NCBI GenBank assembly: GCA_041749335.1 | Contig: JBGTBM010000009.1 | Span: 179 to 64,178, forward strand | Direction: 5' to 3' | DNA length: 64,000 nt | From: Patescibacteria group bacterium | GTDB lineage: Bacteria > Patescibacteriota > JABMPQ01 | Part shown: piece after piece, positions 1-64,000 of the stretch | Position numbering within the stretch: the first letter of the stretch is position 1 | How the letters are laid out: every line of letters starts with the position of its first letter | Program-made: the position numbers and the translations under genes | Notes under the pieces: model-generated | What the model was told of the DNA's origin: nothing | The model's input: only the letters and a program-made list of their open reading frames with translations | Database searches by the model: none

Positions 1-495
1 TCAAATGTTGCTATTTCATACATTGGAACTGGTTACGGCGTTGCACTCCCTGGTACCGTATCTGGTCCAAATTGGACATTTGGAACACCTTTCAGTTTTA
101 CAGATAGCACAACTACTGATATATCCATGGAAGCCTTAAGCAGTACTTTAGTTGCTTTTGCTTATAAAGATGGAGGAACAAGTAGTGGATTATTTAAATA
201 TGGAACACTATCTGGAGGTTTCTTCGGATATAGTTCTTCGTCGACTTATAATTCAGATTCTTCCACTTTAAATGATATAGTTGCTTTAAACAGTACAGAT
301 TTTACTATTGCATATTTTGATGGTGGAACAAATCCATCCACTGGTGGTGTTGCTATTTTTGGAGAACTTCAAGAAGAGGGTGAATCATCTATTCCCGAAC
401 TTCCCGGAAATACTTTATGGAAAGTACTGATCGCTGTTCTAGCTCTTGGCCTGGTGGTCGGTGTAGCAGCATTCTTGAAGAAGAAAAAAGCATAG
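1..495 (+). CDS. 3'-partial surface protein, Ser/Thr/Gly-rich, with C-terminal TM anchor plus KKKK tail (sorting-signal-like); 5' end lies outside the window
   Basis: The reading frame is open from base 1 with no stop until 495. It contains repeated motifs of the form (V/I)A(F/Y)AY(K/F)DGGT..S.GG. The C-terminus reads IPELPGNTLWKVLIAVLALGLVVGVAAFLKKKKA: a hydrophobic helix followed by a basic tail, as in sortase or exosortase substrates. Confidence 0.55.
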   Translation, partial: SNVAISYIGTGYGVALPGTVSGPNWTFGTPFSFTDSTTTDISMEALSSTLVAFAYKDGGTSSGLFKYGTLSGGFFGYSSSSTYNSDSSTLNDIVALNSTDFTIAYFDGGTNPSTGGVAIFGELQEEGESSIPELPGNTLWKVLIAVLALGLVVGVAAFLKKKKA

Positions 496-525
496 ATTAA
501 ACGAATTTAACGGATTTCGATACTA

Positions 526-558
526 AAACACCTCGTTATTAAGCGAGGTGTTTTTTTG
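526..558 (+). terminator. Rho-independent terminator of the surface-protein gene
   Basis: Hairpin acacctcg-ttattaag-cgaggtgt followed by T7. Confidence 0.7.
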
Positions 559-573
559 TTAATGATTTAAATT

Positions 574-601
574 GTAGGGGCAACTCGCGAGTTGCCCCTA
601 C
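574..601. repeat. Perfect 28-bp GC-rich palindrome gtaggggcaactcGCgagttgcccctac
   Basis: Exact inverted repeat of 13+13 nt with a 2-nt centre, in an otherwise AT-rich intergenic region. A second palindrome, ggcaggatCTTatcctgcc, lies at 654-672. Confidence 0.8.
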
Positions 602-1429
602 GCGAATAAAATATCCCTGCCGGTTGAATAAATAAATAATATAATAAAAGTAGGGCAGGATCTTATCCTGCCATTTTAGAAGAGATTAGCAACTTAAGAG
701 AACGTTATTGTGATCTCGCTTAGCTGGAGAAGCCTGCCCGCCGAAGGCGAGTAATCCCAGTAATAAATCCACGAGATTGCTTCACTCCCCTTGGTCGTTC
801 GCAATTACATTTTCTATTCACGTCATTGCGAGCCCCGACGTTACGTCGGGACGAAGCAATTTCTTGTGAATTTATAATTACATGAAAATATATTAATCCC
901 TGAGCTTGTCAAAGAGTTAAATTTAAATAGAATATAATTTTTAATAAGACATTTGAATATATTTGACACTTATTATTATATATTATGTAATATATGTTAG
1001 TTAGGGGAGTATATTGTGTTTAATTTATTTGATATTTATCTATTCGTCCATCTATAAAGCGGGGTAGTGACATATAAAATAAGTTTATAATTTAATAACA
1101 AATAGCGTGGAATTGAGTACAAATCCGGAAAAATAATTTTTTATATAATTTAACTTATTTATTATATATAGGTTCGCATAACATACATTGTGCGACGTGT
1201 ACTTATTCTACTGATAACCTCTTTCCTCTATTATTATGGCTTTAGTTTTAGGAATATTAAACACTTTCTAGGTCATAATATACCCATAAACTAATAAATT
1301 TTATTGATAATTTGTATATATCCCCCGAATTAACAAATTTCTATGACTTAATTGACATAATTTAATTATATTGCTAAATTATGATGTTCTTTGAAAATAA
1401 TTGTTTTCAGGCTCTTCAGGAGGCGGAAA

Positions 1430-2113
1430 ATGGCCAAACCGGAAAATCTATCATATTTAAATTATGTATTGTTGGTAAAATCAATGGGACATAAGGATAA
1501 TTATCGAGTTTGGAATTCATTTGCAAAAAAATTCTTGGCGACTCACAACGGCCATTATATTAAATTAACTTACATGAATTTCGAAGACTTTGATTTGCGC
1601 AATGCTGATTTAAGATGTGTTGATTTCACCGGCAGTCGACTAGTTAATTGTAACTTATCCGGCACCAGTTCAGCATTAAAAAATCTCACCGGTAGTATTT
1701 TTGATTACGGTGACCTCAGAAGCGCCAATCTTTCCCATGCGTTGCTGGCCGAAGCTTCATTCATTAGCGCCACTTTAATTGATGCAAACGGGTCTGACCC
1801 TGCTCAGCTTAAAAACGCCGTGATGAATAATTCCAATTGGGAACGAGCACGTGTGACTTCAGATCAGCTATCATTGACTCACATCCACGGAGTCAAGAAC
1901 ATTAATCCTGAAACTGCCAAAGAAATTGTTACGGCGCTTTATCAAAGCCTAATCAAAAAAGATAAGGCAAAAAAACCGGAACAGGCGGTTCACATCACTC
2001 AGGAGTCGCAGGGTAGCCCTAATGTTCTGGTATCAGGAGAAATTATTGGCCACGATACCCCCCTGCCGTCACCTTCCCCATTCGTACAACCCATCCCGAA
2101 AGAAAGCCAATAA
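1430..2113 (+). CDS. Pentapeptide-repeat protein (Qnr/MfpA-like fold) with a Pro/Ser-rich C-terminus
   Basis: Tandem A(D/N)LxxxxF(T/S)G pentapeptide repeats (DLRNADLRCVDFTGSRLVNCNLSGT..., ANLSHALLAEASF...). AGGAGG at 1418-1423 sits 6 nt before the ATG at 1430. The ORF-track start at 1391 is a TTG and is probably spurious. Confidence 0.75.
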   Translation: MAKPENLSYLNYVLLVKSMGHKDNYRVWNSFAKKFLATHNGHYIKLTYMNFEDFDLRNADLRCVDFTGSRLVNCNLSGTSSALKNLTGSIFDYGDLRSANLSHALLAEASFISATLIDANGSDPAQLKNAVMNNSNWERARVTSDQLSLTHIHGVKNINPETAKEIVTALYQSLIKKDKAKKPEQAVHITQESQGSPNVLVSGEIIGHDTPLPSPSPFVQPIPKESQ

Positions 2114-2140
2114 GTTTACGCGCGTTCTTTAATACATAAA

Positions 2141-2172
2141 TGACCAGTCTGATTTACTGGCCATTTTTTTTA
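2141..2172. terminator. Weak bidirectional terminator between convergent genes
   Basis: Hairpin ccagt-ctgattt-actgg followed by T9. Confidence 0.4.
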
Positions 2173-2191
2173 TTAAATTTATATAATTTTA

Positions 2192-2581
2192 CTATTTTTT
2201 ACTCTGATAATCATCAATAGCCGCTTTAATTGCTTCTTCGGCTAAATTTGAACAATGCTCTTTAATAGGAGGAAGTCCGCCCAGTTGATGTGAAACATCT
2301 TTATTGGTAATTTCCAGGGCTTCTTCTATAGTTTTACCTTTGGCTAAATCAGTGACCATTGATGATGTTGCAATGGCCGCGGCGCATCCCATAGTTTCAA
2401 ATTTTATATCCGCAATATATTCTTTGTTGCCTTTTTTATCAACTTTAATATAAAGCTTCATCATATCTCCGCATGTAGGATTTCCCACCTCTCCAATACC
2501 ATCAGCATCTTTAATTGATCCCATATTATGAGGATCCTGAAAATGTTTAATTACTTCTTTTGAATATAAACTATTTATCAT
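2192..2581 (-). CDS. iscU: Fe-S cluster assembly scaffold IscU/NifU
   Basis: Conserved Cys ligands (NPTCGD, ..GC..A..) and an LPP(I/V)K motif (GGLPPIKEHCS). Confidence 0.85.
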   Translation of the reverse strand: MINSLYSKEVIKHFQDPHNMGSIKDADGIGEVGNPTCGDMMKLYIKVDKKGNKEYIADIKFETMGCAAAIATSSMVTDLAKGKTIEEALEITNKDVSHQLGGLPPIKEHCSNLAEEAIKAAIDDYQSKK

Positions 2582-2624
2582 AATTTTTCATTATTTATTA
2601 TTTTTATTAAGCAAAACCTATTAA

Positions 2625-3806
2625 TTATTTTATCGGCGACATTTTGCGCAACTTCACAATAATATTAGGTAATACCTTCATTACTTTGTCAATATCTTTA
2701 TCCGTATTATTTTTACCAAAACTAAATCTAATGCTGCCGTGCGCTTTATCTTTGCTGATTCCCATCGCAATTAACACATGCGAAGGTTGAAGCGTTCCGG
2801 AAGTGCAGGCAGAGCCGGTTGATACCGCGATTCCGGCAAAATCCAAATTTAGCAAAATACTCTCCCCTTCAATTTTATCAAACCTGATGTTGGCTATATT
2901 GGGCAAGCTTTTTTCAATACTTCCATTCAAATAAGTATTTGGTATGGCGGAAAAGACACGATCAATTAAACTTTTTTTTAATTTTAAAGTATGTTGATAA
3001 AGCTTTTTCTGATCTTTCTTAATCAGTGAAATTGCCTCCCCCAGCCCGACAATTCCGGGTACATTTAATGTGCCGGCTCGCTTATTATACTCCTGATGTC
3101 CGCCTTGCTGCATCTTTTCAATTTTGGTTCCGGCCTTAACGTAAAGCGCCCCTACTCCTTTTGGTCCATAGAATTTATGCGCAGACAACGACATTAAGTC
3201 AACATTGTAAATTTCCGGACGGCAATCCAAATACTGGATAGCTTGAACAGCATCGGTATGAAATATAATTTTATTTTTTCGAGATTGATTGGCTTTTTCA
3301 ATAATTTTTCCGGCTTTTTTAATGGGCTGAATCGATCCCACTTCGTTATTGGCAAACATTATACTTACTAAAACCGTATTTTCTTTAATACTTTGCTCTA
3401 ATTCCTTTATATCAACTATTCCATCACGATTGACTTTCAAATAAGTAACATCCACCCCATTTCTTTCTAAATATTGGCATGTTTCAAGCACTGCCAAATG
3501 TTCAATCGCCGTGGTTATTATGTGAGGTTTTTTCAATCCGCATGCTTTAATAACGCCCTTGATAGATAAATTATTGCTTTCTGTTGCACCGGAAGTAAAA
3601 ACAATTTCGGAAGTCTTGCAATCTAAAAATTCAGCTAATTTTTCTCTGGCTTCATCTACCGCGATTATCCCCTCTTGCCCAATAGTATGGATAGAAGCCG
3701 GATTCCCAAATTTTTCGGTAAAATAAGGCAGCATTTTTTCTAAAACGGCTCGGTCCACCGGCGTGGTAGCGCTATGATCTAAATATATTTTTTTTTGATT
3801 ATTCAT
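2625..3806 (-). CDS. iscS: Cysteine desulfurase (NifS/IscS, class V aminotransferase)
   Basis: PLP-lysine motif SAHKFYGPKG, the active-site loop SACTSG, and an N-terminus IYLDHSATTPV. Confidence 0.85.
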   Translation of the reverse strand: MNNQKKIYLDHSATTPVDRAVLEKMLPYFTEKFGNPASIHTIGQEGIIAVDEAREKLAEFLDCKTSEIVFTSGATESNNLSIKGVIKACGLKKPHIITTAIEHLAVLETCQYLERNGVDVTYLKVNRDGIVDIKELEQSIKENTVLVSIMFANNEVGSIQPIKKAGKIIEKANQSRKNKIIFHTDAVQAIQYLDCRPEIYNVDLMSLSAHKFYGPKGVGALYVKAGTKIEKMQQGGHQEYNKRAGTLNVPGIVGLGEAISLIKKDQKKLYQHTLKLKKSLIDRVFSAIPNTYLNGSIEKSLPNIANIRFDKIEGESILLNLDFAGIAVSTGSACTSGTLQPSHVLIAMGISKDKAHGSIRFSFGKNNTDKDIDKVMKVLPNIIVKLRKMSPIK

Positions 3807-6180
3807 AATTTAATAATTTTTTTATTCTTACGGTATTTTTTATAAATTCTTTGTATTTTTTGTCGGGAAGTTCTTTTAGTACTATCCGATATTCGTTTAA
3901 CTCTTTTCCCATCGATAACTGTCGTTCCGATTTATATTTTCTTACCTCCGCTATCGCCGCAACGGCTTTCTCAAATTCATTTATAGTTTTATCGTCAAAA
4001 TTCCACTTCTTATTTATCTCAGGCCATTGAGATAAATGAATGCTTTTATCCCCTTCTGTTTTTTTGTAAAACATTTGATATATTTCTTCCGTTATGAATG
4101 GTAATATTGGAGCATATAGCTTTATTATTGTCAACATTAAATAATATAAGGAATGTCGAGCCGCGTTCTTTGATTCTTCCATCTTCGGATCTTCACTATA
4201 TAAACGATATTTAATAAATTCCAAATAATTATCGGTAAAATCTCCCCAAAAGAACTCATCAATTATATCTCTAGCTTTTGAATAACTATATTGTTCGTAA
4301 CTGTCAGTCGCTTCCTTGATTGTTTGATTTAACTTAAATAAAACCCATTTATCCGCATCCTCTAAATTAACTTTCGCTTTATTTAAATCAATCTCGCTTA
4401 AATGCGACCAGGTAAATTTAGAAGCGTTCCAAAGCTTTGTAACCGTACGTTTTCCCTTTTGGATTTCCTGCTCATTGTAGCGCATATTTTCGCCTAATTT
4501 TGCGCCGGTAGCCCAATATCTAAGCGCATCTGAACCATATTGTTTCAATATAATATTGGGATCCTTAAAATTTCCCAAACTCTTTGATATTTTTCTGCCT
4601 TTATCGTCCAAACCATGACCGGATATCATCACATCCTCAAACGGCAGTTGATTGTGGTGGTAATATGATTTTACTACGGTATAAAATAACCAAGTCCTGA
4701 TTATTTCAAAGGCTTGAGGCCGAAGCGTCGCCGGATATAGTTTCATTTGAACACTTTTCTTATTCACTAGCTTGGAAGCAATGAGAGGAGTTAAAGATGA
4801 TGTCATCCAGGTATCCATCACTTGCTTTTCCGGTATAAAATCATTGGATCCGCACTGGCACTTTTCTTTAGGTTTATCCACAGTCGGATCAACCGGCAAG
4901 TCTTTTTCTTCCGGCAGCATTTCTCTACCGCATTGTTTACAATACCATACCGGAAAAGGCACGCCGTAATATCTATCGCGTGAAATGCACCAATCCCATT
5001 TCAAAGCCTCTACCCAATCCCCATACCTTCTTTTCATGCTATCCGGAAACCAATTAAGCTTCTCTCCTTGCTTTAAAAATTTGGCTTTATTGCTTAAAAT
5101 ATCAATAAACCATTGCTTGGTAATAATAAACTCGGCCGGGGTGCCACAACGATCATGGGTATTCATGACATGGCTGATATCCACCTGTTTGATCAGTAGT
5201 TTTTGCTTCTGTAAGTCAGCTATAATCTGTTCCCGCGCCTTCATCAGCTCCAACCCGGCGTATTTTCCCGCCAGATCAGTTAATTTTCCTGCTTCGTTAA
5301 CTATTTTCCTGGTATCGAGCTTATATTCCTTCCACTTTCTGACATCTTCTGCATCTCCCCAAGTGCAAACCATCATTAATCCCGTGCCAAATTCCATATC
5401 CACGCTTTCCTCGCTTAAAATCGGCACCTGATGATTGAAAATCGGCACTGTTGCTTTCTTTCCTATTAATTCCTTATATCTTTTATCTTCGGGATTTACA
5501 AACAAAGCCACACAGGCAGGCAGCAGTTCAGGCCGTGTAGTCGCAATTACAAATTTGTTTTTATCCCCTCCTCCAAATTGAATATAGTTTAACTTGCTTT
5601 TTTCTTCTTTATCATCCAAATCGGCTTGGGCAAGCGCTGTCTGGCATTTTGGGCACCAATAAATCGGCTCTTCTTTTCTCTGCACTTTACTTTTTTTATA
5701 TAGATCTAAAAACGACCACTGGGATATTTTCCGGCTATGCTCATTGATTGTGCTATATGTTTTTGTCCAATCCACCGATATCCCCAGAGCAGTCCATAAA
5801 TCACGGTAGTTTTGAGCGCCAATTTTTGTTTCCTGCAAGCACAGCTTAATGAATTCATCTCTTTTTACCCGCGATTTATCAATATTATATTTTTTTTCCA
5901 CATATCTTTCGGTAGGCAGCCCATTATCATCAAAACCCATTGGATAATAAACATTAAATCCCTGCATTCTTTTATACCGAACGACAAATTCCGCCTGTGA
6001 ATAGCTCATAATATGCCCGGCGTGTAAATGAGCGGCGGATACATATGGCGGCGGCGTATCCACTGAAAATATTTCTTTCTCGGAATTCTCGTCGAATTTA
6101 TAAATATTCTCTTTTTCCCAATACTCCTGCCAATATTTCTCACGCTCCTGGAAGTTATAATTTTTTGCGATTGCTTGCAT
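3799..6180 (-). CDS. valS: Class I aminoacyl-tRNA synthetase, most likely valyl-tRNA synthetase (archaeal/CPR-type)
   Basis: HIGH-type motif (TPPPYVSAAHLHAGH), the KMSKS variant KISKSLGN, and WCISRDRYYGVPFPVW. The likely start is MQAIAKNYNF at 6180; the track start at 6234 is upstream. At about 793 aa the protein is too short for IleRS. I cannot fully exclude Ile/Leu specificity. Confidence 0.55.
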   Translation of the reverse strand: MQAIAKNYNFQEREKYWQEYWEKENIYKFDENSEKEIFSVDTPPPYVSAAHLHAGHIMSYSQAEFVVRYKRMQGFNVYYPMGFDDNGLPTERYVEKKYNIDKSRVKRDEFIKLCLQETKIGAQNYRDLWTALGISVDWTKTYSTINEHSRKISQWSFLDLYKKSKVQRKEEPIYWCPKCQTALAQADLDDKEEKSKLNYIQFGGGDKNKFVIATTRPELLPACVALFVNPEDKRYKELIGKKATVPIFNHQVPILSEESVDMEFGTGLMMVCTWGDAEDVRKWKEYKLDTRKIVNEAGKLTDLAGKYAGLELMKAREQIIADLQKQKLLIKQVDISHVMNTHDRCGTPAEFIITKQWFIDILSNKAKFLKQGEKLNWFPDSMKRRYGDWVEALKWDWCISRDRYYGVPFPVWYCKQCGREMLPEEKDLPVDPTVDKPKEKCQCGSNDFIPEKQVMDTWMTSSLTPLIASKLVNKKSVQMKLYPATLRPQAFEIIRTWLFYTVVKSYYHHNQLPFEDVMISGHGLDDKGRKISKSLGNFKDPNIILKQYGSDALRYWATGAKLGENMRYNEQEIQKGKRTVTKLWNASKFTWSHLSEIDLNKAKVNLEDADKWVLFKLNQTIKEATDSYEQYSYSKARDIIDEFFWGDFTDNYLEFIKYRLYSEDPKMEESKNAARHSLYYLMLTIIKLYAPILPFITEEIYQMFYKKTEGDKSIHLSQWPEINKKWNFDDKTINEFEKAVAAIAEVRKYKSERQLSMGKELNEYRIVLKELPDKKYKEFIKNTVRIKKLLNYE

Positions 6181-6209
6181 AATTATTAAAATTTTTATAA
6201 TTAATATTT

Positions 6210-6776
6210 TTATTCTACGTCCAGCCCCGGACAATTAGCCGCGGGCTCTAATCCTGCCGCTTGTGCTTCTTCAACGCTGTCAAAATATACTTTATTTTCC
6301 TCTTTTATTCTATTTGCACCGCTGCATGATGGTAAGTAATATTTTGTTCCGTTTTTGGATGCCACATATTTACCGGTTTCAGAATCAGTATTACTATCTT
6401 CATCCTCCACCGCTGCATCTTCTGTGGATTGATACTCTTGATAACCTTGTCCCTCTGCATCTTCCTTGGTATCAAACCAAATTAATTTACTTTCACCAAT
6501 TTCGGCGATCTTGGCTTGAGTGGCCAGATAATACACACTTCCTTGCAGACTGCCGACATATTTACCTAATATTTCAGCATCGATGGCCTGATCATTATTG
6601 GAAGCTTCAACTTTTTGCGATAAAATTTCATCGTTTTCATATATATTTATTGGCACTTCTCTCTCAATTTTTGAATATCTGCCCGCGCCAAAACTAACAA
6701 TTCCAACTAAAACCACAAATACCGCCTTAAACATTTTATCTTGGTGTTTTTGAAAAAAGGCTTTAATTTTATCCAA
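6210..6776 (-). CDS. Membrane-anchored protein with tandem Ada-like Zn-binding (Ada_Zn_binding-type) domains
   Basis: N-terminal TM helix. The second repeat, KYYLPSCSGANRIKEENKVYFDSVEEAQAAGLEPAANCPG, matches the Ada N-terminal pattern Y..xC....I..N..F.S.EA.AAG..PC..C. The first repeat is degenerate and lacks the Cys residues. Confidence 0.5.
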   Translation of the reverse strand: MDKIKAFFQKHQDKMFKAVFVVLVGIVSFGAGRYSKIEREVPINIYENDEILSQKVEASNNDQAIDAEILGKYVGSLQGSVYYLATQAKIAEIGESKLIWFDTKEDAEGQGYQEYQSTEDAAVEDEDSNTDSETGKYVASKNGTKYYLPSCSGANRIKEENKVYFDSVEEAQAAGLEPAANCPGLDVE

Positions 6777-6817
6777 AATATTAAAAATAAATTAATTTAT
6801 TTAATCTTATCACTGAT

Positions 6818-6846
6818 ATTGACAATATTCAATACTTGGCTTAAGA
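6818..6846 (+). promoter_or_regulatory. Sigma70-like promoter upstream of rpmA
   Basis: TTGACA at 6818-6823, a 17-nt spacer, then TAAGAT at 6841-6846, about 35 nt upstream of the rpmA ATG. Confidence 0.4.
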
Positions 6847-6881
6847 TAATTATATATTTATTTAACTGATAAATTAAACGT

Positions 6882-7166
6882 ATGGCGCATAGAAAAGCTG
6901 GTGGGTCTACTTCTCTAGGGCGAGATTCACAATCAAAAAGACTGGGAATTAAGTTATCCAGCGGACAATTTGCTAAAACCGGCTGTATTATAATTACCCA
7001 AAGAGGCACTAAATATCATCCTGGCATTAATGTTAAAAGAGGTAAAAACGATTCTTTATTTGCTATGACCGAAGGGCTAGTTGAATTCAAAAGAAAAAAG
7101 GTTAAGAAATTTAATGGTAATTTGGCAGAAACTTGTTTTGTTAATATAATTCCCAAGTCTAAATAA
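6882..7166 (+). CDS. rpmA: 50S ribosomal protein L27
   Basis: MAHRKAGGSTSLGRDSQSKRLGIK...GTKYHPGINVKRGKNDSLFA is a canonical L27 sequence. Confidence 0.9.
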   Translation: MAHRKAGGSTSLGRDSQSKRLGIKLSSGQFAKTGCIIITQRGTKYHPGINVKRGKNDSLFAMTEGLVEFKRKKVKKFNGNLAETCFVNIIPKSK

Positions 7167-7170
7167 TTTA

Positions 7171-7208
7171 AAAAAAGGACAATTTGTAAATATATTGTCT
7201 TTTTTTAT
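7171..7208. terminator. Bidirectional rho-independent terminator (rpmA / pyrG)
   Basis: A7 - aggacaat - loop - attgtcct - T7. Confidence 0.7.
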
Positions 7209-7223
7209 TTCTAAATTAATCAG

Positions 7224-8915
7224 TTATTTCACCGCCGCTTTAATAAATTCCATAAACAACGGATGAGGCTTCATTGGGCGTGATTTATATTCCGGATGCC
7301 CCTGCGTAGCAATAAAAAATGGATGAATTTTTTTTGGCAACTCAATCATTTCCACGAAGAAATCATCCGGCGAAGTTCCGGAAAATACCATTCCTTTTTC
7401 TTCCAAAGGCTTGCGATATTTATTATTAAATTCATAGCGATGTCGATGCCGCTCGGATATCTTTACATTTCCTTCGGCTTTTATGCCCAGTTTTTCTTTC
7501 TGCTCTTTGTTAAGCTTCTCTCCATATTTATATTTTAAGTAAATAGCTCCGGCCAAGGAATCTTGTTTCAAATAACAATCATACGCCCCTAATCTCATCG
7601 AAACCCCCTTCCCTTTTATTACTTGGTACTTTTCATTCATCGGAATATCGTGAATAATTGGATGTATGGTTTTTGGTTTATTTTCTACCGTATCGGCATC
7701 TTTAAACCCCACTACATTGCGGGCGTATTCAACGCAGGCTAGCTGCATTCCATAACAAAGCCCTAAATAGGGTATTTTTTTCTCACGAGCATATTTGATA
7801 GTAGCAATCTTTCCTTCCGCTCCTCTTTTTCCCCAGCCGATTGGAACAATAATCCCATCCGGATTGCCAATAATCTTTACCCCTTCATTTTCCACCGCTT
7901 CAGTGTTAACAAATCTTAAATTAAGATCAATGTTAAGCTGCCAGCAAGCGTGCTTGATCGCTTCAATTAATGAAGCATAAGAATCCAATAATTGATAATC
8001 GCCCGTGCTAATATATTTTCCCGCAATTACAACTTCCACCTTTTTACTTTTCTGTGACTTAATTCTTTTAACTAATTTTTGCCATTCCCCCAGCTTATTG
8101 GTTTTATAATTTAATTTTAAATATTTTAATATTTTTTTATCAAACTCCTGCTTGGCAAACTCCAAGGGCAGTTCATAGACGCTCTCTAGGTCTCGCGCCA
8201 TGATAACATTATCGCCTGGTACGGATGTTTTAAGGCCTAATAAATATCTCCTTCTTTTATCAAACGTGGCTTCGGATCTTAATACTAAAAATTCAGGCAT
8301 CAGTCCCATGCCCATCACGGTGCGCATAGAAAACTGTGTTGGCATTGTCTTGGGCTCTCCTATGTGTTTTGGCAAAGGGACATAGCTAACATGCACATTT
8401 AAAATCTGTCCCGGCATTTGAGCTTTCATAATTCTGCATGCTTCATAATAAAGCATGTTTTGGTATTCTCCGGCCGTACCTCCAAGTTCAATGATTAATA
8501 TCTCATTGCCCTCTCCGGCTTCTTTTATTCTTTTGATGATTTCGTCAGATACGTGGGGAATCGCCTCCACATCTTCTCCTTGATAGCCAAATGATCTTTC
8601 ACGATCAATTACGGTCTTATATATTTGGCCCATCGTGGTAAAATTTTTATATCCCATTTCTTGATTTAAAAATCTTTCATACGTCCCCAGATCCATATCG
8701 GCCTCTAGCCCGTCTTCACATAAAAAAGGATCGCCGTGTTCAATAGGATTAATAGTGCCAGAATCAATATTAAGATAATTCTCACATTTGATCACGCCAA
8801 CTTTATAACCGCGGTTTTGCAGCAAATGGCCGATGGAAGCCGCTACTACGCCCTTGCCCAAACCCGATAACACTCCGCCAGAAACGAATATAAACTTTGT
8901 TTTTTTATTTGCCAT
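7224..8915 (-). CDS. pyrG: CTP synthase
   Basis: N-terminus KFIFVSGGVLSGLGKGVVAASIG and a C-terminal glutamine amidotransferase domain (GLCYGMQ). Confidence 0.9.
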   Translation of the reverse strand: MANKKTKFIFVSGGVLSGLGKGVVAASIGHLLQNRGYKVGVIKCENYLNIDSGTINPIEHGDPFLCEDGLEADMDLGTYERFLNQEMGYKNFTTMGQIYKTVIDRERSFGYQGEDVEAIPHVSDEIIKRIKEAGEGNEILIIELGGTAGEYQNMLYYEACRIMKAQMPGQILNVHVSYVPLPKHIGEPKTMPTQFSMRTVMGMGLMPEFLVLRSEATFDKRRRYLLGLKTSVPGDNVIMARDLESVYELPLEFAKQEFDKKILKYLKLNYKTNKLGEWQKLVKRIKSQKSKKVEVVIAGKYISTGDYQLLDSYASLIEAIKHACWQLNIDLNLRFVNTEAVENEGVKIIGNPDGIIVPIGWGKRGAEGKIATIKYAREKKIPYLGLCYGMQLACVEYARNVVGFKDADTVENKPKTIHPIIHDIPMNEKYQVIKGKGVSMRLGAYDCYLKQDSLAGAIYLKYKYGEKLNKEQKEKLGIKAEGNVKISERHRHRYEFNNKYRKPLEEKGMVFSGTSPDDFFVEMIELPKKIHPFFIATQGHPEYKSRPMKPHPLFMEFIKAAVK

Positions 8916-8918
8916 TTT

Positions 8919-9368
8919 TTATTTTTCTTCTTTAACGATTAATTTAATTTCTGTTTCAATTTCTTTACTAATTCTAATTTTAATCGGATATTCTCCGATT
9001 TTTTTAATTGGTCCATCTAATTGTATCATGTCTTTAGAAAATTCCGCTTTAACTTGATTATTTAAAGCTTTTAATATCTTTTCCGCCTTGACTGATCCAA
9101 ATAAAATTCCGTCTTCTTTAACTTTTTCACTTAACTCAATTTTTATGCCTTTAATTCCGTCTGCCATCTTTTCAAGATTCTTAATTTTTTTCTGCTCTTC
9201 TTGCGCTCTTTGTTTTTTCAGTTTTTCAGCCATATTAATAGCGTGAGGAGTGGCAACCTCTACTAATTTTCTGGGCATTAAATAATTTCTTGCATAGCCA
9301 TCAGACACTTCTTTAATATCACCCTTCTTACCTAAATTTTCAACGTCTTCCTGTAAAACAATTTTCAT
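8919..9368 (-). CDS. rplI: 50S ribosomal protein L9
   Basis: MKIVLQEDVENLGKKGDIKEVSDGYARNYLMPRKLV is the L9 N-terminal domain. Confidence 0.85.
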   Translation of the reverse strand: MKIVLQEDVENLGKKGDIKEVSDGYARNYLMPRKLVEVATPHAINMAEKLKKQRAQEEQKKIKNLEKMADGIKGIKIELSEKVKEDGILFGSVKAEKILKALNNQVKAEFSKDMIQLDGPIKKIGEYPIKIRISKEIETEIKLIVKEEK

Positions 9369-9406
9369 ATTTTTATATTATTTTAATAAAATTTATTCTT
9401 TGCATA

Positions 9407-9682
9407 TTAATAAAGTATAACAAATCCTTCCAAGTCTCCAATATATTTTAATTGCTCCACGTCAACGGTTTTTACTTTAGCATAACGAGGCCCTTCTTGA
9501 CACCACTTGATGAAATTTAATAAATTATTTTCATCTCCTTCAGCCAATATGCCGACCGTGCCGTCTTTATTATTTTTTACCCAGCCGCAAATATTCAGTT
9601 TATCGGCTAAGCTCTTAGTCTTTATTCTAAAGGTAACGCCATGCACCCTGCCAGCAATTTTAAGCTGTAATCTTTTCTTCAT
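9407..9682 (-). CDS. acyP: Acylphosphatase
   Basis: About 90 aa with GRVHGVTFR...GWVKNNKDGTV, the acylphosphatase signature. Confidence 0.75.
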   Translation of the reverse strand: MKKRLQLKIAGRVHGVTFRIKTKSLADKLNICGWVKNNKDGTVGILAEGDENNLLNFIKWCQEGPRYAKVKTVDVEQLKYIGDLEGFVILY

Positions 9683-9927
9683 TTTTTTGCTTGGTATTTT
9701 TCCGCTAATTTTATAAAAATTCCCAATGCTCCGCCAATTATCGCCAAATCATCCAATTGGCCCAATCCGGGAATTATGTCAGCGATAAAATCAAAGGGAT
9801 AAATAATATAAAGCAGCCCGAAAACAGGAATTAATTTATAAGAAAAAGGAATGTCTCGATCAAATAGTAGTGCCATCCCCTTTTTAAACTTTAGATACGT
9901 ATTTTTTATTTGATCAATTATCTTCAT
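9679..9927 (-). CDS. DUF1232 (YkvA-like) small membrane protein
   Basis: DFIADIIPGLGQLDDLAII matches the DUF1232 core motif (DxIPxxGxxDDxxxx). Confidence 0.6.
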   Translation of the reverse strand: MKIIDQIKNTYLKFKKGMALLFDRDIPFSYKLIPVFGLLYIIYPFDFIADIIPGLGQLDDLAIIGGALGIFIKLAEKYQAKK

Positions 9928-11170
9928 TTATATTTTGTATTTCTTCAAGCGCTTTATCCAATTGCGGATCTTGGTCTTGATTATAATCTTCATCCGATAA
10001 ATCAATTTCCAAATCTGGAGCTAACCCCTCCCCGTTAATATTTTTTTGAGAAGGCGTCAGCCATTCAGCGATACTAACTCGCAATGAAGAGCCATTGTCC
10101 AACTTTTTCAACTCTTGCACCGAACCTTTGCCAAAGGTTTTCATGCCAATCAACTTAACATTTCTATTATCTCTTAATGCCCCCGCTAAAATTTCCGATG
10201 CGGAAGCGGTGCCTTCGTTTACTAATACCACAATTGGTATATTCTGCAGCCGAGATCCATTCTTAGCTTTAAATTCATTTTTATCGCCATCGGAGAATGA
10301 TTCATAGACAACAATATCACCCGCCGGTAAAAATTCAGAGGCAACTTCAATTGAGCTTTGTAAATACCCTCCGGTATTATTTCTCACATCAAGAATAATT
10401 CCGTCGACGCTCTTGGCTAGAATTTCGGTAACCGTATCTTTGAAATCCTTCGCGGTATCATCGCCAAAATATAAGATTTCCAAATGAACATAGTTTTTAT
10501 CATCTCGATCAATTATTTTATATTTCACGCTATCAATTTCAATTTCATCTCGAGTTATTTCTATTTCTTTTGGTTCATCAAATTTATCACGATAAATTGT
10601 TAATCTTACCTTAGTCCCTTTTTCTCCTCTAATTTTAGAAACCGCCTCAATCAAAGACATACCAGACGTATCTTCATCATCAATTTTCAAAATTGAGTCT
10701 CTGGCCTTGAGCCCGGCTTTTTCGGCCGGTGAAGACTGTAACGGAGCGATAATGGCCAACTGGTCATTCTTGATACCGATCTCGGCGCCAATACCATCAA
10801 ACGTTCCTTCAATCTCATCTTGAAACTGTTCAGAAAGTTCTGGATCCATAAAAACCGTATAGGGATCATCCAATGACTGCAGCATACCATTAATAGAGCC
10901 ATATAACATTTTTTGATAGTCTTTGTCTTTAATAAAATCCTTATCAATAATATCCCACACGTCCCAAAATAGCTCAAAATCAACCCGGCTGGATTTATCC
11001 GAATTTCTTGCGGTTAATTCTTGGTTATTGTTTAAGTATTTTTGGGAAACAAAATTACTCCGACCAATATATAAGCCAAAAATAAAAGCCCCGCCCAATA
11101 ATATTAATACCGCCAGGACACCAAGAATTTTCTTATTTTGCCTTTTCGTATTTTGATTGATATTCGCCAT
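9914..11170 (-). CDS. ctpA: Carboxy-terminal processing protease (S41, CtpA/Prc family), TM-anchored
   Basis: N-terminal TM helix, a PDZ segment, and the S41 catalytic block VNEGTASASEILAGALRD...TFGKGSVQ. Confidence 0.85.
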   Translation of the reverse strand: MANINQNTKRQNKKILGVLAVLILLGGAFIFGLYIGRSNFVSQKYLNNNQELTARNSDKSSRVDFELFWDVWDIIDKDFIKDKDYQKMLYGSINGMLQSLDDPYTVFMDPELSEQFQDEIEGTFDGIGAEIGIKNDQLAIIAPLQSSPAEKAGLKARDSILKIDDEDTSGMSLIEAVSKIRGEKGTKVRLTIYRDKFDEPKEIEITRDEIEIDSVKYKIIDRDDKNYVHLEILYFGDDTAKDFKDTVTEILAKSVDGIILDVRNNTGGYLQSSIEVASEFLPAGDIVVYESFSDGDKNEFKAKNGSRLQNIPIVVLVNEGTASASEILAGALRDNRNVKLIGMKTFGKGSVQELKKLDNGSSLRVSIAEWLTPSQKNINGEGLAPDLEIDLSDEDYNQDQDPQLDKALEEIQNINEDN

Positions 11171-11177
11171 TTATTGT

Positions 11178-13142
11178 TTAATTTAATTTGAAGATAAACG
11201 TCTTGTCTGTTAACAAATCAGAGGTTAATTCAACATTGCCATTTATTTTTTTTACCTCGCCTTCACCTTCAAAGCTTGTATAGTGATAATTCTCGGGCAA
11301 AGTGGCAATTATTTTTATTCCCGGCTTAATTGTTCCAATTTGTTTTTGAGCTAATATTTTGTACACATTATTTTTTAAATAATCCATGCTCTTTTGAGGC
11401 AATTCATATTCAAAAGTAACGGTTTTTGATTCTCCCGGCTCAACATTAAGAAAAGTGCCGAAAGCTTGTTTGCCAAATTCTTCCGTGACCTCATAATCCT
11501 TGTTTAAATTTGTATAATATTTAGGATTTTTTTCATTGCCGTCAACCCGAATTATTTTACTATTCAGAGGTGCGTAAACTCTTGTCCAGCTGCGATATCT
11601 GGTCGTCAGCCAAGAAAATCCTAAAGATGTGTTGGTATAATTTAGATACAGTTTTACTCGAGGATATTCGCCGGTAAAATCAATATTATAGTGCCATGCC
11701 CTTTCCATAAATTGATCAGTCTTGCGGCTAGCCATATTTGAATCAACTACCATTAAATAATCCGTATCATCGGTTACATTTTTAATATCTCCACCCCAGC
11801 CCTTATCGGCAACATAATCTTGTATTTCATCGTTTTTAAAATACATTAAGAAATGTTTTTCCTCCATTGACTCACCGATCGTCAGCAACAAATCATCCCA
11901 TTTTTCTCTTTCAAGCTTAAATAATTTATCAATTAAAATATCAGCGATTTCACCGATAATACTTTTACGGTATTCTTCGGATATCCCGATTTCAACGAAC
12001 CTGCGCTCTACGTAATATTGCAATAAAGTAGTAAAATTTTCGCTATTAAATTCTTTAGGCTGCCCGGGAACATTAATCGGGCCGGTAATCTCCATTAATT
12101 TTTCAATAAATTCCGGTGTCAATGCGATAATCCCATTAAATTCACCTTCACCGCCCTCAGTATGATAAAACCACTCAGCTTTTTCTGCGTTAGCGGGATA
12201 ATCAGGCGTCCAAGACGAATCTCTAAAATACCAAGTTCTAATGCCGGGACTAAGCAGGGTCTGAATCTGCCACGGCATTTCAACAGTACCTTCAAATTTA
12301 TCGTCTAAATTATAAGAATCATCAGTTTTAATATCAATCAGTTCAGCGTCTTTTATCTTAATTACGCCGTAGCTGCCGATAAATCCTCCTCCCGGCCTCA
12401 ATTCATCATTATTATAAAATAACATTAAATAATTTGTGGGATCGGGATAACCGGCGATTTCCGGCAAGAATCTGGTGAGAATTTGAGCTCCGCTCAAGAC
12501 TTCTTTTAGCGTCGGCAAATATTGATTTACGAGATCTTTCGCTTCTGTTATTTGAGATAAAACTAAATTATCCGGAATTTTGTCCATTTCAATTTGAGCT
12601 AGATCAACACTGCTAATTGCCATTTGAATTGCCGGCGTTGATTGCTGTAATTTCTTGAGTATTTGCTCTTTTTCCTTGGTATCCAAATCATTAAATGAAG
12701 TTTTTCCGGTAATAATCGGGCTAATAGCCTCCGTCAAAGCGCCTGAAACCGAAATTAAAGAATCATCCAATAAAATAGCTGCATTCAGCAAGCTTTCAGC
12801 GGCTTTATACTGTCTGCCCGCATAAGGCAGATATTTTATTAGAAATAATTTTTTTAAATTATCTCTGGCCTGTTCAAAATCGTTTTGCGATTGCTGCAAA
12901 GCTTCATTGGCAGCGGAGAAATCTTGTTTTTTAATTTCTTCTTGAGCTATTTCTAAATTACTTTTTCCGGAAAGAGCTCCCTGATAGGCGTTGACCGCCG
13001 GCTTATATTGGATTGCGGCCATTAAAATCAACACCGCCAAAATTACTCCCGTTGCAATTAAAACCTTTTTTGCTCTAGATAATTTTTTTCTTTTATTTCC
13101 AACTTTGGTTTCAGTGTTAGCAATAACCTTTTGGTTTTCCAT
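11178..13142 (-). CDS. Large TM-anchored extracytoplasmic protein, DUF4012-like (cell-envelope associated)
   Basis: N-terminal TM helix, then a coiled-coil or alpha-helical region, then the conserved block LRPGGGFIGSYG that I recall from the DUF4012 family. Family assignment is from memory and not verified. Confidence 0.45.
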   Translation of the reverse strand: MENQKVIANTETKVGNKRKKLSRAKKVLIATGVILAVLILMAAIQYKPAVNAYQGALSGKSNLEIAQEEIKKQDFSAANEALQQSQNDFEQARDNLKKLFLIKYLPYAGRQYKAAESLLNAAILLDDSLISVSGALTEAISPIITGKTSFNDLDTKEKEQILKKLQQSTPAIQMAISSVDLAQIEMDKIPDNLVLSQITEAKDLVNQYLPTLKEVLSGAQILTRFLPEIAGYPDPTNYLMLFYNNDELRPGGGFIGSYGVIKIKDAELIDIKTDDSYNLDDKFEGTVEMPWQIQTLLSPGIRTWYFRDSSWTPDYPANAEKAEWFYHTEGGEGEFNGIIALTPEFIEKLMEITGPINVPGQPKEFNSENFTTLLQYYVERRFVEIGISEEYRKSIIGEIADILIDKLFKLEREKWDDLLLTIGESMEEKHFLMYFKNDEIQDYVADKGWGGDIKNVTDDTDYLMVVDSNMASRKTDQFMERAWHYNIDFTGEYPRVKLYLNYTNTSLGFSWLTTRYRSWTRVYAPLNSKIIRVDGNEKNPKYYTNLNKDYEVTEEFGKQAFGTFLNVEPGESKTVTFEYELPQKSMDYLKNNVYKILAQKQIGTIKPGIKIIATLPENYHYTSFEGEGEVKKINGNVELTSDLLTDKTFIFKLN

Positions 13143-13170
13143 TTTTGTTTTTTAGTTATTTTTAATATAT

Positions 13171-14001
13171 TTATTCCTTGGGACCGCGGCCGTACACCTT
13201 GCCGCTATGCATGTATTTTAGAAAATATTTTACCGCGCTATTAATATGAATTCTTGTTTGTTTATTAAACATAGACAAAAATATGCTTGATTCTTTGGCG
13301 GAAGCCCGAGCATAATAATGCACCATTTGTACATGCGGATAATAATAGACCTTCCAGCCTTTCTGCCAGAAACGCCGACACCAATCAACATCTTCCATAT
13401 ACATAAAAAATCTTTCATCCATTAAGCCAACATGATCAATTGCTTTTCTTCTGACCATCATACAGGATCCCAATATCCACGCCACTTCCCGGCTTTCCCG
13501 ATGATCCCAGTCTTTCATTAAAAAATCGTCAATTAATTTTTGTTTTCCGGTTAATTTTCCGAAGGGCGTCCGACGATATAAAACCACTCGCGGAGAGGTA
13601 TACCATTTAAAGCATGAATATTGGATGCTGCCATTGGGGTTAATCAATTGCGCTCCGGAAGCGGCGATGCTCTCATTCTTATCCATATATTCCAACATCT
13701 GATTTAATGAATCTTTTAGAACAGTAATATCAGGATTCAACAATAGAATATAGTCGCTTTGAGATTTTCTAATGCCTTGATTCACCGCCTTGGGAAAACC
13801 AAGATTCTCATCGTTGGCGATTACAATCACTTGTGGAAATTCTTCTTCAATCATATCTATCGTTTCATCTTCGGAATTATTATCAACCACAATTATATCA
13901 TAATCATGACTGGGCGGATTTTTTTGAATAGACTTAATACACTGCCGCAATAAGCTGGGAGTTTTATAATTAACTATAATTACTGATAATTTTTTTAGCA
14001 T
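13171..14001 (-). CDS. Glycosyltransferase family 2
   Basis: LSVIIVNYKT...DIIVVDNNSEDET...NLGF are GT-A motifs. Confidence 0.8.
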   Translation of the reverse strand: MLKKLSVIIVNYKTPSLLRQCIKSIQKNPPSHDYDIIVVDNNSEDETIDMIEEEFPQVIVIANDENLGFPKAVNQGIRKSQSDYILLLNPDITVLKDSLNQMLEYMDKNESIAASGAQLINPNGSIQYSCFKWYTSPRVVLYRRTPFGKLTGKQKLIDDFLMKDWDHRESREVAWILGSCMMVRRKAIDHVGLMDERFFMYMEDVDWCRRFWQKGWKVYYYPHVQMVHYYARASAKESSIFLSMFNKQTRIHINSAVKYFLKYMHSGKVYGRGPKE

Positions 14002-14022
14002 AAAAATTAATATATAAATAAA

Positions 14023-15048
14023 TTAAAACCACCTTCTAATATCAGACGGCTTTAATTTACTTTTAGACAAAATAGCATTTCTTTTTTGCAAAGTCAATGA
14101 CAGCGACAAGATAAAATCAACCAAGCCTTTGATGGTTTTTCTCTCAAATAAAAGTAAATATATAAATTTTTTTAATTCATATAAAAATATTGCCGGGAAA
14201 AATATAATCAAATTCAACAAAAATTGATTTTTAAAAATTAATAAAAAGTGATTGCGGTATGAATAATAATTTACCAGTTCGGATTTCAATTTTCTATTTT
14301 TAATAACGCCAGTATCCACATCCGAACTGCCGGTCTCCCAGCGATGATGATAGGCAAGAGCGCCGGGTATATAATATATTTTCCAGCCTGCATGCCTAAG
14401 CCTCCAGGATAAATCAACATCCTCTTTATAAATAAAAAAATCGTCGTCCAAATAATTCTTATTATAAGATATCGCTTTCACATCATCCAATGCTTTCCGG
14501 CGATATATGGCAGCGGCCGCAGATATTCCAAAAACTTCCCTTTTTTCATCCGGTAAGATTAAGTCATCCTTTTTATTGGCATCGATTTCCACTACCCGAT
14601 GCGATCGAAATATTTTCAATCCCTTAGTGTCAATAATTTTGGTTTTGACAATATTTTTATCTTGCAGTCTGTATTTTAAAATTTTACCGGACACCGCGCC
14701 AATTTCACTGTCCGTGTCTAATATTTCAACAATCTTTAAAATATAATCCCGATCCAAAATAACATCTGGGTTGAGCATCATGATATAATCCCCGGCTGCT
14801 TTTTCAATTCCGATATTATTACCCCGAGCATATCCTAAATTATCCGAATTATTTATAAAAATATAATTATTTTCCCGCGCTAATTTTTCCAAAATCACTT
14901 CGCTGCCGTCTTGCGAGCCATTATTGATAATTATTATTTCTAAATTTGGGTATGTTTGATTTTTTAAAGTCCGCAAACAATCCGCAATGTATTTTTGGGC
15001 GTTATAGCATAAAACAATGACGCTAACTTTGAAATTTCTCTTTAACAT
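14023..15048 (-). CDS. Glycosyltransferase family 2
   Basis: VSVIVLCYNAQKYIADCL...EIIIINNGSQDGS. Confidence 0.8.
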   Translation of the reverse strand: MLKRNFKVSVIVLCYNAQKYIADCLRTLKNQTYPNLEIIIINNGSQDGSEVILEKLARENNYIFINNSDNLGYARGNNIGIEKAAGDYIMMLNPDVILDRDYILKIVEILDTDSEIGAVSGKILKYRLQDKNIVKTKIIDTKGLKIFRSHRVVEIDANKKDDLILPDEKREVFGISAAAAIYRRKALDDVKAISYNKNYLDDDFFIYKEDVDLSWRLRHAGWKIYYIPGALAYHHRWETGSSDVDTGVIKNRKLKSELVNYYSYRNHFLLIFKNQFLLNLIIFFPAIFLYELKKFIYLLLFERKTIKGLVDFILSLSLTLQKRNAILSKSKLKPSDIRRWF

Positions 15049-16600
15049 ATTCAGCTCTTAAAATATAAATAAACAGCATAATAACAATAATATAGCCAAT
15101 TCCCATCGGATGATTCAAATATGGAGTAGTAACGTTGGTAATTATAATGCCAAAAAGCCCCGATAGCATTCCGATTATTAATATTTTATCCTCTTGATGC
15201 AAATTGTTTTTTATTCCTTCCCTAAAAATTTTAAATAAAAACAGTAAATATGCTAGCAAGCCCAATAAGCCGATTTCGGTGATCGTATCAAGGTAGGACC
15301 ATTCAAAAGCAAATACTCTTAACGTTCCGTACTTTTCCGGCACTACACTCTCATACTCTATCGTCGCGCCAAATCCCGATCCCAAAATGGGATGTAATTT
15401 AATTTTCTGAAGCGCGGGACCGATTAAATTAAAACGATTTTGGCCGGCTCCCTCGCTCTGCGGGTGGACAATGCTGTCCAACCGATAAGCCACTAAATCG
15501 TAAAATGTCGGAAACAATGTTCCGCTTAAAATAATAATAATTAAGATCAGGCCGATAATATATAAAATAATTCTCAATGTTTTTTTCCAGGGAATATTAA
15601 AAAATATAAACGCAGTCAATCCGGCCAAGCCCAGCCACAAACTGCGCGAAAAGCCTAAAAATAATGCCGCCGCATTGATTGAAACAATCAAAATCGCTAA
15701 ATAATACTCTTTCTTTTTGAGTCCGCCTTTAAAAAGATAAATTAATAATATTCCCAGTCCGACCAATGAATATACTTGAGCGGCGCTAAAAAACCTGAAA
15801 AAGGGTCCGGCTAAATAAGCTATTTGTCCGATGCTGGTATCTGTAACCCAGCGATAGATGGGAGCTTTTTGATTCTCAAAATCTCGTATCGGCCCGTATT
15901 CCAAAAGTTCGTTTTTGGCAGTTGTTGAATGAGAAATGGTGGAGCCAATTTCCTCTTCATCATCAATTGCCAACTCTGAAGATATGGCCTCTGCCATATC
16001 AGGGCGCGACTCTTGATGGAAGATGGTAAATTCCGCAAAACAATACAGCGTAAACAAACTGACAGCCAGGGACCCGATAATAATTATCTGTAATATATTT
16101 TTAAGATTTTTCTTGCTGATAGCGGCAAAAAATACGAAAGCTAATCCCAAATAGATATATCCATTAAAATCAAAAAATGTATTAGCCAGATTATTTCCAT
16201 AGATAATGCCCAAAAGCAAACCGATTAAGATAAATATTAATAATAAAACATACCAGAAAAAGTATTTGGTTTTAACAAATTTAAACTTATGCGCGCGCTT
16301 TTTAAAAAACCAAATCAAAAATACGACCGCAAATAAAGCTATTCTCAAAGAAAGCGCAAAGCCAAAAACATTAAAAGTAAACAAATACCCTTTAACTCCT
16401 ATGATTAATTCCGTAAGCAAAATATAAACTCCATAATCCAATCTCTTATAGCTAAAATATCCGGCCAGCGCCACAACCGTTAAAAAAATTAAGTGGTTTA
16501 AAATGGGAAATACATATCCCAGGAAGGATAATAAATATATCCCTAAAAAAATTAGAGTATATTTGCAAATATTTTTTATATTTAAAATGTCTTTGATCAT
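15023..16600 (-). CDS. O-antigen ligase/polymerase-like (Wzy/WaaL family) polytopic membrane protein
   Basis: At least 10 predicted TM helices plus a large hydrophilic loop, embedded among GT genes. Confidence 0.45.
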   Translation of the reverse strand: MIKDILNIKNICKYTLIFLGIYLLSFLGYVFPILNHLIFLTVVALAGYFSYKRLDYGVYILLTELIIGVKGYLFTFNVFGFALSLRIALFAVVFLIWFFKKRAHKFKFVKTKYFFWYVLLLIFILIGLLLGIIYGNNLANTFFDFNGYIYLGLAFVFFAAISKKNLKNILQIIIIGSLAVSLFTLYCFAEFTIFHQESRPDMAEAISSELAIDDEEEIGSTISHSTTAKNELLEYGPIRDFENQKAPIYRWVTDTSIGQIAYLAGPFFRFFSAAQVYSLVGLGILLIYLFKGGLKKKEYYLAILIVSINAAALFLGFSRSLWLGLAGLTAFIFFNIPWKKTLRIILYIIGLILIIIILSGTLFPTFYDLVAYRLDSIVHPQSEGAGQNRFNLIGPALQKIKLHPILGSGFGATIEYESVVPEKYGTLRVFAFEWSYLDTITEIGLLGLLAYLLFLFKIFREGIKNNLHQEDKILIIGMLSGLFGIIITNVTTPYLNHPMGIGYIIVIMLFIYILRAEYVKEKFQS

Positions 16601-17475
16601 AGGCTTTTATTTTTTTTCACAGGCCGAAAAAACATTAAAATTTGAGTAAGTAGGGCTAAAAATAGGCTCAATGGATATAAAATAAGAATCACCAGATATT
16701 CCCAAAGAGGTTGATGCTTTTTAAAATATCGGAGCATGCTATTGTTCATCATCAGCTGTTTTTTTAAAGTCATAACTTGATTAAAGCTGGCCGCTTTTTC
16801 ATGCACCACTTCAGCCTCCTCCATAAAAAAAGTTTTATATCCAGCATTTTTGGCCCGCTTGCAATAATCCACTTCTTCAAACCAAATAAAATATTTATCA
16901 TCCAATAGGCCGATTGCCTCAATCACCTTTTTTCTTATCATAAAGCAAGCCCCCATTACTTGATCAACGCTTCTTGTCCGATTGTGTTTCCAATCCAGCA
17001 TATAATATTCCCGAACTGCTTTGAGGTTGGGAAAAATATTATGCAATTTGAGCAAAATAATGACTTGATCATTCAGCGTGGGAAACCTCCGGCAGGATGG
17101 CTGCAAAGAACCATCCGGGTTAAGCAGCCGGCAGCCTAAAATTCCACAATTTAAATTTTTCTTCATGTAATCCACCATCTTATTCAAGGCTTCATCTAAA
17201 ACTTTGGTGTCGGCATTCAATAATAACACGTATTTCCCCTTGGCTCTTTTAATCGCTTTATTATTAGCCGCTGCGAATCCCAAATTCCTGCAATTAACAA
17301 TTAATTTTACTTCGGGATAATTTACTTCTACCATCTTAACGCTACCATCCTCCGAGGCATTATCCACCACAAATATTTCATAATCCAAGTCTTTGGTTCT
17401 TTGATGAATATAATTCAGGCACCATTTAAGCTGCTTTTCAGTATTCCAATTTACGATAATTATGGAAAGCGTCAT
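16597..17475 (-). CDS. Glycosyltransferase family 2
   Basis: LSIIIVNWNTEKQL...EIFVVDNASEDGS. Confidence 0.8.
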   Translation of the reverse strand: MTLSIIIVNWNTEKQLKWCLNYIHQRTKDLDYEIFVVDNASEDGSVKMVEVNYPEVKLIVNCRNLGFAAANNKAIKRAKGKYVLLLNADTKVLDEALNKMVDYMKKNLNCGILGCRLLNPDGSLQPSCRRFPTLNDQVIILLKLHNIFPNLKAVREYYMLDWKHNRTRSVDQVMGACFMIRKKVIEAIGLLDDKYFIWFEEVDYCKRAKNAGYKTFFMEEAEVVHEKAASFNQVMTLKKQLMMNNSMLRYFKKHQPLWEYLVILILYPLSLFLALLTQILMFFRPVKKNKSL

Positions 17476-17479
17476 AACA

Positions 17480-18658
17480 TTAATTTAATTGATTGATAAT
17501 TCTAAGCATGGCATTAGCTCTTACACTCCAGGAATTTTCTTGAGCAATTTTTTTTCTCATTCCGACTTTATCGAGTGTTTCGACCGCTATCGCATCGTTT
17601 AATTTTTTATTAAATTCCTCGTAATCATCAGCGACACTCACCAAATCAGTAAATTTTTCAAGTCCGGCAACCCCGGTAGATATTATCGGCTTGCCGGCCG
17701 CCAGATATTCATACAGCTTCAGGGGATTCATTGACCTGGTAAATTTATTTATCTTGTGGGGAATAATAGCCGCGCTGAATTCTTTAAGATAAGCGGGAAT
17801 ATCTTGATATTTTTTTTGCCCCAATAAAAACAAATTGGAGTATTTTTTCAGCTTTTCAATCCTGGAATTTGGCCAGATCATACCGATAATGACAAAAGAT
17901 TTATCGGGATTTTTTTTCAATAAAGATTCCAATAAATCTACGTCAAAGCGATCCTGGACAATGCCGACATAGCCGATTATCGGACGACCGATATTTTTAA
18001 TATCCTCGAGTGCTATCCCCTCTTTCCGGAACGCAAAATGCCGCGCATCGACTCCATTAGGAATCCAATGAACATTCTGATTATTTTTAAATAATTTTTT
18101 AAGCGCCGAAGAAACCGTGAAAATAATGTCGGCCTTTTTATCGATAATTTCATAATTATTAATTATTTGCTGCTTGATCTTTTGATAGCCGCTGTGCTCG
18201 CTCCAATCATCCACTGCGTCAAATATTTTTAATTCGGCATCAACCTCGTCAAAATATTTAGTGAAGGTGGGAAGATATGACCACAAAATAATATTTTCAA
18301 AATTCAGACCTTCAGCTACCTTATTTATCTTAGCATATATTCTTTTTTCGCCGGATGCGCACATTGAGCAGACAGCGCTATAAACATATAATTTTTCATC
18401 TGCCTGATACAACCTACTTAAAAACCCCCGGTTAATCGCACGCCGCGCGCTTCTATCACAATTTAGAGTAATAAATTTTTTCAACGCCCGTTTATAATTA
18501 TGCGGCAGTAAATCCACTGCCAATACTTTGCCGATCGCTTGGCTTTTTAGCAATTCGCGCAAAATAAAATAATTGCGATTAACAATCCCACGATCCTGCC
18601 AATCGCCATAATCACTCATATTAAAAATGATTAAGTCGCGCCTTTTGTGATTATCCAT
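17480..18658 (-). CDS. Glycosyltransferase, GT4/GT-B type
   Basis: C-terminal GT-B block (PNGVD..., LKLYEYLAAGKPIISTGVAG). Confidence 0.65.
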   Translation of the reverse strand: MDNHKRRDLIIFNMSDYGDWQDRGIVNRNYFILRELLKSQAIGKVLAVDLLPHNYKRALKKFITLNCDRSARRAINRGFLSRLYQADEKLYVYSAVCSMCASGEKRIYAKINKVAEGLNFENIILWSYLPTFTKYFDEVDAELKIFDAVDDWSEHSGYQKIKQQIINNYEIIDKKADIIFTVSSALKKLFKNNQNVHWIPNGVDARHFAFRKEGIALEDIKNIGRPIIGYVGIVQDRFDVDLLESLLKKNPDKSFVIIGMIWPNSRIEKLKKYSNLFLLGQKKYQDIPAYLKEFSAAIIPHKINKFTRSMNPLKLYEYLAAGKPIISTGVAGLEKFTDLVSVADDYEEFNKKLNDAIAVETLDKVGMRKKIAQENSWSVRANAMLRIINQLN

Positions 18659-18783
18659 TTAAGCTAATTTTCTTTATTTTATAAGTTTTTTTAGATAATA
18701 TCAATGAAGATAACATAGTACTTGATTTTTCCACGCATAATTGTTAATTTAAGCATAATATCGCTGACAATAATAATATAATA

Positions 18784-19725
18784 ATGAAAAAATTAATAGT
18801 TACAATTCCGGCCTACAATGAAGAAAAATACATTACTGATGTCATTAAGGAAATTCCGCGTGAAATTCCCGGAATTGACAAAGTTGAAGTATTGGTACTT
18901 GATGACGGCTCTATAGATAATACGGTTAATGTCGCCAAGGCCGCGGGCGCTGATTACGTGATTTCACACAATACCAATAAAGGGCTGGCCAAAACCTTCA
19001 AAGATGCTGTAGAAGAAGCCTTAAATCGCAATGCTGATATTATTGTTAATACTGATGCCGATAATCACTACGATCAATCTAAGATCCCGCTTTTGATCGA
19101 ACCGATTCTTAACAATCGAGCCGATATCGTGATCGGATCGCGCGAGATAAAAAATTTAGACCACATGCCCACGACCAATAAATATGGGAATCTGATGGGC
19201 AGCTGGTTTGTCTGTAAACTGGCTAATTTGCCTCACGTTGACGTGTCTTCCGGTTTTAGGGCTTATTCTAAGGAAGCGGCTCTCAAAATGAATGTGCTTT
19301 CCCCCCATACTTATACCCACGAAACATTGATTCAAGCGAATGACCACAAATTAACGATTGTCGAAGTGCCGATTTTGGCTCGTGAAGTAAAGAGAAAATC
19401 CAAGCTGATAAAAAGCATCCCCAAGCATATTGTTAAATCATTGTCAGTAATATTCAGAACATTTACGCTTTATAAACCGATGAGAGTATTTTTGGTAATT
19501 GGAGGTATTCTTTTCGTTCTGGGAATGGTGCCCGTTATTCGCTTTGCGTATTTTTATTTTAACGGCTCCGGAGCCGGCCACATCCAGTCATTGATCATCG
19601 GCACCATGATTGTTTTGATTGGCTTTATTACCACGGTCATGGCGATGTTGGCGTCGGCTATCGGTTGGAATAGAAAAATTATCGAAGAAATATTATTTAG
19701 AGTAAAAAAAATTGAAAAAAGATAA
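18784..19725 (+). CDS. Polyprenyl-phosphate glycosyltransferase (GT2, DPM1/GtrB-like) with C-terminal TM helices
   Basis: IPAYNEE...VLDDGSIDNT...DADNHYD, then two C-terminal TM helices. Confidence 0.75.
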   Translation: MKKLIVTIPAYNEEKYITDVIKEIPREIPGIDKVEVLVLDDGSIDNTVNVAKAAGADYVISHNTNKGLAKTFKDAVEEALNRNADIIVNTDADNHYDQSKIPLLIEPILNNRADIVIGSREIKNLDHMPTTNKYGNLMGSWFVCKLANLPHVDVSSGFRAYSKEAALKMNVLSPHTYTHETLIQANDHKLTIVEVPILAREVKRKSKLIKSIPKHIVKSLSVIFRTFTLYKPMRVFLVIGGILFVLGMVPVIRFAYFYFNGSGAGHIQSLIIGTMIVLIGFITTVMAMLASAIGWNRKIIEEILFRVKKIEKR

Positions 19726-20789
19726 TGAAAGTATTATTTATAACTCGCAAATATCCTCCGCAGGTTGGTGGAATGGAAAAATATAGTTATGATTTAATTA
19801 AACATTTTCCAGCAGAAAAAAAAGTTATTTCACTTAATAAATCTCAAATTCATTTAATTTGGTTTCTTCCTTATGCGCTTATTAAGGCAATTTATTTATC
19901 TAGAAAAGTTGATTTAATATTTTTATGCGATGGTTTACTAGCACCTATAGGATTTATAATCAAAATTATTACTAAAAAACCTGTTATATCTGCCGTTATG
20001 GGACTAGATGTCACTTACAACAATAAAATATATCAAAATATAAATGTAAGATCTTTAAAACACCTCGACGGCATCATTTCAATTAGCATTGCAACTATAA
20101 ATGAATGTCTAAAAAGAAATATTGCTAAAGAAAAAATAATTTTTATTCCTATCGGAGTTAATTATAAAATTAGTAATAACAATAAATCTAAAAATGAGCT
20201 CTCGAAATTTATTAAAAAAGATATATCAAACAAAAAAATATTTATTACGGTCGGCCGTTTGGTAGAAAGAAAGGGAGTTGAATGGTTTGTTACAAACGTT
20301 ATACCAAAATTAAGCAATGATATAGTTTATTTAATAATTGGAGATGGACCCAACAAAGATAATATTAATAATGCTGTTATTAACAATAAAGCTAAGAATA
20401 AAGTATTTTTACTTGGAAGAATTTCAGATACAGAATTAGATCTTATATATTCAACAGCTGATATATTTATAATGCCCAATATAAAAGTAAATAATGATTT
20501 AGAGGGATTTGGGATTGTAGCTATAGAAGCATCTTCTCATGGTTTACCCGTTATCGCTTCACGCTTAGAAGGAATTCAAGATGCTATTATTAATAATAAA
20601 ACTGGCTTTTTCGCAGAACCAGAAAATGCCTCTTCTTTTATTAATAAAATCAATGAAATTTTAACTATGCAGGAGTATAATAAATCAAATTTAAGGTCTG
20701 AAATTCATCAAAATACAATAAAGTATTATTCCTGGAATAATATAATGAATCAATACAATAAATTTTTTAAATATGTCATCAATAAATAA
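19725..20789 (+). CDS. Glycosyltransferase family 4
   Basis: EGFGIVAIEASSHGLPVIASRLEGIQDAI is the GT4 EX7E region. Confidence 0.8.
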   Translation: MKVLFITRKYPPQVGGMEKYSYDLIKHFPAEKKVISLNKSQIHLIWFLPYALIKAIYLSRKVDLIFLCDGLLAPIGFIIKIITKKPVISAVMGLDVTYNNKIYQNINVRSLKHLDGIISISIATINECLKRNIAKEKIIFIPIGVNYKISNNNKSKNELSKFIKKDISNKKIFITVGRLVERKGVEWFVTNVIPKLSNDIVYLIIGDGPNKDNINNAVINNKAKNKVFLLGRISDTELDLIYSTADIFIMPNIKVNNDLEGFGIVAIEASSHGLPVIASRLEGIQDAIINNKTGFFAEPENASSFINKINEILTMQEYNKSNLRSEIHQNTIKYYSWNNIMNQYNKFFKYVINK

Positions 20790-21675
20790 AATAAAAGTTA
20801 GTATAATTATCCCAACATATAATGAAAAAGAGAAATTAATTAATTGCATAAATTCAATATATAATCAAAGCTACCCAAATAATTTAATTGAAGTTATTGT
20901 AATTGATGATGGTAGCACGGATGGAACAAAAAATTATCTAAAATATAATTTTAAAAAAGTATTATTAATTGAAAAGCAAAATACCGGAGCCTATGATTCA
21001 AGAAATAGGGGTATAAATATTGCCACCGGAGATATTTTAGCGTTTACAGATTCTGATTGTGTCGCAGATAAAAATTGGATAAACAATATTGTCAAAAATA
21101 TTAAAGATAGCAAAAATATAATCGCGGGAGGAAAAATAGTTCACAAAAATAATTTTATTCAAAAAGTCATTGGCATTTCCGATTTTGGCGAATATCAAGA
21201 TGACAAAATTAAAAACATTAATGCAATACCAACCGCGAATCTAGCCGCAAGTAAAATTATTTTTGATAAATATCGTTTTGATCAAAGCTTAAAATCCTCT
21301 GGAGACCGCCTATTTAGCTGGAAACTTTTCAAAGATGGATTCAAACTTATATATTTCCCCGACATAATCATATTTCATGATCCATCCATCAAATTATCCA
21401 GATTTTTTGAAAGAAAATATCGTTATGGCAAATCCTTTATAGAAATAAGAAAAAACCATCCCGATTTACCAGGCTCAAAAATAGTTAAGTATCATATATT
21501 AGGCGCTTATTTAATTTCCATCCTAAGAACCATTCTGGATATATTCAGATTATTTAAAACATTGAAAAATAATAATATTAAGATATATGAAATAGTACCA
21601 GCTATCGTACTTATTGGCCTAGGGAGAATTACTTTCTTATGTGGAAATATTGTACAATTGATTAAAAATGATTAA
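20773..21675 (+). CDS. Glycosyltransferase family 2
   Basis: VSIIIPTYNEKEKL...VIVIDDGSTDGT. Confidence 0.8.
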   Translation: MSSINKIKVSIIIPTYNEKEKLINCINSIYNQSYPNNLIEVIVIDDGSTDGTKNYLKYNFKKVLLIEKQNTGAYDSRNRGINIATGDILAFTDSDCVADKNWINNIVKNIKDSKNIIAGGKIVHKNNFIQKVIGISDFGEYQDDKIKNINAIPTANLAASKIIFDKYRFDQSLKSSGDRLFSWKLFKDGFKLIYFPDIIIFHDPSIKLSRFFERKYRYGKSFIEIRKNHPDLPGSKIVKYHILGAYLISILRTILDIFRLFKTLKNNNIKIYEIVPAIVLIGLGRITFLCGNIVQLIKND

Positions 21676-23320
21676 TTTTCTTAAAAAAAATATATACCAC
21701 CTAGTTTTTTTTATTTTAATAATATTTTTTACTATTTTTTATTTTTCAAATTTTTCATATGGCGCGCTTGGCAACGACTCTCCCGGTTATATTTTTACCG
21801 CTTCTAAATACTATCACAACGAAAGCCCAACTTACCGAGACGAATTAGTTTCTGACCTATTGTTAAAATATAATAAAGACGAAATTGGATTCGCCTTACC
21901 TCATTTTAATTATAAATTAATTTCAGAAGATGGTAAAATTACCCCAAAAAATTCTACCGGCGGGCCATATTTAATGGCATTAATGGCAAAACTGTTTGGC
22001 GAAGAAGGTTTTTATTATTTAAACCCCCTATGTGGAATAATTATTCTTATTAGTTTATACCTGCTTATTATAGATTTATTTAAAAAGTTTAAGTATAAGT
22101 ATATCTTAGGACTTAGTTCTGTATTTATTTTAGGAATAATGCCGCATTTCTGGTCTTATATTATGTGTGAACCATTACGTGAAATCTCGTCGCTGGCGTT
22201 TATTTTATTATCATTTTGGTTATTTTCTTTAGCAATAAAAAAACCAAACTATATACTAATATCTCTATCGGCATTTATATTTGGCTGGAGCATAAATATT
22301 AGAGAGAACGCCATTTTATTTATTATTTGCTTTCCAATTTTATACTTTATTTATAAAAAGAAATTTAATTTAAAGATAATTATTGCTATCTCAATTATCT
22401 TTTTTATTTTTACATCCTTGGCCTACTCTTTCACATTACGGAATAATTATAAAGCACAAAATGAAATAGAATCAACAACTGGAGAATCCTTGACGGCAAA
22501 TGCCGATCATATAAAAAATATCAAAATTAAAAATTGGTGGGATAATCAGGGTAAATTTAGAACCGGACAGGGAGGTTTATCAATTTATTATAATCACATT
22601 AAAGAAATATTTTTTTTACCTTTTGTAATATTTTTTATAATATTGGGATTAATAATAAATTTATTTCAAAATTGGAAGTTGGGTATATTGTTTTTATCCG
22701 CAACGGTACCGACTTATCTTTTATTTTCAGCATGGATTAATCCCTATACCCGCTATATTTATGCGGTAATCCCCCTTTTAACGTGCCTGCTAGTCTATGG
22801 ATTAATATTTATTATTGAAAACATTAATCAACTTTTAAAACCTAAAATGCAAATTTTTTATAAATCATTAATAATAATTATATTAACAATATTTTTGTTG
22901 CCACAAATAACATCTGCCTTTTCGATATTTTCCGGTGAAAAAATGCCTAGCACTAGATCAATTTCAAAAAATGATTTTAACACTATAAATAATTTATCTA
23001 TTTCTGATGATAAAACGGTATTAATATGCCTTGGAAATTCAATATATATGTCGGCCTTTATCGAAGCGCATACCAGGATTCGTACTATAAAAGCGCCGCC
23101 AAATGAAAAAATAAATGAAATAATTAATTATTTAATAGATAAAAACTATTCAGTTTATATTTGGGATGATGGAACCAATATTGAACAAAAAGACATTTTA
23201 AAAACATATTTTAGTCATAGTCTATACGTGTCATTAATTTTCGATTTTATAGATAACTATATATCAAATTTAAAAATACCAGGCAACAAAGTAAATGTTT
23301 ATAAAATAATCAATAATTAA
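21668..23320 (+). CDS. Polytopic membrane protein, GT-C-like (candidate lipid-linked-sugar-dependent glycosyltransferase)
   Basis: 550 aa with many TM helices and an extracytoplasmic C-terminal domain. It sits downstream of the DPM1-like GT2. There is no motif-level confirmation. Confidence 0.35.
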   Translation: MINFLKKNIYHLVFFILIIFFTIFYFSNFSYGALGNDSPGYIFTASKYYHNESPTYRDELVSDLLLKYNKDEIGFALPHFNYKLISEDGKITPKNSTGGPYLMALMAKLFGEEGFYYLNPLCGIIILISLYLLIIDLFKKFKYKYILGLSSVFILGIMPHFWSYIMCEPLREISSLAFILLSFWLFSLAIKKPNYILISLSAFIFGWSINIRENAILFIICFPILYFIYKKKFNLKIIIAISIIFFIFTSLAYSFTLRNNYKAQNEIESTTGESLTANADHIKNIKIKNWWDNQGKFRTGQGGLSIYYNHIKEIFFLPFVIFFIILGLIINLFQNWKLGILFLSATVPTYLLFSAWINPYTRYIYAVIPLLTCLLVYGLIFIIENINQLLKPKMQIFYKSLIIIILTIFLLPQITSAFSIFSGEKMPSTRSISKNDFNTINNLSISDDKTVLICLGNSIYMSAFIEAHTRIRTIKAPPNEKINEIINYLIDKNYSVYIWDDGTNIEQKDILKTYFSHSLYVSLIFDFIDNYISNLKIPGNKVNVYKIINN

Positions 23321-23326
23321 ATTTTA

Positions 23327-24187
23327 TTATTTATTTTTTGTTTTAATTTTTAAATAACCCCACAATAAAAATATTTTTAAAATATTAAAAGTATAAATAT
23401 ATTTTAATTTATATTTTAAACTTGGAATTTTTTCCTTAAATATTTCAAGTGGAATAAATAATTTAACAATTTTATTTTGTTTAAAATTATTATTTTTTCT
23501 TTTTAATAATATATGTCCTTCCTTAATTCTTATATATTTTTTATATAATTGCTTAAAGGAACTATTAGCAGGATGCTGCACTATTAAATTATCAGCGTAT
23601 TTAATTTTATATCCGTTTTTGTAAACTCTTCGACCCCATTCATAATCACCGCCAGATTTAAGTTTATCATTAAAGGTTCCAACCTTATTAAACAATTCTT
23701 TCCAAGTAAAAAGATTTGCTGTTACTCCAAAATTTTCGTGTTTTACGTAGTATTCTTGTGGAAATGCATGGACAGAATCATAGACTTCAACTGAGTTTAG
23801 TTTATTTTTATTTTTATAATACAATTCAACTCGACCCGCTATAACTTTATATTTCGGATTATTTTTAATTTCCCTTACGCCTATTTCTATCCAATCTTTT
23901 TGAGGAATACAATCAGAATCCGTAAATCCAATAATCTCTCCCCTGGACTTATTTATCCCTAAATTTCTTGCAGCATATGATCCTATTTTTTTTTCAAAAC
24001 AATATTTTACATTTTTATATTGATTAACTACATCTTTAATATTTTCTGTTGAATTATTATCAACAACAATAATCTCATAATTATTTTCATTATATGTTTG
24101 ATTTATTAATGCATACAAGCACTTTTTTAATCTTTCGGAATCATTATATATAGGAATAATGATACTCGTATCTATATAATTATTCAT
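23327..24187 (-). CDS. Glycosyltransferase family 2
   Basis: TSIIIPIYNDSERL...EIIVVDNNSTEN. Confidence 0.8.
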   Translation of the reverse strand: MNNYIDTSIIIPIYNDSERLKKCLYALINQTYNENNYEIIVVDNNSTENIKDVVNQYKNVKYCFEKKIGSYAARNLGINKSRGEIIGFTDSDCIPQKDWIEIGVREIKNNPKYKVIAGRVELYYKNKNKLNSVEVYDSVHAFPQEYYVKHENFGVTANLFTWKELFNKVGTFNDKLKSGGDYEWGRRVYKNGYKIKYADNLIVQHPANSSFKQLYKKYIRIKEGHILLKRKNNNFKQNKIVKLFIPLEIFKEKIPSLKYKLKYIYTFNILKIFLLWGYLKIKTKNK

Positions 24188-24226
24188 TTACAATACATAT
24201 TATTTAATCTTTCTAAACAAAATATT

Positions 24227-26743
24227 TTAACCATTGATCATTTTTTCGCTATTAAATAAATCACTAAATATTGATTTACTTTTAATGTTATTGGTCATAT
24301 TAGATATTTTTTTTTCGCTCTCATCTCTTTTTTTAATAATATTATTAATAAGATGTAATATTTTATCGTTGTTTAAACCATTTCTGCAATCATAATAATA
24401 TTCTATTTGATTATAGCTTTTCAATAGCTCATAATATTTATTTGCCCACCCTATCACCACGGCCGGAATTGAATTTTTATAAGCATGAATCACAGAATGG
24501 AATCTGGAAGCAATTATGAATTTTAACTGTTTTATAACATATTCCATTTCAATAGTGTTAAAATCATTGGGAATAATTGTAACATTCTCTGATTTATAAT
24601 TGCTCTTAATTTTTCTATTTATCTGATCATCTTCATTAGAATACCCGATTAAATAAATATAATATTTCCTCTTAATTAACTCATTAATTATTTGATTATA
24701 TAATGAAAAATATTTATTTTTATTAACTCGTTCCGCCACTCTAATATTTGGCACAATGCCTACAGAATTGCCGGATAATTTTAAAAATCTTAACTTATCA
24801 GGTTCTTTAAATAATTTTTTAATATTTTCCTCGTAATTACATCGCAACACTATGTCAAAACTTTTTTCCACATTGTTTTTAGTAAATTTCATTATCGCTT
24901 TATAGCTCTTATCCTCGCGTGCATAAATTTTTACTGGATATTTTAATAATATTTTCATTAATGGGAAAAGAATGATTTTTTGATAAATTTTATATTTGAA
25001 TGGACCAAAAGATTGCGGCAATAAATAATATTTTATTAAATATTTTCTCATCAATAATATATCGTGCATGCACATTAATGAACGATTGAATCCCCTTTGG
25101 GAAGATAAGGCATAACCGCTAACGTCGAAAGCATATTCGGTATTCTTTAATATATTGTTTATTTCATTCTGCTGTTTAATATTTTCTGTTTTATTTAATA
25201 TACCAGATTTTATACTTGAAATTTCCATTATCGCAAAGTTGTATGTATCTTTATAATCCAAGGTTTTTTTGTCGCGCGTTAATAAATATATATTATGTTT
25301 GGGATATTTTTTTTTCATTTCGCTAACCACAGAAAGAGTCATTGCTTCAGCTCCTCTGTTGCTAGTTCCTCCGCCCAAAATAATAATATTATTTTTTACA
25401 CCTATGGTTTTTTTGTTTAATTTATTTTTAATCAACAGTTCTCCTAAAATGAGAAGACCACCTTTAAATATTTTTAATATTTTTTTAATCCGTTGCTTAA
25501 TTTTATTTATTTTAATAAATAAACGTATTTTATAATATTGATTATCTCTTCCAAAATTTATATATTTTTCTTTTTTAATTAAATCTCTAATAATATTTTT
25601 ATCAAGCACGCTGTTATATGTAAAATTAGATAATTTGTTTTTTAGACTAAAATATTTAGCCTGTTTAAAATTTATAAGTTTCTCCTTTAATTTTTGTGAG
25701 GCTAATATTTTTTCAACATCTACTTTCTGTGAAATAAATTTATTTTTATATTGATCGTAAATCGTCCTACCCTTTTCTGTTCTAATAATAATATTTGATT
25801 TACCCAATTTACTTTCCTCTCCGGGAATATAGCAATCACCAAACGAAATATCAGCTTGTCGATTTAATTTATCATTGCAATATAGGCAGCGAGATAATTG
25901 ATAATATTGCTTTATAGAAATTCTTTCTTTCCGATCGATAAATATTTTTTGACCATCATTGAGTTCAATTTTTGTATTTCCCGGCCAACCGCCACATTCC
26001 TTTGTTCTAAAATCTAATATATTGATTTTATTGTTTTCTTTTATATATTTTTTCTTAAAATACTTATAAATATTAAGATTTAATGTGTTATCGCAAAAAA
26101 GCCCGAGAAAGAGAATATTTTCTTCTTTAATATTTAATTTTGAAAGAATGTTTTTTATAGCTGTAAATTGGCAGCCAGTGCCTACAATAATATATTTTCC
26201 AAAAGGATTGCGTTTAATTTCTTCAATTACGGGATAAATTGAAACCGGAATATATTTGGATTTTGCGGAATTTATAACTTCAGAAATTTGGTTAGTGGGT
26301 TTCAATTTGGGAATGTTATTTTTATCAAAATAATCATATTGCAGCGTAAAAGCTTTATCATAAATATTATCTCTTATTAGCTCTATAATAAGAGTAGTTA
26401 TTATTCCTCCACTAGCCGAATTTTTTCTAATTTTTATATCTTTAGTGTATGTAATGTATGAATCAAGGCAAGAACCGGCCAATTCAATTTCAGAAATATT
26501 ATTTTTAATAAATAAATTAAAAGGATCAAGATTATATCCCGGACAAATATTTTTACATAATCCACATTCTGTGCAAATTTTATTATCTATAACGGGTATA
26601 AATTGCCCCTTATTAAATATCATTGATATAGCGCCAACCGGACAGATAGCACGACATCCTTCGCATGATGTGCATAAATTCAGTTCAATAGTTTTTTTAA
26701 TCGTATTATTATTTCTCATTGTATTACTCTTTTCAAGTTTCAT
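24227..26743 (-). CDS. Fusion protein: 2x[4Fe-4S] ferredoxin + FrhB/FdhB-like (coenzyme F420 hydrogenase beta-like) domain + polysaccharide pyruvyl transferase (CsaB/WcaK family)
   Basis: The N-terminus carries CTSCEGCRAICP and CTECGLCKNICP, two CxxCxxCxxxCP motifs. The middle domain is FrhB-like. The C-terminal half has GGGTSNRGAEAM (GxxNxGDxA-like) and ASRFHSVIHAYKNSIPAVVIGWANKY, which are typical of pyruvyl transferases. Confidence 0.65.
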   Translation of the reverse strand: MKLEKSNTMRNNNTIKKTIELNLCTSCEGCRAICPVGAISMIFNKGQFIPVIDNKICTECGLCKNICPGYNLDPFNLFIKNNISEIELAGSCLDSYITYTKDIKIRKNSASGGIITTLIIELIRDNIYDKAFTLQYDYFDKNNIPKLKPTNQISEVINSAKSKYIPVSIYPVIEEIKRNPFGKYIIVGTGCQFTAIKNILSKLNIKEENILFLGLFCDNTLNLNIYKYFKKKYIKENNKINILDFRTKECGGWPGNTKIELNDGQKIFIDRKERISIKQYYQLSRCLYCNDKLNRQADISFGDCYIPGEESKLGKSNIIIRTEKGRTIYDQYKNKFISQKVDVEKILASQKLKEKLINFKQAKYFSLKNKLSNFTYNSVLDKNIIRDLIKKEKYINFGRDNQYYKIRLFIKINKIKQRIKKILKIFKGGLLILGELLIKNKLNKKTIGVKNNIIILGGGTSNRGAEAMTLSVVSEMKKKYPKHNIYLLTRDKKTLDYKDTYNFAIMEISSIKSGILNKTENIKQQNEINNILKNTEYAFDVSGYALSSQRGFNRSLMCMHDILLMRKYLIKYYLLPQSFGPFKYKIYQKIILFPLMKILLKYPVKIYAREDKSYKAIMKFTKNNVEKSFDIVLRCNYEENIKKLFKEPDKLRFLKLSGNSVGIVPNIRVAERVNKNKYFSLYNQIINELIKRKYYIYLIGYSNEDDQINRKIKSNYKSENVTIIPNDFNTIEMEYVIKQLKFIIASRFHSVIHAYKNSIPAVVIGWANKYYELLKSYNQIEYYYDCRNGLNNDKILHLINNIIKKRDESEKKISNMTNNIKSKSIFSDLFNSEKMING

Positions 26744-28240
26744 TTAATTAGCATTTTTAAAGATTTTTGTTCGAATATTTTTTAAACTTTCTCTAATGTA
26801 ATATTTAATTTTTTCTATTTCTCTCGCTTCAAAAAATTTTATTAAATACAAAAGTGCAAAAAATAACAATATTAATATAATTTTAATAATAAACAACCAA
26901 ATTATATTAAACTCTGGTATGAATCTATCGACTATTAATATAAATATAATTACCAATATTATTTTTATAATCCTATTCCATTGATAATTTATTTGATAAA
27001 AATAATTACTAACAAAATAGGTTAATATTATTAACAATGAATAAGAAATAATTGTCGAAATGGCCGCTCCTAGCATAGAATATTTAGGAATTAATATAAT
27101 ATTTGAAAAAATATTAATTGCTCCGCATATAATTAATATTAAGGCGGAAATTTCAGTTCTCCTTTTTAAATTTATTCCAATATTAATCATAAAATAAATT
27201 CCATAAAATAAATACGATAAAGCAATATATGGAACTATTATAGCCGCTTGATAATATGCTTCGGTGGAAATTATTTTAATTATTTCTTCTGAAAATACCG
27301 TTATTCCGGTAAAAAGAAAACCTCCTAATAAAACATAGTATATTATAATATAAGAAAAGATATTTTTAGCTTTTTCTTCTTTCTTTAATATTGACCACAT
27401 TATTTGCGCCCAAGCTAACTGAACAGGAGCAACAAATAAAAAATTAATCATCATGCCAATGTTGTAGCCCAAGGTATAGATACCGACGATGGAAGATCCG
27501 ATCATTCGCTCCAGCAAAAATCGATCTATCATAGTCATCACCCATGATGCCAGCGCAGCGGGAACTAAAGGAATGCTAAATCTTAATATTTTTTTCAATT
27601 TTACAAATGAAAATCTAAAATCAATATTTTTAATAATTATTGGCAGGCTCATGATGAAAAATATCATAAAGGCATACATCATTCCCCTCAATGCACCTAT
27701 AACTCCTTGATCCAAATATACCATAAAATATAATATCAATCCGATCTGAATAATTAAACGTGCGATAATATACAAACTATATATTTTTGATTTTGCCTTT
27801 GATCTCAATATCGATAGTGAAATCAATGATCCGACATCAAAAAAAGATGTAATAAATATTATTCTTAAATATTGACCATAATCTGCAGTCGCAAAAAATA
27901 ATTCGGAAATATTATCAGCATAAATATATAAAACTGCTACTACGAGTAACGAAAACAAAAATAAGAATATTACGATAGTGCTCACTAGGTTTCTTCTATC
28001 TTTCTCTTTTGTATAATCGTATATGTAAAAACGAAATAATGTGGTTTGCAGGCCCAAGGATAACATTATTATTACGATATTTAGAGTAACAGTCATAAGA
28101 GATAAAACTCCGTATTCATCAGTTGATAAGACCCTGGTATATACTGGAATTAGAATAAAAGCGATAATCTTGCTAATTAAGCTACCAAAACCATATATTA
28201 TTGAATGTTTCCCTGTTTGTTTAAGATATTTCGCGATCAT
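26744..28240 (-). CDS. wzx: Wzx-type oligosaccharide flippase (MOP superfamily)
   Basis: About 14 TM helices and an N-terminus typical of polysaccharide biosynthesis proteins (SIIYGFGSLISKIIAFILIPVYTRVL). Confidence 0.7.
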   Translation of the reverse strand: MIAKYLKQTGKHSIIYGFGSLISKIIAFILIPVYTRVLSTDEYGVLSLMTVTLNIVIIMLSLGLQTTLFRFYIYDYTKEKDRRNLVSTIVIFLFLFSLLVVAVLYIYADNISELFFATADYGQYLRIIFITSFFDVGSLISLSILRSKAKSKIYSLYIIARLIIQIGLILYFMVYLDQGVIGALRGMMYAFMIFFIMSLPIIIKNIDFRFSFVKLKKILRFSIPLVPAALASWVMTMIDRFLLERMIGSSIVGIYTLGYNIGMMINFLFVAPVQLAWAQIMWSILKKEEKAKNIFSYIIIYYVLLGGFLFTGITVFSEEIIKIISTEAYYQAAIIVPYIALSYLFYGIYFMINIGINLKRRTEISALILIICGAINIFSNIILIPKYSMLGAAISTIISYSLLIILTYFVSNYFYQINYQWNRIIKIILVIIFILIVDRFIPEFNIIWLFIIKIILILLFFALLYLIKFFEAREIEKIKYYIRESLKNIRTKIFKNAN

Positions 28241-28303
28241 TGCAATATATATTTAAATTTTTATTAATATTAATTATAATTACTATAATATTTAAAACAA
28301 TAT

Positions 28304-29947
28304 ATGTTAACCAAGATATTAAGTTTTTGGAAATATCATAACCTTTATATAATTATATTATTATCAATAATATTTTTTTTCATATATTCTTATATTTCGT
28401 TTCAATTTCCCGAATATTTTAATTCTCCAGATGAAGCCGCAAATTATTATTTTATCAATCATTTCATTGAAAATTTTAACTTTAGTTTTTACGAACCTTT
28501 AAACTCAGAATTTGCTAATTTATTACATCCCAGAAATTCAATTGTGATAGAAAACAATATAGTCCCGCTTTGTTTTCTAGGATTCCCCTTGCTCATTGGA
28601 TTTTTGGGAAAATTAATAGATGTCTCAATTATTTTATTTATCGTTCCGTTTTTTTCATCTACGGCGGCAATATTTTTTTATTTATTGCTAAGAGAAATTT
28701 TTTCGGAACGAATAGCTATTCTATCAAGTATTATTCTATTATTTCATCCTGCTTTTTGGTATTTTTCTTCACTATCAATGCATCATAATGCCCTATTCTC
28801 CTCGTTTTTTATAATTTCTTTATATTTTTTTATTAAATTATTAAAAAATCCCACTATTCTACGCTATTATATTCTGTTTTCAATCTTTATTGGCTTAACT
28901 ATAACCATAAGAGCTAATGAATTGGTATGGCTTGCCATATTGTTTTTTTCGCTTTTAGTATTCTATCGTAAAAGTATAAATATTAAATATTTATTTATAA
29001 GTTTATTGTGTTTATTGTTTATTTTAGCTCCATTTTTTTATTTTAATAATGCCACTTATTCCAGTCCATTTTCAACTGGTTATTCTCATAAAGTTGATAT
29101 TGATCTAGAGATATCGGGTGTCGAAAATAGTTCAAATGGAATATCTAAAATTTTTAAAATAATCGCTCCTTCCGGCATACGCCCAGAAAAAGTTCTGGAT
29201 TCATTTTTAGAATATTTTATTATTATTTATCCAATTTTTTCAATTTTAGTTTTTAGCGGTATCATTCTAGCAGTTAAAAATAGAGCCAAATTTAATCAAA
29301 AGCAAAAATTATATTTTAAATATTTATTAATATTATCTTCTTATTTGATAATTTATTATGGCGGCGGATATTATTTTGGTGCCAGCGGTTTGGATACTGA
29401 CTTTAATATCAGTTCTTCGCTAATAAGATACTGGCTTCCGATATTTATATTTAGCATTCCCCTGATAAGTATCATAATAATTAAAATATTGGGAAAATTT
29501 CAGCATAATTATTTAAAGATGTTCTCCTATTCATTAATAACGTTGCTATTAATGATCTTTTCATTTAATTTAGTCTATAATGATAAAAATTTTGGTTTAA
29601 TAAAAATTGCCAATAATACAATATTATATAAGCAAATATCAGATGGATTGCATAATTCCATTAATAAAGATGCAATCATTATTAGCAATAATGCTGATAA
29701 ATTTGTTTTCCCCAAATTTAGAGTAATCGGAACAAATTTAGAACTTGATAATTTTTTTCAAAATGAGAATGTAATTAAAACAATAAATGAACAAACAAAT
29801 AATTTTGAAATATATTATTTTACTATGTTTGGCCTTAATGATTTTGATAATATAAGTGCTAGATTAAGAAGCAAAGGTATTGAACTTATTCCCGATGTAA
29901 CAATAAAAGACATAAGCAGTTTGTATATAATCACAAAAGCTTTTTAG
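28304..29947 (+). CDS. Polytopic membrane protein with extracytoplasmic C-terminal domain (possible GT-C-like)
   Basis: 547 aa, at least 10 TM helices, extremely AT-rich. SPDEAANYY follows the first TM helix. Confidence 0.3.
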   Translation: MLTKILSFWKYHNLYIIILLSIIFFFIYSYISFQFPEYFNSPDEAANYYFINHFIENFNFSFYEPLNSEFANLLHPRNSIVIENNIVPLCFLGFPLLIGFLGKLIDVSIILFIVPFFSSTAAIFFYLLLREIFSERIAILSSIILLFHPAFWYFSSLSMHHNALFSSFFIISLYFFIKLLKNPTILRYYILFSIFIGLTITIRANELVWLAILFFSLLVFYRKSINIKYLFISLLCLLFILAPFFYFNNATYSSPFSTGYSHKVDIDLEISGVENSSNGISKIFKIIAPSGIRPEKVLDSFLEYFIIIYPIFSILVFSGIILAVKNRAKFNQKQKLYFKYLLILSSYLIIYYGGGYYFGASGLDTDFNISSSLIRYWLPIFIFSIPLISIIIIKILGKFQHNYLKMFSYSLITLLLMIFSFNLVYNDKNFGLIKIANNTILYKQISDGLHNSINKDAIIISNNADKFVFPKFRVIGTNLELDNFFQNENVIKTINEQTNNFEIYYFTMFGLNDFDNISARLRSKGIELIPDVTIKDISSLYIITKAF

Positions 29948-29999
29948 AACCATTGAATTAATTAATGTTATTGATATGATTTCTTTAAATATTTAATTT

Positions 30000-31523
30000 A
30001 TGAATAATAATAATAATAATAATAATAAAACTAAATTCATTAAATTTTTTATATATTTAATACCGATATTAATTTGTTTATGGTTATTAAATAAATATTT
30101 CGTTTTTACGGGAAATTTAGATTCTTCCTACGTTTTTGACAATCAACCTTCAATATTTAATGAACTACAACCCGAAACTCGCGTGCATAGCCCAGAAATA
30201 AATTTAAAAACCGGTGAAAAATATCAAAGGATTCAGAGTGAACTGGTTTATTTTTCATTAAATATACCCCGATCTTTTCAAAAAGCTAATTTTACTTTTA
30301 CTTTCGACGCTCCCTCACAGCCAATAATTAATGTCGGAATAAAAAGAGCTTATGAAGATACTAGTTATGAATTTAAAACTTTAAAAAATGACTATTTTGA
30401 TAAATTAAATAAATATTGGACCAAAACTTATGACAAAAATAATAAAATAGTCTTAATGCAAAATTTAAATAAAGAGAATGAAAATTATGATACGGTACAA
30501 GGTTTTATTAATAATCCGCCTCAAAATAAAAAGATTGGAACATATTATATCGATTTAACTGATAATAAAAAATTAGAAAATTATAAACCCTCCAATAAAA
30601 TTAACAATATTGAAACTCCCTTAAGGGGCAAACACGAAATATACACATATATTAAAGATGAAACTCTAGATTATAATTTCTCTTACTATGATTTAAATAA
30701 CGAAGAAGGCCTAGATCAATTTAATATTAATGTATATAAAGGTCTTAAACTCGTTTATTCAAATTTATCTGAAGATGATGGAAATAATAAAGCAAATAAT
30801 TTAGTTTCTGAGTTTAAACAATTCCAACTTAAAATTCCTGATTTGGCTGAAGGTAAATATTTAATAAAACTCGCTTTACCAGAAGATATTATAATAAATA
30901 AAATTACTACCAGGCAGAAATACACTGTATTTGCAAGCAGAATACGCACTGTTGGCAATCGATTAGAATTTAATAATGATTATTCTTTTTCAGAAGTTCC
31001 TGTTAAAATATTTTCGCCTAATTCAAATTTTCAATTAAGAACATTCGGCCCTGTCAGCGAACAAGAAATATTAATAGACAATCAAAGCATTACTTTATCT
31101 TCAAATAACTCATCGCTTATAAATCATTCGACGGGCAAAGAAAATAACGAATTAATAGAAATTAATGCTCCCCTTGGCAATATTTTATTATTGGCACCTA
31201 TCTTTGTTTTTAATAAAGAGCAATATTTTGATCCATATTTTAATATAAACCAAATAGCATTAAATACTGCAATATCAGATGAATTTGATTATATTATTGG
31301 TACCATTGACGATTATTTAACCCCACAAAAATATCGCAATTGGTATAAAAACGAAATATCATTTGAAACCGCTAACGCCTACACGGAAAATGGTGAATTG
31401 AAATTTGCAATTCAAATTCCCGGATTTAACAACATTGATGATGTAATTATAAAAGATATTAAAGTCAACTTGCAGACCGATAATATATTTAAAAGATTAT
31501 TTAATAAAATAAATATTTATTAA
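30000..31523 (+). CDS. Hypothetical TM-anchored extracytoplasmic protein with N-terminal poly-Asn tract
   Basis: MNNNNNNNNNKTK, then one TM helix, then a roughly 470-aa hydrophilic domain with no recognisable motifs. Confidence 0.4.
   Translation: MNNNNNNNNKTKFIKFFIYLIPILICLWLLNKYFVFTGNLDSSYVFDNQPSIFNELQPETRVHSPEINLKTGEKYQRIQSELVYFSLNIPRSFQKANFTFTFDAPSQPIINVGIKRAYEDTSYEFKTLKNDYFDKLNKYWTKTYDKNNKIVLMQNLNKENENYDTVQGFINNPPQNKKIGTYYIDLTDNKKLENYKPSNKINNIETPLRGKHEIYTYIKDETLDYNFSYYDLNNEEGLDQFNINVYKGLKLVYSNLSEDDGNNKANNLVSEFKQFQLKIPDLAEGKYLIKLALPEDIIINKITTRQKYTVFASRIRTVGNRLEFNNDYSFSEVPVKIFSPNSNFQLRTFGPVSEQEILIDNQSITLSSNNSSLINHSTGKENNELIEINAPLGNILLLAPIFVFNKEQYFDPYFNINQIALNTAISDEFDYIIGTIDDYLTPQKYRNWYKNEISFETANAYTENGELKFAIQIPGFNNIDDVIIKDIKVNLQTDNIFKRLFNKINIY
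30003..30029 (+). repeat. (AAT)9 trinucleotide microsatellite inside the start of a CDS
   Basis: aat repeated 9 times immediately after the ATG. Confidence 0.9.
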
Positions 31524-31526
31524 AAT

Positions 31527-31910
31527 ATGAAATACCTATTTAAAACATTTATTCATATTAAAAATTCAACGCTGCTTATTATAAATACAATATTTATCAC
31601 ATCTCTTTTTTCTTATCTTTTATTGTTTTTGTTTAATATATTCCTAGGGGATTTTATCACTAATTTTATAAATTTAAATTATTTATTATATCCACTTGGA
31701 ATATCTTTAATTATTTTAATTTTTAATAATAACAATACTTATATAAACCAAGAATCTAACACTTTAACCCGTTTATTTATTTCTATTATTGGAAGCTTTA
31801 TAATATTCTTTTTAGCTAAAGAGCTGGGAGTATTTAAGTGGTTATTGACTCTATCGATTTTTTTTATACTATTTTATTCTACAAAGAACTTCAATAACGA
31901 TTCGCAATAA
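31527..31910 (+). CDS. Small 4-TM membrane protein, GtrA-like candidate (lipid-linked sugar flippase)
   Basis: 127 aa with about 4 TM helices, immediately upstream of a GT-C-like gene and near a GtrB-like GT2. Confidence 0.35.
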   Translation: MKYLFKTFIHIKNSTLLIINTIFITSLFSYLLLFLFNIFLGDFITNFINLNYLLYPLGISLIILIFNNNNTYINQESNTLTRLFISIIGSFIIFFLAKELGVFKWLLTLSIFFILFYSTKNFNNDSQ

Positions 31911-31968
31911 TTTTTTCGATAATTAACTTATATTATTTTATAAAATTGCGAATTTTTAATATAAATCG

Positions 31969-33888
31969 ATGAATAAAGTATTTAATTTTAATAAAATTAT
32001 TTTATTAATCAAATATATTAATATTATTTTAATATCTACTACTTTTATATTTTTACTTTATATAATTTTTTATTTGTTTTTATCCTTTAATTATTTAAAT
32101 TTATTATTTACCCATTCTGACATTTTTCTTTTTTCTTTAATATTATTTGATTTATTTATTATTTTTATATTTATTAAAAATAATAAATCATTAAATATAA
32201 ATATTCTTTATTTATATATTGCATTATTTATTTTATTAGAAGTGCCCTTATTAATTAACGGCTTTAATAATTCTATCATCCTTTTTCAAGATTTAGATTA
32301 TAATCAGTGTTTTATTGTAATATTTCTCGGAATGATAATATATTTTTTTACTAACAAGGGTAAATATTTATCTAGCAAAATTTTTAATAATAATTTACTT
32401 ATTATTAATTCTAAAATTAATAATAAGTCTAAATATTCCATATTATTAATATTTTTATTATTTTTACTTATAAAACTTTTAATTCCTTATTTTTATCAAG
32501 GATCATATATTGATGAATATTTTCATATTTTACATGGTATAAATATTTTTAATAACCTTGAAACAAATTATATCCGGGGCCTGCCCATCACCTTTTTATG
32601 CGGCCTACTTATTAATTTATTTGGAAATGAACTTTTTATTTTAAAATTAATTCCGGCAGTTATCGGAATCATAAACTTTTTGTTGCTTTATAAAATATCA
32701 AAATATTTTTTTAATAATTACAAATATACTTCATTATTATTAGCAATTTACACAATTTCTCCTTGGATAATTTTTAATCATTTTTATATAAGGTTTTATG
32801 TTTTGTACGAATTATTATTATTATTATCAATTTATATTTATTTTATAGTCAATAATTCTATAGCGAAAAAAAGATTAGTTTTGTCGCTATTATCCATAAT
32901 CATTTTCATTGTATTTAATGTTTTATTGTTCTTTATAATTAATGATTCCGGCTTTTATATGATAATTATTTTTAATTGTTTTTTAATATTCTTTTTAGTT
33001 ATTAAAAGTATATTAATTTTATCAAATGCAATTATAAAAAATATTTTTAAATATTTTTTTTATATACTTATAACTTTTTTCTTTTTTTATTTATTATTTA
33101 ATAATAAATTTAATTATTTAATAAAAGTAAATCTTGCTAACACCAACTATGAAATAAATAAATATGAATATTTCTTTTTTTATAAAAATATCGGCTTTAC
33201 AATATTATTTATTTTATCAATTTTTATCGCTTTAAAACATTTAAATAAAAAAGGTGAAATCAAATCTCAAAATATTATATTTATAGCTTCCTTTTTAATT
33301 CTGATAATACATTTAATATCTTCAAGTGACTTGCAACTAATTCGAAGTATAGTATACTTTATCCCCTTGTTTTATTTAGTTGCAATTTATTCTCTTAAAC
33401 ATTTAAATATTAAATCTATCTATAAATACCCAATAATGCTATTTTTATTTTTAACTATATTCAACAACTACCCAAGTAAATTTTTTAGCGATGGGCCTTA
33501 TATACCTTCAGAAGTTTTTTACCGAAGATTTAAAGAATCTTTTGACTTTATTAAAAATAATTGTGACGATTATTTCATAATTAATTTGACAAAAAATCAT
33601 TATGTTTCTTCTTTCTATGATATTAACGAATATTATCTTATTAATTCAATTTATTATAACAATCCATTGAGTGTTAATTATGATAATAAATTTATTAATT
33701 ATGAAAAATATAAAAATAAAATAAGAAAAAATGAGAATATATGTTATTTATATTCTCATTTGTGGTCAGTTAATAATAAAAATAAAACCTATCAATCTAT
33801 CCGTAGATACCTTAAAAATAATTATGATGATAAAATATCCTTTGGTAATTTTGAAGTGTTCATTTTTTTAAATAAAAATAATAATTAA
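31969..33888 (+). CDS. GT-C family membrane glycosyltransferase-like protein (ArnT/PMT/YfhO-like)
   Basis: 639 aa with many TM helices. YIDEYFHILHGINIF is DE-motif-like in an early loop. It converges on the GtrB-like GT2. Confidence 0.4.
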   Translation: MNKVFNFNKIILLIKYINIILISTTFIFLLYIIFYLFLSFNYLNLLFTHSDIFLFSLILFDLFIIFIFIKNNKSLNINILYLYIALFILLEVPLLINGFNNSIILFQDLDYNQCFIVIFLGMIIYFFTNKGKYLSSKIFNNNLLIINSKINNKSKYSILLIFLLFLLIKLLIPYFYQGSYIDEYFHILHGINIFNNLETNYIRGLPITFLCGLLINLFGNELFILKLIPAVIGIINFLLLYKISKYFFNNYKYTSLLLAIYTISPWIIFNHFYIRFYVLYELLLLLSIYIYFIVNNSIAKKRLVLSLLSIIIFIVFNVLLFFIINDSGFYMIIIFNCFLIFFLVIKSILILSNAIIKNIFKYFFYILITFFFFYLLFNNKFNYLIKVNLANTNYEINKYEYFFFYKNIGFTILFILSIFIALKHLNKKGEIKSQNIIFIASFLILIIHLISSSDLQLIRSIVYFIPLFYLVAIYSLKHLNIKSIYKYPIMLFLFLTIFNNYPSKFFSDGPYIPSEVFYRRFKESFDFIKNNCDDYFIINLTKNHYVSSFYDINEYYLINSIYYNNPLSVNYDNKFINYEKYKNKIRKNENICYLYSHLWSVNNKNKTYQSIRRYLKNNYDDKISFGNFEVFIFLNKNNN

Positions 33889-34817
33889 TTTTCAATTACT
33901 TCCTTGACAGAGTAATTTGCTCTATTTTTATTATAATATGTCTTTATGGCAATATCAGCTAAAATTCCTGAAATAAATAGCTGTAGACCAACTAAAACTA
34001 AAAATATTGCTACTAACGGCCAGATACTATTTTGCAAAGAGATTTTTCCTAAAATTCTGGTAATGGCTAGATAAATACCAAGGATAAATCCCCCCCCGCC
34101 TATTAATATTCCAAAACTGCCAAATAAATGCAGCGGCCGGGCAGAAAATTTTCTCCAAAACCAAACCATCCACATATCAAGAAAACCTTTTACAATCCTC
34201 CTTAAATTATATTTGGTTTTGCCAAATTTTCTTTCACGATGTTCCACTTTTACTTCACCCACTTTAAAGCCTTTCCACTTCAATATTGCGGGAATAAACC
34301 GGTGCATTTCTCCATACAGATCAAGATCATCAAAACATTCTTTCCGATAGGCCTTTAACGTACAGCCTGAATCGTGAATTTTATCTTTGATTAATAATCC
34401 CCTTAGTATATCAGCTCCGCGTGAAATAATTTTTTTTATAAAAGGATCTCGTCTTTTATAGCGCCACCCTGATACCAAATCATACCCTTCATTCAATTTA
34501 CTGATTAATTTACTGATTTCCGAGGGCGGATTTTGTCCATCACCATCAAGCGTAATTATTATCTCTCCTCTAGCTCTCTTGATGCCGGCATCTAGCGCGG
34601 CCGTTTGCCCAAAATTTTTCCTAAAATTTATTATTTTTATCGAATATAATTTTTTTAATTTTTCTAGGGTATTATCAATTGATCCGTCATTAACAAATAT
34701 TACTTCAAAATCCAAAGCGATCTTTTTCATTTCGTAAATAATTTCCCGATGCAATGAAATAACATTTTCTTCCTCATTAAAAACTGGCACAATAATTGAA
34801 TATTTTGGTTTGTTCAT
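33885..34817 (-). CDS. Polyprenyl-phosphate glycosyltransferase (GT2, GtrB/CsbB/ArnC-like) with 2 C-terminal TM helices
   Basis: YSIIVPVFNEEENV...VIFVNDGSIDNT...TLDGDGQNPP plus two C-terminal TM helices. Confidence 0.8.
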   Translation of the reverse strand: MNKPKYSIIVPVFNEEENVISLHREIIYEMKKIALDFEVIFVNDGSIDNTLEKLKKLYSIKIINFRKNFGQTAALDAGIKRARGEIIITLDGDGQNPPSEISKLISKLNEGYDLVSGWRYKRRDPFIKKIISRGADILRGLLIKDKIHDSGCTLKAYRKECFDDLDLYGEMHRFIPAILKWKGFKVGEVKVEHRERKFGKTKYNLRRIVKGFLDMWMVWFWRKFSARPLHLFGSFGILIGGGGFILGIYLAITRILGKISLQNSIWPLVAIFLVLVGLQLFISGILADIAIKTYYNKNRANYSVKEVIEN

Positions 34818-34818
34818 A

Positions 34819-36150
34819 TTATTTTATTAATTCACTCTTAATAATACCGATAATATATTTTATATTTAAATTTATTTTTAATTTTAATCCCAATTTTTTT
34901 CTTAAATAATATATCTCAAATATCGCAACTACCAGCTGTGCAAATACTGTTACGATTACTGCACCCAATGCTCCATAAAATGGTATAAATATTAAATCTA
35001 GTATTACATTAACTGCTGCACCAAATAATACAATGCGTGTTGTGTATTTAGCGTACTTTGTAGCTATTAAAAAAGTTCGACAGACACTAAATATTTTTAT
35101 TAATAAAAGTGGTAGTAATACTTTAAGTAATATAATTGATGCTTGATATTGAGGAAATAATTTTTCAATTAATGAATCTGATAATACAAATAAAAGTAAG
35201 GTGGTTGGAAAAACAAATATAATCGACAAGGATAATATTTTTGTAAATAATTCCTGGAGTTTTTCTTTCCTTCCATCAATAAAATAAGTAGTAATCACCG
35301 GTGCGAATACAGCACTAATAAAAGTAAATATTACTACAAATGGCATCTGAAATATTTTGTCAGCTACATTAAAATAAGCAACTTCGGCATTATCACAATA
35401 TTTTCCAATTATTATAATATCTATTCTAGTATATAAAAAATATGTCACGCTCGTTATACTAATCGGAATTGCATATTTTATAATTCTTTTTCCTGTATTA
35501 ATAATATAAATCTTTTGTTCTTTTATATATCTTAAATATTTATAATCGATTATTATAAACCCAAATATTACAGAAATTAATATTCCAAATATTGTTATTA
35601 ACAAAACATTAAGAATTTCTAATTTTTGATATTTGATCAATGCCAGCAATAATGATATTTGAATAATTCTAGATATAAAAAAAGTTAGAGTAGAATATTT
35701 CAAATTTTGGTAACCTTTAATAATACTTTCAACTATTGCACTTGAACAAGATATAATTATAAAAGCAGGTGCGATTTTTAATAAAATTGTAAGTTCCTCT
35801 CTATTAAATATTTTTGAAATATAATCTTTTAATATAAATAAAACAATTCCCAATATTAAAGAAATTATAATTGAATAAATTATACTAGTTATGATTAAAG
35901 ATCTTGTTTCTTTTTTTTCAATTTCCTTGTTTGATAAAGATTCAGCGATATATTTTGATGTAGACTCACTTAATCCGTTTACTACAAAGTACATAAAAAA
36001 GAAGGTGATTGAATAAAATAATAAATATAACCCATATTTATCAGGGTCCCAAGTATTAGATAAAATAAAAAAAACTACAAATATTGAAATATTTGATATT
36101 ATTATTTGAATAATTTTCCAGAAACTATTCCTCGCTATCTTTGATATCAT
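34819..36150 (-). CDS. wzx: Wzx-type flippase (MOP superfamily), second copy
   Basis: 443 aa with about 12 TM helices. Confidence 0.65.
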   Translation of the reverse strand: MISKIARNSFWKIIQIIISNISIFVVFFILSNTWDPDKYGLYLLFYSITFFFMYFVVNGLSESTSKYIAESLSNKEIEKKETRSLIITSIIYSIIISLILGIVLFILKDYISKIFNREELTILLKIAPAFIIISCSSAIVESIIKGYQNLKYSTLTFFISRIIQISLLLALIKYQKLEILNVLLITIFGILISVIFGFIIIDYKYLRYIKEQKIYIINTGKRIIKYAIPISITSVTYFLYTRIDIIIIGKYCDNAEVAYFNVADKIFQMPFVVIFTFISAVFAPVITTYFIDGRKEKLQELFTKILSLSIIFVFPTTLLLFVLSDSLIEKLFPQYQASIILLKVLLPLLLIKIFSVCRTFLIATKYAKYTTRIVLFGAAVNVILDLIFIPFYGALGAVIVTVFAQLVVAIFEIYYLRKKLGLKLKINLNIKYIIGIIKSELIK

Positions 36151-36153
36151 CCT

Positions 36154-37023
36154 TTACCTCTTCCATTTAGATAAATCCTTTTTAAATAATATTTCCAACT
36201 GTTCAATATCCTTAATAAATTTTTTTATAAGGTATTTTCTAGTACAATTTTCCATATTTCTATAAACAATTTTTCTTGTCGATAAGTTAATAATCTTTTC
36301 TTTAAAACCGCTTTCTTTTATTTTTTTGATAACGTTTGATAAATTAAATAATATCATTGCTTGAGATAAATATTTCATTAATGATAATATTAATACGTTA
36401 TTAATCTCCCTTGAAGAATTTACTTTTTCATTTATTTTATTTGGAATAAACTCATCATCAACTTCTAAAAATTTATATAATTTTTTTATTTCTATTAAAG
36501 GATTTTGTTTAATATCTTCTATAAATAAAAATATAATTTGTTTTTTATCAAAATATTTTAACCATCTATTAATGTGAAAACTATATAATCCTTTATCAAT
36601 ATACTCCTCTTCTAATCTTACGACATCTTCAAAATCTCTTTTTTCTTTCTTAAAATAATTTTTATACATCAAATACTGTGAATAAGCCCTATCTATCGGA
36701 TTTCTTAAACACACAATTATTTTTATATCAGGAAATTTTATTTTTATTCTTTTTGGTGCTTCTTTATCAATCAAATATTGAGTTGAGAACTCTCCCTTTA
36801 CGCAATTATTTTTACAATGCTTAAAATGTTTTGAATACCACTTAAAAGTTTTATTGAAATTTCTATTTTTAAAATTAAAAATATATGATGATTTTTTATT
36901 AAAATATTGAACTTCTTTTGGTTCAGATAATTCAATCTCGGGATGTTGATCTAGCATTTTTGATAACCATGTCGTGCCTGCTTTTTCTGCTCCTATGCCA
37001 ATAAAGTTAATTTTTAAATCCAT
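36154..37023 (-). CDS. Sulfotransferase (PAPS-dependent family)
   Basis: 5'-PSB motif IGIGAEKAGTTWL and 3'-PB motif CLRNPIDRAYSQY. Confidence 0.75.
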   Translation of the reverse strand: MDLKINFIGIGAEKAGTTWLSKMLDQHPEIELSEPKEVQYFNKKSSYIFNFKNRNFNKTFKWYSKHFKHCKNNCVKGEFSTQYLIDKEAPKRIKIKFPDIKIIVCLRNPIDRAYSQYLMYKNYFKKEKRDFEDVVRLEEEYIDKGLYSFHINRWLKYFDKKQIIFLFIEDIKQNPLIEIKKLYKFLEVDDEFIPNKINEKVNSSREINNVLILSLMKYLSQAMILFNLSNVIKKIKESGFKEKIINLSTRKIVYRNMENCTRKYLIKKFIKDIEQLEILFKKDLSKWKR

Positions 37024-37051
37024 AATTTTAATTAATAATCCGTCAAAACAT

Positions 37052-37756
37052 CTAACTATATAATTTTTTTCCTACAATAATAAATCTTCTAAGAAATGTT
37101 AATCTCAATTTATATATTTTTGAATTAATAGAATTGCCCTTGTAAAACAATGTTAAAACTTTAATTAATTTACTAATTATTATTCCAATTACCCCCTCAA
37201 GGAATGAATAAAAATATTTATATTCAAATGTATTAAGATTATTATTATAAAATATTTGAATAATTCGCCTAACAGTCGTTATATTATTATGAGTATAATC
37301 GCAATTAAAAAAATCATTTCTCCAATCTAAATAATCTGGACTAAGTATTATTATCATCCCTCTTTTTTTTAATACTCTTTCTGATTCTGAAATAAATGTT
37401 TCTGCCTCATTAGAATTATTTAAGTGCTCATATACATCAAAACATAAAATTATATCATACGATTCATCTATTTCATTCAATGTTGGTATTTTATAATTAC
37501 TTACCTTTCGGACACCAATATTCTTCATTAATTTATTCATATTAATATTTGGCTCAACAACATCGTAATTTTTATATCCATTTTTGAGAAATACTTTTGC
37601 CAAATCTCCCTTCCCTGGTCCAATTTCTAAAATATCACAATTCTTACTTCTTAAATATTTACAAATATATCTAAAATCTCTCTTAGTTTTTCTATTATGT
37701 AATAATTTACCAATTTTAGTAGATTTGCTTTCTGCAAAGTGGTCAAAATATGGCAT
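37052..37756 (-). CDS. Class I SAM-dependent methyltransferase
   Basis: Motif I ILEIGPGKGDL and post-I ILCFDVYEHL. Confidence 0.7.
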   Translation of the reverse strand: MPYFDHFAESKSTKIGKLLHNRKTKRDFRYICKYLRSKNCDILEIGPGKGDLAKVFLKNGYKNYDVVEPNINMNKLMKNIGVRKVSNYKIPTLNEIDESYDIILCFDVYEHLNNSNEAETFISESERVLKKRGMIIILSPDYLDWRNDFFNCDYTHNNITTVRRIIQIFYNNNLNTFEYKYFYSFLEGVIGIIISKLIKVLTLFYKGNSINSKIYKLRLTFLRRFIIVGKKLYS

Positions 37757-38813
37757 TGTATATCTTTTTAAGTTTTATTAAATAATTATTTAATGAATAT
37801 TTTATTGCAGTTTTATAACCTTCTTCAATAATGTTTTTTCTATAAATATTATTTGTAGAAATATTAATAATCTTTTTAGCCAAATCTTGTGAATTATTAA
37901 CTTCAAAAAGCAATCCATTTTTTGTATTTATTATTTCATTGAGCCCATATGTGTTACTTGCAATTACAGGTGTTCCGCAAGATAACGATTCTAATTGAGT
38001 CATCCCCAGTGCTTCCCATAAAGATGGAATCACAAAACAGTCTATTGAGTTATAGAAACTAGGCATATCATATATCATACCAATCAAGAAAACATTATTT
38101 TGTAGATTATAATTATTAATTATATTTTTAATTTTATTTCTGTCTGGACCATCACCAGCTATTAGAAATTTAAATCTTTTATCATCACATGCTATTTTTT
38201 TTGCAGCGTTTAATAAAATCTTCCAACCCTTTCTTTTATTAAGTCTTGCTGCAAAGCCTATTAAAATATCTTTTTTGCTTATATTATATTTTGTTAAACT
38301 AAATTTTTTTAAAGAAAATTTTTTAAATTTATCTGTATCAACAAAATTATATAATACCTCAATTTTATTTTTTTTAACTTTGGCATTTTTAATTAATAAT
38401 TTCTTAATATGATCAGACACTGAAATAAATTTATTAACTCTATCTTGTGCAAAATTAATAAACAAATTATATAATTTTTGATTTTTTACTATTTTCCCGT
38501 GTTCATGGAAAATTAATTTTATATCTTTATTAATAAAAGCTTTATATAAATATCCAATCAGAAATGACTTAAATAAATGGCAGTGTAATATATTAAAATC
38601 CTTTTTTTTAACTATCTTTTTTAAAATTAATAAACAACCAATATTGATTTTTCGGTAAGATTTATTATATATAATATTGCCATAATTATATTTTCTTACA
38701 GAATTTCTAAGAGAAAAACAATAATTAGATTTATCCTTCCTGATTATTCCTAATACAACAGTTTGAGCTCCTCCCAAACCTAGATGATCAATTAAGTGTA
38801 GTATTTTTTTCAT
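37743..38813 (-). CDS. Glycosyltransferase family 4
   Basis: HLIDHLGLGGAQ at the N-terminus and EALGMTQLESLSCGTPVIASNTYGLNEII. Confidence 0.8.
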   Translation of the reverse strand: MKKILHLIDHLGLGGAQTVVLGIIRKDKSNYCFSLRNSVRKYNYGNIIYNKSYRKINIGCLLILKKIVKKKDFNILHCHLFKSFLIGYLYKAFINKDIKLIFHEHGKIVKNQKLYNLFINFAQDRVNKFISVSDHIKKLLIKNAKVKKNKIEVLYNFVDTDKFKKFSLKKFSLTKYNISKKDILIGFAARLNKRKGWKILLNAAKKIACDDKRFKFLIAGDGPDRNKIKNIINNYNLQNNVFLIGMIYDMPSFYNSIDCFVIPSLWEALGMTQLESLSCGTPVIASNTYGLNEIINTKNGLLFEVNNSQDLAKKIINISTNNIYRKNIIEEGYKTAIKYSLNNYLIKLKKIYNAIF

Positions 38814-38994
38814 ATCTAAATTTTACATATCGTATATATATTCCACTTCTTGAAGGTGTTAATTTTTTTACAAATTCAAATTTAACTTTACATCTACTGC
38901 CCATTTAAATTATTAATTTATTATATATATCTTTTAAATCTTTTTCTTAAATCATAGATCTTTTTCCAATTTTAATGGTTATTTTATTAATATC

Positions 38995-39420
38995 CTATTG
39001 GATTATCTGAAATATTTTATCAGCTGCATTAAAATAAGCAACTTCGGCATTATCACAATATTTACTAATTATTATTATATCAATTCTAGTATATAAAAAA
39101 AATATGTGATACTAGTGATGCTTATGAGTATGGCATATTCTAATATTTTCTTTCCCACTCCACTAATAAAAATTCTTTGCGCCTGAAGATTATTCAAATA
39201 TTAATGCCTTCATTTTTTGACAATGATTGTGCGATATATTTGGCAATTGATTCACTTAAACCATTAACAATAAAATACATAAAAAAGAAAGTGATTAAGT
39301 AAAAAGAGTAAATAAAGCCCATATTTATCCGGACTCCATGCGTTAGATAAAATATAATAAATTAGCAAATAATGCTAAATTGTATATTATTATTTGTATT
39401 ATTTTCCAAATACTGTTTTT
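38995..39420 (-). pseudogene. Degenerate remnant of a Wzx flippase gene (internally deleted paralog of 34819-36150)
   Basis: 39001-39140 aligns to 35340-35470 and 39225-39420 aligns to 35935-36130 at roughly 80-85% identity. No ORF survives. Confidence 0.75.
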
Positions 39421-40573
39421 AAGAATTATTGTCGACATTATTAATTAATTTTTTATAATTTATTTCTAGATCCTTACAAATTTTCGAAATATTAAAATTG
39501 TTTATAGTGTGTTTTTGTCCATTTAATCCTATACAATCTCTTAATTCCGTATTTTTTAATAATTCTATTGTTTTTTTTGCGTATTTTATTGGATCATTTT
39601 CAATAATAATATCCTGATTGTTTTTAGCGTCAATTCCATATGCACCTATGCTCGTAGTTATTACCGGCATCCCCGCAGCCATAGCTTCAAGAATTTTAAC
39701 TTTGATTCCACTTCCCCATGTTATTGGTGCCACAAAAACCTTATAAAAAGTAAAATGATCTTTAACATCACTAACTTCTCCACAAAGTATTATATTTTTA
39801 CTTTTCATCATTGATATTTTTTCATAATATTTTCCAATAATATAGAATTTTGCCCGTGGTATTTTTAATAAGATTTCAGGAAATATATTCTTAATGAAAT
39901 AATTTACAGCATCAATATTCGCATAATGTTTAAAATTTCCGATAAATAATAATGAATCTTCTTTAATAATATTTCTTTTTTTATTATACTCATTGACCTT
40001 TAGGCCTATTGGGCAAACTTGGATGTTTAAATTATTATTTTCCTTTTTTATTAATAGTTTATCGTCTTTACTTCTCGTTAATATTAACTCCGCATGCTTT
40101 AATATCTGCATTTCTACTTTTTTAACAATCCAATATTTTATTAAATTTAATATTTTAGATGTACCCTTGCTATATTGATATCGAGTCTGCCTACTGCCAA
40201 ATAATACATCTACCTCACTTATTACTATTTTTTTGTGTTTTATAAAAGGAGAATATAACCCACATAATGTATATTCTATATGGACTATTTGAATATCGTA
40301 AATTTTAATAATATTATTTATTTCTAATAAAAATTCAGTAAAATAATTTTTAATGAATTTTATAGGATTTTTATGAAATTTTAATTTATTAAAAACTTTT
40401 AAATAGGCACAATACTTCATTAGATTATCCATTTCTTCCTTTTCATAGCCCTCTATCCGTGAAATAAAATAGATATCATTTTTTTTTGATAATTCTTTTA
40501 TTAAATTAAGCATATACACCCCCCCTCCATGAAATCTTGAAGGAAAATGAGTTGAAACAATTAATATTCGCAT
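39419..40573 (-). CDS. Glycosyltransferase family 4
   Basis: MRILIVSTHFPSRFHGGGVYM at the N-terminus and a C-terminal GT-B domain. Confidence 0.75.
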   Translation of the reverse strand: MRILIVSTHFPSRFHGGGVYMLNLIKELSKKNDIYFISRIEGYEKEEMDNLMKYCAYLKVFNKLKFHKNPIKFIKNYFTEFLLEINNIIKIYDIQIVHIEYTLCGLYSPFIKHKKIVISEVDVLFGSRQTRYQYSKGTSKILNLIKYWIVKKVEMQILKHAELILTRSKDDKLLIKKENNNLNIQVCPIGLKVNEYNKKRNIIKEDSLLFIGNFKHYANIDAVNYFIKNIFPEILLKIPRAKFYIIGKYYEKISMMKSKNIILCGEVSDVKDHFTFYKVFVAPITWGSGIKVKILEAMAAGMPVITTSIGAYGIDAKNNQDIIIENDPIKYAKKTIELLKNTELRDCIGLNGQKHTINNFNISKICKDLEINYKKLINNVDNNS

Positions 40574-40616
40574 ATATTTCCTATTTCTTTTATAATTTTA
40601 TATTATTTTAATTAAT

Positions 40617-41400
40617 TTACTTTAATTTACATACAAATATTGTCCCCGCACAACATATCCATGGAGATATTGACTTTAATATTCCTTCTAATTTATTTCC
40701 GATTCCATTTAATTCATATTTTTTATTTTTTGCTCGTAGAAATGGGAAGTCCATATAAAAACCCATACTTTTAGGTTTTTTAAAATCATCGGCTGCAATT
40801 TCAACAATTTGAAAACCATTCCTAAGTAAAATCTTTTTAAATTTATTTTTTGTAAAACGATATTCGCCAAAAACCATTTTACATCCATTGATTTTATTTA
40901 ATAAAACAAATATATTTTTTATATGATTTATAAATAATCTTCTGATAAAATTTTGAGTTGGAATTGTTATAATCAGATAACCATTTTTTCTTAAAACCCT
41001 TCTCATTTCATCCAAGGCCCCTTGGGGACCCTCCTTAAAATGTTCCACCACTCCTAATGAAATTATTACATCAAAATAATTATTTGGATATTTTATATCT
41101 AATATATTTCCTTTTTCAATTTTAATATTACTTCCAGATAATTTTATTTTTTTTATATATAGCATCATCACTTAACTCTATCCCTTGAATATCATATCCT
41201 TGACTATTTAAATAGAATACCCACCTTCCTAATCCGCATCCCGCCTCTAATATTTTATGAGTTTTTTTTAAATACTTATTAAATATATCATCTACATTTT
41301 GGTATTTACACAATGCAATTCCTTCATTTATTGATTGACCCAACCAACATTGGCCTAAAGTATCTCTATTATTTTCTTTTTGATAATGTATATAAGTCAT
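40617..41400 (-). pseudogene. SAM-dependent methyltransferase disrupted by a frameshift at an A8 (plus-strand T8) homopolymer
   Basis: ORF 41128-41400 carries motif I ILEAGCGLGRW. ORF 40617-41171 carries FDVIISLGVVEHF and LRKNGYLII. The frame switches within the T8 run at 41147-41154. Confidence 0.65.
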
Positions 41401-42374
41401 TTTCTCACTACCTTTCTTCGTTTAATAATATATTTAGGTATCAAACAAAATGCGTTAAAATTTGCTTTTACTAAAATTATAGTCATTTTCCATATTCCGA
41501 TATTTTCTTTTAATTTTTCAACCGATTCATTTTTATTAAAAAAATAAGAAATTTTTAATTTAATATTTCGTAAAGGAAATAATAAAAGATCGAATAATGC
41601 TAGATTTTTAATAGCTGTCAAAATTGAATTCCGCTCACAATAAAAAGATTTGAAGGGAGATGCTACTCCTCCTGTTTTAGAATGAAGGTGGATTAACTTT
41701 GCATTCGCAGATAGATATGATATATAACCCATACTTCGCATCCTAAAACCAATGTCATAATCTTCTGTATATGCAAAAAAATCTTCATCAAAAAATTCTT
41801 TATCTCTGGCAATTATTTTTTTCACCATCTCCCTTTTAAAAAGCGCTGCAACTCCACCAGCAGCAAAAACCTCAGAATCTGTGTTAAGTTCTGGAATTTG
41901 TTCATCGGTCATTCCATATCCCATTGATACCCCCCCCTTTTTATTAATATGTATGCTTTTACTAAACTCTAATCCTGCGTTTTGAATCGTCTTCCCATCA
42001 CTAAAATATGCCTTACTTGTTACAGAGCCAATTAAATTATTTTTTTGAGCAGTTTTAATTAAATTATTTAACCAATTTTTCTCAACAATAGTATCATTAT
42101 TTAAGCAAATTATATATTTTATGTTTTTATCAGTAAGGGCATTCTTAATTCCTTCATTATTACCTTTGGCATATCCATAATTTTTATTAAGTTTAATTAT
42201 TTTTACTTTATTAAAAAATTTTTTTACAAAATTTACGCTATCATCTACAGAACCATTATCAACCAGATATATTACAAAATTTTTATATGTTTGATTGTAC
42301 AAAGAATTCAAACAATCATTTAAATATTCTTTACCATTCCAATTAACAATTATTATTGCTACGTTATCTCTCAT
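41397..42374 (-). CDS. Glycosyltransferase family 2
   Basis: VAIIIVNWNGKEYL...VIYLVDNGSVDDS. Confidence 0.8.
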   Translation of the reverse strand: MRDNVAIIIVNWNGKEYLNDCLNSLYNQTYKNFVIYLVDNGSVDDSVNFVKKFFNKVKIIKLNKNYGYAKGNNEGIKNALTDKNIKYIICLNNDTIVEKNWLNNLIKTAQKNNLIGSVTSKAYFSDGKTIQNAGLEFSKSIHINKKGGVSMGYGMTDEQIPELNTDSEVFAAGGVAALFKREMVKKIIARDKEFFDEDFFAYTEDYDIGFRMRSMGYISYLSANAKLIHLHSKTGGVASPFKSFYCERNSILTAIKNLALFDLLLFPLRNIKLKISYFFNKNESVEKLKENIGIWKMTIILVKANFNAFCLIPKYIIKRRKVVRK

Positions 42375-42439
42375 TATTTTAATTTCATCTACTATTATTT
42401 CAAATTTATTTATAAATATTAATTATTTATAATTTAAGT

Positions 42440-43738
42440 TTATATTTCATTAATAGTATATAAATATTTTCCGTTTTTTAAACAATTAATATTTTTTACA
42501 AATTCCCAATCTATTTTACAGCTTTGTCCCATCACTTTTTTAATTGATTTTTCGATTCTATTTCTGTTCTCTTCAAATAATGTCTTCCTTTCTAAAACAA
42601 CCTTAATAAGTATTTTATTATAATTCTTTTGAATTACTTGAAATTTTTTAATATAGCCTTGATTATAAATTACCCCTATGAAATGTATAAAATATTCCGC
42701 GGGTATAATTTTACCCTCTTTCGTCGTAAATATACTTATTTCCCTACCCTCAACTTTTTCTAAATAACTCCAATTTTCACCTCTAATACCAATATCACCT
42801 ATTTCATATCTAATAAAAGGCATTGAGTAATTATTTAAATTAGTGATATAAATCTTATTATTTTCTAATACTTCTAAATAATTATTCCAAAAACTCAATT
42901 TCAATCCTTGATTAGTATTATCATCACACGCCATATCCCCAACTTCCCTTGATCCATATCGATTAAAAACTTTTGTTTTAAAAACTTCTTCGATCTTCTG
43001 TTTTATTTCTGGATATAGCGTACCAGCGGAAGTTAAAATTCCTTTAGGACTATACATTTTAAAATTATTTCTTTGAATAAATTTAGCGAATTCAGACATT
43101 GACTGAACATATGCCTCTACCCAAACCGGCTTAAACTTATTCCAATCTTTTACAAATTTTCTCATATTCTTTTCTGACATTTTAAAACTATTTAATTCTT
43201 TTCTATTATATAAAAAGTTTTTTAAACGCGTTGAGAACATTTCCTTGTCCAGTAATAAATCCCTCTCTGATCCCCATAAGCGCAATTCTCTATACCCCAT
43301 ATCTTGCTTAGCAAAAGTCTTAAAATATATTTTGTTAGCAATATTCCAATCACTATAATTTTTATCTTAAAGAAATCTTACCGGCTCACCTGTGCTTCCA
43401 CCAGAAGTATTTTCGTAGAATCCTCTTTTTTTGTAATCTTTAGAATATAAATTACTCCCTTCGCTTCTAATTATTTCTTTTGTAAGAATGGGAATTTTAT
43501 TGAAATTTTCCAAATATACTTTATTATTTTTAACAACTCCGGCCACTGCTAAAATCTTATGATAATATAGAACATTCTCGTAGGCATGCTTTAGTATTTT
43601 TTTAAGCTTTTCCTTTTGATATTTCTCCTTTTCCGATAAAGAAAAATTATTAATTTTTTTTATTTCTTTTATGTTTCCAGAAATTTTACTGCCAGCTAGA
43701 TAAAGGAAGAAATATATTATTGGTTTACGCCAGTTCAT
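42440..43738 (-). pseudogene. CapK/PaaK-like adenylate-forming enzyme (phenylacetate-CoA ligase family) interrupted by an in-frame TAA
   Basis: The upstream ORF ends ...TSGGSTGEPVRFL* (AMP-binding motif). The same reading frame continues after the TAA at 43367-43369 (minus strand) as DKNYSDW... into ORF 42440-43300. Confidence 0.65.
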
Positions 43739-44864
43739 CTTTTTTAATTATATCCCTATATATAAGAAAATACTTATTGGCCATATTATCCCAGCTCATT
43801 TTTTCAGCCTTATTTCTACTTTCCCACTTCATTTTTTTAAGTCTTTGCCTATCTGTATATAGATTTTCCAGACTTTTATATATGTCATTTATATTTTTTT
43901 TATTTATAATAATGCCGTTTCTCTTATCGATTAATTCTCTTGTGCCTCCGGTATCAGTTGAGATTATTGCCAACCCAGATGACATTGCCTCTAATAATGA
44001 ATTACTCATCCCTTCATTAAGAGAAGGAAGCACAAATACATCAGATTTTTTATAATAATCATTTATATTATTATGATCAATTGTACCTAATATATTAATT
44101 TTATCTTTGAGGCCAGATTTAATTACTTTTTCTTCTATTTTTTCCCTTAAATTGCCATCTCCTATTATAATCAAGTCACTTTCTTTATATTTCTTATTGA
44201 ATTTAATAAACGCATCAATTAAGTAATTTATTCCTTTTCTTTTAATAAGACGCGATGTTGAAATTATAGTAAATTTATTATTTTCCCTTTTTTGAGGTTT
44301 AAATTTTTCAAAATCAATCCCATTATAAATTACTTCGAAATTTTGTTCTGCGCAGCTCCTTTCCGCTAATATTTTTAATCCTTCAGAATTAGTTACTACT
44401 CGTTTTGATCTTTCCCAAATATTTTTACTTAATCTCTGAAAAATTATTTTATCCAACCAATAAAATCTTTTGTTATAAAAAGGAACATCGCTTCCGCGTA
44501 AACTGACAATATAAGGTAAGTCAAGTTTCATTGCAATATAGCCACATGGAATTCCAAAAAAAGCATGGACTAAATCAAAATTATTTTTTTTATTTAATTT
44601 TTTACAAAATAAATAAGCCCTAAGGGTATAATTTAATATATCTTTATTGCTCTGATAGTGTAAATTTCCCTTTTTACCGATATTTAAAAAGTATATTTTG
44701 ACATTGTCGCTAATATTTTTCTCTTGATATTTGCCTATTGATGAAGTGACTAAAGTAATATTAATATTTTTTTCTTTGGCCAATTCTTTTAATAAATAAT
44801 AAGTCGCATTGCCCGCGCCTCCTCCGAGTGGTGGATATTCATAGTTCAACATTAAAATATTCAT
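43725..44864 (-). CDS. Glycosyltransferase family 4
   Basis: MNILMLNYEYPPLGGGAGNAT at the N-terminus and a C-terminal GT-B domain. Confidence 0.8.
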   Translation of the reverse strand: MNILMLNYEYPPLGGGAGNATYYLLKELAKEKNINITLVTSSIGKYQEKNISDNVKIYFLNIGKKGNLHYQSNKDILNYTLRAYLFCKKLNKKNNFDLVHAFFGIPCGYIAMKLDLPYIVSLRGSDVPFYNKRFYWLDKIIFQRLSKNIWERSKRVVTNSEGLKILAERSCAEQNFEVIYNGIDFEKFKPQKRENNKFTIISTSRLIKRKGINYLIDAFIKFNKKYKESDLIIIGDGNLREKIEEKVIKSGLKDKINILGTIDHNNINDYYKKSDVFVLPSLNEGMSNSLLEAMSSGLAIISTDTGGTRELIDKRNGIIINKKNINDIYKSLENLYTDRQRLKKMKWESRNKAEKMSWDNMANKYFLIYRDIIKKDELA

Positions 44865-44895
44865 AAAATAAATTTATTAATATCTAAACATTATT

Positions 44896-44930
44896 AAAAA
44901 AAGCCGAATTTGTCTATAATTCGGCTTATT
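44896..44930 (-). terminator. Rho-independent terminator downstream of the GC-rich lipoprotein gene
   Basis: agccgaatt-tgtctat-aattcggct hairpin with a T-run on the minus strand (A7 on plus). Confidence 0.6.
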
Positions 44931-44938
44931 AACATTTT

Positions 44939-46081
44939 TTATGGTTGAAATTTTGAAAAGTAATTATAAATTTTACTTTCCGACCAGGCTTCATTATACA
45001 CAACAATTTCATCAATTAAACCCTGGTAATACCTTAAGGTATTACCATCAGTTCCAATTTTGATTATTCCCCCGGGTACAAAAGAAGCTATAGTCTTGCT
45101 GTTTTCCAACATTCCATTAATAATAATGCGTAGATTAGATCCATCGAAAGTAAAGGCCAGATGGGTCCAATCATTATTAATCACATCGGAAGTTGAAAGC
45201 AACCCTGATTGCATTGTAGCAACCCATTTAATAGAAACGCCATCATTCCACATCATTAATCCAGGCAAGTCATCATTCTTCCAAAAAACATATTTCTTAT
45301 CATTAACAGTAGATGGCTTAACCCATGCCATTATAGTATAACCACTGCTGATCGAATCCAAGCTCGCCGAATCCGCCACCTCAATATAACCATCAACTCC
45401 GTTAAATTGAGCCGAACAGCTATCTTGATCTTCACCCGGAACAAAATCCCCGGCATTGCAAGCCAAACTCGCTCCGCCGTATGCCACGCCATTATTGCCA
45501 TTTCCGGAAAGATCGGCCACGTACGTAGGCCAGGTGGTCCAGGCATCGCCGAACTGAAACAGCAGCTTTAGGCTGCCGCAATCCTCGTCAATCTGCCCGT
45601 CGCAGTTATTATCCAAGCCGTCACACACCTCATGACCGCCCATTGAAACACTGCACTGGTATTCACAGCCATCGGCCGGATCATCGTTTTGATCCCACCA
45701 AGTATGCGAAGTTCCTGATACCAAACATTCTGCGACCTGACATTGCCCCAAGATACATTCCGCAGTTGCATTCGGCAGATTGCAGACATTGCCGCAATAA
45801 CCGCAGTTATTGGGATTATTCTGCAAATCAAAGACCTCATCAATCTGGCCGTTGCAGTTATTGTCCGCCCCATCGCAGATTTCCACACCGCCGTTGGTCG
45901 GTACGCACGCGTCATTGTTATTATTGACGTTGGTATCCGGCTGAACTTCTGCGTCCGTCATCCCCGAATCATTATTATGATTCGGCGGCAAAAGTCCGGT
46001 AGCATCAAAAACACATCCCGACAGCGTAATCGCCATTGCAAGCAGATATACGAGATTCAATTCAAATCTTTTCAAAACCAT
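44939..46081 (-). CDS. Secreted lipoprotein with MopE-like Cys-rich metal-binding repeats and a C-terminal LamG/concanavalin-like domain
   Basis: Lipobox LSGC. Repeats CDGADNNCNGQIDE and CDGLDNNCDGQIDEDC. LamG-like C-terminus. GC content is visibly higher than the surrounding DNA, producing many spurious overlapping ORFs in the track. Confidence 0.6.
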   Translation of the reverse strand: MVLKRFELNLVYLLAMAITLSGCVFDATGLLPPNHNNDSGMTDAEVQPDTNVNNNNDACVPTNGGVEICDGADNNCNGQIDEVFDLQNNPNNCGYCGNVCNLPNATAECILGQCQVAECLVSGTSHTWWDQNDDPADGCEYQCSVSMGGHEVCDGLDNNCDGQIDEDCGSLKLLFQFGDAWTTWPTYVADLSGNGNNGVAYGGASLACNAGDFVPGEDQDSCSAQFNGVDGYIEVADSASLDSISSGYTIMAWVKPSTVNDKKYVFWKNDDLPGLMMWNDGVSIKWVATMQSGLLSTSDVINNDWTHLAFTFDGSNLRIIINGMLENSKTIASFVPGGIIKIGTDGNTLRYYQGLIDEIVVYNEAWSESKIYNYFSKFQP

Positions 46082-46086
46082 AATTT

Positions 46087-46158
46087 CCTCCTTTTTCTCT
46101 TGTTTTCAAAGAACATTTTTTCTGTTTACACCATATAACTTTTAATCTATTTTGTCAA
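46087..46158 (-). promoter_or_regulatory. Promoter plus strong RBS of the lipoprotein gene
   Basis: On the minus strand: TTGACA (plus 46153-46158), a 17-nt spacer, then TATGGT (plus 46130-46135). AGGAGG (plus 46087-46092) sits 5 nt before the ATG. Confidence 0.45.
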
Positions 46159-46210
46159 TATTTTTTACATAATAAAAAACTTAACAAAAATGCTAAGTTT
46201 TTTATAAAAT

Positions 46211-47500
46211 TTATCTTCCTATTCCAACATAATGATATCCCATTTTTTCCATATCGGCTCCCGCCAAAAGATTCCTTCCGTCGATTAAAATATGGGGCTC
46301 TTTAATTAAATTTTTTATTTTATCATAGTCCAATTCTTTAAATTCCGGCCATTCGGTAGCGATAATTACCGCCTTAGCGTCTTTTACCGCAGCATAAGGA
46401 TTATCATGAAATTTTACCGTACCGTTTAACGCGTTATGAGCGTTTTTAGCGGCTTTTGGATCATAAGTAGATACATTCGCACCTAATCCCGTCAAAATGC
46501 GAATAATATCAATTGCGGCCGATTCTCTAATATCATCGGTATTGGCTTTAAATGCCAACCCCAATACCGCGATATTTTGTCCATTTAAATTGCCCAACAG
46601 TTCTTCCAACTTATCTATAACAATTAATCTTTGTTTATTATTTACCTCAATTACCGCTTTTAATAGCTTAAAATCATATCCTTTGGTTCCCGCGATCTGG
46701 TTAAGCGCGTTAACATCTTTGGGAAAGCACGAACCGCCATAACCGATTCCCGCCTGAAGGAATTTGGGACCGATTCTCTTATCAAAACCCATGCCTCTGG
46801 CTACATCTTCCACATCAGCGCCCACCCGCTCACAAATATTTGCAATTTCATTTATAAAAGAAATTTTTGTCGCTAAAAAAGCGTTGCTAGCATATTTAAT
46901 CATTTCCGCGCTTTCTACCGAGACGGTAATTTTAGGATAATCCAAGGGTTCATAAATCTTTAGCATTATATCCCTGGCCCGATTACTATTGGCACCAATT
47001 ACGATGCGATCCGGCTCCATAAAATCCTGGACTGCTGATCCCTCCCTTAAAAATTCAGGGTTGGAAACCACATCAAAATCTCCCTTATATTGTTCCCTAA
47101 TGATATCCGTAACCAACTTGCCTGTTCCAACAGGTACCGTGCTTTTATCAACTATTACCTTGTAATCCTTAATATTCTCGGCAATTTCTCCAGCCACCGC
47201 TTCCACATATTGCAAATCCGCCTTGCCATCCTTTCGAGAAGGCGTGCCCACCGCAATAAAAACAACTTCGACATTATCTAAAACATCCTTGAGTGAATTG
47301 GAAAAATTTAACCTGCCGCTTTTTACTTCGTCTAAAACAACTTTTTCTAATCCCGGTTCATAGATTGGGATCTCGCCTTGCTTTATTCTATTGATTTTTT
47401 CTTGGTCGACATCAACGCAGGTGGTATTATTGCCCAATTTTGCTAAACATGCTCCGGCTACCAAACCCACATATCCGGTACCAACTACAGCAATATTCAT
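46211..47500 (-). CDS. ugd: UDP-glucose 6-dehydrogenase
   Basis: N-terminal Rossmann fold VVGTGYVGLV and the catalytic-Cys motif GGSCFPKD. Confidence 0.85.
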   Translation of the reverse strand: MNIAVVGTGYVGLVAGACLAKLGNNTTCVDVDQEKINRIKQGEIPIYEPGLEKVVLDEVKSGRLNFSNSLKDVLDNVEVVFIAVGTPSRKDGKADLQYVEAVAGEIAENIKDYKVIVDKSTVPVGTGKLVTDIIREQYKGDFDVVSNPEFLREGSAVQDFMEPDRIVIGANSNRARDIMLKIYEPLDYPKITVSVESAEMIKYASNAFLATKISFINEIANICERVGADVEDVARGMGFDKRIGPKFLQAGIGYGGSCFPKDVNALNQIAGTKGYDFKLLKAVIEVNNKQRLIVIDKLEELLGNLNGQNIAVLGLAFKANTDDIRESAAIDIIRILTGLGANVSTYDPKAAKNAHNALNGTVKFHDNPYAAVKDAKAVIIATEWPEFKELDYDKIKNLIKEPHILIDGRNLLAGADMEKMGYHYVGIGR

Positions 47501-47511
47501 ATTTTTATATT

Positions 47512-48678
47512 TTATAATTCTAATACTTTTTTTAAATCATCCGCTTTATCCGTTTTTTCCCAAGAGAAACCTTCTTCATTGCGTCCAAAATGCCCATACG
47601 CCGCGGTTCGAAGATAAATTGGCCTTTGTAAATCCAGTGTTTCAATAATTCCCGATGGTGTTAAATCAAAATTATCTCTAATTAGCTGAACTAATTTTTC
47701 CTCGCTTATTTTTCCGGTTCCCTTGGTATCCGCCATTATAGAAACCGGCTCAGGATAGCCAATCGCGTAAGATATTTGCACTTCACAGACATCGGCCAAA
47801 TCGGCTGCAACAATATTTTTGGCGATATATCTTGCCATATAGGCTCCCGATCGATCTTGTTTGTTAGGTCCTTTGCCACTGAAGCATCCACCACCATGCG
47901 TCCCGCGCCCACCATAGGTATCTACAATTATCTTTCGTCCGGTTAGTCCGGTATCTCCGTGCGGCCCGCCAATTACAAATCTACCCGTCTCATTAACATA
48001 ATACTTGGTATTTTCATCAAGATATTCACCGCACATTGGCTTAATAACCTGCTTTATTATGTCTTCTCTCAATTTTGTCAATTCAATATCTTCATCGTGC
48101 TGCGCCGCGATTACCACCGCCTCAACTCTTTTCGGTTGGCCGTTTTCATATTCCACCGATACTTGCGACTTTCCGTCCGGGCGAAGATAGGAAAGAATTT
48201 TTTCTTTTCTCACGCGAGCTAATTCTCGAGTTAATTTATGAGCCAGCATAATCGGTAGCGGCATTAATTCTTCGGTTTCCTTGCAGGCATAGCCAAACAT
48301 CATCCCCTGGTCGCCGGCACCCATTGACCTTTGTTCATCTTCCACTTCTCCCATCGCTATATCAGCGCTCTGTTCATCTATCACATTCATAACAGCGCAG
48401 CTTTTATAATCAATGCCATAATCGGCATTAGTATAACCAATATTTTTTAAAACCCCGCGAACAATTTTCGGAATATCGACATAATGTTTGGTAGTGATCT
48501 CTCCGCCCACCAATACCATGCCGGTAGTGGTAAATGCTTCACAACAACATTTTCCTTTTGAATCATGGGCAATAATTTCATCTAAAACCGCGTCGGATAT
48601 CTGATCACAAATTTTGTCCGGATGTCCTTCGGTCACTGACTCTGATGTAAAAATATAATTGCTTTTTTTATCTTTCAT
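47512..48678 (-). CDS. metK: S-adenosylmethionine synthetase
   Basis: [16 protein letters not shown] and a C-terminal GGGAFSGKD-like block. Confidence 0.9.
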
Positions 48679-48695
48679 AATATCTCTATTATTTA

Positions 48696-49691
48696 TTAAA
48701 AATTACACGATAAATGTTTGCTTTTTTGTTTTATGATATCGGATTTTACCATTAGCTCCACCAGCTGATTAAAAGTCGTTTTGGGCTTCCAACCCAGCTG
48801 TTTTTTCGCCTTGGAATAATCTCCCAATAATACGTCCACTTCGGCCGGACGGAAAAATCTTTTATCTATTTTAATGTATTTTTGCCAATCTTTGATGCCG
48901 GCGGCGGAAAATGCTTCACGCACAAAATCTTTAACCGAATGCGTTTCTCCCGACGCAATAACATAATCATCCGGCTTATTTTGCTGCAGCATCATCCACA
49001 TCGCTTCCACGTAATCTTTGGCATATCCCCAGTCTCTTTTCGCTTCTAAATTTCCTAAATATAAATATTTTTGCTTGCCTAAAGATATTTTTGCCACCGC
49101 GTCCGTTATTTTTCTGGTAACGAACTCCAATCCTCTTCTTTCCGATTCGTGATTAAAAAGTATGCCCGAACAAGCAAACATATTATAACTTTCCCGATAA
49201 TTTATCGTCAGCCAATGTCCATATAACTTTGCTACCGCATAGGGACTGCGCGGATGAAATCGAGTTTCTTCGGTTTGCGGCATCTCGTGAATCTTGCCAT
49301 ACATCTCGCTGGATGATGCTTGATAAAACTTTATTTTGGGATTGATATATCGTATTGCTTCTAACATATTGGTTACTCCCAGCCCCGTTACCATGCCGGT
49401 AACATATGGCTGTTCAAAGGACGTTGAGACAAAACTTTGCGCGGCTAAATTATAAACTTCATCGGGCTTGGATTTTCTCAGCGCCAGCATGATTGATCCC
49501 ATATCGGTTAAATCGGCATAAATTAATTCAATTTTATCCAAAAGATGGATAATATTTCCCATATGATTGCTGCTCGTTCTTCTAAACGTGCCAAAAACCC
49601 GGTAGCCTTTTTCTAGAAGTAATTCAGCTAAATATGAACCGTCTTGGCCGCTGATGCCGGTAATCAATGCTCTCTTTTTTGTTTTCGCCAT
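48696..49691 (-). CDS. gmd: GDP-mannose 4,6-dehydratase
   Basis: [25 protein letters not shown] is the Gmd signature N-terminus. Confidence 0.85.
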
Positions 49692-49736
49692 GTTTTTTTG
49701 TTAAATAAAAAATACTCTTTAAAAAATTAAACTATA

Positions 49737-50681
49737 TTAAATTTTACTGCGCCAATAATCTAATGTCAACTTCAATGTGTCCTTAAAATCTATCTTAGGA
49801 CTCCATTCTAGCTCTTTCTTTATTTTACTGAAGCTTCCGACCGAACAAGCGATGTCAGATGGACGCATTCGGCTTGAATCTTTTTTTATTTTTATCTTGA
49901 TTCCCGAAAAAGATAAAAGCAATTCCAAAATTTCGGCAATGCTATAATGTGTGCCGGAGGCAATATTATAAATTTCACCGCTTTTCCCTTCGGTTGCAAG
50001 AAGATTATAAGCTCGAATAACATCGCGCACGTCCGAAAAATCTCTTATGGCATTTAAATTACCGACCTGAATCACTGGCTGATTTATGCCCTTTTCAATT
50101 TCAGCGATTTGTTTAGCAAAAGCCGGCACCACAAAATTTTCTGTCTGTCCCGGCCCAGTATGATTAAACGCCCGAGATATAATAATTTCCACCTGATCCG
50201 TTATATATTTCTTGGCCATTCTTTCCATTTCCAGCTTGCTTTCCGCGTATATTCCGATCGGATTTTCCATATCACTTTCAGTAAAAGGCCGGCAGTTTGC
50301 GCCAGATCCATAGATATAACTAGTGCTCGCCAACATGATCCTCATTTTTTTCGATATAGTTTGGCAAGACCGTAATATATTAACAGTACCATCTACATTG
50401 ACCTTAAAAACTTTTTCCCGATCGCTTTCATTCCCGGAAGACATAGCGGCCAAATGATAAACATAATCCGGCGTTGATTTTTTTATCACGTTATCAACTT
50501 CAAGCTTATCGGCAATATCACATTTCAGAAATTCCACTTCCGGAAATTTTCCGTGCGAGTCGGTGTAATCCCTATCATCAAGATAGGTGCCGAATATTTT
50601 TACATCCTGATCCCGCCCCAATAAATATTCAGTTAAATATTTTCCAACAAAGCCGGTAATGCCGGTAATTAATATATTCAT
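49737..50681 (-). CDS. rmd: GDP-4-dehydro-6-deoxy-D-mannose reductase (GDP-D-rhamnose synthase, Rmd-like)
   Basis: Blocks ITGITGFVGKYL, RAFNHTGPGQ...FAKQIAEIEKG, GNLNAIRDFSDVRDV and IYNIASG match Pseudomonas Rmd closely. This comparison is from memory. Confidence 0.7.
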   Translation of the reverse strand: MNILITGITGFVGKYLTEYLLGRDQDVKIFGTYLDDRDYTDSHGKFPEVEFLKCDIADKLEVDNVIKKSTPDYVYHLAAMSSGNESDREKVFKVNVDGTVNILRSCQTISKKMRIMLASTSYIYGSGANCRPFTESDMENPIGIYAESKLEMERMAKKYITDQVEIIISRAFNHTGPGQTENFVVPAFAKQIAEIEKGINQPVIQVGNLNAIRDFSDVRDVIRAYNLLATEGKSGEIYNIASGTHYSIAEILELLLSFSGIKIKIKKDSSRMRPSDIACSVGSFSKIKKELEWSPKIDFKDTLKLTLDYWRSKI

Positions 50682-50682
50682 G

Positions 50683-51624
50683 TTATTTTTGATAAGCCTT
50701 TATAGTGCTTACAATCATATCCCGCAGCGTTTCTTTTGGCTCCCAATTTAATAATTTTTTCGCTTTTTCGTACGAGGCAGTTAATTTTGCCACATCCCCC
50801 TCTCTTCTTTCCCCAATTTCATATACAACATCTTTTCCATAAGCCGCGCTAAATTCTTTAATTAATTCTAATACCGATACTCCTCGAGAGGTACCAAGAT
50901 TTATCACATCTGATTGATTAATGCCCAGAGCTTTTATATGTGCTTCAACCAAATCATTAATCCCGACATAATCTCGAATGCAAGTTCCATCGATGGTTTC
51001 ATAATCATCGCCAAATACGGTAAATTTTTCCCTTTTCCCCGTTAATACTTCCATAATTATCGGAAATACATTCTGCGCTTCCGGATCAATATAGTTTAAG
51101 CCCGCATCCCCGGCGACATTAAAATAGCGCAAAGATATGCCGTTTAAGCCTGTTAATTCGGAGTGCCATTTGATTAAATTTTCACAAACCAACTTAGTAT
51201 ACCCATAAAAATTTTGCGGACTGGTCGGATGCTCTTCATCAATGGAGATGTATTTGGGTTCGCCATAAACGGCAGCCGTACTGGAAAATATTAATTTTTT
51301 TATTCCTTTTTCTTGAATGGCATTAATTAGATTAATAAAACCCGTAATATTGTCAGAATATTTAACCGGCTGCTCCATAGATTCTCCCGCTGCTTTATAA
51401 GCCGCAAAATGCATTACCGCGTCAATTTTATTTTCTTTAAAAACTTGACCGACAAACTGTTTATCAATAAGATCTCCAACAAATAATTTTGCCTTGGGAT
51501 TTACCAGCTCTTTTTTTCCTTTTAATAAATTATCTATCACCAGAACGTCGTGATTTTTTTCTATCAAAGCTTTAACTGCCGCACTGCCGATATAGCCCGC
51601 TCCGCCCGTTACCAATATCTTCAT
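50683..51624 (-). CDS. galE: UDP-glucose 4-epimerase (GalE family)
   Basis: MKILVTGGAGYIGS and FSSTAAVYGEP. Confidence 0.75.
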   Translation of the reverse strand: MKILVTGGAGYIGSAAVKALIEKNHDVLVIDNLLKGKKELVNPKAKLFVGDLIDKQFVGQVFKENKIDAVMHFAAYKAAGESMEQPVKYSDNITGFINLINAIQEKGIKKLIFSSTAAVYGEPKYISIDEEHPTSPQNFYGYTKLVCENLIKWHSELTGLNGISLRYFNVAGDAGLNYIDPEAQNVFPIIMEVLTGKREKFTVFGDDYETIDGTCIRDYVGINDLVEAHIKALGINQSDVINLGTSRGVSVLELIKEFSAAYGKDVVYEIGERREGDVAKLTASYEKAKKLLNWEPKETLRDMIVSTIKAYQK

Positions 51625-51625
51625 T

Positions 51626-52423
51626 TTATTTTAATAATTTTTTAGATAAGTATTTTAACTCTTCATTAAATTCCGCTATTGATTTTTCAATAATCGGATC
51701 AAAATTCTGATATATCTTTTTTTCCTTAACCACATTTCCCGCCGTAAGCAGCGAATCAAATGTTCCGGCATCCAACCAAGCTCCCTCAAATTTTTTAACC
51801 TCCAACTCTTCTTGATTTAAATAAAAATTATGCAGATCGACTATTTCAATTTCTCCCCTCTCTGATGGCTTAAGATTTTTAGCGGCATTAACCACTCGAT
51901 TATCATAAACATATAGTCCGGTTATGGCATAATCACTGATCCACTCTTGAGGTTTTTCGACAATTTTTTCCGCTTTACCTTTTTCGTCGAATTTTACCAC
52001 TCCAAATCTTTCCGGATCGCTGACTTTAGTGGCAAATACCATCCCGCCGCGCCTAAAATTTTTAATGTCGTGAGAAAAATCGTCTTCAAAAATATTATCG
52101 CCTAATATTAAAGTGGCATCATCTTCGTCAAGAAATTTTTCTCCTAGAACAAAGGCTTCTGGCAATCCTTTGGGCACTTTTTGTACTTCAAAAACCAGGC
52201 GGATTCCATAATTTTTAAAAAGTGAACCCAATAAATTTAAAAATTGTCCACTATGTTCGGGAGCCACGATAACTAATATTTCTTTAATCCCCGCTTTAAT
52301 TAAGGTATTTAGCGGATAAAAAATCATCTGCCTATCATAAACTGGTAATAATTGTTTAGAAGTAGTGGCGGTCAAAGGATATAATCTGGTGGCGCTGCCT
52401 CCTGCTAAAATAATACCTTTCAT
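51626..52423 (-). CDS. rmlA: Sugar-1-phosphate nucleotidyltransferase, RmlA-like (glucose-1-phosphate thymidylyltransferase family)
   Basis: MKGIILAGGSATRLYPLTATTSKQLLPVYD. At 265 aa it is somewhat short for RmlA. Confidence 0.65.
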   Translation of the reverse strand: MKGIILAGGSATRLYPLTATTSKQLLPVYDRQMIFYPLNTLIKAGIKEILVIVAPEHSGQFLNLLGSLFKNYGIRLVFEVQKVPKGLPEAFVLGEKFLDEDDATLILGDNIFEDDFSHDIKNFRRGGMVFATKVSDPERFGVVKFDEKGKAEKIVEKPQEWISDYAITGLYVYDNRVVNAAKNLKPSERGEIEIVDLHNFYLNQEELEVKKFEGAWLDAGTFDSLLTAGNVVKEKKIYQNFDPIIEKSIAEFNEELKYLSKKLLK

Positions 52424-52433
52424 ATTTTTTGAC

Positions 52434-53273
52434 TTATTTACTTAAATATTCTTTCAAGGCCTCTCGCCACGATCTGAGCTTGGGAAGCTTTGAATTAATT
52501 AAAATTGAATATTGCGGTCTCTTAGCGGGACGAGGAAATTCTTCGCTAGTGCAAGGATTTACATTTATATCCTTGCCTACGTTTTTAAATATTTCCATCG
52601 CGAAATCATACCAAGTGGTTTGTCCCTCATTGGGTAAATGATATACACCGTATGCCGGCTTGGTTTCGATTAAAATTTTTAATGCCTTGGCTAAATCTAC
52701 GGTATAGGTTGGCTTTCCATGCTGGTCGTTCACTACTTTTAATTCCTTGTGATCTTTAGCTAAATTTAACATGGTTTCAACAAAATTCTTTCCATTTTTA
52801 CCAAAAAGCCATGATATCCGAACAATATAATGCTTTTCCATATTCTCTCTCACCATTTTTTCACCCAATGCTTTAGATGCCCCATATTGATTAACCGGAT
52901 CGATTCGATCTTCTTCTTTATATCCTTCCGCTTTCAATCCATCAAATACATAATCAGTGCTAATATGAACTAAAATTGCATTTTCATCCCGGCATGCTTT
53001 GGCAATATATTGTAAAGCTTGGCCATTAACTTTATTGCAGATATCTTTATCCTCTTCACATTTATCCACATCGGTATAAGCGGCAGCATTAATCACGTAA
53101 TCCGGCTTATTTTTTTTAATAAAATCCCGAACCTGATTTTCTTTAGTAATATCAAAATCGGAAATATCCGTACCCACTACTGAATAATTACTATCGGCCT
53201 CAAATTCCCGCATTAAATCCGTACCCAGCATTCCTTTGGCGCCGATTAATAAAATTTTTTCATAAGCTTGCAT
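52434..53273 (-). CDS. rmlD: dTDP-4-dehydrorhamnose reductase
   Basis: ILLIGAKGMLG...VINAAAYTDVDKCE...HISTDYVFDG. Confidence 0.75.
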   Translation of the reverse strand: MQAYEKILLIGAKGMLGTDLMREFEADSNYSVVGTDISDFDITKENQVRDFIKKNKPDYVINAAAYTDVDKCEEDKDICNKVNGQALQYIAKACRDENAILVHISTDYVFDGLKAEGYKEEDRIDPVNQYGASKALGEKMVRENMEKHYIVRISWLFGKNGKNFVETMLNLAKDHKELKVVNDQHGKPTYTVDLAKALKILIETKPAYGVYHLPNEGQTTWYDFAMEIFKNVGKDINVNPCTSEEFPRPAKRPQYSILINSKLPKLRSWREALKEYLSK

Positions 53274-53282
53274 GTTTATTCA

Positions 53283-53777
53283 TTATTTTTTTGAAATATT
53301 CACTTCAATTGGTTTTTCAAATTTTTTATATTGAGCGGGTGTTATTTCCAGAGAGTCTATAAAGCTCCCTGCGTTTAAATTAATTTTCTTTAATCGCATC
53401 ATGGCTTTATCGCAAAAAGTAACCGCTTTGAATAAACTGCCAAAAGGGGGCAATGCTCCAATTTTTTTGGTTATATTGTTTTTAATCTGGCCCTCCGAAG
53501 CAATTTTAATTGACTTAACCTTTTTTTCTTTCATCTGCTCCAAATATTTGTTCAAGGCTTTTTTAAACTTTACCATATCCAACCTTTTATTGCCCGGAAT
53601 AACCGCAAAGACAAATTTATTATCTGTTTTTAAAAGCAACGTTTTTCCGACACTTTTTATGTCAATTTTTTGAGTTTGTGCAGAATCAAAAGTAGTATAA
53701 ACTTTTTTATGCTGTAATATCTTATATTTAATCCCCTCTTTATCTAATTTATTAATTAATTTCTTTAAAGGAGGCAT
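53283..53777 (-). CDS. YbaK/ProX-family aminoacyl-tRNA deacylase-like protein
   Basis: About 160 aa with IGALPPFG, positioned next to aspS. Confidence 0.5.
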   Translation of the reverse strand: MPPLKKLINKLDKEGIKYKILQHKKVYTTFDSAQTQKIDIKSVGKTLLLKTDNKFVFAVIPGNKRLDMVKFKKALNKYLEQMKEKKVKSIKIASEGQIKNNITKKIGALPPFGSLFKAVTFCDKAMMRLKKINLNAGSFIDSLEITPAQYKKFEKPIEVNISKK

Positions 53778-53781
53778 GTTC

Positions 53782-55554
53782 TTATTTTTTATTTATTTTT
53801 ATTCCCAGTTCTTTTAATTGGGCTTCGGAAACTTCGCTGGGCGACCCGGTCATCATATCTTGGGCATTGCCGGCCTTGGGAAAAGCGTATATATCTCTAA
53901 TACTATTGGTGCCAAAAATAAGCATTAACATTCGATCTATTCCCGGAGCAGCGCCGCCATGAGGAGGAGCGCCAAATTTCATCGCTTCAACCATATGTTT
54001 AAATTTTTTATCTACCTCGCTTCTTTTATATCCGGCTAATTCAAATGCTTGATATAATAATTCAGGCCTATGGTTTCGGATTGAACCGCTGCCGATTTCA
54101 TAGCCGTTAGCCACAATGTCAAATTGCGTAGAGCGAATTTTGGTTGCATCTTTTTCTTCAAAAGCTTTTTCTTCGCCTACAGGCATGCTAAAAGGATTAT
54201 GCTCAAAATCAAGCTTCCCGGTAATATCGCTTATAGAATACATTGGAAAATCATAAATCCAAGCCCAGGCAATTAATTTATTATCGATTAATTTATTATT
54301 AACAGCAACTTGGGTGCGAACTTTACCGAGAGCTTTAACTACCTTTAGCCAGTTATCAGCGCCAAAAAACACAATATCGCCTTTTTTAGCTTTAGTTTCA
54401 TTTTTTATTCCTTCAACTTCACGATCTGATAAAAATTTTAAAATAGGAGATGCTGGGCTATCCTTATAAATAATATAGGCTAATCCACCCAATCCTTCGC
54501 TTTTTGCAATTTCCGTCAAATCATCGATTTGTTTGCGAGAAAAATTACTTCCCCCTGTTACTTTTAAAGCCTTAACGCATCCACCTTGTGAAATGGCATT
54601 TGCAAAAACTTTAAAATTGGTATTTTTAAATAATTCCGTAAGCTCAATTAACGGCAAATCATACCGCAAATCCGGCTTATCTGAACCGTATGTATTCATT
54701 GCCTCATCCCAGGAAATTCTCGGAAAAGGATTATGCATTATCTTTTTATCGGAAAATTTTTCTGTAAGCTCTATAATTAATTTTTCGATTATATTATACA
54801 AATCCTCTCTCTCCACAAAACTCATTTCAAAATCAAGTTGATAAAAATCCCCCGGATGTCTATCAGCCCTAGGATCTTCATCTCTAAAACAGGGTGCGAT
54901 TTGAAAATATTTATCCATCCCCGCCACCATTAAAAGCTGCTTAAATTGCTGCGGAGCTTGAGGTAAAGCATAGAATTTACCAGGATATAATCTGGAGGGA
55001 ACCAAATAATCTCTGGCTCCTTCCGGACTGGAATTAGCCAAAAGTGGAGTTTGAATTTCAATAAAATCGCGCTTATTAAAATAATCTCTAATATATCTAA
55101 TAAATTCATTTCTTTTCATTAAGATATCTTGATAATATTTATGGCGCAAATCAAGAAAACGATATTTAAGCCTTAATTCTTCATTGGCCATGGTCCTTTT
55201 CTTATCATTAATTTCAAAGGGCGGCGTTTTTGATTCACTCAAAACATCAATTTTTTCAACCTCTATTTCTATTTTCCCCGTATTGAGCTCTTCATTAATC
55301 ATATTTTCCGGCCGCAATCTAACTTCACCTTCTATTCTAATTACATATTCAGAGCGGCATTTATCGGCGACATTAAACGATTCCCTTTTTTGCGGATTAA
55401 ACACAATCTGTGTAATGCCAAATCTATCTCTTAAATCAATAAAAATAAGATCGCCATGATCTCTGCGCGAATTCACCCAGCCGGACAATATTACCTTCTC
55501 CCCATTATTTTTATCAGATAATTGTCCGCAATTGTGCGTGCGATAATATTTCAT
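53782..55554 (-). CDS. aspS: Aspartyl-tRNA synthetase (bacterial type)
   Basis: N-terminal OB domain, class II motifs (FRDEDPRADRHP) and a GAD insertion. Length is 590 aa. Confidence 0.9.
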   Translation of the reverse strand: MKYYRTHNCGQLSDKNNGEKVILSGWVNSRRDHGDLIFIDLRDRFGITQIVFNPQKRESFNVADKCRSEYVIRIEGEVRLRPENMINEELNTGKIEIEVEKIDVLSESKTPPFEINDKKRTMANEELRLKYRFLDLRHKYYQDILMKRNEFIRYIRDYFNKRDFIEIQTPLLANSSPEGARDYLVPSRLYPGKFYALPQAPQQFKQLLMVAGMDKYFQIAPCFRDEDPRADRHPGDFYQLDFEMSFVEREDLYNIIEKLIIELTEKFSDKKIMHNPFPRISWDEAMNTYGSDKPDLRYDLPLIELTELFKNTNFKVFANAISQGGCVKALKVTGGSNFSRKQIDDLTEIAKSEGLGGLAYIIYKDSPASPILKFLSDREVEGIKNETKAKKGDIVFFGADNWLKVVKALGKVRTQVAVNNKLIDNKLIAWAWIYDFPMYSISDITGKLDFEHNPFSMPVGEEKAFEEKDATKIRSTQFDIVANGYEIGSGSIRNHRPELLYQAFELAGYKRSEVDKKFKHMVEAMKFGAPPHGGAAPGIDRMLMLIFGTNSIRDIYAFPKAGNAQDMMTGSPSEVSEAQLKELGIKINKK

Positions 55555-55557
55555 AAA

Positions 55558-56478
55558 TTATTTTTTTGTTTTTTCCCAAGCAGCCAAAATAGTGCTCGCA
55601 ATAAAAATTGAAGAATAAGTACCGGCGATTATACCTACGATTAAAGCCAATACGAACCATTGAATTGTCGCTCCTCCGAATAAATAAAGAGCGACTAATA
55701 CTAATAAGGTGGTAATAGAGGTATTTAACGATCTGGTTAAGGTTTGATTAATGCTAAGATCAATCACCTGGTCCAATCTTTTATTTTCTAATCTTAGAAG
55801 ATTAAATCTGATGCGATCAAAAACTACGATAGTATCATTTATTGAATATCCTAAAACTGTCAGTAGCGCAATTACAAATAAACTATCCAATTGAACATTA
55901 AAAAATTTCCCTAAAATAACAAATACTCCCACTAAAATAACTATATCGTGAATAAGCGCAATAATAGCGCAGATGCCGAATTTCCAAGATGGAATTTTAG
56001 TTGATACTTTTCTAAAAGTATAAGCAATATAAAGCACTATACAAATTAATACCAATGCGATCGCATACAAAGCCTTGCTTTTTAATTCCTGTCCGATGGT
56101 TGGCCCGATGGATTCAAATCTTAATTCTTCAAAATTTCCTGCTATATTTGAATATTTTTTTTCAAATTCATCAATTAGTTTCTGATGTTTTTCTTCATCT
56201 AAAGTCTCCATGCGAATAATAAAGCTGCCGTCTTGCGCAGGCTGCACTTTATAATCCGATATTCCCGTTTTTCCTATTAAATTATCTATTTCAGGTTTAT
56301 TAGGAGATTGCTGATTAAATTTGATTTCCATTAATGATCCGCCCTTAAAATCAATTCCTAAATTCAAACCAAATATAATCAGTAATACAACGCTGGAAAC
56401 CACCAATATTCCAGAAAAAATAAACCAAATTTTACTTTTTTTAATAATTCTTATCATTAATTTCTTTTTTCTTAACAT
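55558..56478 (-). CDS. secF: Protein translocase subunit SecF
   Basis: GIDFKGGSLMEIKF and six TM helices. Confidence 0.85.
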   Translation of the reverse strand: MLRKKKLMIRIIKKSKIWFIFSGILVVSSVVLLIIFGLNLGIDFKGGSLMEIKFNQQSPNKPEIDNLIGKTGISDYKVQPAQDGSFIIRMETLDEEKHQKLIDEFEKKYSNIAGNFEELRFESIGPTIGQELKSKALYAIALVLICIVLYIAYTFRKVSTKIPSWKFGICAIIALIHDIVILVGVFVILGKFFNVQLDSLFVIALLTVLGYSINDTIVVFDRIRFNLLRLENKRLDQVIDLSINQTLTRSLNTSITTLLVLVALYLFGGATIQWFVLALIVGIIAGTYSSIFIASTILAAWEKTKK

Positions 56479-57985
56479 TAAATAAATATAATCTTTTTCC
56501 CAGCCATTTATTTGAAATAATTTGTAAAAATATTTTAGTAATAAAAATGGTGGAAAACATGCTTAATATGACGCCAACCCCCAAAGTAACAGCAAAACCC
56601 CTGATAATGCCTACGCCAAACCAGCCTAAAACTCCACAAGTAATGATTGTAGATAAATTAGAATCTCTAATGGAGGGCCAAGCATGTTGGAAACCCGAAT
56701 CAACAGCGGAACCTAATGTTTTTCCCAATCTTAATTCTTCTCTAATTCTTTCGAATATCAATACATTGGCATCGACTGCCATTCCAATAGAAAGGATAAA
56801 TCCCGCGATGCCGGCCAAGGTTAATGTCACCGGAATCAATTTAAATAAAGCCAGAGTAACCAAAACGTAAATTATCAAAGCAAAAACCGATAGCAAGCCG
56901 GGTAAGCGATAGAAAATAATCATAAATAAGCACACCATCAATAAACCGATTAAGCCTGCCAAAAAACTTTTTTCTATTGATATTTTACCCAGGGTAGCGC
57001 CCACAGTATTTTGCGAAATTAAATTTATCGGAACAGGCAATGCACCGGCGTTTAACCTCATTGCTAAATCTTTCGCCTCTTCCAAGGTAAATTGGCCGGA
57101 AATTACCGCTTGTCCGTCTCTAATTGGTTCGTTGACATTGGGAGCGGATATTAATGCATTATCAAGAAAAATTGCCAAGGGCTTTCCTACATTCCGTTCG
57201 GTTATCTCGGCAAATAATTTTTTACCTTCATCATTAAATGATAATCCAATCATGGGTTGATTGGTTTGCTGATCAAATTGTAATTGCGCGTTTACAAGAT
57301 GCTGCCCCGAAAGCGCCGTCAGCTTAAATCCGGGATATTGCTGCTGTTGTATCATTTGCGATAAAGCCTCGTAATCAATTTCCTGCCCATCTTCAGTAAC
57401 GAATTTAGTATCTTCTCCTTCACCCTCTATTTTAATATTTTCTAAAATGTTATTTTCAATATTTTCAGCCTGATCGCCCTCAGCATTGCCCCCTTCGCTT
57501 CCTTCTTCAGTATTGGTTTCGGCCGGTGTCTCGATTTCCTGCACCTCTGGCTCCGCTGGAATTTGGCTTTCATCTTGTTCCCTGAAATCCAAAGAAGGAG
57601 TTTGTCCGATCAATTCAATTGCCTCGTTGACATCCTGTATGCCCGCCAGTTCAACAATAAGTCGACGTCTATCTCCCACAATAACCGTCTGAACTACCGG
57701 CTCTGACACACCCAACGCGTTTACTCTTCTTTCAATTACATCCCTGACTCCCGCCATTGATGAATCATAATTTTCCGGATCAACCTTGGATAAATCAGCT
57801 TCATATACCAAATGAGAGCCCCCCTGCAAATCTAATCCCAAATGGACTTTTAACTCTTTTTCATAGGGTATTTTAATTGGATATAAATCTAAATCAGGAC
57901 CCTTGGGCCAATCAATAATACCCGCCAAGAGAGTTAGTATCAAAATTCCTACAAACGTTAATCTAATTTTATTTCTTTTTGTCAT
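56441..57985 (-). CDS. secD: Protein translocase subunit SecD
   Basis: LGLDLQGGSHLVYEAD and a C-terminal TM bundle. Confidence 0.85.
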   Translation of the reverse strand: MTKRNKIRLTFVGILILTLLAGIIDWPKGPDLDLYPIKIPYEKELKVHLGLDLQGGSHLVYEADLSKVDPENYDSSMAGVRDVIERRVNALGVSEPVVQTVIVGDRRRLIVELAGIQDVNEAIELIGQTPSLDFREQDESQIPAEPEVQEIETPAETNTEEGSEGGNAEGDQAENIENNILENIKIEGEGEDTKFVTEDGQEIDYEALSQMIQQQQYPGFKLTALSGQHLVNAQLQFDQQTNQPMIGLSFNDEGKKLFAEITERNVGKPLAIFLDNALISAPNVNEPIRDGQAVISGQFTLEEAKDLAMRLNAGALPVPINLISQNTVGATLGKISIEKSFLAGLIGLLMVCLFMIIFYRLPGLLSVFALIIYVLVTLALFKLIPVTLTLAGIAGFILSIGMAVDANVLIFERIREELRLGKTLGSAVDSGFQHAWPSIRDSNLSTIITCGVLGWFGVGIIRGFAVTLGVGVILSMFSTIFITKIFLQIISNKWLGKRLYLFNVKKKEINDKNY

Positions 57986-58011
57986 TATTTAATAAAAATT
58001 TTTATTTATAT

Positions 58012-59427
58012 CTATGGTCGTACAAAAACTTTATCCCCAACCATTGTCCAATTATATAACCAAGCTGCATTTTGTACAGATACATTAATACATCCATGGC
58101 TCATTGGATGGCCGAAATTATTATGCCAAAAAGCTCCATGCAAAGAATAGGGACCGTTAAAATACATTACGTAAGGAACATTTGGAATATCATAATTATC
58201 CGGATGATTTTCGCCATAATCCCCCGTCATGCGATCCTCGGCTAAACGAAGCCAGATACTAAAATCTCCCACGGGCGAAGGATATTTACTGATGCCCGAT
58301 GATATTAAAAATTCATTTACTTTTCTACCGCCCTTATAGGCTTGTAGTTTCTGTTCGGATAAGTCAACTTCAATATATTTATAGATATCCCGGCCTTCCC
58401 AAATTCTTCGTCCCGGCACGGTAACAATTTCGGTAGCGCTGCTTTGATCGACATTGCCAATAGCCACTTTTACACCACCCCTAAAATCATCTTCGTATGG
58501 CCGTAAATCCAAAGCTTTAACCGCCCCATAAGCCTCAAATGTCCGTACATGCGGCGCGTAGCCATTGCTGCCAACTATTACCTCGGCTTCTCCATCGCGA
58601 TCAATATCACCAGAAGCAACATTAACCCCTTCCCGGTATGATTCAGAAAAAGCTAAAAAATCACCCAAAATTCTTTTACTGGCATCGCCCTTATAGACCT
58701 TGACTTGCGCGGTGCCAAAGTAATTTTTCGCCGCAATTATCTCTGATTCACGCCCGCCGTCAACATTTCCGCACGCGACATCTACGCCTCCCCGATGACC
58801 CTCTTCAAATGGGAACAGGCTCAATCCCATAAATTCGCCTTTGCCGTTAAAGCCTCTGACATGGGCTGTAGAATTCATGCCTGATCCGGTTATAATTTCT
58901 GCCTTGCCGTCTCCATTAATATCGCAAGCAGCTACTCTGGCTCCGCCTTCAAAATTTGAATCATAGGCGATAAATTCCGCTAAAACTTTCTTTTCCGCAT
59001 TTACCTGATACGCCTTTACCCATGCTTGACCGTCTCCAAACTGGGAAATAATTAATTCATCTTTCTTATCACCATTGATATCGCCGCAAGCCACATCAAC
59101 TCCGCCGCGGAAATCCGGATGAAACGGAAAGAAGCTAAACCCGGTAAAATTGCCTAAATTATCAAACATCCTGACATGCGGTCCGCCGCCGGCTCCCGCA
59201 CCCACAAAAATTTCATCCACGCCATCATTGTTGGTATCGCAAACGGCAATATTGCCTCCGCCCTTAAACGCTTCGTCATAAGCTAAAAAGCTTTTATCTA
59301 AATGTTTATTATCGGTATTAAAAATCTTTACTTCCGGCGCTCGGTATTCCGCGGCGTCCGCAATATTTAATAGCAAAAAAGCTGCCATAAAAATTACGCC
59401 AAAAACTAGGATATTTTTTATCTTCAT
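58012..59427 (-). CDS. Secreted FG-GAP/VCBS-repeat beta-propeller fused to a C-terminal L,D-transpeptidase (YkuD) domain
   Basis: Signal peptide, then about 6 (C/S)GD(I/V)(N/D)GDG...E(I/V)(I/V) repeats, then a C-terminus ending ...SLHGAFWHNNFGHPMSHGCINV. Confidence 0.7.
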   Translation of the reverse strand: MKIKNILVFGVIFMAAFLLLNIADAAEYRAPEVKIFNTDNKHLDKSFLAYDEAFKGGGNIAVCDTNNDGVDEIFVGAGAGGGPHVRMFDNLGNFTGFSFFPFHPDFRGGVDVACGDINGDKKDELIISQFGDGQAWVKAYQVNAEKKVLAEFIAYDSNFEGGARVAACDINGDGKAEIITGSGMNSTAHVRGFNGKGEFMGLSLFPFEEGHRGGVDVACGNVDGGRESEIIAAKNYFGTAQVKVYKGDASKRILGDFLAFSESYREGVNVASGDIDRDGEAEVIVGSNGYAPHVRTFEAYGAVKALDLRPYEDDFRGGVKVAIGNVDQSSATEIVTVPGRRIWEGRDIYKYIEVDLSEQKLQAYKGGRKVNEFLISSGISKYPSPVGDFSIWLRLAEDRMTGDYGENHPDNYDIPNVPYVMYFNGPYSLHGAFWHNNFGHPMSHGCINVSVQNAAWLYNWTMVGDKVFVRP

Positions 59428-59617
59428 ACTTTTATTTAATTTTTCGTTACTTTTAATATAACAACTTTTTTAGGTTGTAACAAGAATAAATTTAATTTTT
59501 AATTTTATAATTATTTGATTTTTAAGAACGTGTTTGATAAATTTAAACTGAATATCTAATTATTCATCAAAACAATTATCTTTATAATATTTAATAATAT
59601 AATAAATAACTAAAAAC

Positions 59618-60094
59618 ATGAAAAAGGCTGTAACAATTACTATGTTTATTGGATTAGTATTATTATTTACCGGTTGCTCCTTCCTAAATGAAGAGACAAC
59701 CAATCAAAATATTAATGACAATACGGCAACAAATCAAACAATAGATCAAGAAGTAAAAAATAATAATTTTATATCAAGTAGTAATAATTTTACTTTCTCA
59801 TATAAAAATGACTGGACTTGTAAGGAAGTTGTTAATAATAAAAGAGTAGATTGCTATCCTAGTTCCAGACAAAACGAAGAATATGATGCTGGGTTAGATC
59901 AACGCACTGTTTATTATCCCAATATTAGTATTTGGATAAATAACTGTTCAGCAACTTCACAAGATTTATTTGAAGAGAATCCCGATATGCCCATATTACA
60001 ATTTATTAAGAGCTATTCTAACTGTACGGTTTTAGTAACATCTACTGACGAAACCATTAAAGATGAAGATGATATAAATAAGATTATTTTTTAA
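59618..60094 (+). CDS. Small lipoprotein, unknown function
   Basis: Signal peptide with lipobox LFTGCS, then an Asn/Thr-rich region. Confidence 0.5.
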   Translation: MKKAVTITMFIGLVLLFTGCSFLNEETTNQNINDNTATNQTIDQEVKNNNFISSSNNFTFSYKNDWTCKEVVNNKRVDCYPSSRQNEEYDAGLDQRTVYYPNISIWINNCSATSQDLFEENPDMPILQFIKSYSNCTVLVTSTDETIKDEDDINKIIF

Positions 60095-60202
60095 GTTTTT
60101 CTGTAATATTAAATTATATTATTGAATATAATTTTCTAATAATAATCTCCGGTCTTAGGCTATATAAATTATGGATATATTTTATCTAAATTTATTGTAA
60201 AT

Positions 60203-60238
60203 AAAACTAAAACCAGCAAATAATGCTGTTTTTTTTAT
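60203..60238. terminator. Bidirectional terminator
   Basis: cagca-aataa-tgctg hairpin with a T9 run and an upstream A-run. Confidence 0.5.
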
Positions 60239-60255
60239 TAATATTATATTTCATT

Positions 60256-61989
60256 TTAATACCTAATCGCCTCAATCATCGCCGAAAGATTCTTTTCCCA
60301 GTCATTTGAGACTCCATCAGACAATTCAACTGTCAAAGCCGGAATGCGAAAATACTGACTGGCCCAAGAAGATAGATCACCTGATATCGGATAATGCGTC
60401 CAGACATAGCTCTCCTCTGCATCATTATAATGAGAAAATTGATTATAAAATTTGGCGAATTCAAACGACGGCGGATATAAAGCGCCTGGCACTATTTCAG
60501 AAGCAAAAATTTGATCCGCAGCAGAATGATAAGATATTAATTTTTCTACTCTTTCCTTCTCCAAATATTTTTTTAAAGCTTGATTCTCTACTTCACTAAA
60601 AGGATAAGGGCCGCCTGAAACTTGTCTGCTCCAAAGATATCCGATACTGCTCCAATTATTGGTGGCAAAATTTCTATTTAAATCCACGCCATTGGCATTA
60701 TATCTGCTATTACCGCAATATCCGTCCGGATTGTGCATGGGAATAATAATTACTTGATAGCCAAAAGGTATTTTGTCCAAATTATTCTCAATATAAAATT
60801 TCCATCTATTCATTAAAGTAACGGCATTGGCTTCGCTTCCGGCATGCGTTCCCCCAACATAAATAATTTTTTTATAGCCATCGCCGTAAATATAAGATTC
60901 AATGGGCCGATTTTGTACCGAATAACCAATTACTTCCCTAAATTTCAATCGGCGCGACAAAGGCGCGGCAATGATTTCTACTTGATTATCTTTATCAACA
61001 TTGCCCAATATTACAGTAAAGCCCCCGCGAAATTCTTGATCATAGATTTGATAGCTATTAATAATCGGATTGCCGTTTTTATCCAAAATCCGAATAAAGG
61101 GGCTGCCATTGCAATTAGGAACGGTAATTATTTCACTAAACCCGTCATGGTTATAATCCCCGGCTGATATATTTACTCCTCCCTGATAAGCTTCAGCGTA
61201 GGCAATAAAATCACTGATAATTTCATTATTATCCCGATAGATTTTTATTCGGGAAGTAGCAAATTTATTCGCCGCCAGAATGATTTCTTCTTTTTTATCT
61301 CCGATAACATTAGCGACTGTGACATCCACCCCGCCCCGATAATCCGCCGGAAACGGAAAAAAATTTATTCCCATGGAGTTGCCAGCTTTATCAAATGACA
61401 AAACATGGGGACCCCCGCCAACGCCCGCTCCGGTCAAAATTTCACCAATCTCGTCTCCATTAATATCACCGATTGCTACATGAGCTCCGCCTTCAAAATT
61501 TTCATTGTAGGCTAGAAACTGGGAAATTAAATATTCCCGGTTATTTTTTATTTTATATACTTTGATCCAAGCCTGCCCCAATGATTTTTGACTGACCGCA
61601 ATCTCTTGATACTGGTCTTGATCTAAATTTCCGCAAGCGATATCAATCCCGCCATGAAAGTCGGGATGAAAAGCAAAAAATTCATATTTAACTTCTCCGC
61701 TTTGGTCAAAGATTCGGATATGCGGACCGCCGCCAACCCCCGCTCCGGTAATTATTTCATCAACGCCATCCTGATTAAAATCGCAGGCGGCAATATTTAC
61801 TCCTCCGCGAAAATCTTGGCCATAAGCTAAAAAACCGGATTGCTTTTGTAAATTTTCAGAATCAATAATTTGAACATCAGGCGAAGTTTCGTAATAAATC
61901 TGGGCGCTAGTCTGATGAAAGAAAAAACTAAAAGTAAATATAAAAAAAATACCGATTATTAATTTTAAATATTTATAATACTGAATCAT
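60256..61989 (-). CDS. Secreted FG-GAP-repeat beta-propeller fused to an M14 zinc carboxypeptidase domain
   Basis: FG-GAP repeats paralogous to those of 58012-59427. The C-terminus carries HAGSEA (HxxE) and ...PMHNPDGY... and YHSAADQ, which are M14 zinc-ligand motifs. Confidence 0.65.
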   Translation of the reverse strand: MIQYYKYLKLIIGIFFIFTFSFFFHQTSAQIYYETSPDVQIIDSENLQKQSGFLAYGQDFRGGVNIAACDFNQDGVDEIITGAGVGGGPHIRIFDQSGEVKYEFFAFHPDFHGGIDIACGNLDQDQYQEIAVSQKSLGQAWIKVYKIKNNREYLISQFLAYNENFEGGAHVAIGDINGDEIGEILTGAGVGGGPHVLSFDKAGNSMGINFFPFPADYRGGVDVTVANVIGDKKEEIILAANKFATSRIKIYRDNNEIISDFIAYAEAYQGGVNISAGDYNHDGFSEIITVPNCNGSPFIRILDKNGNPIINSYQIYDQEFRGGFTVILGNVDKDNQVEIIAAPLSRRLKFREVIGYSVQNRPIESYIYGDGYKKIIYVGGTHAGSEANAVTLMNRWKFYIENNLDKIPFGYQVIIIPMHNPDGYCGNSRYNANGVDLNRNFATNNWSSIGYLWSRQVSGGPYPFSEVENQALKKYLEKERVEKLISYHSAADQIFASEIVPGALYPPSFEFAKFYNQFSHYNDAEESYVWTHYPISGDLSSWASQYFRIPALTVELSDGVSNDWEKNLSAMIEAIRY

Positions 61990-62026
61990 TTGTTTTTATA
62001 ATCTTGTGTTTTGATGTTTTTATGAT

Positions 62027-64000
62027 TTACTTCCCACAGCACTTCTTATATTTTTTGCCTGAACCGCACGGACACGGATCATTACGATTAATTTTATTAG
62101 TGATAATTTTATCCGAACCTGATGATTTGCCTGAAATATTAGTTTGCATTTTTTCTCTTGATTGTTCTATTTCCGTTTTGGCCGGCTGGCTTAATGCGAC
62201 TTTATAAATTGTATAAACAATCTGCTTTTGAATTGAATCAAGCAGTCCCTGAAACATAAAAAAACTTTCTTTTTTATATTCAACCAAGGGATCTTTTTGC
62301 CCATAACCTCTCAAGCCAATACTGGTACGTAAATGAGACATTCCATCCAGATGCCTCATCCATAAGGAATCAATCGCTTTCAGCATCACAATCCGCTCAA
62401 CTTGCCTCATATTATTAGCATTAATTTCCTGCTCTTTGAGCTGATAATATTTTTGCGCTTGGCTGAATAAATATTTTATAATCTTGGTTTTCATTTCAGG
62501 ATCCTTGCCATCATCTAACCCTTCCTTAACTATTCTTCTTAATTCACCGCTAATATCTTCGGCGGGTGAAAATATTGAAGACGTGGATTCGACTATTTCT
62601 TCAATATTCCAATCATTTTTATTTTCTGAAGCGGTATGATTAGATACAATTTTTTCAATTTCATTTTCAATTAACTCATAAATCATATTTGTAAGGCTCT
62701 TAACCTTATATTTTTCTTTTTGACCCAGCGCTCTTAACAATTCATTCTCCCAAGACTTGAGAATATTATTGCGGCGCTTATAAATCACTTCACGATGTTT
62801 ATTCATAACATCGTCATATTCCAGTACATGCTTGCGGATATCAAAATTGTTGCCCTCGACTTTTTTCTGAGCGGATTCAATCGATCGAGAAATCATGCGA
62901 TGCTGGATTGGCTGATCTTCCGGAATTCTGAGCGCTTCCATCATCATTTTCATTTTATCGGAACCGAACAGCCTCATTAAATCGTCTTCCATGGAAACAT
63001 AAAATTGTGTAGTGCCCGGATCTCCCTGCCGGCCTGATCTGCCACGCAGCTGATTATCAATCCGCCTCGCTTCATGTCGTTCGGTTCCAATAACCAGCAA
63101 GCCTCCGGCCTTTTTCACTTCTTCCGCTTCAGCCTGATTGCAAGGATTACCCCCCAAAATAATATCCACTCCGCGGCCAGCCATGTTGGTGGCTACAGTT
63201 ACCGCTCCCTTCTTTCCGGCCTGCGCAATGATTTCACCTTCTTTTTCATGATTTTTAGCATTTAAAACATTGTGTTTAATTCCTGCTCGAGCGAACATAC
63301 CGCTTAAAAGCTCATTCTTTTCAATTGATACCGTTCCAATTAATATCGGCTGACCGGCCGCAGTTCTTTCTTTCACAATATTAACGATAGCATTGTATTT
63401 TCCAATTTCATTCTTGTATATATTATCATTCAAATCCTGCCTAACCATATTTTTATTGGTAGGAACAATCACCACATCCAATTTATATACTTTAGAAAAT
63501 TCTTCGGCAGAAGTTGCGGCAGTTCCCGTCATGCCGCCCAATTTGCCATACATGCGAAAATAATTTTGAAAAGTTATTGTAGCCAATGTCTTACTTTCTC
63601 TTTGTATTTCTACTCCTTCTTTTGCCTCTATCGCCTGATGTAAACCTTCTGAATATCGCCTACCCGGCATCAATCTTCCGGTAAATTCATCAACAATTAT
63701 TACTTCATCGCCCTTGACCACATAATCACGATCGCGCAGAAATAAAGTATGAGCTTTCAAAGCCTGTTCAATATGATGCACTGTCTCTATTCCCCGCTCT
63801 TCATAAATATTTTTAACTCCCAGGATTTTTTCCAAATTGGCTATACCCTTTTCGGTTAATGTCGTCGCTTTTAATTTCTCGTCCACATTAAAATCCACAT
63901 TCTCTTTAAGTTTAGGAACTATTTGCGCGAATGATTTATATTTATCAGTCGATTCCTCGGCCGGTGCAGAAATAATCAGCGGAGTCCTAGCTTCATCGAT
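62027..64000 (-). CDS. secA: Preprotein translocase ATPase SecA (5'-partial; N-terminus beyond window end)
   Basis: IDEARTPLIIS, ATNMAGRGVDIILGGN and the C-terminal zinc finger CPCGSGKKYKKCCG. The frame is open to position 64000. Confidence 0.9.
   Translation of the reverse strand: MDEARTPLIISAPAEESTDKYKSFAQIVPKLKENVDFNVDEKLKATTLTEKGIANLEKILGVKNIYEERGIETVHHIEQALKAHTLFLRDRDYVVKGDEVIIVDEFTGRLMPGRRYSEGLHQAIEAKEGVEIQRESKTLATITFQNYFRMYGKLGGMTGTAATSAEEFSKVYKLDVVIVPTNKNMVRQDLNDNIYKNEIGKYNAIVNIVKERTAAGQPILIGTVSIEKNELLSGMFARAGIKHNVLNAKNHEKEGEIIAQAGKKGAVTVATNMAGRGVDIILGGNPCNQAEAEEVKKAGGLLVIGTERHEARRIDNQLRGRSGRQGDPGTTQFYVSMEDDLMRLFGSDKMKMMMEALRIPEDQPIQHRMISRSIESAQKKVEGNNFDIRKHVLEYDDVMNKHREVIYKRRNNILKSWENELLRALGQKEKYKVKSLTNMIYELIENEIEKIVSNHTASENKNDWNIEEIVESTSSIFSPAEDISGELRRIVKEGLDDGKDPEMKTKIIKYLFSQAQKYYQLKEQEINANNMRQVERIVMLKAIDSLWMRHLDGMSHLRTSIGLRGYGQKDPLVEYKKESFFMFQGLLDSIQKQIVYTIYKVALSQPAKTEIEQSREKMQTNISGKSSGSDKIITNKINRNDPCPCGSGKKYKKCCGK

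Follow-up and report, generated by a model that had tools for sequence, protein, structure and literature searches.

A predicted PAPS-type sulfotransferase encoded within a glycan-assembly operon of a CPR bacterium

Sulfated glycans are made in bacteria by more than one type of system. Synechan is produced from the Wzx/Wzy-type xss cluster of Synechocystis PCC 6803, which has two sulfotransferases (STs), and the accepted view is that its repeat unit is modified while still bound to the lipid carrier on the cytoplasmic side of the membrane, ahead of flipping (PMC8205485). The cluster for the sulfated capsular polysaccharide of Cobetia marina KMM 1449 combines ST genes with genes for rhamnose and mannose nucleotide sugars and with cysNC-cysD-cysQ, and its product contains Rha-2-sulfate (PMC11766843). 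Rhizobial NodH/KpsS and mycobacterial Stf0 likewise use PAPS to sulfate surface or signal molecules that contain sugars.

The ST considered here is encoded in a 64-kb stretch of DNA from a CPR bacterium, the whole of which was analysed and is referred to below as the window. Its setting resembles that of synechan, where XssA and XssE, with the same PF00685/PF13469 domains, are encoded among glycosyltransferases (GTs) and a Wzx flippase (PMC8205485). On the other hand, the ST island yielded no identifiable Wzy, PCP, priming GT or XssQRS regulator, and synechan comes from a cyanobacterium, whereas the ST host is an uncultured CPR bacterium. The Cobetia system depends on an ABC transporter (kps), whereas the ST system is of the Wzx type. 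The PAPS/PAP-phosphatase module of the Cobetia type (cysNC/cysD/cysQ and a permease) is absent from the window but has counterparts at related loci (L003, L041, L051 and L086), and the CPR loci L003 and L051 follow the same logic of placing such genes (cysNC/cysD or sat-cysC, with a cysQ-like one) inside the cluster. Stf0, with its three-stranded core, and NodH, with its RxG PSB motif, belong to other subfamilies, and neither NodH/KpsS nor Stf0 appears among the sequence and fold matches of the ST; they do share with the ST family a variation between Lys and Arg at the PSB position.

The ST open reading frame runs from ATG to stop and encodes 289 amino acids, as seen both in the ORF list and by direct reading of the sequence (Table 1). 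Pfam recognises the protein both as PF00685, Sulfotransfer_1 (83.7 bits, cut-off 22, E 1.8e-23), and as PF13469, Sulfotransfer_3 (60.5 bits, cut-off 27); NCBIfam provided no model for it. A hydropathy scan revealed no signal peptide or transmembrane segment, the maximum over a 19-residue window being 1.61, reached only at residues 210–228.

Table 1. Features of the ST locus in order of transcription, with positions in the window.
Feature	Position	Strand	Basis and remarks
Decayed Wzx pseudogene	39005..39417	(-)	DNA and protein-piece comparison with intact Wzx; directly upstream of intact block
GT4 glycosyltransferase	37743..38813	(-)	Pfam Glycos_transf_1 (147 bits), Glyco_transf_4; first gene of intact block; overlaps MT start by 14 nt
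SAM-dependent methyltransferase (MT), 234 aa	37052..37756	(-)	Pfam Methyltransf_23/11/12/25; 28 nt upstream of ST
ST gene	36154..37023	(-)	ORF, Pfam, PDB sequence matches, AlphaFold, Foldseek; predicted cytoplasmic, without signal peptide or N-terminal transmembrane segment
5'-PSB loop, G11-A-E-K14-A-G-T-T-W19	36967..36993	(-)	Strand-loop-helix in model; family alignment
K36-E37-V-Q-Y-F-N42 motif (E37, putative catalytic base)	36898..36918	(-)	Family and 3-OST/NDST1 alignment
3'-PB motif, R107-N-P-I-D111-R-A-Y-S115	36679..36705	(-)	Exact RxxxDxxxS; codons read directly
Wzx/MOP-family flippase, 443 aa	34819..36150	(-)	Pfam Polysacc_synt (111 bits), MatE, MurJ
GT2, polyprenyl-phosphate sugar synthase-like (ArnC/PgfS/GtrB/AglJ-like)	33885..34817	(-)	Pfam Glycos_transf_2 (108 bits); 1 nt after Wzx

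Three motifs define the predicted active site. The PSB motif has been defined, and RxxxDxxxS given as the PB consensus of PF00685, in earlier work (PMC11625862). In the AlphaFold model the PSB loop is preceded by a strand (residues 7–11) and followed by a helix (residues 17–25), and its aligned counterparts in 3-OST-5 and NDST1 are GVRKGGT and GPQKTGTT. Among 37 homologues, G11 and W19 are invariant and position 14 is either Lys or Arg; R107, P109 and S115 of the PB motif are likewise invariant, as are K36, E37, F41 and W287, and D283 is nearly so. In the alignments KEVQYFN falls on QEIHFFD (3-OST-5) and EEIQFFN (NDST1), loops of the form E-x-H/Q-F-F-D/N in which the Glu corresponds to the catalytic base of the 3-OSTs (Glu90 in 3-OST-1, Glu184 in 3-OST-3; PMC8341778). 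E78 was also considered as the equivalent of this base, but it aligns with the Glu that precedes K215/K123 of the 3-OSTs, and the counterpart is E37 instead.

The whole-protein Pfam scores and the matches to solved STs indicate that the PSB and PB motifs did not arise by chance. Sequence and predicted fold together confirm the gene as an intact, genuine PAPS-type ST. The initial annotation had made this call from GAEKAGTTW and RNPIDRAYS, which were found at residues 11–19 and 107–115, and the Pfam score, PSB Lys, RxxxDxxxS motif, catalytic-Glu equivalent and fold all agree with it. It had named a lack of PAPS genes together with a degenerate catalytic Lys or Ser as what would count against the call; since K14, R107 and S115 are all intact, that combination does not occur here.

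In the AlphaFold model (pLDDT 95.5, pTM 0.92) a parallel sheet lies at the centre of an alpha/beta fold, and the structure can be superimposed on those of solved STs. Foldseek returned 91 PDB matches at E ≤ 1e-3, and all 50 among the matches listed are STs. The top match is 3RNL from Alicyclobacillus acidocaldarius (TM 0.72/0.83), followed by the PAP- or PAPS-bound heparan sulfate 3-OST-1, -3 and -5 and by NDST1, with a probability of 1.0 throughout; cytosolic SULTs, TPSTs and the CurM ST rank behind all of these. A comparison with carbohydrate STs had been proposed at the outset, and the 3-OSTs and NDST1 provide the match, if after 3RNL. The PDB sequence search gave the same picture, with an E of 4.6e-24 for 3RNL and about 1e-13 for 3-OST-5/1/3 and NDST1.

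Among solved structures, 3RNL is the nearest to the protein along its whole length. The phmmer E value quoted above improves to 5.6e-55 with the family profile, which covers 3RNL at positions 7–290, including a C-terminal helical region that ends in ...DLSxW. The two proteins share the PSB, KE..F and PB motifs and the ...RDLSxW tail, although 3RNL is of Firmicute origin and only about 24% identical in the structural alignment. From these sequence comparisons the ST is assigned to a very large, 3RNL-like bacterial and archaeal branch of the Sulfotransfer_1/3 superfamily. We take 3RNL to be a structural-genomics entry without an assigned or published substrate, and it therefore provides no functional information.

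The 3-OSTs and the N-sulfotransferase domain of NDST1 share the fold of the ST (E about 1e-10), as well as the PSB Lys and the PB Arg and Ser, and their catalytic Glu (E90/E184) aligns with E37. The SKGRKYPEMD region of NDST1 aligns with a C-terminal YPxM...L...F segment of the ST. These enzymes use carbohydrate acceptors and PAPS as donor, and the same is proposed for the ST. However, identity is only 20–27%, and the 3-OSTs and NDST1 are type II membrane proteins of the Golgi lumen, whereas the ST is predicted to be soluble, cytoplasmic and bacterial. Residues by which the 3-OSTs bind heparan sulfate or support catalysis are not kept (H186 is replaced by Q39, D189 by N42 and K215 by F79, in 3-OST-3 numbering), and heparan sulfate cannot be the acceptor. 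The ST is thus predicted to work like the 3-OST/NDST enzymes, yet it lies outside their subgroup.

The gene is the third of an array, GT4-MT-ST-Wzx-GT2, with successive spacings of -14, 28, 3 and 1 nt, all on the same strand. The five genes are probably co-transcribed and translationally coupled. Wzx starts 3 nt past the ST stop codon, and the SD-like sequence GGAAGAGG ahead of it lies within the 3' end of the ST gene. Promoter and terminator scans performed no better than shuffled sequences, and no tRNA genes or Rfam matches were found in the window. The MT and the flippase that had been placed beside the ST from the start are borne out by Pfam, as is the surrounding glycan island, about 25 kb of GT2, GT4, flippase and pyruvyl-transferase genes. 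NCBIfam models of the Wzx type match the flippase below their cut-offs, and those matching the GT2 (ArnC 169 bits, PgfS 150, AglJ 78) all stay under their equivalog cut-offs. No priming phosphoglycosyltransferase (Bac_transf or WecA-type) was found, and no clear Wzy gene within the island, the sole Wzy_C match (15023–16600) lying outside the low-GC region. Proteins of 639, 550 and 507 aa adjoin the operon; nothing usable was found for them in Pfam at E ≤ 1, apart from a non-significant best match to Wzz (E 0.025) for the 550-aa and 639-aa membrane proteins, and GT-C or Wzy roles for the three are therefore guesses.

The same context recurs elsewhere. A scan of GTDB based on an alignment of 11 closer sequences (the residue conservation given above comes from the alignment of 37) confirmed 182 related stretches, from which 80 loci were kept, and GT4, GT2 and Wzx genes adjoin the ST in nearly all of them. 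Adjacent ST and Wzx genes are found in the CPR loci L084 and L088 and in Bacteroidota loci, and L084 also has the order MT-ST-Wzx, with an MT 33% identical to the one described here.

We consider it likely, at roughly 60%, that the protein is a soluble, cytoplasmic, PAPS-dependent carbohydrate ST acting in the glycan operon. What the analysis establishes is the family, the intact motifs, the predicted fold, the arrangement of the operon and the recurring company of Wzx and GT genes, while a glycan acceptor, sulfation ahead of flipping, use of PAPS and activity in this bacterium are inferred. It would most likely sulfate a lipid-linked sugar in the cytoplasm before Wzx flips the glycan. In such a pathway, the GTs, working on the inner side of the membrane, would assemble a polyprenyl-linked oligosaccharide. 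The ST would bind its donor, PAPS, at two places, the P-loop with K14 and the 3'-phosphate site formed by R107 and S115. E37 would then deprotonate a sugar hydroxyl (or amine) for an in-line attack on the sulfuryl group, with release of PAP. The neighbouring MT would presumably add a methyl group to the glycan, and the cognate Wzx would flip the unit, now bearing sulfate and methyl groups, to the outside, where it would be polymerised or passed on to an acceptor at the surface.

Where would the PAPS come from? The window, part of a contig of 135,588 bp, extends 36 kb to one side of the ST and 27 kb to the other (-36/+27 kb), and it holds no ATP sulfurylase, APS kinase, CysDN, CysQ-like protein or sulfate transporter. 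A first screen was run with unverified probes for CysC and CysD of E. coli and for Sat of B. subtilis, and every match was therefore checked against Pfam; when the window was re-screened by tblastn with Pfam-verified CPR probes, only chance matches were obtained (E > 0.1). Several relatives are better provided. In L003, the CPR locus with the sister sequence of the ST, a fused ATP-sulfurylase/APS-kinase and a CysQ-like phosphatase (a fusion of PfkB and inositol-monophosphatase families) are encoded 3–5 kb from the ST. Sat and CysC lie near the ST of L041, CysD and CysN-CysC accompany five tandem STs in L051, PAPS-synthesis genes adjoin the ST of L042, and the archaeal locus L086 has an APS kinase and an IMPase-family gene by its ST; the loci with such genes beside their STs include two from Saccharibacteria and also archaeal ones. 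Overall, a PAPS synthase and a CysQ-like phosphatase occur beside the ST in 4 of the 19 loci from CPR/DPANN and in 1 of the 61 from elsewhere (Fisher p=0.01). Judging by these genes, a PAPS supply exists in the CPR lineage, encoded right beside the ST in some relatives, and its position beside STs in reduced genomes suggests that PAPS is made there to supply sulfation and not to assimilate sulfur.

It could be argued that the ST is intact yet silent, the GT4-MT-ST-Wzx cassette having recombined between CPR islands into a genome without PAPS synthesis, so that no sulfation occurs and the gene is perhaps decaying. The missing PAPS genes, so close by in L003, fit this course of events, as does the state of the island, which is low in GC and compositionally foreign (21.8% for the ST, with a GC3 of 17.6%, against 36–42% for housekeeping genes). 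The Wzx pseudogene directly upstream is a sign of cassette replacement: it matches the intact Wzx gene in two parts at 77–84% DNA identity, with protein pieces in three frames and an internal deletion of about 430 nt. The upstream island also contains an MT with a frameshift and a CapK-like gene that is interrupted, although the lesions (39005–39417, 41128–41171 and 43300–43367) may be either real or errors of assembly. The glycan pathway may therefore have lost its function. Nevertheless, we regard a silent ST as unlikely: all five block genes are full-length, with complete Pfam coverage, and every catalytic and PAPS-binding residue is intact. Moreover, most CPR relatives (L084, L088 and others) are without PAPS genes within 10 kb, so that absence nearby is the common state and not a sign of loss, and about 93% of a typical CPR genome of about 1 Mb lies outside the window searched.

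Alternatively, the ST could be active on PAPS (or APS) scavenged from a host cell, or on another donor. CPR bacteria, to which the source organism belongs, are generally held to depend on hosts for many metabolites; the lack of PAPS genes over the distance searched would also be accounted for. However, we know of no bacterial PAPS importer. The PAPS synthases encoded by CPR relatives suggest that the lineage solves its donor need by synthesis, and the canonical PAPS-binding motifs give no hint of a different donor, making this arrangement very unlikely. If true, decorating the surface with sulfate drawn from a host donor would be metabolic dependency of a new kind. In a broader proposal, which we rate as quite unlikely, CPR and DPANN organisms would share a laterally exchanged "sulfoglycan" cassette, consisting of one or more STs and a cognate Wzx, often with an O-methyltransferase and a GT-C/PMT_2 protein, and in some genomes with a PAPS synthase and CysQ-like phosphatase. 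PAPS synthesis would then be kept solely for decorating the surface with sulfate, and the ST genome might lack the PAPS module and draw its donor from the host. Least likely of all is a non-glycan acceptor (a small molecule, a lipid or a peptide Tyr) or sulfation as a transient leaving-group activation, as by the CurM ST domain and retinol dehydratase. In its favour, acceptors of many classes are served by the fold, the fold matches include TPSTs, SULT7A1 and the CurM ST, and no member of the 3RNL-like branch has a known substrate. However, those matches are at least five orders of magnitude weaker than the carbohydrate STs, the context both here and in nearly all 80 loci is purely one of glycan assembly and export, and no PKS/NRPS or peptide-maturation genes occur near the ST.

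If the ST is active as a carbohydrate sulfotransferase, an ultra-small episymbiont would coat itself with a sulfated, methylated glycan, and such a strongly anionic surface could affect attachment to host cells, phage resistance or cation binding. The literature searched contains no report of sulfated glycans in CPR, the present case being predicted from genes, and no paper in that search links STs with CPR or DPANN organisms. The rarity implied by the initial annotation, however, was overstated at the gene level. The ST family comprises 18,121 cluster representatives (50% identity) at E ≤ 1e-30, and the 80 loci span Bacteroidota, many CPR lineages, Proteobacteria, Planctomycetota and archaea. 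The ST is one more case of a very large, already recognised enzyme family; since annotation pipelines already name it, it will be no surprise to the specialist. As a find it is solid though rather ordinary, and the comparison of PAPS modules across loci may prove more useful than the ST gene itself. A 100% match to the locus was absent from the scan of GTDB species representatives; the GT4-MT-ST block recurs, identical over 3.2 kb, in an independent short-read assembly (Logan SRR28170473).

The sulfotransferase gene (ST) runs from ATG to TAA on the minus strand, encodes 289 aa and lies exactly where the initial annotation had placed it, with the motifs reported there, GAEKAGTTW and RNPIDRAYS, at residues 11-19 and 107-115. 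With Pfam Sulfotransfer_1 the protein reaches 83.7 bits, where the cut-off is 22, and with Sulfotransfer_3 60.5 bits; it matches the solved sulfotransferase of Alicyclobacillus acidocaldarius (3RNL) over the full length (E 4.6e-24) and the heparan sulfate enzymes 3-OST-5/1/3 and NDST1 at E about 1e-13. On these sequence comparisons, the two motifs are not due to chance. Among 37 aligned homologues (33-50% identity), G11, W19, K36, E37, F41, E78, R107, P109, S115, Y147 and W287 are invariant, and position 14 is either Lys, as in the query, or Arg. According to a 2024 review (PMC11625862), the hallmarks of polysaccharide sulfotransferases are a Lys or Arg in the 5'-phosphosulfate-binding loop, the Ser-containing 3'-phosphate-binding motif RxxxDxxxS, and a base that is either His or Glu; ST carries K14 and an exact R107xxxD111xxxS115. 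In residue-level alignments, its invariant motif K36-E37-V-Q-Y-F-N42 pairs with QEIHFFD in 3-OST-5 and EEIQFFN in NDST1; the 3-OSTs use the Glu of this motif as their catalytic base (Glu90 in 3-OST-1, Glu184 in 3-OST-3; PMC8341778). Where the 3-OSTs have the supporting residues His186, Asp189 and Lys215, however, ST differs, with Q39, N42 and F79, and it would therefore share the chemistry of the heparan sulfate enzymes without their substrate cleft. The alignment served to build a very confident AlphaFold model (pLDDT 95.5, pTM 0.92), for which Foldseek ranked 3RNL top in the PDB (E 3.8e-15, TM 0.72/0.83), ahead of 3-OST-3/1/5 and NDST1 structures with bound PAP or PAPS (E about 1e-10, probability 1.0). 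The identification as a PAPS-type sulfotransferase was thus right by Pfam scores, motifs, matches to solved sulfotransferases and fold, including the proposed fold comparison with carbohydrate sulfotransferases.

How unusual is such a gene? The rarity implied by the initial annotation was overstated at the gene level: a family profile search of 1.84 billion cluster representatives returned 18,121 with E<=1e-30, a number that rises to 44,763 with E<=1e-10. Among GTDB species representatives, 182 related stretches were confirmed by a scan, and the 80 loci kept come from Bacteroidota, at least eight CPR (Patescibacteria) lineages, Proteobacteria, Planctomycetota, Desulfobacterota and several archaeal phyla. 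No identical protein occurs elsewhere in a collection of 5.8 billion proteins, the nearest relatives being 48-50% identical, and NCBI names the CPR relatives 'sulfotransferase domain-containing protein'. Judged by sequence, ST joins a very large family that has already been annotated, as a new and fairly divergent member. In a neighbour-joining tree it pairs with the CPR locus L003 and then with L084 (also CPR), in a clade mixing CPR, archaea and Desulfobacterota. Full-text literature searches directed at a link of sulfotransferases with CPR, Patescibacteria, Saccharibacteria or DPANN found no such paper, and sulfated CPR glycans, putative here, appear to be undiscussed.

The window's housekeeping genes (class I aaRS, CTP synthase, L9, AspRS, SecDF, SecA, MetK) have many glycan genes around them. 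The best named relatives of the AspRS, at 60-70% identity, are from Patescibacteria, Ca. Buchananbacteria and Parcubacteria (another relative reaches 79%), which makes the host a CPR bacterium and is consistent with the reduced genome assumed at the outset. The methyltransferase (MT) and flippase (Wzx) beside ST had been called correctly. The series to which they belong has gaps of -14, 28, 3 and 1 nt, an SD-like GGAAGAGG lies within the 3' end of ST just before the Wzx start, and the GT4-MT-ST stretch is identical in an independent short-read assembly (Logan SRR28170473).

Features of the window around the sulfotransferase gene
Feature	Positions	Strand	Remark
GT4	37743-38813	-	first of head-to-tail series GT4-MT-ST-Wzx-GT2
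SAM methyltransferase (MT)	37052-37756	-	second of series
Sulfotransferase (ST)	36154-37023	-	between MT and Wzx
Wzx/MOP flippase	34819-36150	-	fourth of series, after ST
GT2, ArnC/PgfS/AglJ-like	33885-34817	-	last of series
Decayed Wzx	39005-39417	-	pseudogene
Split SAM methyltransferase	40617-41400	-	two ORFs
CapK-like gene	42440-43738	-	interrupted, two ORFs
Second intact Wzx	26744-28240		
PMT_2 protein	28304-29947		
Membrane or secreted protein	21668-23320	+	no significant Pfam match
Membrane or secreted protein	30000-31523	+	no significant Pfam match
Membrane or secreted protein	31527-31910	+	no significant Pfam match
639-aa polytopic protein	31969-33888	+	no significant Pfam match
838-aa fusion	24227-26743	-	redox domains and pyruvyl transferase
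LamG/MopE-repeat protein	44939-46081		at island's edge
Two adjoining secreted-looking proteins	58012-61989	-	FG-GAP repeats

Our preferred reading, with a probability of roughly 0.6, is a pathway in which the adjacent glycosyltransferases would assemble a polyprenyl-linked oligosaccharide, ST would sulfate a sugar on it in the cytoplasm (PAPS-dependent O- or N-sulfation), MT would contribute a methyl group, and the cognate Wzx would export the unit, which would then be polymerised or passed to a surface acceptor. Sequence and hydropathy inspection found no signal peptide or N-terminal TM helix in ST (hydrophobicity in 19-residue windows peaks at 1.61, in a C-terminal helix), and the protein is therefore expected in the cytoplasm, the site of PAPS synthesis. 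The same logic, modification of a lipid-linked unit before Wzx export, is accepted for the synechan xss cluster (PMC8205485), and the proposed pathway is similar to that of Cobetia marina, whose sulfated capsule cluster includes cysNC-cysD-cysQ and yields a product carrying Rha-2-sulfate (PMC11766843). An association of ST, Wzx and PMT_2 recurs in relatives: L084 (GCA_034659915.1) has MT (234 aa), ST and Wzx in the query's order, followed by a PMT_2/GT-C gene, and in L088, another CPR genome, ST adjoins Wzx. A GT-C enzyme may therefore complete the pathway; the window, too, encodes a PMT_2 protein, as well as the unclassified 639-aa polytopic protein. Archaeal Agl N-glycosylation has as components AglJ, the methyltransferase AglP, the Wzx-like AglR and AglB, and we infer, by analogy only, that the window's gene set would parallel it.

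Where would the PAPS come from? A Pfam search of every ORF from 100 aa upwards found no ATP sulfurylase, APS kinase, CysD/N or CysQ-like gene in the 64-kb window, and tblastn with Pfam-verified CPR PAPS-gene proteins gave chance matches only. An orphaned or silent ST gene, in a cassette that arrived with no PAPS supply, would fit this result and is an unlikely reading; most CPR loci, L084 and L088 included, have no PAPS gene within 10 kb, so that absence near ST is what is usually seen and reveals little about the whole genome. An active ST using a donor scavenged from a host, which would also fit, is decidedly improbable; whether PAPS synthesis is encoded was answered positively, on predicted genes, for the closest relative, L003. 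There, PAPS genes lie 3-5 kb upstream of ST and precede a GT4-MT-GT4-ST-GT4 block: a 505-aa PfkB-kinase/inositol-monophosphatase-family fusion, a candidate PAP phosphatase, is directly followed by a 561-aa PUA-ATP-sulfurylase-APS-kinase fusion (3428-6627, plus strand). In this reduced genome, the pair has the look of a compact module for making and recycling PAPS. In Saccharibacteria, Sat and CysC adjoin ST in L041, and CysD and a CysN-CysC fusion precede five ST paralogues in a row in L051 (3737-14428, plus strand), a hint that the product may be sulfated heavily or variably. Sat and CysC are fused in L042, an IMPase-family gene adjoins ST in L058 (Parcubacteria), and the Aenigmarchaeota contig L080 ends in an APS-kinase fragment. 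The archaeal contig L086 (with L31e, S19e and Cbf5 genes) has an ST 46% identical to the query's; its 9138-17056 stretch holds two tandem STs, Wzx, two PMT_2 genes, a 304-aa APS kinase and an IMPase-family gene, with no ATP sulfurylase found within the 21 kb seen. Sat, CysC or CysDN is adjacent in 4/19 CPR/DPANN loci versus 1/61 others (Fisher p=0.010; none of about 30 Bacteroidota loci), and we infer that PAPS synthesis in reduced genomes is kept, at least partly, to supply these STs. As for the acceptor, a non-glycan one, or leaving-group chemistry like that of the CurM ST domain, is very improbable; that domain is among the Foldseek matches, along with SULT7A1 and TPSTs, weaker by at least five orders of magnitude, and ST stands among GT4/GT2/Wzx genes in nearly all 80 loci, often as 2-5 tandem paralogues.

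Directly upstream of the intact block, within an apparent 605-bp gap, lies the decayed Wzx, two segments of which have 77% and 84% DNA identity to the block's Wzx; its pieces are in three reading frames, with frameshifts and about 430 nt missing internally. This suggests that recombination put the GT4-MT-ST-Wzx block in the place of an older flippase. Further upstream, a frameshift splits a methyltransferase into a 90-aa N-terminal ORF, which has the GCGLG SAM motif, and a C-terminal ORF of 184 aa; the two overlap by 44 nt. The split could reflect a real pseudogene, A-run phase variation or an assembly error. The 123-aa and 286-aa ORFs of the interrupted gene, without Pfam hits, jointly match one CapK-like gene in L084 and L086 (precomputed PF27533 CapK_C).

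These genes belong to a low-GC island at about 20.5-44.9 kb (GC 18-27% versus 35-39% in the flanks); ST has 21.8% GC and 17.6% GC3, and the housekeeping genes 36-42% GC. The island consists almost wholly of glycan-assembly genes, and since it has two intact Wzx genes besides the decayed one, it may be a stack of several glycan pathways or of serotype-like variable cassettes. The four membrane or secreted proteins without Pfam matches are candidates for putative Wzy/GT-C-type functions; one starts with eight Asn after Met, and the 639-aa protein, whose very AT-rich gene (GC about 18%) runs convergently towards the ST operon, gave no Pfam match at a threshold as loose as E<=1. The 838-aa fusion joins 4Fe-4S ferredoxin, FrhB/FdhB (F420-hydrogenase beta-like) and polysaccharide pyruvyl transferase domains, an unusual architecture in a CPR glycan island. 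A LamG/MopE-repeat protein lies at the island's edge, and the two secreted-looking proteins beyond it combine FG-GAP repeats with enzymes of the cell wall, a YkuD L,D-transpeptidase and an M14 carboxypeptidase.

Follow-up and report, generated by a model that had tools for sequence, protein, structure and literature searches.

Gene Content of the Locus

The window, by which we mean the whole 64,000-nt stretch of DNA analyzed here, is chromosomal and carries valS, pyrG, aspS, secD, secA, metK, gmd, and ugd; the named best hits of its AspS protein are Patescibacteria (CPR). At ~20–45 kb, the GC content lies at 17–29% versus ~36% in the flanks. The genes of this low-GC island encode glycosyltransferases, methyltransferases, a sulfotransferase, a pyruvyl transferase, PMT_2 membrane proteins, and an ArnC-like GT2. 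An extreme GC trough of 17–19% is found within the island at 32000–34000 and 30000–31523. The ORF 30000..31523 begins with MNNNNNNNNK; neither it nor the ORFs 31527..31910 and 31969..33888 have a Pfam match, and it alone of the three has a detectable counterpart (37% identity) in the related island L003.

Several other features of the window deserve mention. An 838-aa fusion protein encoded at 24227–26743 (minus strand) combines an FrhB/FdhB-like part (F420 hydrogenase beta) with 4Fe-4S and polysaccharide pyruvyl transferase domains. Positions 23888–24166 and 20800–21081 share 67% inverted DNA similarity, covering the N-terminal parts of the GT2 genes 23327..24187 (minus strand) and 20773..21675 (plus strand), which from this similarity we take to be another old paralogue pair in the island. 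DNA similarity of 73–74% links 61706–61833 with 59162–59289 and 61423–61518 with 58879–58974. These repeats join the neighboring genes 60256..61989 and 58012..59427, pointing to a common domain; their counterparts in the genome L007 carry FG-GAP repeats with peptidase M14 and YkuD, respectively. A perfect 28-nt GC-rich palindrome, GTAGGGGCAACTCGCGAGTTGCCCCTAC, sits amid AT-rich DNA at 574–601.

Comparison with relatives allows for a delimitation of the variable part of the locus. Judged by AspS, the nearest genome is L007 (79%), whose gene order matches that of the window from secA up to the first gene of the island, within the DNA compared. The island L003 shares conserved flanks with the window, namely a LamG-like protein (53% identity) and the first GT4 gene (46%) on one side and the ArnC-like GT2 (79%) on the other, while its downstream membrane proteins and second flippase are 37–56% identical. 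Between the conserved flanks, L003 holds a different, shorter gene set with a single wzx. Judged from its genes, the locus behaves like a classic hypervariable glycan cassette site.

The flippase gene that is central to this work, 34819..36150 (minus strand), encodes a protein of 443 aa matching PF01943 (Polysacc_synt) over aa 6–289 with 111.4 bits (cut-off 28.2), with further profile matches to Polysacc_synt_3, MatE, and MurJ. The protein aligns over its full length with its two nearest database homologues (P0002 and P0003), and a Kyte-Doolittle scan detects at least 10 strong hydrophobic segments, with ~12 transmembrane segments being typical of the class. It scores below all curated NCBIfam flippase cut-offs (Wzx_EPS, 41 bits vs 800; PRK10459 MOP flippase, 41 vs 273). 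Alignment, profiles, and hydrophobicity together point to a predicted Wzx-like flippase of the MOP superfamily that belongs to no named subfamily. Neither an initiating phosphotransferase nor a Wzy was identified next to the gene; a Wzy_C protein is encoded ~20 kb away. A third, unrelated MOP-family flippase, HfsF-like and 498 aa long, is encoded at 26744..28240 (minus strand), adjoining PMT_2-type membrane glycosyltransferases; it is 23% identical to the intact Wzx and 56% conserved in L003.

Flippase-like Sequence in an Intergenic Gap

At a distance of 3.7 kb from the intact wzx and within the same cluster, a gap of 605 bp separates two GT4 glycosyltransferase genes on the minus strand, one of 384 aa immediately upstream (39419..40573) and one of 356 aa immediately downstream (37743..38813, ATG at 38813). 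No ORF longer than 42 aa is present in the gap. When positions 38500–39900 were compared with the whole 64-kb window by blastn at sensitive settings, two matches to the intact wzx emerged, of 39005–39155 with 35345–35493 (84.1% over 151 nt, E 2e-41, 162 bits) and of 39209–39417 with 35923–36129 (77.0% over 209 nt, E 3e-39, 154 bits). Both blocks are collinear with the intact gene and in the same orientation, and in a self-comparison of the window they are its strongest internal repeats. To set the chance level, we drew 100 first-order Markov resamples of the region; their highest-scoring matches across the window had a mean of 35 bits and reached 48 at most.

A tblastn search with the intact Wzx protein extends the homology upstream to an ATG of the relic's own at 39438. 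The relic thereby shares its first 20 nt with the 3′ end of the GT4 gene upstream, whose stop codon lies within the first codons of the relic. The relic start reads MSTIILKNSIWKIIQII, and the counterpart in the intact gene reads MISKIARNSFWKIIQII. From this ATG (39438–39436), block A (39209..39438, minus strand) covers wzx codons 1–76 in blastn, tblastn, and the three-way alignment. Its tblastn matches, to Wzx aa 1–29 and 16–76, fall in different frames, since single-nucleotide insertions (C) at 39365 and 39308 distribute the block over three frames. The ORF starting at the relic ATG consequently runs for only 31 codons, up to a stop at 39345–39343.

Block A is followed by an internal deletion junction (39201..39208), where ~8 nt of unaligned filler replace wzx codons 77–204 (~384 nt). 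The only microhomology at this junction, 'ATT', was dismissed as meaningless in DNA of 23% GC. Block B (39005..39200, minus strand) then resumes with codons 205–269, detected by blastn and by tblastn (aa 205–240 and 237–269), and carries a two-nucleotide insertion (TT) at 39102–39101. The last 96 nt of block B are 94% identical to the intact wzx and include an exact repeat of 37 nt (39027..39063, equal to 35367–35403). Codons 270–443, the 3′ 526 nt of the gene, are absent.

The stretch 39005..39438 is thus collinear with the intact wzx, and its three insertions and two large deletions leave no intact frame. An Rfam search of the 605-bp gap returned no match, and promoter-like sites are not in excess within it (14 found vs 10.2 +/- 2.9 expected).

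These results can be set against an earlier note on this DNA, which had described the region as the fossil of a second Wzx flippase gene that suffered deletion and decay. The homology from the start codon on, the frameshifting insertions, and the two large deletions bear this description out. The two matching blocks were recovered at nearly the positions the note gave, with identities that prove essentially right and lie far above random, and its statement that no reading frame survives agrees with the longest ORF of 42 aa. The note further held 465 bp between the blocks to be missing; a loss is real, but its size is ~384–429 nt, as block B reaches 39200 and thereby wzx codon 205. It mentioned neither the minus-strand orientation nor the loss of the 3′ end.

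Probable Further Disabled Genes in the Island

Downstream of block B, the same frame continues after wzx codon ~268 as FQIIQ, DINKITIKIGKRSMI, EKDLKDIYNKLII, and MGSRCKVKFEFVKKLTPSRSGIYI, separated by three in-frame stops at 38997, 38949, and 38907. This continuation (38820..39003, minus strand) reaches almost to the start codon of the downstream GT4 gene and probably, though not certainly, represents the C-terminal ~60 codons of a CapK/PaaK-like gene. In tblastn it matches aa 223–280, the C-terminal end, of ORF 42440..43300 with 34% identity and 33.5 bits, only modestly above the noise given by 500 composition-matched resamples scored against 13 island proteins (maximum 30.0 bits, mean 19.1); blastn gives 68% over 171 nt. 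The 67-aa conceptual peptide has no NCBIfam match. At the point where the wzx and capK parts meet, both parents share a K-x-F-Q stretch, reading AAAATATTTCAGAT in wzx and AAAAAATTTCAAGT in capK.

The parent-type gene itself, at 42440..43738 (minus strand), carries Pfam CapK_C in precomputed annotation, while PaaK/F390-synthetase-type models stay below their cut-offs for the CapK-like ORFs. It is interrupted by a single in-frame TAA (43369–43367), with the frame unchanged on either side, which suggests a nonsense pseudogene. Together with the probable fossil, this would mean that both capK copies of the island are dead. A SAM-dependent methyltransferase gene (40617..41400, minus strand) is likewise split, into ORFs of 90 and 184 aa, where the frame shifts within an A8 run (41147–41154, read as T8 on the plus strand). 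The gene could be a genuine pseudogene or be phase-variable at this tract, or the run could contain a homopolymer error; the independently assembled contig L001, described below, carries the identical sequence.

The disabled capK and methyltransferase genes both lie in the upstream half of the island, as does the relic. Among the functions present twice (wzx, methyltransferase, and capK), at most one copy is intact in each case, whereas the unique transferases are all intact.

Assembly Support

Exact-protein look-up of the two flanking GT4 genes retrieved two Logan contigs from run SRR28170473, made with another assembler, and both are 100% identical substrings of the window. Contig L001 (7,024 nt; window 46057 to 39034) spans the upstream GT4 gene and block A, crosses the internal deletion, and covers the larger part of block B; it hence carries both the GT4–relic and the internal-deletion junctions. 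Contig L002 (3,215 nt; window 39056 to 35842) begins within block B and continues through the CapK fossil and the GT4, methyltransferase, and sulfotransferase genes into the 5′ part of the intact wzx; it carries the wzx–CapK junction.

The end of L001 (39034) and the start of L002 (39056) both fall within the single 37-nt exact repeat, and a break inside an exact repeat is expected of a short-k de Bruijn assembler. Since L002 starts in the repeat and ends within the intact wzx, no linear path other than the order in the window accommodates every piece exactly once; joining the pieces the other way at the repeat would leave a 3.66-kb circle. In addition, the homology persists to either side of the repeat, with mismatches specific to each copy. 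A mis-assembly at the relic is therefore unlikely, and the check for one that the earlier note had called for is largely answered by these contigs, albeit probably from the same sample. All sequence support comes from SRR28170473 and a MAG probably derived from it, and as such tests the assembler, not the biology. Exact look-up of the neighboring GT4 proteins found this one sample only, and exact look-up of the intact Wzx protein found no record in Logan contigs, probably because the contigs break inside the gene.

Divergence and Past Selection

Comparison of the retained codons can offer a greater insight into the history of the two copies. We aligned the 140 codons retained in the relic, with frameshifts removed, to the intact wzx and to the L003 wzx; the values below are to be read with this number of codons, saturated silent sites, and the single outgroup (L003) in mind. 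The relic and the intact gene differ with pN 0.15, pS 0.61, and dN/dS of ~0.13, compared with pS 0.62 and dN/dS of ~0.20 for the intact and L003 genes. Differences between the relic and the intact gene at codon positions 1/2/3 amount to 23/21/55 (chi-square p 1.6e-5). For a copy without any functional past, a pairwise dN/dS of at least ~0.5 would be expected. Both the third-position bias and the dN/dS of ~0.13 point to selection for protein during most of the divergence of the two copies, that is, to past purifying selection on the relic as well. With silent sites as saturated as for the L003 pair, these values suggest that both copies diverged for a long time as working genes.

When L003 is used as outgroup to assign changes to branches, those on the relic branch are almost evenly spread over the codon positions (12/14/20, p 0.32), whereas those on the branch of the intact gene are biased toward the third position (6/5/17, p 0.009). 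This difference fits a late release of the relic from selection. As a rough inference, both copies would have encoded selected proteins for ~70–90% of their divergence, with the relic drifting by a few per cent since.

The two copies are each other's closest relatives. Amino-acid identity over the retained codons is 71% between relic and intact gene, 62% between the intact and L003 genes, and 51% between relic and L003; nucleotide identity is 75–78% for the first pair versus 70–72% and 65–68% for the pairs with L003, giving the topology ((relic, wzx), L003 wzx). Among 5.8 billion proteins, none is a closer match, the next best reaching 51%. At codons 237–269 the similarity rises to 94% at the nucleotide level with pS 0.20, and third-position differences number 4 in 32 compared with 52 in 108 elsewhere (Fisher p 2e-4). 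Such a tract could be the footprint of gene conversion between the two copies. It is, however, also conserved relative to L003 (10/32 third-position differences).

The similarity does not extend beyond the reading frame. In blastn, tblastn, and self-comparison, the flanks of the relic and of the intact wzx have nothing in common at the DNA or protein level, and the two wzx blocks are the only repeats between the regions.

Searches for a relative that retains the ancestral arrangement were likewise negative. Homologues of the upstream GT4 gene do not exceed 35% identity, and the contexts of the two best hits are unrelated. A profile scan of genome contigs with the Wzx alignment gave only a 27% Omnitrophota hit, and metagenome contigs yielded nothing with protein patterns or with a degenerate DNA pattern for NAEVAYFN[VA]ADKIFQ. 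Across the homologue, genome, and metagenome contig searches, no relative was found with an intact gene at the relic position or with a second wzx, and the ancestral state is for this reason reconstructed rather than observed. As a separate observation, the glycan cluster of a distant relative (L008, 3749–6004) encodes a 751-aa fusion of a Polysacc_synt flippase domain to a methyltransferase domain, and this gene overlaps the start of a GT4 gene 32% identical to the 384-aa GT4 of the window.

Decay and Origin of the Second wzx

The gap can be best explained as the in-place wreck of a once complete and functional second wzx, made dispensable by the other flippase and then broken, a reading that we consider highly probable. 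The ancestral gene would have had ATG 39438 as its start codon and thus have overlapped the stop of the GT4 gene before it, as is usual for co-translated operon genes, and a CapK/PaaK-like gene would have come after it, either directly or beyond further genes. The presence of another wzx of the same subfamily in the island (34819..36150) likely rendered the second copy dispensable, redundancy being the presumed cause of the loss. Decay would have involved an internal deletion of codons 77–204 and a deletion that joined wzx codon ~268 in frame to capK codon ~222 at the K-x-F-Q stretch. With the latter, wzx would have lost its 3′ 526 nt and capK its 5′ ~660 nt, along with whatever lay in between; the shared stretch suggests, from the two parent sequences, that this deletion was mediated by microhomology. 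Three small frameshifting insertions and scattered point changes add to the damage. In its present form, the relic appears to have no coding function and to document gene turnover at this GC-poor, hypervariable surface-glycan locus.

As to the source of the second gene, an old paralogue and an imported cassette gene are about equally plausible. In the latter case, the upstream half of the island (GT4-capK-GT2-MT-GT4-wzx) would have been recombined from a related strain that had a wzx of its own, and redundant genes would have been lost once this half was joined to the resident cassette. The position of the locus between conserved flanks, with entirely different content between them among relatives, agrees with such an import, as does the GC content of 17–29% versus 36% in the flanks. 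The dN/dS of 0.13 accords with a divergence that took place in separate genomes, the disabled genes are concentrated in one half of the island, and this mode is documented for O-antigen loci (PMC3715488). On the other hand, no donor-like sequence was found in protein, genome, and metagenome contig searches, and the sequence closest to the relic is the resident wzx.

That last observation agrees better with a duplication inside the genome, of wzx alone or of a larger segment whose flanks were later replaced, after which both copies worked for long and one decayed; we regard this as a reasonable, if tentative, possibility. The relic and the resident wzx are sisters relative to the L003 wzx at the same locus, the 94% identical 96-nt tract could reflect gene conversion in one genome, and the island halves are loosely parallel in content (capK, methyltransferase, wzx). 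Against this origin stand the lack of shared flanking DNA and silent sites as saturated as between organisms. The conserved tract is also kept relative to L003, and constraint together with AT-biased codons can explain it. Moreover, the other paired genes are only 25–35% identical. A tandem duplication of a whole module (capK-x-MT-x-wzx, twice) was rejected, as the non-wzx pairs are this divergent and not collinear. The segmental duplication within the island that the earlier note had proposed is consequently not shown, given similarity confined to the wzx reading frame, silent sites near saturation, and a dN/dS of ~0.13.

A more far-reaching version, which we hold to be rather unlikely, is that two complete glycan cassettes were fused into a composite pathway, an event to which the relic, the dead capK copies, and the frameshifted methyltransferase could jointly bear witness. 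Flippase, methyltransferase, and CapK would each have been reduced to one working copy or none, whereas the transferases unique to either cassette would have been retained. In its stronger form, the 94% tract could stem from gene conversion that still takes place between the relic and the intact wzx.

It is very improbable that the relic arose as a recent partial duplication of wzx that never encoded a protein. Although two collinear blocks at 77–84% identity might be left by such an event, it predicts differences distributed equally among the codon positions and a dN/dS of at least ~0.5, compared with the observed 23/21/55 and 0.13. The start codon is moreover kept in an operon-style overlap with the upstream gene, and saturated silent sites imply that the copy is not recent.

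Equally doubtful is the retention of the relic for a function of its own, be it as silent conversion donor, as promoter or spacer for the downstream GT4 operon, or as the source of a 31-aa hydrophobic peptide. The 94% tract with its 37-nt exact repeat, the ATG still coupled to the upstream gene, and a non-coding stretch of 605 bp, large for a compact CPR genome, could be taken as hints of such a role. They are opposed by promoter-like sites that are not enriched, by the lack of an Rfam match, and by indels and stops that resemble neutral decay.

Finally, there is hardly any chance that the relic is an artefact of a chimeric join at the 37-nt repeat or of a strain mix: the short-k assembler could not resolve the repeat and every dataset comes from one sample, but L001 alone links the upstream GT4 gene to both relic blocks across the deletion junction, the path of L002 back into wzx leaves only the order of the window or a 3.66-kb circle, and copy-specific mismatches extend beyond the repeat on both sides.

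Comparison with Known Systems

The decayed second wzx finds its nearest parallel in the B1/D1 O-antigen clusters of Salmonella enterica, where a wzy remnant lies between transferase genes following serial deletions after another wzy took over, with different gene parts surviving in different lineages (PMC3715488; Reeves et al. 2013). In both cases, a glycan-processing gene would have been lost once another did its job, leaving a non-coding remnant between two transferase genes. In contrast to Salmonella, the gene concerned here is wzx instead of wzy, its surviving counterpart occurs in the same cluster at a distance of 3.7 kb, and IS or H-repeat elements are lacking; the host is a Patescibacteria MAG with no sister strains showing the intact state.

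In Oenococcus oeni, a truncated wzx is present in a reduced eps2 cluster (PMC4047060; Dimopoulou et al. 2014). There, too, a truncated flippase gene has been left in a variable exopolysaccharide cluster. The O. oeni gene is 99% identical to the intact allele of other strains and hence reflects a recent loss (PMC4047060), whereas the nearest intact gene of our relic is ~75–84% identical at the DNA level with saturated silent sites.

The pneumococcal cps loci display a low-GC, cassette-like center between conserved flanks and many divergent Wzx groups (PMC1391919; Bentley et al. 2006). The island described here resembles Wzx/Wzy-dependent capsule and O-antigen loci in its low-GC center, conserved flanks, and cassette-like variation, while, unlike the characterized capsule loci, it is known from its genes alone and not from its glycan, lipid carrier, or acceptor. 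Remnants of processing genes in polysaccharide clusters are well documented, and the relic adds one more, from a phylum that has been poorly sampled.

Conclusions

The relic can be regarded as an ordinary gene loss in a fast-changing surface-sugar cluster. For annotation, the 605-bp "intergenic" stretch should become two pseudogene fragments, and the significance of the find beyond annotation is small. The locus nevertheless offers a view of an island in turnover, where no fewer than four gene copies have been inactivated within ~6 kb and which would once have had two flippases of one subfamily. To our knowledge, the surface glycans of CPR bacteria are almost unstudied. If the rather unlikely merger of two cassettes were true, the island would capture in progress the way in which episymbionts with tiny genomes arrive at new surface glycans. 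With population data from sister strains, the locus could serve to illustrate in detail how cassettes merge and redundant genes are pruned in CPR bacteria.

Follow-up and report, generated by a model that had tools for sequence, protein, structure and literature searches.

Probable recent decay of a frameshifted class I methyltransferase gene in a surface-polysaccharide island of a Patescibacteria genome

Introduction

In AT-rich genomes, the commonest way for an accessory gene to die is a single-base frameshift in an A-run. The described cases closest to the gene reported here are the frameshift pseudogenes of the insect endosymbionts Buchnera and Blochmannia, in which a single-base poly(A) or poly(T) indel lies in an otherwise intact, conserved ORF; such A/T-homopolymer frameshifts are regarded as a typical beginning of gene erosion where genomes are AT-rich (PMC3017870). 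The affected endosymbiont genes are core genes with tracts of 9-12 A's, and their rescue by slippage has been proposed (PMC3017870). Transcript slippage at A/T runs rises exponentially with run length and consists mostly of insertions, and frame-restoring transcript errors were not seen in Buchnera (PMC5574713). In tssM of Citrobacter rodentium, a tract of 11 A's is associated with about 20-25% frameshifting (PMC4256274). In both this gene and its Yersinia pseudotuberculosis counterpart, the poly-A run falls a few codons before a premature stop and the remaining part of the protein lies in a different frame (PMC4256274); the site, at which nucleotides are added, is functionally required.

Intragenic homopolymers can also act as reversible switches. 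In the phase-variable capsule and LOS genes of Campylobacter jejuni and its relatives, a homopolymer lies inside a polysaccharide-decorating gene (PMC6321876, PMC8437040), and the gain or loss of one repeat unit toggles between full-length and truncated protein. These tracts are overwhelmingly poly-G/C of at least 7 nt and vary between isolates. Catalogues of repeat-driven phase-variable genes have used cut-offs of at least 7 for poly-G/C and at least 10 for poly-A/T (PMC6321876).

Here we describe a methyltransferase gene that is split at a run of eight A's in a 64-kb window (the whole stretch of DNA analysed, 64,000 nt) of a Patescibacteria metagenome-assembled genome. It shares with the endosymbiont pseudogenes the single-base indel in an otherwise intact, conserved ORF, and differs from them in its shorter tract (8 nt), its host lineage and the nature of the gene, which is predicted to be an accessory glycan-tailoring gene. 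The two-frame layout resembles that of tssM, but the run has 8 A's rather than 11, one nucleotide fewer or two more would be needed to restore the frame and, unlike in tssM, nothing here indicates a need for two products. As in Campylobacter, a change of one unit separates a full-length from a truncated protein in a gene likely to decorate a polysaccharide; here, however, the run is an ordinary and unconserved A8, and G8, G8 and G7 tracts in neighbouring genes come nearer to the Campylobacter pattern than the A8 does. We consider it probable, at roughly two chances in three, that the gene is a recently inactivated class I SAM methyltransferase pseudogene, part of a module in decay within a surface-polysaccharide island, hypervariable and low in GC, of a CPR genome.

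The island and its genomic setting

The region is flanked by housekeeping genes (SecA, SecDF, AspRS, PyrG, ValRS and L9), and the best named matches of the AspRS are to Patescibacteria (CPR), the nearest relative being 79% identical and encoded on a 551-kb ENA contig. Between about 13 and 53 kb lies a surface-glycan region with many GT2 and GT4 glycosyltransferases, two intact Wzx-type flippases, a Wzy_C protein, a sulfotransferase, a pyruvyl-transferase fusion, a second methyltransferase and sugar-nucleotide genes. Within it, the GC content falls from about 36% to about 25% (24.6%) at 20-44 kb. The contig of the nearest relative is collinear with the window, at about 75% nucleotide identity, from SecA to a Laminin_G gene (window 64000 to 45350). 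Collinearity ends at about 45 kb, where the next gene, a GT4, is just 35% identical, and the methyltransferase thus sits at the edge of a strain-variable island. Scans for tRNAs and Rfam families found no RNA genes in the window. SecA leaves the end of the window in an open frame, and we therefore rejected the idea that it is truncated.

A methyltransferase gene divided between two frames

The gene is encoded by the following segments:

41128 to 41400, minus strand: N-terminal methyltransferase ORF of 90 aa; contains ILEAGCGLGR (SAM-binding motif I) and, in GIELS, the acidic residue of beta2
41147 to 41154, minus strand: A8 run on the coding strand (T8 on the plus strand), the likeliest place of a +1-nt insertion
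40617 to 41171, minus strand: C-terminal methyltransferase ORF, 184 aa, in the +1 frame relative to the N-terminal ORF
40617 to 41146, minus strand: C-terminal 175 codons, without further stops, with SLGVVEHF, the post-II motifs and the family-specific C-terminal region

The 90-aa ORF, whose ATG overlaps the stop codon of the upstream GT2 gene (ATGA), reads KILEAGCGLGRWVF...GIELSDDAIYKKNKIIWK before its stop, with the C-terminal end ...KILEAGCGLGRWVFYLNSQGYDIQGIELSDDAIYKKNKIIWK. The 184-aa ORF carries the rest of the fold (...FDVIISLGVVEHFKEGP...), and its reading gives the +1-frame continuation ...IKLSGSNIKIEKGNILDIKYPNNYFDVIISLGVVEHFKEGP... past the junction. Rather than lying in one uninterrupted reading frame, the methyltransferase domain is thus spread over two, the N-terminal one ending at a premature TAA (41128-41130), with the Methyltransf_11 domain divided between them near profile position 33 of 95. 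This bears out the observation, made in a first-pass annotation of the sequence, that motif I and the downstream methyltransferase blocks lie in different frames: a one-base repair joins the 90-aa and 184-aa ORFs into a single protein of 260 aa.

That repair can be made in the run itself. Removal of one A (A7) yields the single 260-aa ORF and addition of two (A10) yields one of 261 aa, whereas A8 and A9 are both out of frame, the A9 variant running at once into a TAA. Homology confines the frame change to an interval of about 18 nt, from Ala80 (GCT, in the N-terminal frame) to the conserved Lys of 'IKLSG' (in the C-terminal frame). Because the A8 run is the sole homopolymer inside that interval, we place the frame change there, as the parsimonious reading rather than a proven one. 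The first-pass annotation had put the switch exactly in the T8 at 41147-41154; the run does stand out as the only homopolymer at that point, but homology resolves the position only to those 18 or so nucleotides.

A naturally split, two-subunit enzyme can be set aside, since the 183-aa product that would start at an internal ATG of the C-terminal frame lacks motif I and the homologs all have the lengths of single ORFs.

Relationship to intact methyltransferases

The repaired protein matches Pfam Methyltransf_11 (PF08241) with E=9e-19 and 68.3 bits (cut-off 21.2). The match aligns residues 51-144 with profile positions 1-95 of 95, and it spans the junction residues 83-85. Class I methyltransferases from the PDB align with the repaired protein without a break over residues 32-146, and the whole 260-aa protein aligns end to end with 22 intact homologs of about 265 aa. 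For the methyltransferase, all NCBIfam models score below their cut-offs. Once repaired, the protein has a complete Rossmann core and shares with the Methyltransf_11/23/25 families (PDB 3l8d, 1ve3) motif I, GxGxG, and the acidic residue after beta2; G54, G56 and G58 of the motif are invariant in the alignment of 23 sequences. It differs from those families in belonging to an uncharacterised subfamily of about 265 aa whose N-terminal (W19, C31) and C-terminal (ELN..G...SPW) extensions are conserved, and in that the gene as found is split between two frames.

An intact single ORF, which the first-pass annotation had proposed to look for among orthologs, appears to be the rule among the homologs, judged by their lengths. 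In a database of 5.8 billion proteins, the sole 100% match is the 183-aa C-terminal fragment from the same genome, which has entries from two sources, NCBI (contig of 135,588 bp) and Logan; the 90-aa N-terminal fragment has no record as a called gene. All 176 of the 176 other matches have typical single-ORF lengths (about 225-383 aa), and none is closer than 58% identity. The closest homolog is intact and stands in a GT2-MTase-Wzx arrangement. Among the 80 loci that a scan of GTDB representatives yielded, identity nowhere exceeded 50%.

Of the 64 columns in which conservation among the other members of the family reaches 85% or more, the repaired protein, taken over its whole length, keeps 58. 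Retention in the intact homologs ranges from 74 to 100%, and that of the closest intact relative (77%) is below that of our protein. By this count the methyltransferase has lost no more conserved residues than intact homologs have, and it contains no second lesion; nothing in the alignment directly indicates that constraint on the methyltransferase itself has been relaxed.

The window encodes a second methyltransferase (37052-37756), which is 34% identical to the first over 113 aa. This distance led us to reject redundancy through a recent paralog as an explanation for the loss.

Lesions in neighbouring genes

The genes around the methyltransferase are as follows:

43725 to 44864, in the same module as the methyltransferase: GT4 glycosyltransferase, intact
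42440 to 43738, minus strand: capK-like adenylate-forming enzyme (PaaK/F390-synthetase-like), interrupted in frame by TAA (43367-43369) and so the operon's second disrupted gene
41397 to 42374, minus strand: GT2 glycosyltransferase, directly upstream of and translationally coupled to the methyltransferase, intact; G8 at 41930-41937
39419 to 40573, minus strand: GT4 glycosyltransferase, downstream of the broken methyltransferase, intact; G7 at 40519-40525
38833 to 39438, minus strand: relic with pieces of a wzx flippase paralog, in three frames and with an internal deletion, and a capK-like tail with stops

The capK-like gene, two genes upstream of the methyltransferase, runs in one frame through ...GGSTGEPVRFL, a stop and DKNY.... 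Its TAA is aligned with a Lys in an uninterrupted homolog, the alignment running straight across, and both halves match PaaK/F390-synthetase-type models. A reassigned TAA codon was considered and rejected, since TAA is the stop codon of 43 of the 54 genes in the window.

Damage is more extensive in the relic, which coincides with the only sizeable gap without ORFs in the island (38814-39418). The wzx paralog survives there as pieces corresponding to aa 1-29, 16-76, 205-240 and 237-269, in three frames; about 128 codons have been deleted, and in one piece of 99 nt identity to the intact wzx gene is 93%. Joined to these remnants are the final ~70 codons of a capK-like paralog, which contain three stop codons.

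In transcription order, the genes form two tandem modules. The first consists of GT4, capK (stop), GT2, the methyltransferase (frameshift), GT4 and wzx' (relic), and has lost its flippase; the second consists of capK' (relic), GT4, methyltransferase-2, the sulfotransferase, wzx and GT2. Pairs of a GT2 gene followed by the methyltransferase recur at 10 of 50 homologous loci, including the contig of the closest homolog. This recurrent pairing, together with the domain assignment, is our reason for predicting a role in glycan methylation.

All detectable gene damage in the 64 kb falls within 4.6 kb around the methyltransferase, and most of it lies off homopolymers. Elsewhere in the window we found no split or disrupted genes, those matched to families spanning the expected profile length. 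Of the explanations that the first-pass annotation had offered for the split, these independent, non-homopolymer lesions nearby (the capK-like TAA and the wzx/capK-like relic) favour decay. Its disruption relative to full-length homologs and the independent lesions in functionally linked neighbours both fit a pseudogene.

The A8 run and the fidelity of the assembly

The A8 run is not special. Among the A/T runs of at least 8 nt in the 64-kb window, which number 40 and are fewer than in shuffled sequence, 35 are of exactly 8 nt and five are T9. Dinucleotide-preserving shuffles contain 85.8 +/- 13.9 T8 words, whereas the window has 45. Within the island of low GC content (20-44 kb), 23 A/T runs of at least 8 nt were observed where 26.9 are expected, and none of at least 10 nt where 5.1 are expected. 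The run is thus compositionally ordinary, with no over-representation.

The tract is also unconserved. The junction of the closest homolog reads GCAGTAGATATTGCAAAAAGC, with only five A's (A5), and the Lys-Lys found at our junction is absent from all 22 of the 22 aligned homologs. Relative to these, our protein has a unique one-residue (Lys) insertion at the run, and the position of this extra Lys exactly at the run implies that the tract has slipped before. From the alignment, the tract seems to be lineage-specific, having apparently grown by 3 nt and then by 1 nt.

Homopolymers are the classic place for indel miscalls, and the break might in principle be an error of sequencing or consensus: in that case the gene would be intact in the real genome, with A7 (or A10), and one base would have been miscalled in a low-GC, possibly low-coverage region. 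The single lesion in the methyltransferase, without further erosion, fits such an error. To address it we compared the window with a Logan assembly of run SRR28170473, made by an independent k-mer assembler, possibly with reads that the NCBI assembly also used. The Logan contig is 100% identical across 7,024 bp (window 39034-46057), including the A8 run and the capK-like TAA. If the two assemblies do share one read set, a systematic read-level error would be common to both. In addition, genes in the window contain 38 other runs of at least 8 nt (five T9 and two C8 among them), and the frame is unbroken at every one. Nor are the lesions nearby, a base change that gives TAA and a relic damaged in several ways, homopolymer errors; they show that real disruption is concentrated here. 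On the strength of the Logan identity and the intact frames elsewhere, we regard a sequencing error or assembler artefact, which the first-pass annotation had listed among its alternatives, as unlikely.

Possible phase variation and poly-G tracts

The same annotation had suggested a phase-variable switch. As a contingency locus, the A-run would be ON at A7 or A10 and OFF at A8 or A9, with slipped-strand mispairing moving between them and the assembly having caught the OFF state; the result would be subpopulations with methylated and unmethylated surface glycan. Several features are in keeping with this. The run lies within the frame of a putative surface-glycan tailoring gene, where a change of one nucleotide toggles between full-length and truncated protein, the downstream frame is perfectly kept, and the extra Lys points to an earlier change in tract length. 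Three neighbouring glycosyltransferase genes, moreover, carry G8, G8 and G7 tracts that are over-represented and meet the poly-G/C cut-off, which raises the prior for repeat-mediated switching in the locus.

The run itself, however, does not behave like a contingency repeat. It falls short of the poly-A/T cut-off of 10 (PMC6321876), A/T runs of its length class are as frequent as composition predicts or rarer, and the 36 other A/T runs of at least 8 nt inside genes are all in frame. It is conserved neither in the closest homolog nor in any of the 22 that were aligned. The adjacent capK-like gene is off by a nonsense codon, which slippage could not reverse. An alternative allele is likewise absent from public protein and metagenome collections: JGI metagenome contigs, searched with the exact flanks and a variable gap of 6-11 nt, contain no tract-length variants, and no variant allele appears among the protein-database matches, the proteins being singletons in a collection of 15 billion sequences. 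Our literature search found no published description of phase variation or contingency loci in Patescibacteria, the one paper in which both terms occur being concerned with archaeal methylation, and no paper on run SRR28170473. A switch at the A8 run, and with it a population divided by methylation of the surface glycan, seems to us unlikely.

The poly-G tracts deserve description in their own right. On the coding strand of three island glycosyltransferase genes there are G8 tracts at 41930-41937 and 34090-34097 and a G7 tract at 40519-40525; the first lies in the GT2 gene adjoining the methyltransferase, and all three are in frame. For poly-G runs of at least 8 nt in the island, 2 were observed against 0.07 expected, and 0.7% of dinucleotide shuffles reach 2; for runs of at least 7 nt, 3 were observed against 0.39 expected, and 0.3% of shuffles reach 3. 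Comparably AT-rich loci of other organisms have 0-1 such runs per 20 kb. GGG makes up only 11% of the island's Gly codons, and the Gly runs encoded by the poly-G tracts are only partly conserved in homologs.

As contingency repeats, the poly-G tracts are better candidates than the A8. That the A8 and the three poly-G tracts together form a repeat-based phase-variable set, by which a CPR cell would stochastically switch the decoration of its surface glycan, strikes us as very unlikely. If it were true, attachment to the host or escape from phages could be governed by such variation of the surface in the episymbiotic Patescibacteria (CPR) radiation.

Possible slippage and recoding

A real frameshift need not silence a gene completely. 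Low-level expression of the methyltransferase might persist if RNA polymerase slipped on the run, leaving out one A or adding two, or if tRNA-Lys slipped by +1 on AAA-AAA-A. Re-pairing of the tRNA-Lys within the run would yield exactly the homologous ...YKKIKLSG, the downstream frame is open and conserved, and tssM of Citrobacter rodentium (PMC4256274) and the poly(A) genes of insect endosymbionts (PMC3017870) provide precedents. The documented runs are, however, longer than ours (9-12 A's in the endosymbionts, 11 in tssM). Insertions dominate at A/T runs, whereas a single-base deletion is needed here, and the slippery site is found in no homolog. The classical -1 ribosomal frameshift goes in the wrong direction: we rejected it for the A_AAA_AAA sequence because the C-terminal frame is +1 and a -1 shift would enter the third frame. 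Nor is there the signature of programmed recoding, a conserved slippery site combined with a two-frame layout, since the 22 aligned homologs lack the run and the other matches have single-ORF lengths. We think it highly improbable that expression is maintained in this way.

Discussion

Recent decay of the methyltransferase gene is, in our view, the best explanation for the split. The intact enzyme would have been co-translated with the upstream GT2 and would have methylated a sugar unit built by the module. Replication slippage in the A-run encoding Lys-Lys may then have converted A7 to A8. Translation would now end at the TAA six codons past the run, giving a 90-aa stub with only the first third of the Rossmann fold and leaving the remaining 175 codons, which hold most of the catalytic domain, untranslated in frame. 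In this scenario, one of two tandem glycan modules is decaying: a deletion together with several frameshifts has cost it the flippase, and a nonsense mutation the capK-like gene. These losses suggest that selection on the remaining tailoring enzymes has probably been relaxed. The frame past the run has stayed open and conserved, and for that reason the frameshift is likely to be evolutionarily young. We infer the direction of the mutation (A7 to A8), the relaxed selection and the substrate from this pattern.

The main evidence against simple decay is that the methyltransferase is free of erosion beyond the frameshift. This may mean that the event is recent, that the gene is still under selection or that the break is an error; the single-lesion pattern also fits a reversible switch or a gene expressed through slippage. 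Three genes of the module being intact (GT4 at 43725-44864, GT2 at 41397-42374 and GT4 at 39419-40573) also weighs against decay.

The feature is real but ordinary; by itself the finding matters little. In annotation, the two ORFs should be combined into a single entry, a methyltransferase pseudogene with a frameshift; the capK-like pair should likewise be entered as one gene interrupted by an internal stop, and the stretch at 38.8-39.4 kb as a relic region. For the biology of these bacteria, the locus offers a snapshot of the turnover of a CPR surface-polysaccharide island, in which one of two modules appears to be undergoing dismantling by deletion, nonsense mutation and slippage, and the poly-G tracts in the neighbouring glycosyltransferases provide a place to look for phase variation in Patescibacteria.

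The low-GC island and its gene content

The surface-glycan island spans approximately positions 20000-44900, over which GC content is ~25% and drops as low as 17.8% between 32 and 34 kb, as compared with ~36% in the flanks, and it is densely packed with glycan-synthesis genes. Collinearity of the window with its nearest relative (ENA ERZ4787356, locus L083; ~75% nucleotide identity) stops at ~45 kb, and the island's content is therefore lineage-specific. Genes of note in the glycan region and the island are:

36154-37023, minus strand: sulfotransferase (Sulfotransfer_1, E=2e-23), glycan region
24227-26743, minus strand: fusion protein (838 aa) joining an FrhB-like 4Fe-4S/F420-hydrogenase-beta domain to a polysaccharide pyruvyl transferase, glycan region
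21668-23320, plus strand: ORF without Pfam match
30000-31523, plus strand: ORF without Pfam match
31527-31910, plus strand: ORF without Pfam match
31969-33888, plus strand: ORF without Pfam match

Taken together, the predicted sulfotransferase and pyruvyl-transferase fusion hint at a sulfated, pyruvylated surface polysaccharide. The four ORFs that had no Pfam match at E<=1e-4, three of which are long (550, 507 and 639 aa), sit where the island's GC content is lowest, and may encode membrane polymerase- or ligase-like proteins.

Broken genes and an ORF-free stretch

Two further loci contain disrupted genes, and one of them shares a repeat with the intact wzx flippase gene of the island:

38833-39438, minus strand: gene relic in a 605-bp "intergenic" gap, comprising pieces of a wzx paralog and a capK-like tail
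35345-35443 and 39005-39103: 99-nt direct repeat, 93% identical, common to the intact wzx gene and the relic
42440-43738, minus strand: capK-like adenylate-forming enzyme (PaaK/F390-synthetase-like) with a single in-frame TAA at 43367-43369

In the relic, the wzx pieces are spread over three frames, with ~128 codons deleted internally; their fusion partner is the tail of a capK-like paralog, which contains three stop codons. Outside the 99-nt repeat the relic is only ~78% identical to the intact wzx gene, versus 93% within it, a difference in sequence identity that points to recent gene conversion, or recombination, over that patch. The Logan contig, an independent assembly of run SRR28170473, ends at 39034, inside the repeat copy at 39005-39103. 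For the capK-like gene, alignment places a Lys of an intact homolog opposite the TAA, and the called ORFs of 123 aa and 286 aa are two halves of one gene.

Near the window start, the 895 bp at 496-1390 contain no ORF >42 aa and neither a tRNA nor an Rfam match, which is unusual against a coding fraction of ~95% for the window.

Homopolymer content

A/T homopolymers of at least 10 nt are absent from the island (20000-44000; zero versus 5.1 expected from shuffles), and T8 words across the whole window are about half as frequent as shuffles predict. This scarcity fits a model in which slippage-prone runs are selected against in coding sequence. Poly-G runs, in an island of 25% GC, are strongly over-represented (at least 8 nt, 2 versus 0.07 expected; at least 7 nt, 3 versus 0.39 expected):

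41930-41937: G8, coding strand of an island glycosyltransferase gene
34090-34097: G8, coding strand of an island glycosyltransferase gene
40519-40525: G7, coding strand of an island glycosyltransferase gene

All three tracts are in frame and reach the poly-G/C cut-off of 7 for phase-variable repeats (PMC6321876); homologs keep the corresponding Gly runs in part only. These tracts could be contingency repeats of a CPR bacterium.

Follow-up and report, generated by a model that had tools for sequence, protein, structure and literature searches.

Members of the Patescibacteria live on the surface of other microbes, and little is known of the molecules by which they select and hold a partner. ConA-like lectins and lectin-like pilins have been proposed as attachment factors in this group (PMC12911398, PMC11623550). 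The described proteins closest to the one studied here are surface proteins with LamG domains (PF13385), repeat proteins of the Myxococcota (PF11617) and, by one short motif, the copper-binding MopE/CorA proteins such as MopE of Methylococcus capsulatus. We analyzed a stretch of 64,000 nucleotides (the window) in which the best named matches of AspRS belong to Patescibacteria, Parcubacteria and Buchananbacteria. An earlier note on this DNA had singled out one gene as a GC-rich lipoprotein, probably acquired horizontally.

Gene organization and predicted domains

The gene is a genuine 380-aa ORF on the minus strand (44939..46081, stop codon at 44939-44941), as are all features described below. 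It is bordered on one side by UGDH, with which a nucleotide-sugar/MetK block ends, and on the other by the GT4 that opens a 25-kb low-GC glycan island, a boundary position that the earlier note had correctly recognized. The pile-up of spurious ORFs on both strands mentioned there is also real: five further ORFs of 71 to 131 aa overlap the gene in other frames. Because stop-codon density is low in GC-rich DNA, we regard them as by-products. An overlapping or antisense gene was considered as the source of the pile-up and rejected: the similarity of the alternative-frame ORFs in the sister genome (L001) is about 54% or less, as imposed by the 90%-conserved sense frame, and since synonymous sites are near random, no second reading frame is constrained.

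The lipobox, the MopE-type repeats and the LamG domain reported previously are all present. Read from the sequence, residues 1-23 (46013..46081) form a type II (lipoprotein) signal peptide, MVLKR / FELNLVYLLAMAIT / LSGC, with the positively charged n-region, the hydrophobic h-region and the [LVI][ASTVI][GAS]C lipobox of a signal peptidase II substrate. The protein is thus predicted to be lipidated at Cys23; a lipobox-type cysteine occurs in 12 of 15 family members, in low-GC and high-GC hosts alike. The public gene call (P0001) begins at Met16, which cuts off the signal peptide, and the ATG that yields the full signal peptide is the one served by a conserved ribosome binding site (RBS).

A low-complexity Asn/Asp/Pro-rich linker follows (aa 24-58, 45908..46012; pLDDT below 50), with just 40-50% identity. 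The next segment is a cysteine-rich module (aa 59-143, 45653..45907) with 11 cysteines, which contains a first MopE-type motif, CDGADNNCNGQIDE, and an NCGYCGNVC...DGCEYQC part. A second, partial unit (aa 144-168, 45578..45652) carries the other motif, CDGLDNNCDGQIDEDC. In all, 16 cysteines follow the lipobox, in 1.5 disulfide-rich modules; the sister ortholog P0002 has one complete module more. Both units match Cu-binding_MopE in Pfam (PF11617; two stretches, 46.8 bits against a gathering cutoff of 27), the best stretch being aa 147-166. The two motifs, ICDGADNNCNGQIDE and VCDGLDNNCDGQIDE, are of the CDGxDNNCxGQIDE type, are spaced by 84 codons and are visible in the DNA as a 58-nt direct repeat of 74% identity.

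The remainder of the protein is a LamG domain with its preceding segment. In Pfam, Laminin_G_3 (PF13385) spans aa 228-371, with E 5.8e-22 and 78.9 bits where the gathering cutoff is 27.6, and the match takes in positions 2-150 of the 151 in the profile; the AF2 model of aa 170-380 (pLDDT 80-94) shows 14 strands in a jelly-roll beta-sandwich. Three parts can be distinguished. The pre-LamG segment and first LamG strands (aa 169-246, 45344..45577; pLDDT 82-90, GC about 0.53), with two cysteines (C208 and C222), are highly conserved. The core of the beta-sandwich (aa 247-345, 45047..45343; pLDDT 85-94) is hypervariable and host-like in composition. The C-terminal strand and helix (aa 346-380, 44942..45046; GLIDEIVVYN...FQP), still reached by the Pfam match, are partly kept family-wide. 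Foldseek returned 548 PDB matches for the LamG part at E<=1e-3, the best 50 of which are all ConA-like domains. The first is the carbohydrate-binding domain 4 of AbnA (5hon_A, E 2.5e-13, TM 0.75; phmmer E 5e-4), and lectin-like HCN subdomains of clostridial toxins are also found.

Expression signals

The locus is a monocistronic cassette with its own promoter, conserved 5'UTR, strong RBS and own terminator; promoter, RBS and terminator had been proposed in the earlier note, and all three are conserved in the sister genome. The sigma-70-type promoter, TTGACA-17-TATGGT (46130..46158), has 10 of 12 consensus matches; its -35 hexamer is invariant, and its -10 region conserved, in L001 and in a third genome, L090. 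Across the three genomes, a 5'UTR block, CAGAAAAAATGTTCTTTGAAAAC (46102..46124), shows one indel and one substitution, despite nearly randomized synonymous sites. The RBS, AGGAGG (46087..46092), is located 5 nt before the ATG and is kept as AAGGAGG in L001 and L090. An intrinsic terminator follows the gene (44901..44927; AAGCCGAAT-loop-ATTCGGCTT and a T-run); its hairpin is also found in L001, and the region downstream is 85% identical. On the promoter side, a terminator-like hairpin at the end of UGDH (46172..46205; an inverted repeat whose 15-nt arms are 93% complementary around a 4-nt loop) separates the gene from the nucleotide-sugar operon, and L001 has a different GC-rich hairpin there. 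The predicted surface lipoprotein is probably strongly expressed.

We also considered a structured RNA near the gene and rejected it: Rfam gave nothing near gathering scores, and both the hairpin of the 5'UTR block (-1.3 kcal/mol) and its predicted anti-SD pairing are weak and lack covariation.

Synteny and relatives

In L001, the gene order is AspRS-YbaK-RmlD-NTP transferase-three epimerases-MetK-UGDH-ortholog-GT4. Flanking genes are 70-90% identical between this genome and the window, the gene of interest 61% and GT4 36%. Residual synonymous signal is 0.07-0.13 for the gene and 0.03-0.12 for its flanks. From this comparison the gene appears to have occupied its present slot before the two genomes split. 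The region upstream of the gene is conserved in L090, and the homolog in the distant genome L005 is located near MetK-UGDH, like the window gene. In the next-closest AspRS relatives (66-71% identity) gene order differs after YbaK, so that these are uninformative on the presence or absence of the gene.

The best full-length matches are P0002 (59-61% identity), P0003 (51%) and P0004 (44-46%), all from the same lineage or other low-GC genomes. The closest sequences from GC-rich hosts are 40-43% identical, and none falls within the window clade. The compact single-LamG architecture is rare, with only about 10 cluster representatives among 1.84 billion.

The cysteine-rich module has a different neighborhood. 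When 185,579 representative genomes were scanned, nearly all of the best 80 loci were from Myxococcota, and identity over aa 49-167 reached 53%; the scan, run with the family alignment, locked onto the CDGxDNDC motif and missed the genome of the window itself. The repeats had been called typical of myxobacteria or Bdellovibrio: the first affiliation agrees with these matches, the second does not, as Bdellovibrio is absent from those 80 loci. Many of the Myxococcota homologs of the N-terminal part carry a C-terminal FGE-sulfatase domain (PF03781).

The proposal of MopE-like metal binding likewise survives in part. The 30-residue motif is there; beyond it, PDB sequences were searched with the module (E<=10) and with a 42-sequence profile (E<=1), and neither search retrieved a MopE chain. 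The AF2 model of aa 55-170 has a mean pLDDT of 91, and no PDB relative of the module was found by sequence, profile or Foldseek, MopE structures included. The acidic loop gives a sub-threshold EF-hand match, and its motif has been likened to a teneurin-like motif, suggesting a Ca2+ site (PMC3278476). The acidic DxDNNCxGxxDE loops would then probably bind Ca2+ rather than Cu.

Nucleotide composition

The GC content of the gene (about 0.444) and its GC3 (0.449) are both the highest among the 53 ORFs of the window, in agreement with the GC excess described initially; pooled core genes have 0.375 and glycan-island genes 0.17-0.33. GC alone exaggerates the anomaly, because roughly 60% of what the gene has in excess of core genes can be put down to its amino-acid composition: from 0.375 in the core, 0.419 is expected from amino acids and 0.445 is observed. 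The protein is rich in Gly, Cys, Asp, Ala and Pro and poor in Lys, Ile and Phe. Codon usage, which the earlier note had listed under what would refute it, gave a divided answer, as GC3 is raised in the N-terminal part only, whereas the whole gene, at a codon-usage distance of 0.121 from core genes, is within the range of the core genes themselves (0.074-0.185).

The peak is uneven. GC reaches 0.51 at about nt 45340-46000 and is 0.34 in the 3' third, with a change-point at codon 247 (0.514 to 0.340, LR 30.8). The synonymous excess is limited to codons 31-247: GC3 of the N-terminal part is 0.553 against 0.382 expected (z 5.5), while the C-terminal part has z -1.3. Five other low-GC carriers have the same type of excess: four, including the sister ortholog, in the N-terminal part (z 11.0 in L001, 5.6 in L004, 11.1 in L005 and 5.2 in L092), and L090 with a whole-gene GC3 of 0.346 against 0.266 upstream. 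Variable codons of the N-terminal part have a GC3 of 0.54, compared with 0.31 for conserved codons of the C-terminal part (p 0.008). The excess is therefore regional and not tied to constrained codons, unlike the prediction of simple whole-gene amelioration.

Three sources of the GC3 excess were tried and rejected. When the next base is conditioned on, z is still 5.2-11.5, which sets codon context aside. A genome-wide preference at conserved residues would be visible in flank genes, where the difference is only -0.03 to +0.03. Faster amelioration at unconstrained codons does not fit either, as the variable codons of the N-terminal part are as GC3-rich as the conserved ones.

Identity changes at the same place as GC. 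Upstream, the cysteine module and pre-LamG segment have 72-91% identity with the sister ortholog, and aa 169-246 are 91% identical to P0002, 78% to P0003 and 66% to P0004. Identity of the LamG core is 37%, 25% and 24%, respectively, and homologs from GC-rich hosts are equally close. On these grounds we describe the gene as a mosaic whose seam lies at about codon 247.

Evolutionary scenarios

We consider it somewhat better than an even bet that the gene is an anciently resident surface-lipoprotein cassette, and that the GC3 remainder reflects unfinished amelioration of an old import of a Myxococcota-type part. With its type II signal peptide, the protein would be exported by Sec and then attached to the outer face of the membrane by a lipid anchor on Cys23. 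The Asn-rich flexible linker and the 1.5 disulfide-rich modules would extend the C-terminal ConA-like/LamG beta-sandwich outward, where it may bind a glycan or other surface ligand. Candidate ligands are the cell's own variable envelope glycan, encoded by the adjacent island, and a glycan of a partner or host cell; LamG domains bind proteins too. A lipid-anchored lectin or adhesin is the most likely function suggested by the model. A LamG core that diverges several-fold faster than the remaining protein is what may be expected of a ligand-specificity or antigenic region. The GC peak would be chiefly amino-acid composition, with the residual synonymous excess of the 5' two-thirds a trace of the old import of the cysteine part, and the 3' LamG core would have been turned over, or swapped out within low-GC lineages.

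An old transfer of a Myxococcota-type cysteine module from a GC-rich donor is plausible and mildly favored by a two-state likelihood fit, although not demonstrated: the non-stationary model, with a root GC3 of 0.62, has a -lnL of 258.95 against 261.01 for the stationary model, an indecisive difference of about 2. An old import would call for at least three separate events, affecting L005 and L092 as well as the window clade and each caught at a similar GC3, or else for very slow amelioration.

Alternatively, the gene may be a recombinant, in which a conserved 5' handle was kept and a LamG-core cassette, joined to it at codon ~247, was repeatedly replaced through homologous recombination with a diverse pool of low-GC alleles, which would account for the hypervariability and host-like composition of the 3' third. 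We hold this to be possible, if doubtful. It would explain why GC and identity fall steeply at one codon and why identity of the LamG core to the sisters (0.37, 0.25, 0.24) compares so poorly with that to distant members (0.38-0.42), when the tree of the N-terminal part is well resolved. Conserved codons of the C-terminal part have host-like GC3, homologs from GC-rich hosts have an insertion of ~190 aa exactly at the seam, and the neighboring island has itself been swapped between the sister genomes, as seen in GT4. However, lineage-wise accelerated point mutation gives the same identity pattern, and the far C-terminus and terminator are conserved again, which implies two breakpoints within one domain. 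No donor allele was found either: metagenomes scanned with aa 165-250, a conserved stretch, gave no relative above 50% identity, and the comparison involves only three or four sequences.

Another explanation makes the gene native or ancient and has the GC excess of its 5' two-thirds actively maintained, either by selection on the mRNA or translation of the disulfide-rich part or by GC-biased gene conversion in a segment prone to recombination. Four low-GC lineages (the window, L001, L004 and L005) have an N-terminal GC3 near 0.5 and L092 has 0.39, all in hosts whose GC3 is lower, at 0.22-0.35. The excess persists in the window and in L004 and L005, despite synonymous sites that are wholly randomized between the window and either genome; it follows the region and not the codon, and its change-point lies at homologous codons (241-261 in the window) in the window, L001 and L005. 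That the L005 homolog shares the MetK-UGDH neighborhood also suits long residence. In three-taxon parsimony, W>S changes outnumber S>W in the window lineage (19 versus 7), hence no net GC loss, in a test that has little power near saturation. Against maintenance, an archaeal homolog with at least five MopE motifs has a GC3 of 0.137, lower than its flanks and without excess, and such AT-rich codons imply that the cysteine module has no intrinsic need of GC-rich ones. Moreover, neither next-base context nor a preference shared with flank genes accounts for the excess, and the stationary model fits slightly less well. Active maintenance is, in our view, rather unlikely, and the data do not separate old transfer from local GC maintenance.

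A bolder combination deserves mention, though we think it quite improbable: in an ultra-small episymbiont, the gene would encode a recognition device in two parts. A strictly conserved, lipid-anchored and cysteine-rich handle, held at a synonymous GC about 0.2 above the genome by a local force, would be joined at a fixed seam, codon ~247, to a LamG head swapped or diversified together with the glycan island, and this head would set host-glycan specificity or self-glycan anchoring in each strain.

Recent acquisition from a GC-rich donor of the myxobacterial or Bdellovibrio type, with the GC peak marking a gene newly inserted at the island edge, is how the horizontal origin proposed at the outset would be read, and it is very unlikely. 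The top GC and GC3 values of the window, the 50-53% identity of the cysteine module to Myxococcota proteins and the adjoining hypervariable island all speak for it. Both comparisons proposed as checks, with database matches and with sister genomes, nevertheless came out the other way: the best full-length matches are from low-GC genomes, and the ortholog sits in the same slot of L001, between UGDH and GT4, with synonymous divergence equal to that of its flanks. The regulatory cassette is also kept in three genomes, whole-gene codon usage is inside the core range, and GC3, at 0.45-0.55, is far below the level of a Myxococcota donor (0.92 in L002). Nor were mobility signatures seen: the 64 kb lack a tRNA, no integrase was found, and in place of flanking direct repeats there are just short AT-rich chance repeats. 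Finally, CPR genomes are rich in diversity-generating retroelements (DGRs), and the FGE-sulfatase domain of many Myxococcota homologs has what we take to be the C-type-lectin-like fold typical of DGR targets, but it is hardly credible that the 3' part is such a target, since blastn of the gene against the 64-kb window finds its internal motif repeat alone, with no template-repeat-like copy and no reverse transcriptase ORF, and the variable stretch is ~300 nt of a LamG fold rather than a short C-terminal CLec variable region.

Comparison with known systems

This lipoprotein, with a lectin-like head that diverges far faster than the rest of the genome and a gene next to a strain-variable envelope-glycan locus, may reasonably be considered a candidate for recognizing a partner or anchoring glycans, and it is small enough to be convenient for expression and binding tests. 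The ~85-aa cysteine module, common in Myxococcota and confidently predicted with no solved relative, is a structural target in its own right. The locus also carries a caution on method: where a genome is AT-rich, a local rise in GC can be taken for recent transfer, whereas here most of the rise comes from amino-acid composition and the gene is an old syntenic resident.

With LamG surface proteins, the protein shares its C-terminal 150 aa, a beta-sandwich with carbohydrate-binding structural neighbors. Most database relatives of this type are giant multi-LamG proteins of 1,000 to 7,000 aa, while this one is compact, with a single LamG domain on a cysteine-rich stalk, and its LamG core is hypervariable between sister genomes. 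The best structural likeness to the LamG part, domain 4 of Geobacillus AbnA (5HON) and the HCN subdomain of clostridial neurotoxins and NTNH, comes with 13-21% identity, and these domains are part of enzymes or toxins, whereas ours belongs to a predicted lipoprotein. With the PF11617 proteins of Myxococcota it shares the ~85-aa module (CDGxDNDCDGxxDE and NCGxCGxxC...DGCEYxC). It differs from them in its patescibacterial host of 36-38% GC, in having only 1.5 modules, in an N-terminal GC3 of 0.55 instead of 0.9 and in ending with a LamG domain where theirs is often an FGE-sulfatase. With MopE/CorA, the ~30-residue PF11617 motif is all that is common, and in place of a methanotrophy context the neighbors are nucleotide-sugar and glycosyltransferase genes.

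A gene for a compact predicted lipoprotein beside a glycan island

The gene lies at 44939..46081 on the minus strand and encodes 380 aa. Everything that the earlier note had observed here was borne out: ORF, lipobox, MopE-motif repeats, LamG domain, promoter, RBS, terminator, GC peak and a pile-up of spurious ORFs (five overlapping alternative-frame ORFs of 71-131 aa). Its domain reading was also correct. Pfam places Laminin_G_3 at aa 228-371 (E 5.8e-22; 78.9 bits, cutoff 27.6) and the 30-residue Cu-binding_MopE motif in two stretches, ICDGADNNCNGQIDE and VCDGLDNNCDGQIDE, spaced 84 codons apart (46.8 bits, cutoff 27). The N-terminus reads MVLKR-FELNLVYLLAMAIT-LSGC, a lipoprotein signal peptide of canonical form, and the 16 cysteines downstream of the lipobox Cys are consistent with eight extracellular disulfides. 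A TTGACA-17-TATGGT promoter (46158..46130), an AGGAGG RBS (46092..46087) and a terminator formed by a hairpin and T-run (44927..44901) are all on the minus strand. The terminator scan also flagged a perfect 10+4+10 palindrome, TGGTAATACCTTAAGGTATTACCA, within the coding sequence (45024-45047, codons ~345-352).

Public gene calls clip the signal peptide (46036-46081 here; 9986-10000 in L001, a sister Patescibacteria contig). P0001, the public call of this gene (365 aa), starts only at Met16, and that of L001 five codons past the RBS-served ATG; both lose the charged n-region.

The best named relatives of the window's AspRS are in Patescibacteria, Parcubacteria and Buchananbacteria. Along the minus strand, which carries almost all window genes, the order is SecA, two FG-GAP fusion proteins, SecD, SecF, AspRS and YbaK, then RmlD, a nucleotidyltransferase, three epimerases, MetK, UGDH and the lipoprotein gene. 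A glycan-biosynthesis island of ~25 kb follows (19725..44864), with GT4 and GT2 glycosyltransferases, two Wzx-type flippases, a sulfotransferase, methyltransferases, a pyruvyl transferase fusion and PMT_2; past it lie further GTs, Wzy_C, DUF4012, CtpB, PyrG and a class I tRNA synthetase. The gene sits, as first described, at a boundary, with UGDH of the sugar block on one side and the island on the other. The two adjacent FG-GAP-repeat proteins are fusions with cell-wall enzymes, a YkuD L,D-transpeptidase and an M14 zinc carboxypeptidase (58012-59427 and 60256-61989), and the first of the two is also relatively GC-rich (0.434). GC skew in the window is steadily negative, and ARAGORN found no tRNA or tmRNA genes in the whole 64 kb.

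Composition of the GC peak

With a GC of 0.444 and a GC3 of 0.449, the gene ranks top in both among the 53 ORFs examined. The window's strongest compositional outlier is the island, whose genes range from 0.17 to 0.33 GC versus 0.375 in the pooled core genes, and the visual peak is partly a contrast with this adjoining region. Three island ORFs have no Pfam match (31969-33888, 639 aa, GC 0.171; 21668-23320; 30000-31523). When the lipoprotein is re-encoded with core-gene codon frequencies, its expected GC is 0.419, between the core value of 0.375 and the observed 0.445, so that ~60% of the excess is due to amino-acid composition. The rest is synonymous and confined to the 5' part, which comprises the cysteine-rich module and the pre-LamG segment: GC3 is 0.553 over aa 31-227 versus an expected 0.382±0.031 (z 5.5), and 0.333 versus 0.378 in the last 153 aa (z -1.3). 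For the gene as a whole, the codon-usage distance to the core genes is 0.121, a value inside the core range.

The N-part excess recurs in L001 (z 11.0) and in the low-GC carriers L004 (z 5.6), L005 (z 11.1) and L092 (z 5.2); in L090, a third contig with an ortholog, whole-gene GC3 is 0.346 versus 0.266 upstream. Next-base context and a genome-wide preference at conserved residues were both ruled out as causes. GC3 is 0.535 at conserved N-part codons, 0.54 at variable ones and 0.312 at conserved C-part codons (p 0.008); the excess is regional, not per codon. The homolog on an archaeal contig (L091, 8001-9956), among neighbours including diphthamide synthase, CarS-like and PolB (family B DNA polymerase) genes, has a GC3 of 0.137 versus 0.248 in its flanks, so the module has no intrinsic need for GC-rich codons. 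This family member carries at least five MopE motifs and a LamG domain, and its GC3 anomaly is opposite to that of the bacterial carriers. In a 68%-GC organism (L002) the homolog is native in composition (GC3 0.92). Of all carriers, L092 alone has a mobility gene close by: in the stretches 86-765 and 2479-4263, its homolog P0018 (GC3 0.39 versus 0.27 in the flanks) and two IS1595-family transposase fragments lie ~1.7 kb apart.

A conserved monocistronic cassette

The best full-length homolog, P0002 (59-61% identity), belongs to the sister genome. Its 551-kb contig, L001, has the window's gene order all the way from AspRS to UGDH, then P0002 in the corresponding slot, then a GT4 and another low-GC island, whose gene content differs from that of the window's island. 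Protein identity between the two contigs is 70-90% in the flanks, 61% for the lipoprotein and only 36% for the downstream GT4. To measure synonymous randomisation, the identical-codon fraction at conserved residues was compared with within-amino-acid shuffles; the residual signal is 0.07-0.13 for the gene and 0.03-0.12 for its flanks, so it and its neighbours have been diverging over the same length of time.

The -35 box, -10 region, a 22-23-nt 5'UTR block, AAGGAGG and ATG are kept in the window, L001 and L090 (P0003), and the terminator hairpin is kept in L001. As UGDH terminates in its own hairpin, the gene forms a conserved monocistronic cassette. The 5'UTR block, CAGAAAAATGTTCTTTGAAAAC (46102-46124, minus strand; L001 9955-9976; L090 about 927-948), differs by one indel and one substitution across three genomes that are close to random at synonymous sites, and may be an operator or translational control element. 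It contains a TTCnnnGAA half-palindrome; its pairing with the Shine-Dalgarno sequence is weak (-1.3 kcal/mol) and without covariation.

In the more distant Patescibacteria genome L005 (GCA_028699085.1; MetK 61% identical), a homolog with 33% identity lies ~5 kb downstream of MetK-UGDH. Within 7229-11467 of L005, GC-rich DNA continues for ~2.7 kb upstream of P0030, the homolog as called, which has no signal peptide, and a called antisense ORF (8519-9478) looks artefactual; the actual gene is likely to be longer and to hold additional cysteine-rich modules. The next-closest AspRS relatives (66-71% identity) are uninformative, since the whole sugar block is missing at this position.

An intragenic seam and a hypervariable LamG core

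The maximum-likelihood GC change-point falls at codon 247 (0.514 to 0.340, LR 30.8), with homologous positions in L001 (codon about 261) and in distant L005 (about 241). Identity of the window protein to P0002, P0003 and P0004 is 0.72, 0.71 and 0.64 in the cysteine module (aa 59-168), 0.91, 0.78 and 0.66 in the pre-LamG segment (aa 169-246), and 0.37, 0.25 and 0.24 in the LamG core (aa 247-345), where the protein is no nearer to these three than to GC-rich-host or intermediate homologs (0.38-0.42). GC-rich-host homologs have ~190 aa inserted precisely at the seam. Because identity recovers at the very C-terminal end, and the terminator is kept, the variable segment is internal to the gene, not an extension of the island. 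From the four sequences compared, the core would either evolve several-fold faster, under diversifying or relaxed selection, or have been replaced by recombination. No DGR signature is present in the 64-kb window.

Old import or maintained GC

The proposal of horizontal acquisition survives only in part: synteny with L001 and synonymous divergence like that of the flanks show that the gene was not acquired recently, and at most an old event affecting part of it can be upheld. For the cysteine-rich part, an old import is a plausible reading, at slightly worse than an even chance. In its favour, the best 80 loci for the cysteine module from GTDB representative genomes are almost all Myxococcota (identity up to 53%). 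A two-state likelihood fit to 131 synonymous N-part sites in the window, L001 and L090 gave -lnL 261.0 for a stationary model (pi 0.43) and 258.95 for a root GC3 of 0.62 that decays to the host equilibrium, a slight and not decisive edge for amelioration. However, L005 and L092 are too distant to share one old import, so passive decay requires at least three imports at a similar stage. Local maintenance of GC in the 5' part is a serious rival, rated the less likely of the two. The near-saturation of synonymous sites is a weak argument against a decaying relic, because a residual of ~0.1 between two lineages still permits ~0.3 retention in each.

Structure, putative function and known relatives

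AF2 models aa 170-380 (11-sequence alignment) as a beta-sandwich with pLDDT 80-94. Foldseek places this LamG part nearest to carbohydrate-binding domain 4 of arabinanase AbnA (5hon, E 2.5e-13, TM 0.75; also matched by phmmer, E 5e-4), followed by the lectin-like HCN subdomains of clostridial neurotoxins and NTNH. The protein is most likely a putative lipid-anchored lectin or adhesin whose head would set ligand specificity. ConA-like lectins and lectin-like minor pilins have been proposed as Patescibacteria attachment factors (PMC12911398, PMC11623550). The position beside a strain-variable glycan locus suggests the cell's own envelope glycan, or a partner's, as candidate ligand. The island's sulfotransferase (PF00685, 36154-37023) and its 838-aa fusion of an F420-hydrogenase-beta-like Fe-S domain with polysaccharide pyruvyl transferase (24227-26743) imply a sulfated, pyruvylated envelope glycan.

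The cysteine module (aa 55-170, 42-sequence alignment) is modelled with a mean pLDDT of 91; no solved-structure relative was found by sequence, profile or Foldseek, and MopE was not retrieved. PF11617 is known to span no more than a small and non-specific portion of MopE (PMC6189053). Similarity to teneurin-type motifs (PMC3278476) is seen in the acidic CDGxDNNCDGxxDE loop, which gives an EF-hand match below threshold and would bind Ca2+ rather than Cu.

A HMMER scan of 1.84 billion cluster representatives gave 32,187 matches, the best 150 of which are nearly all giant multi-LamG or multi-MopE proteins. The compact combination of lipobox, cysteine module and single LamG occurs in only about 10 representatives among the matches listed, carried by low-GC bacteria, a DPANN-like archaeon and GC-rich bacteria. 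Neighbour-joining unites the window protein, P0002 and P0003 with 91% bootstrap and adds P0004 to them with 100%; it gives no resolution at the deeper nodes. The features to retain are the conserved expression cassette, the seam inside the gene with its hypervariable lectin core, and the puzzling way in which synonymous GC has persisted in the gene's 5' part; the protein itself is not a new system and belongs to known kinds, the LamG surface proteins and the MopE-motif repeat proteins.
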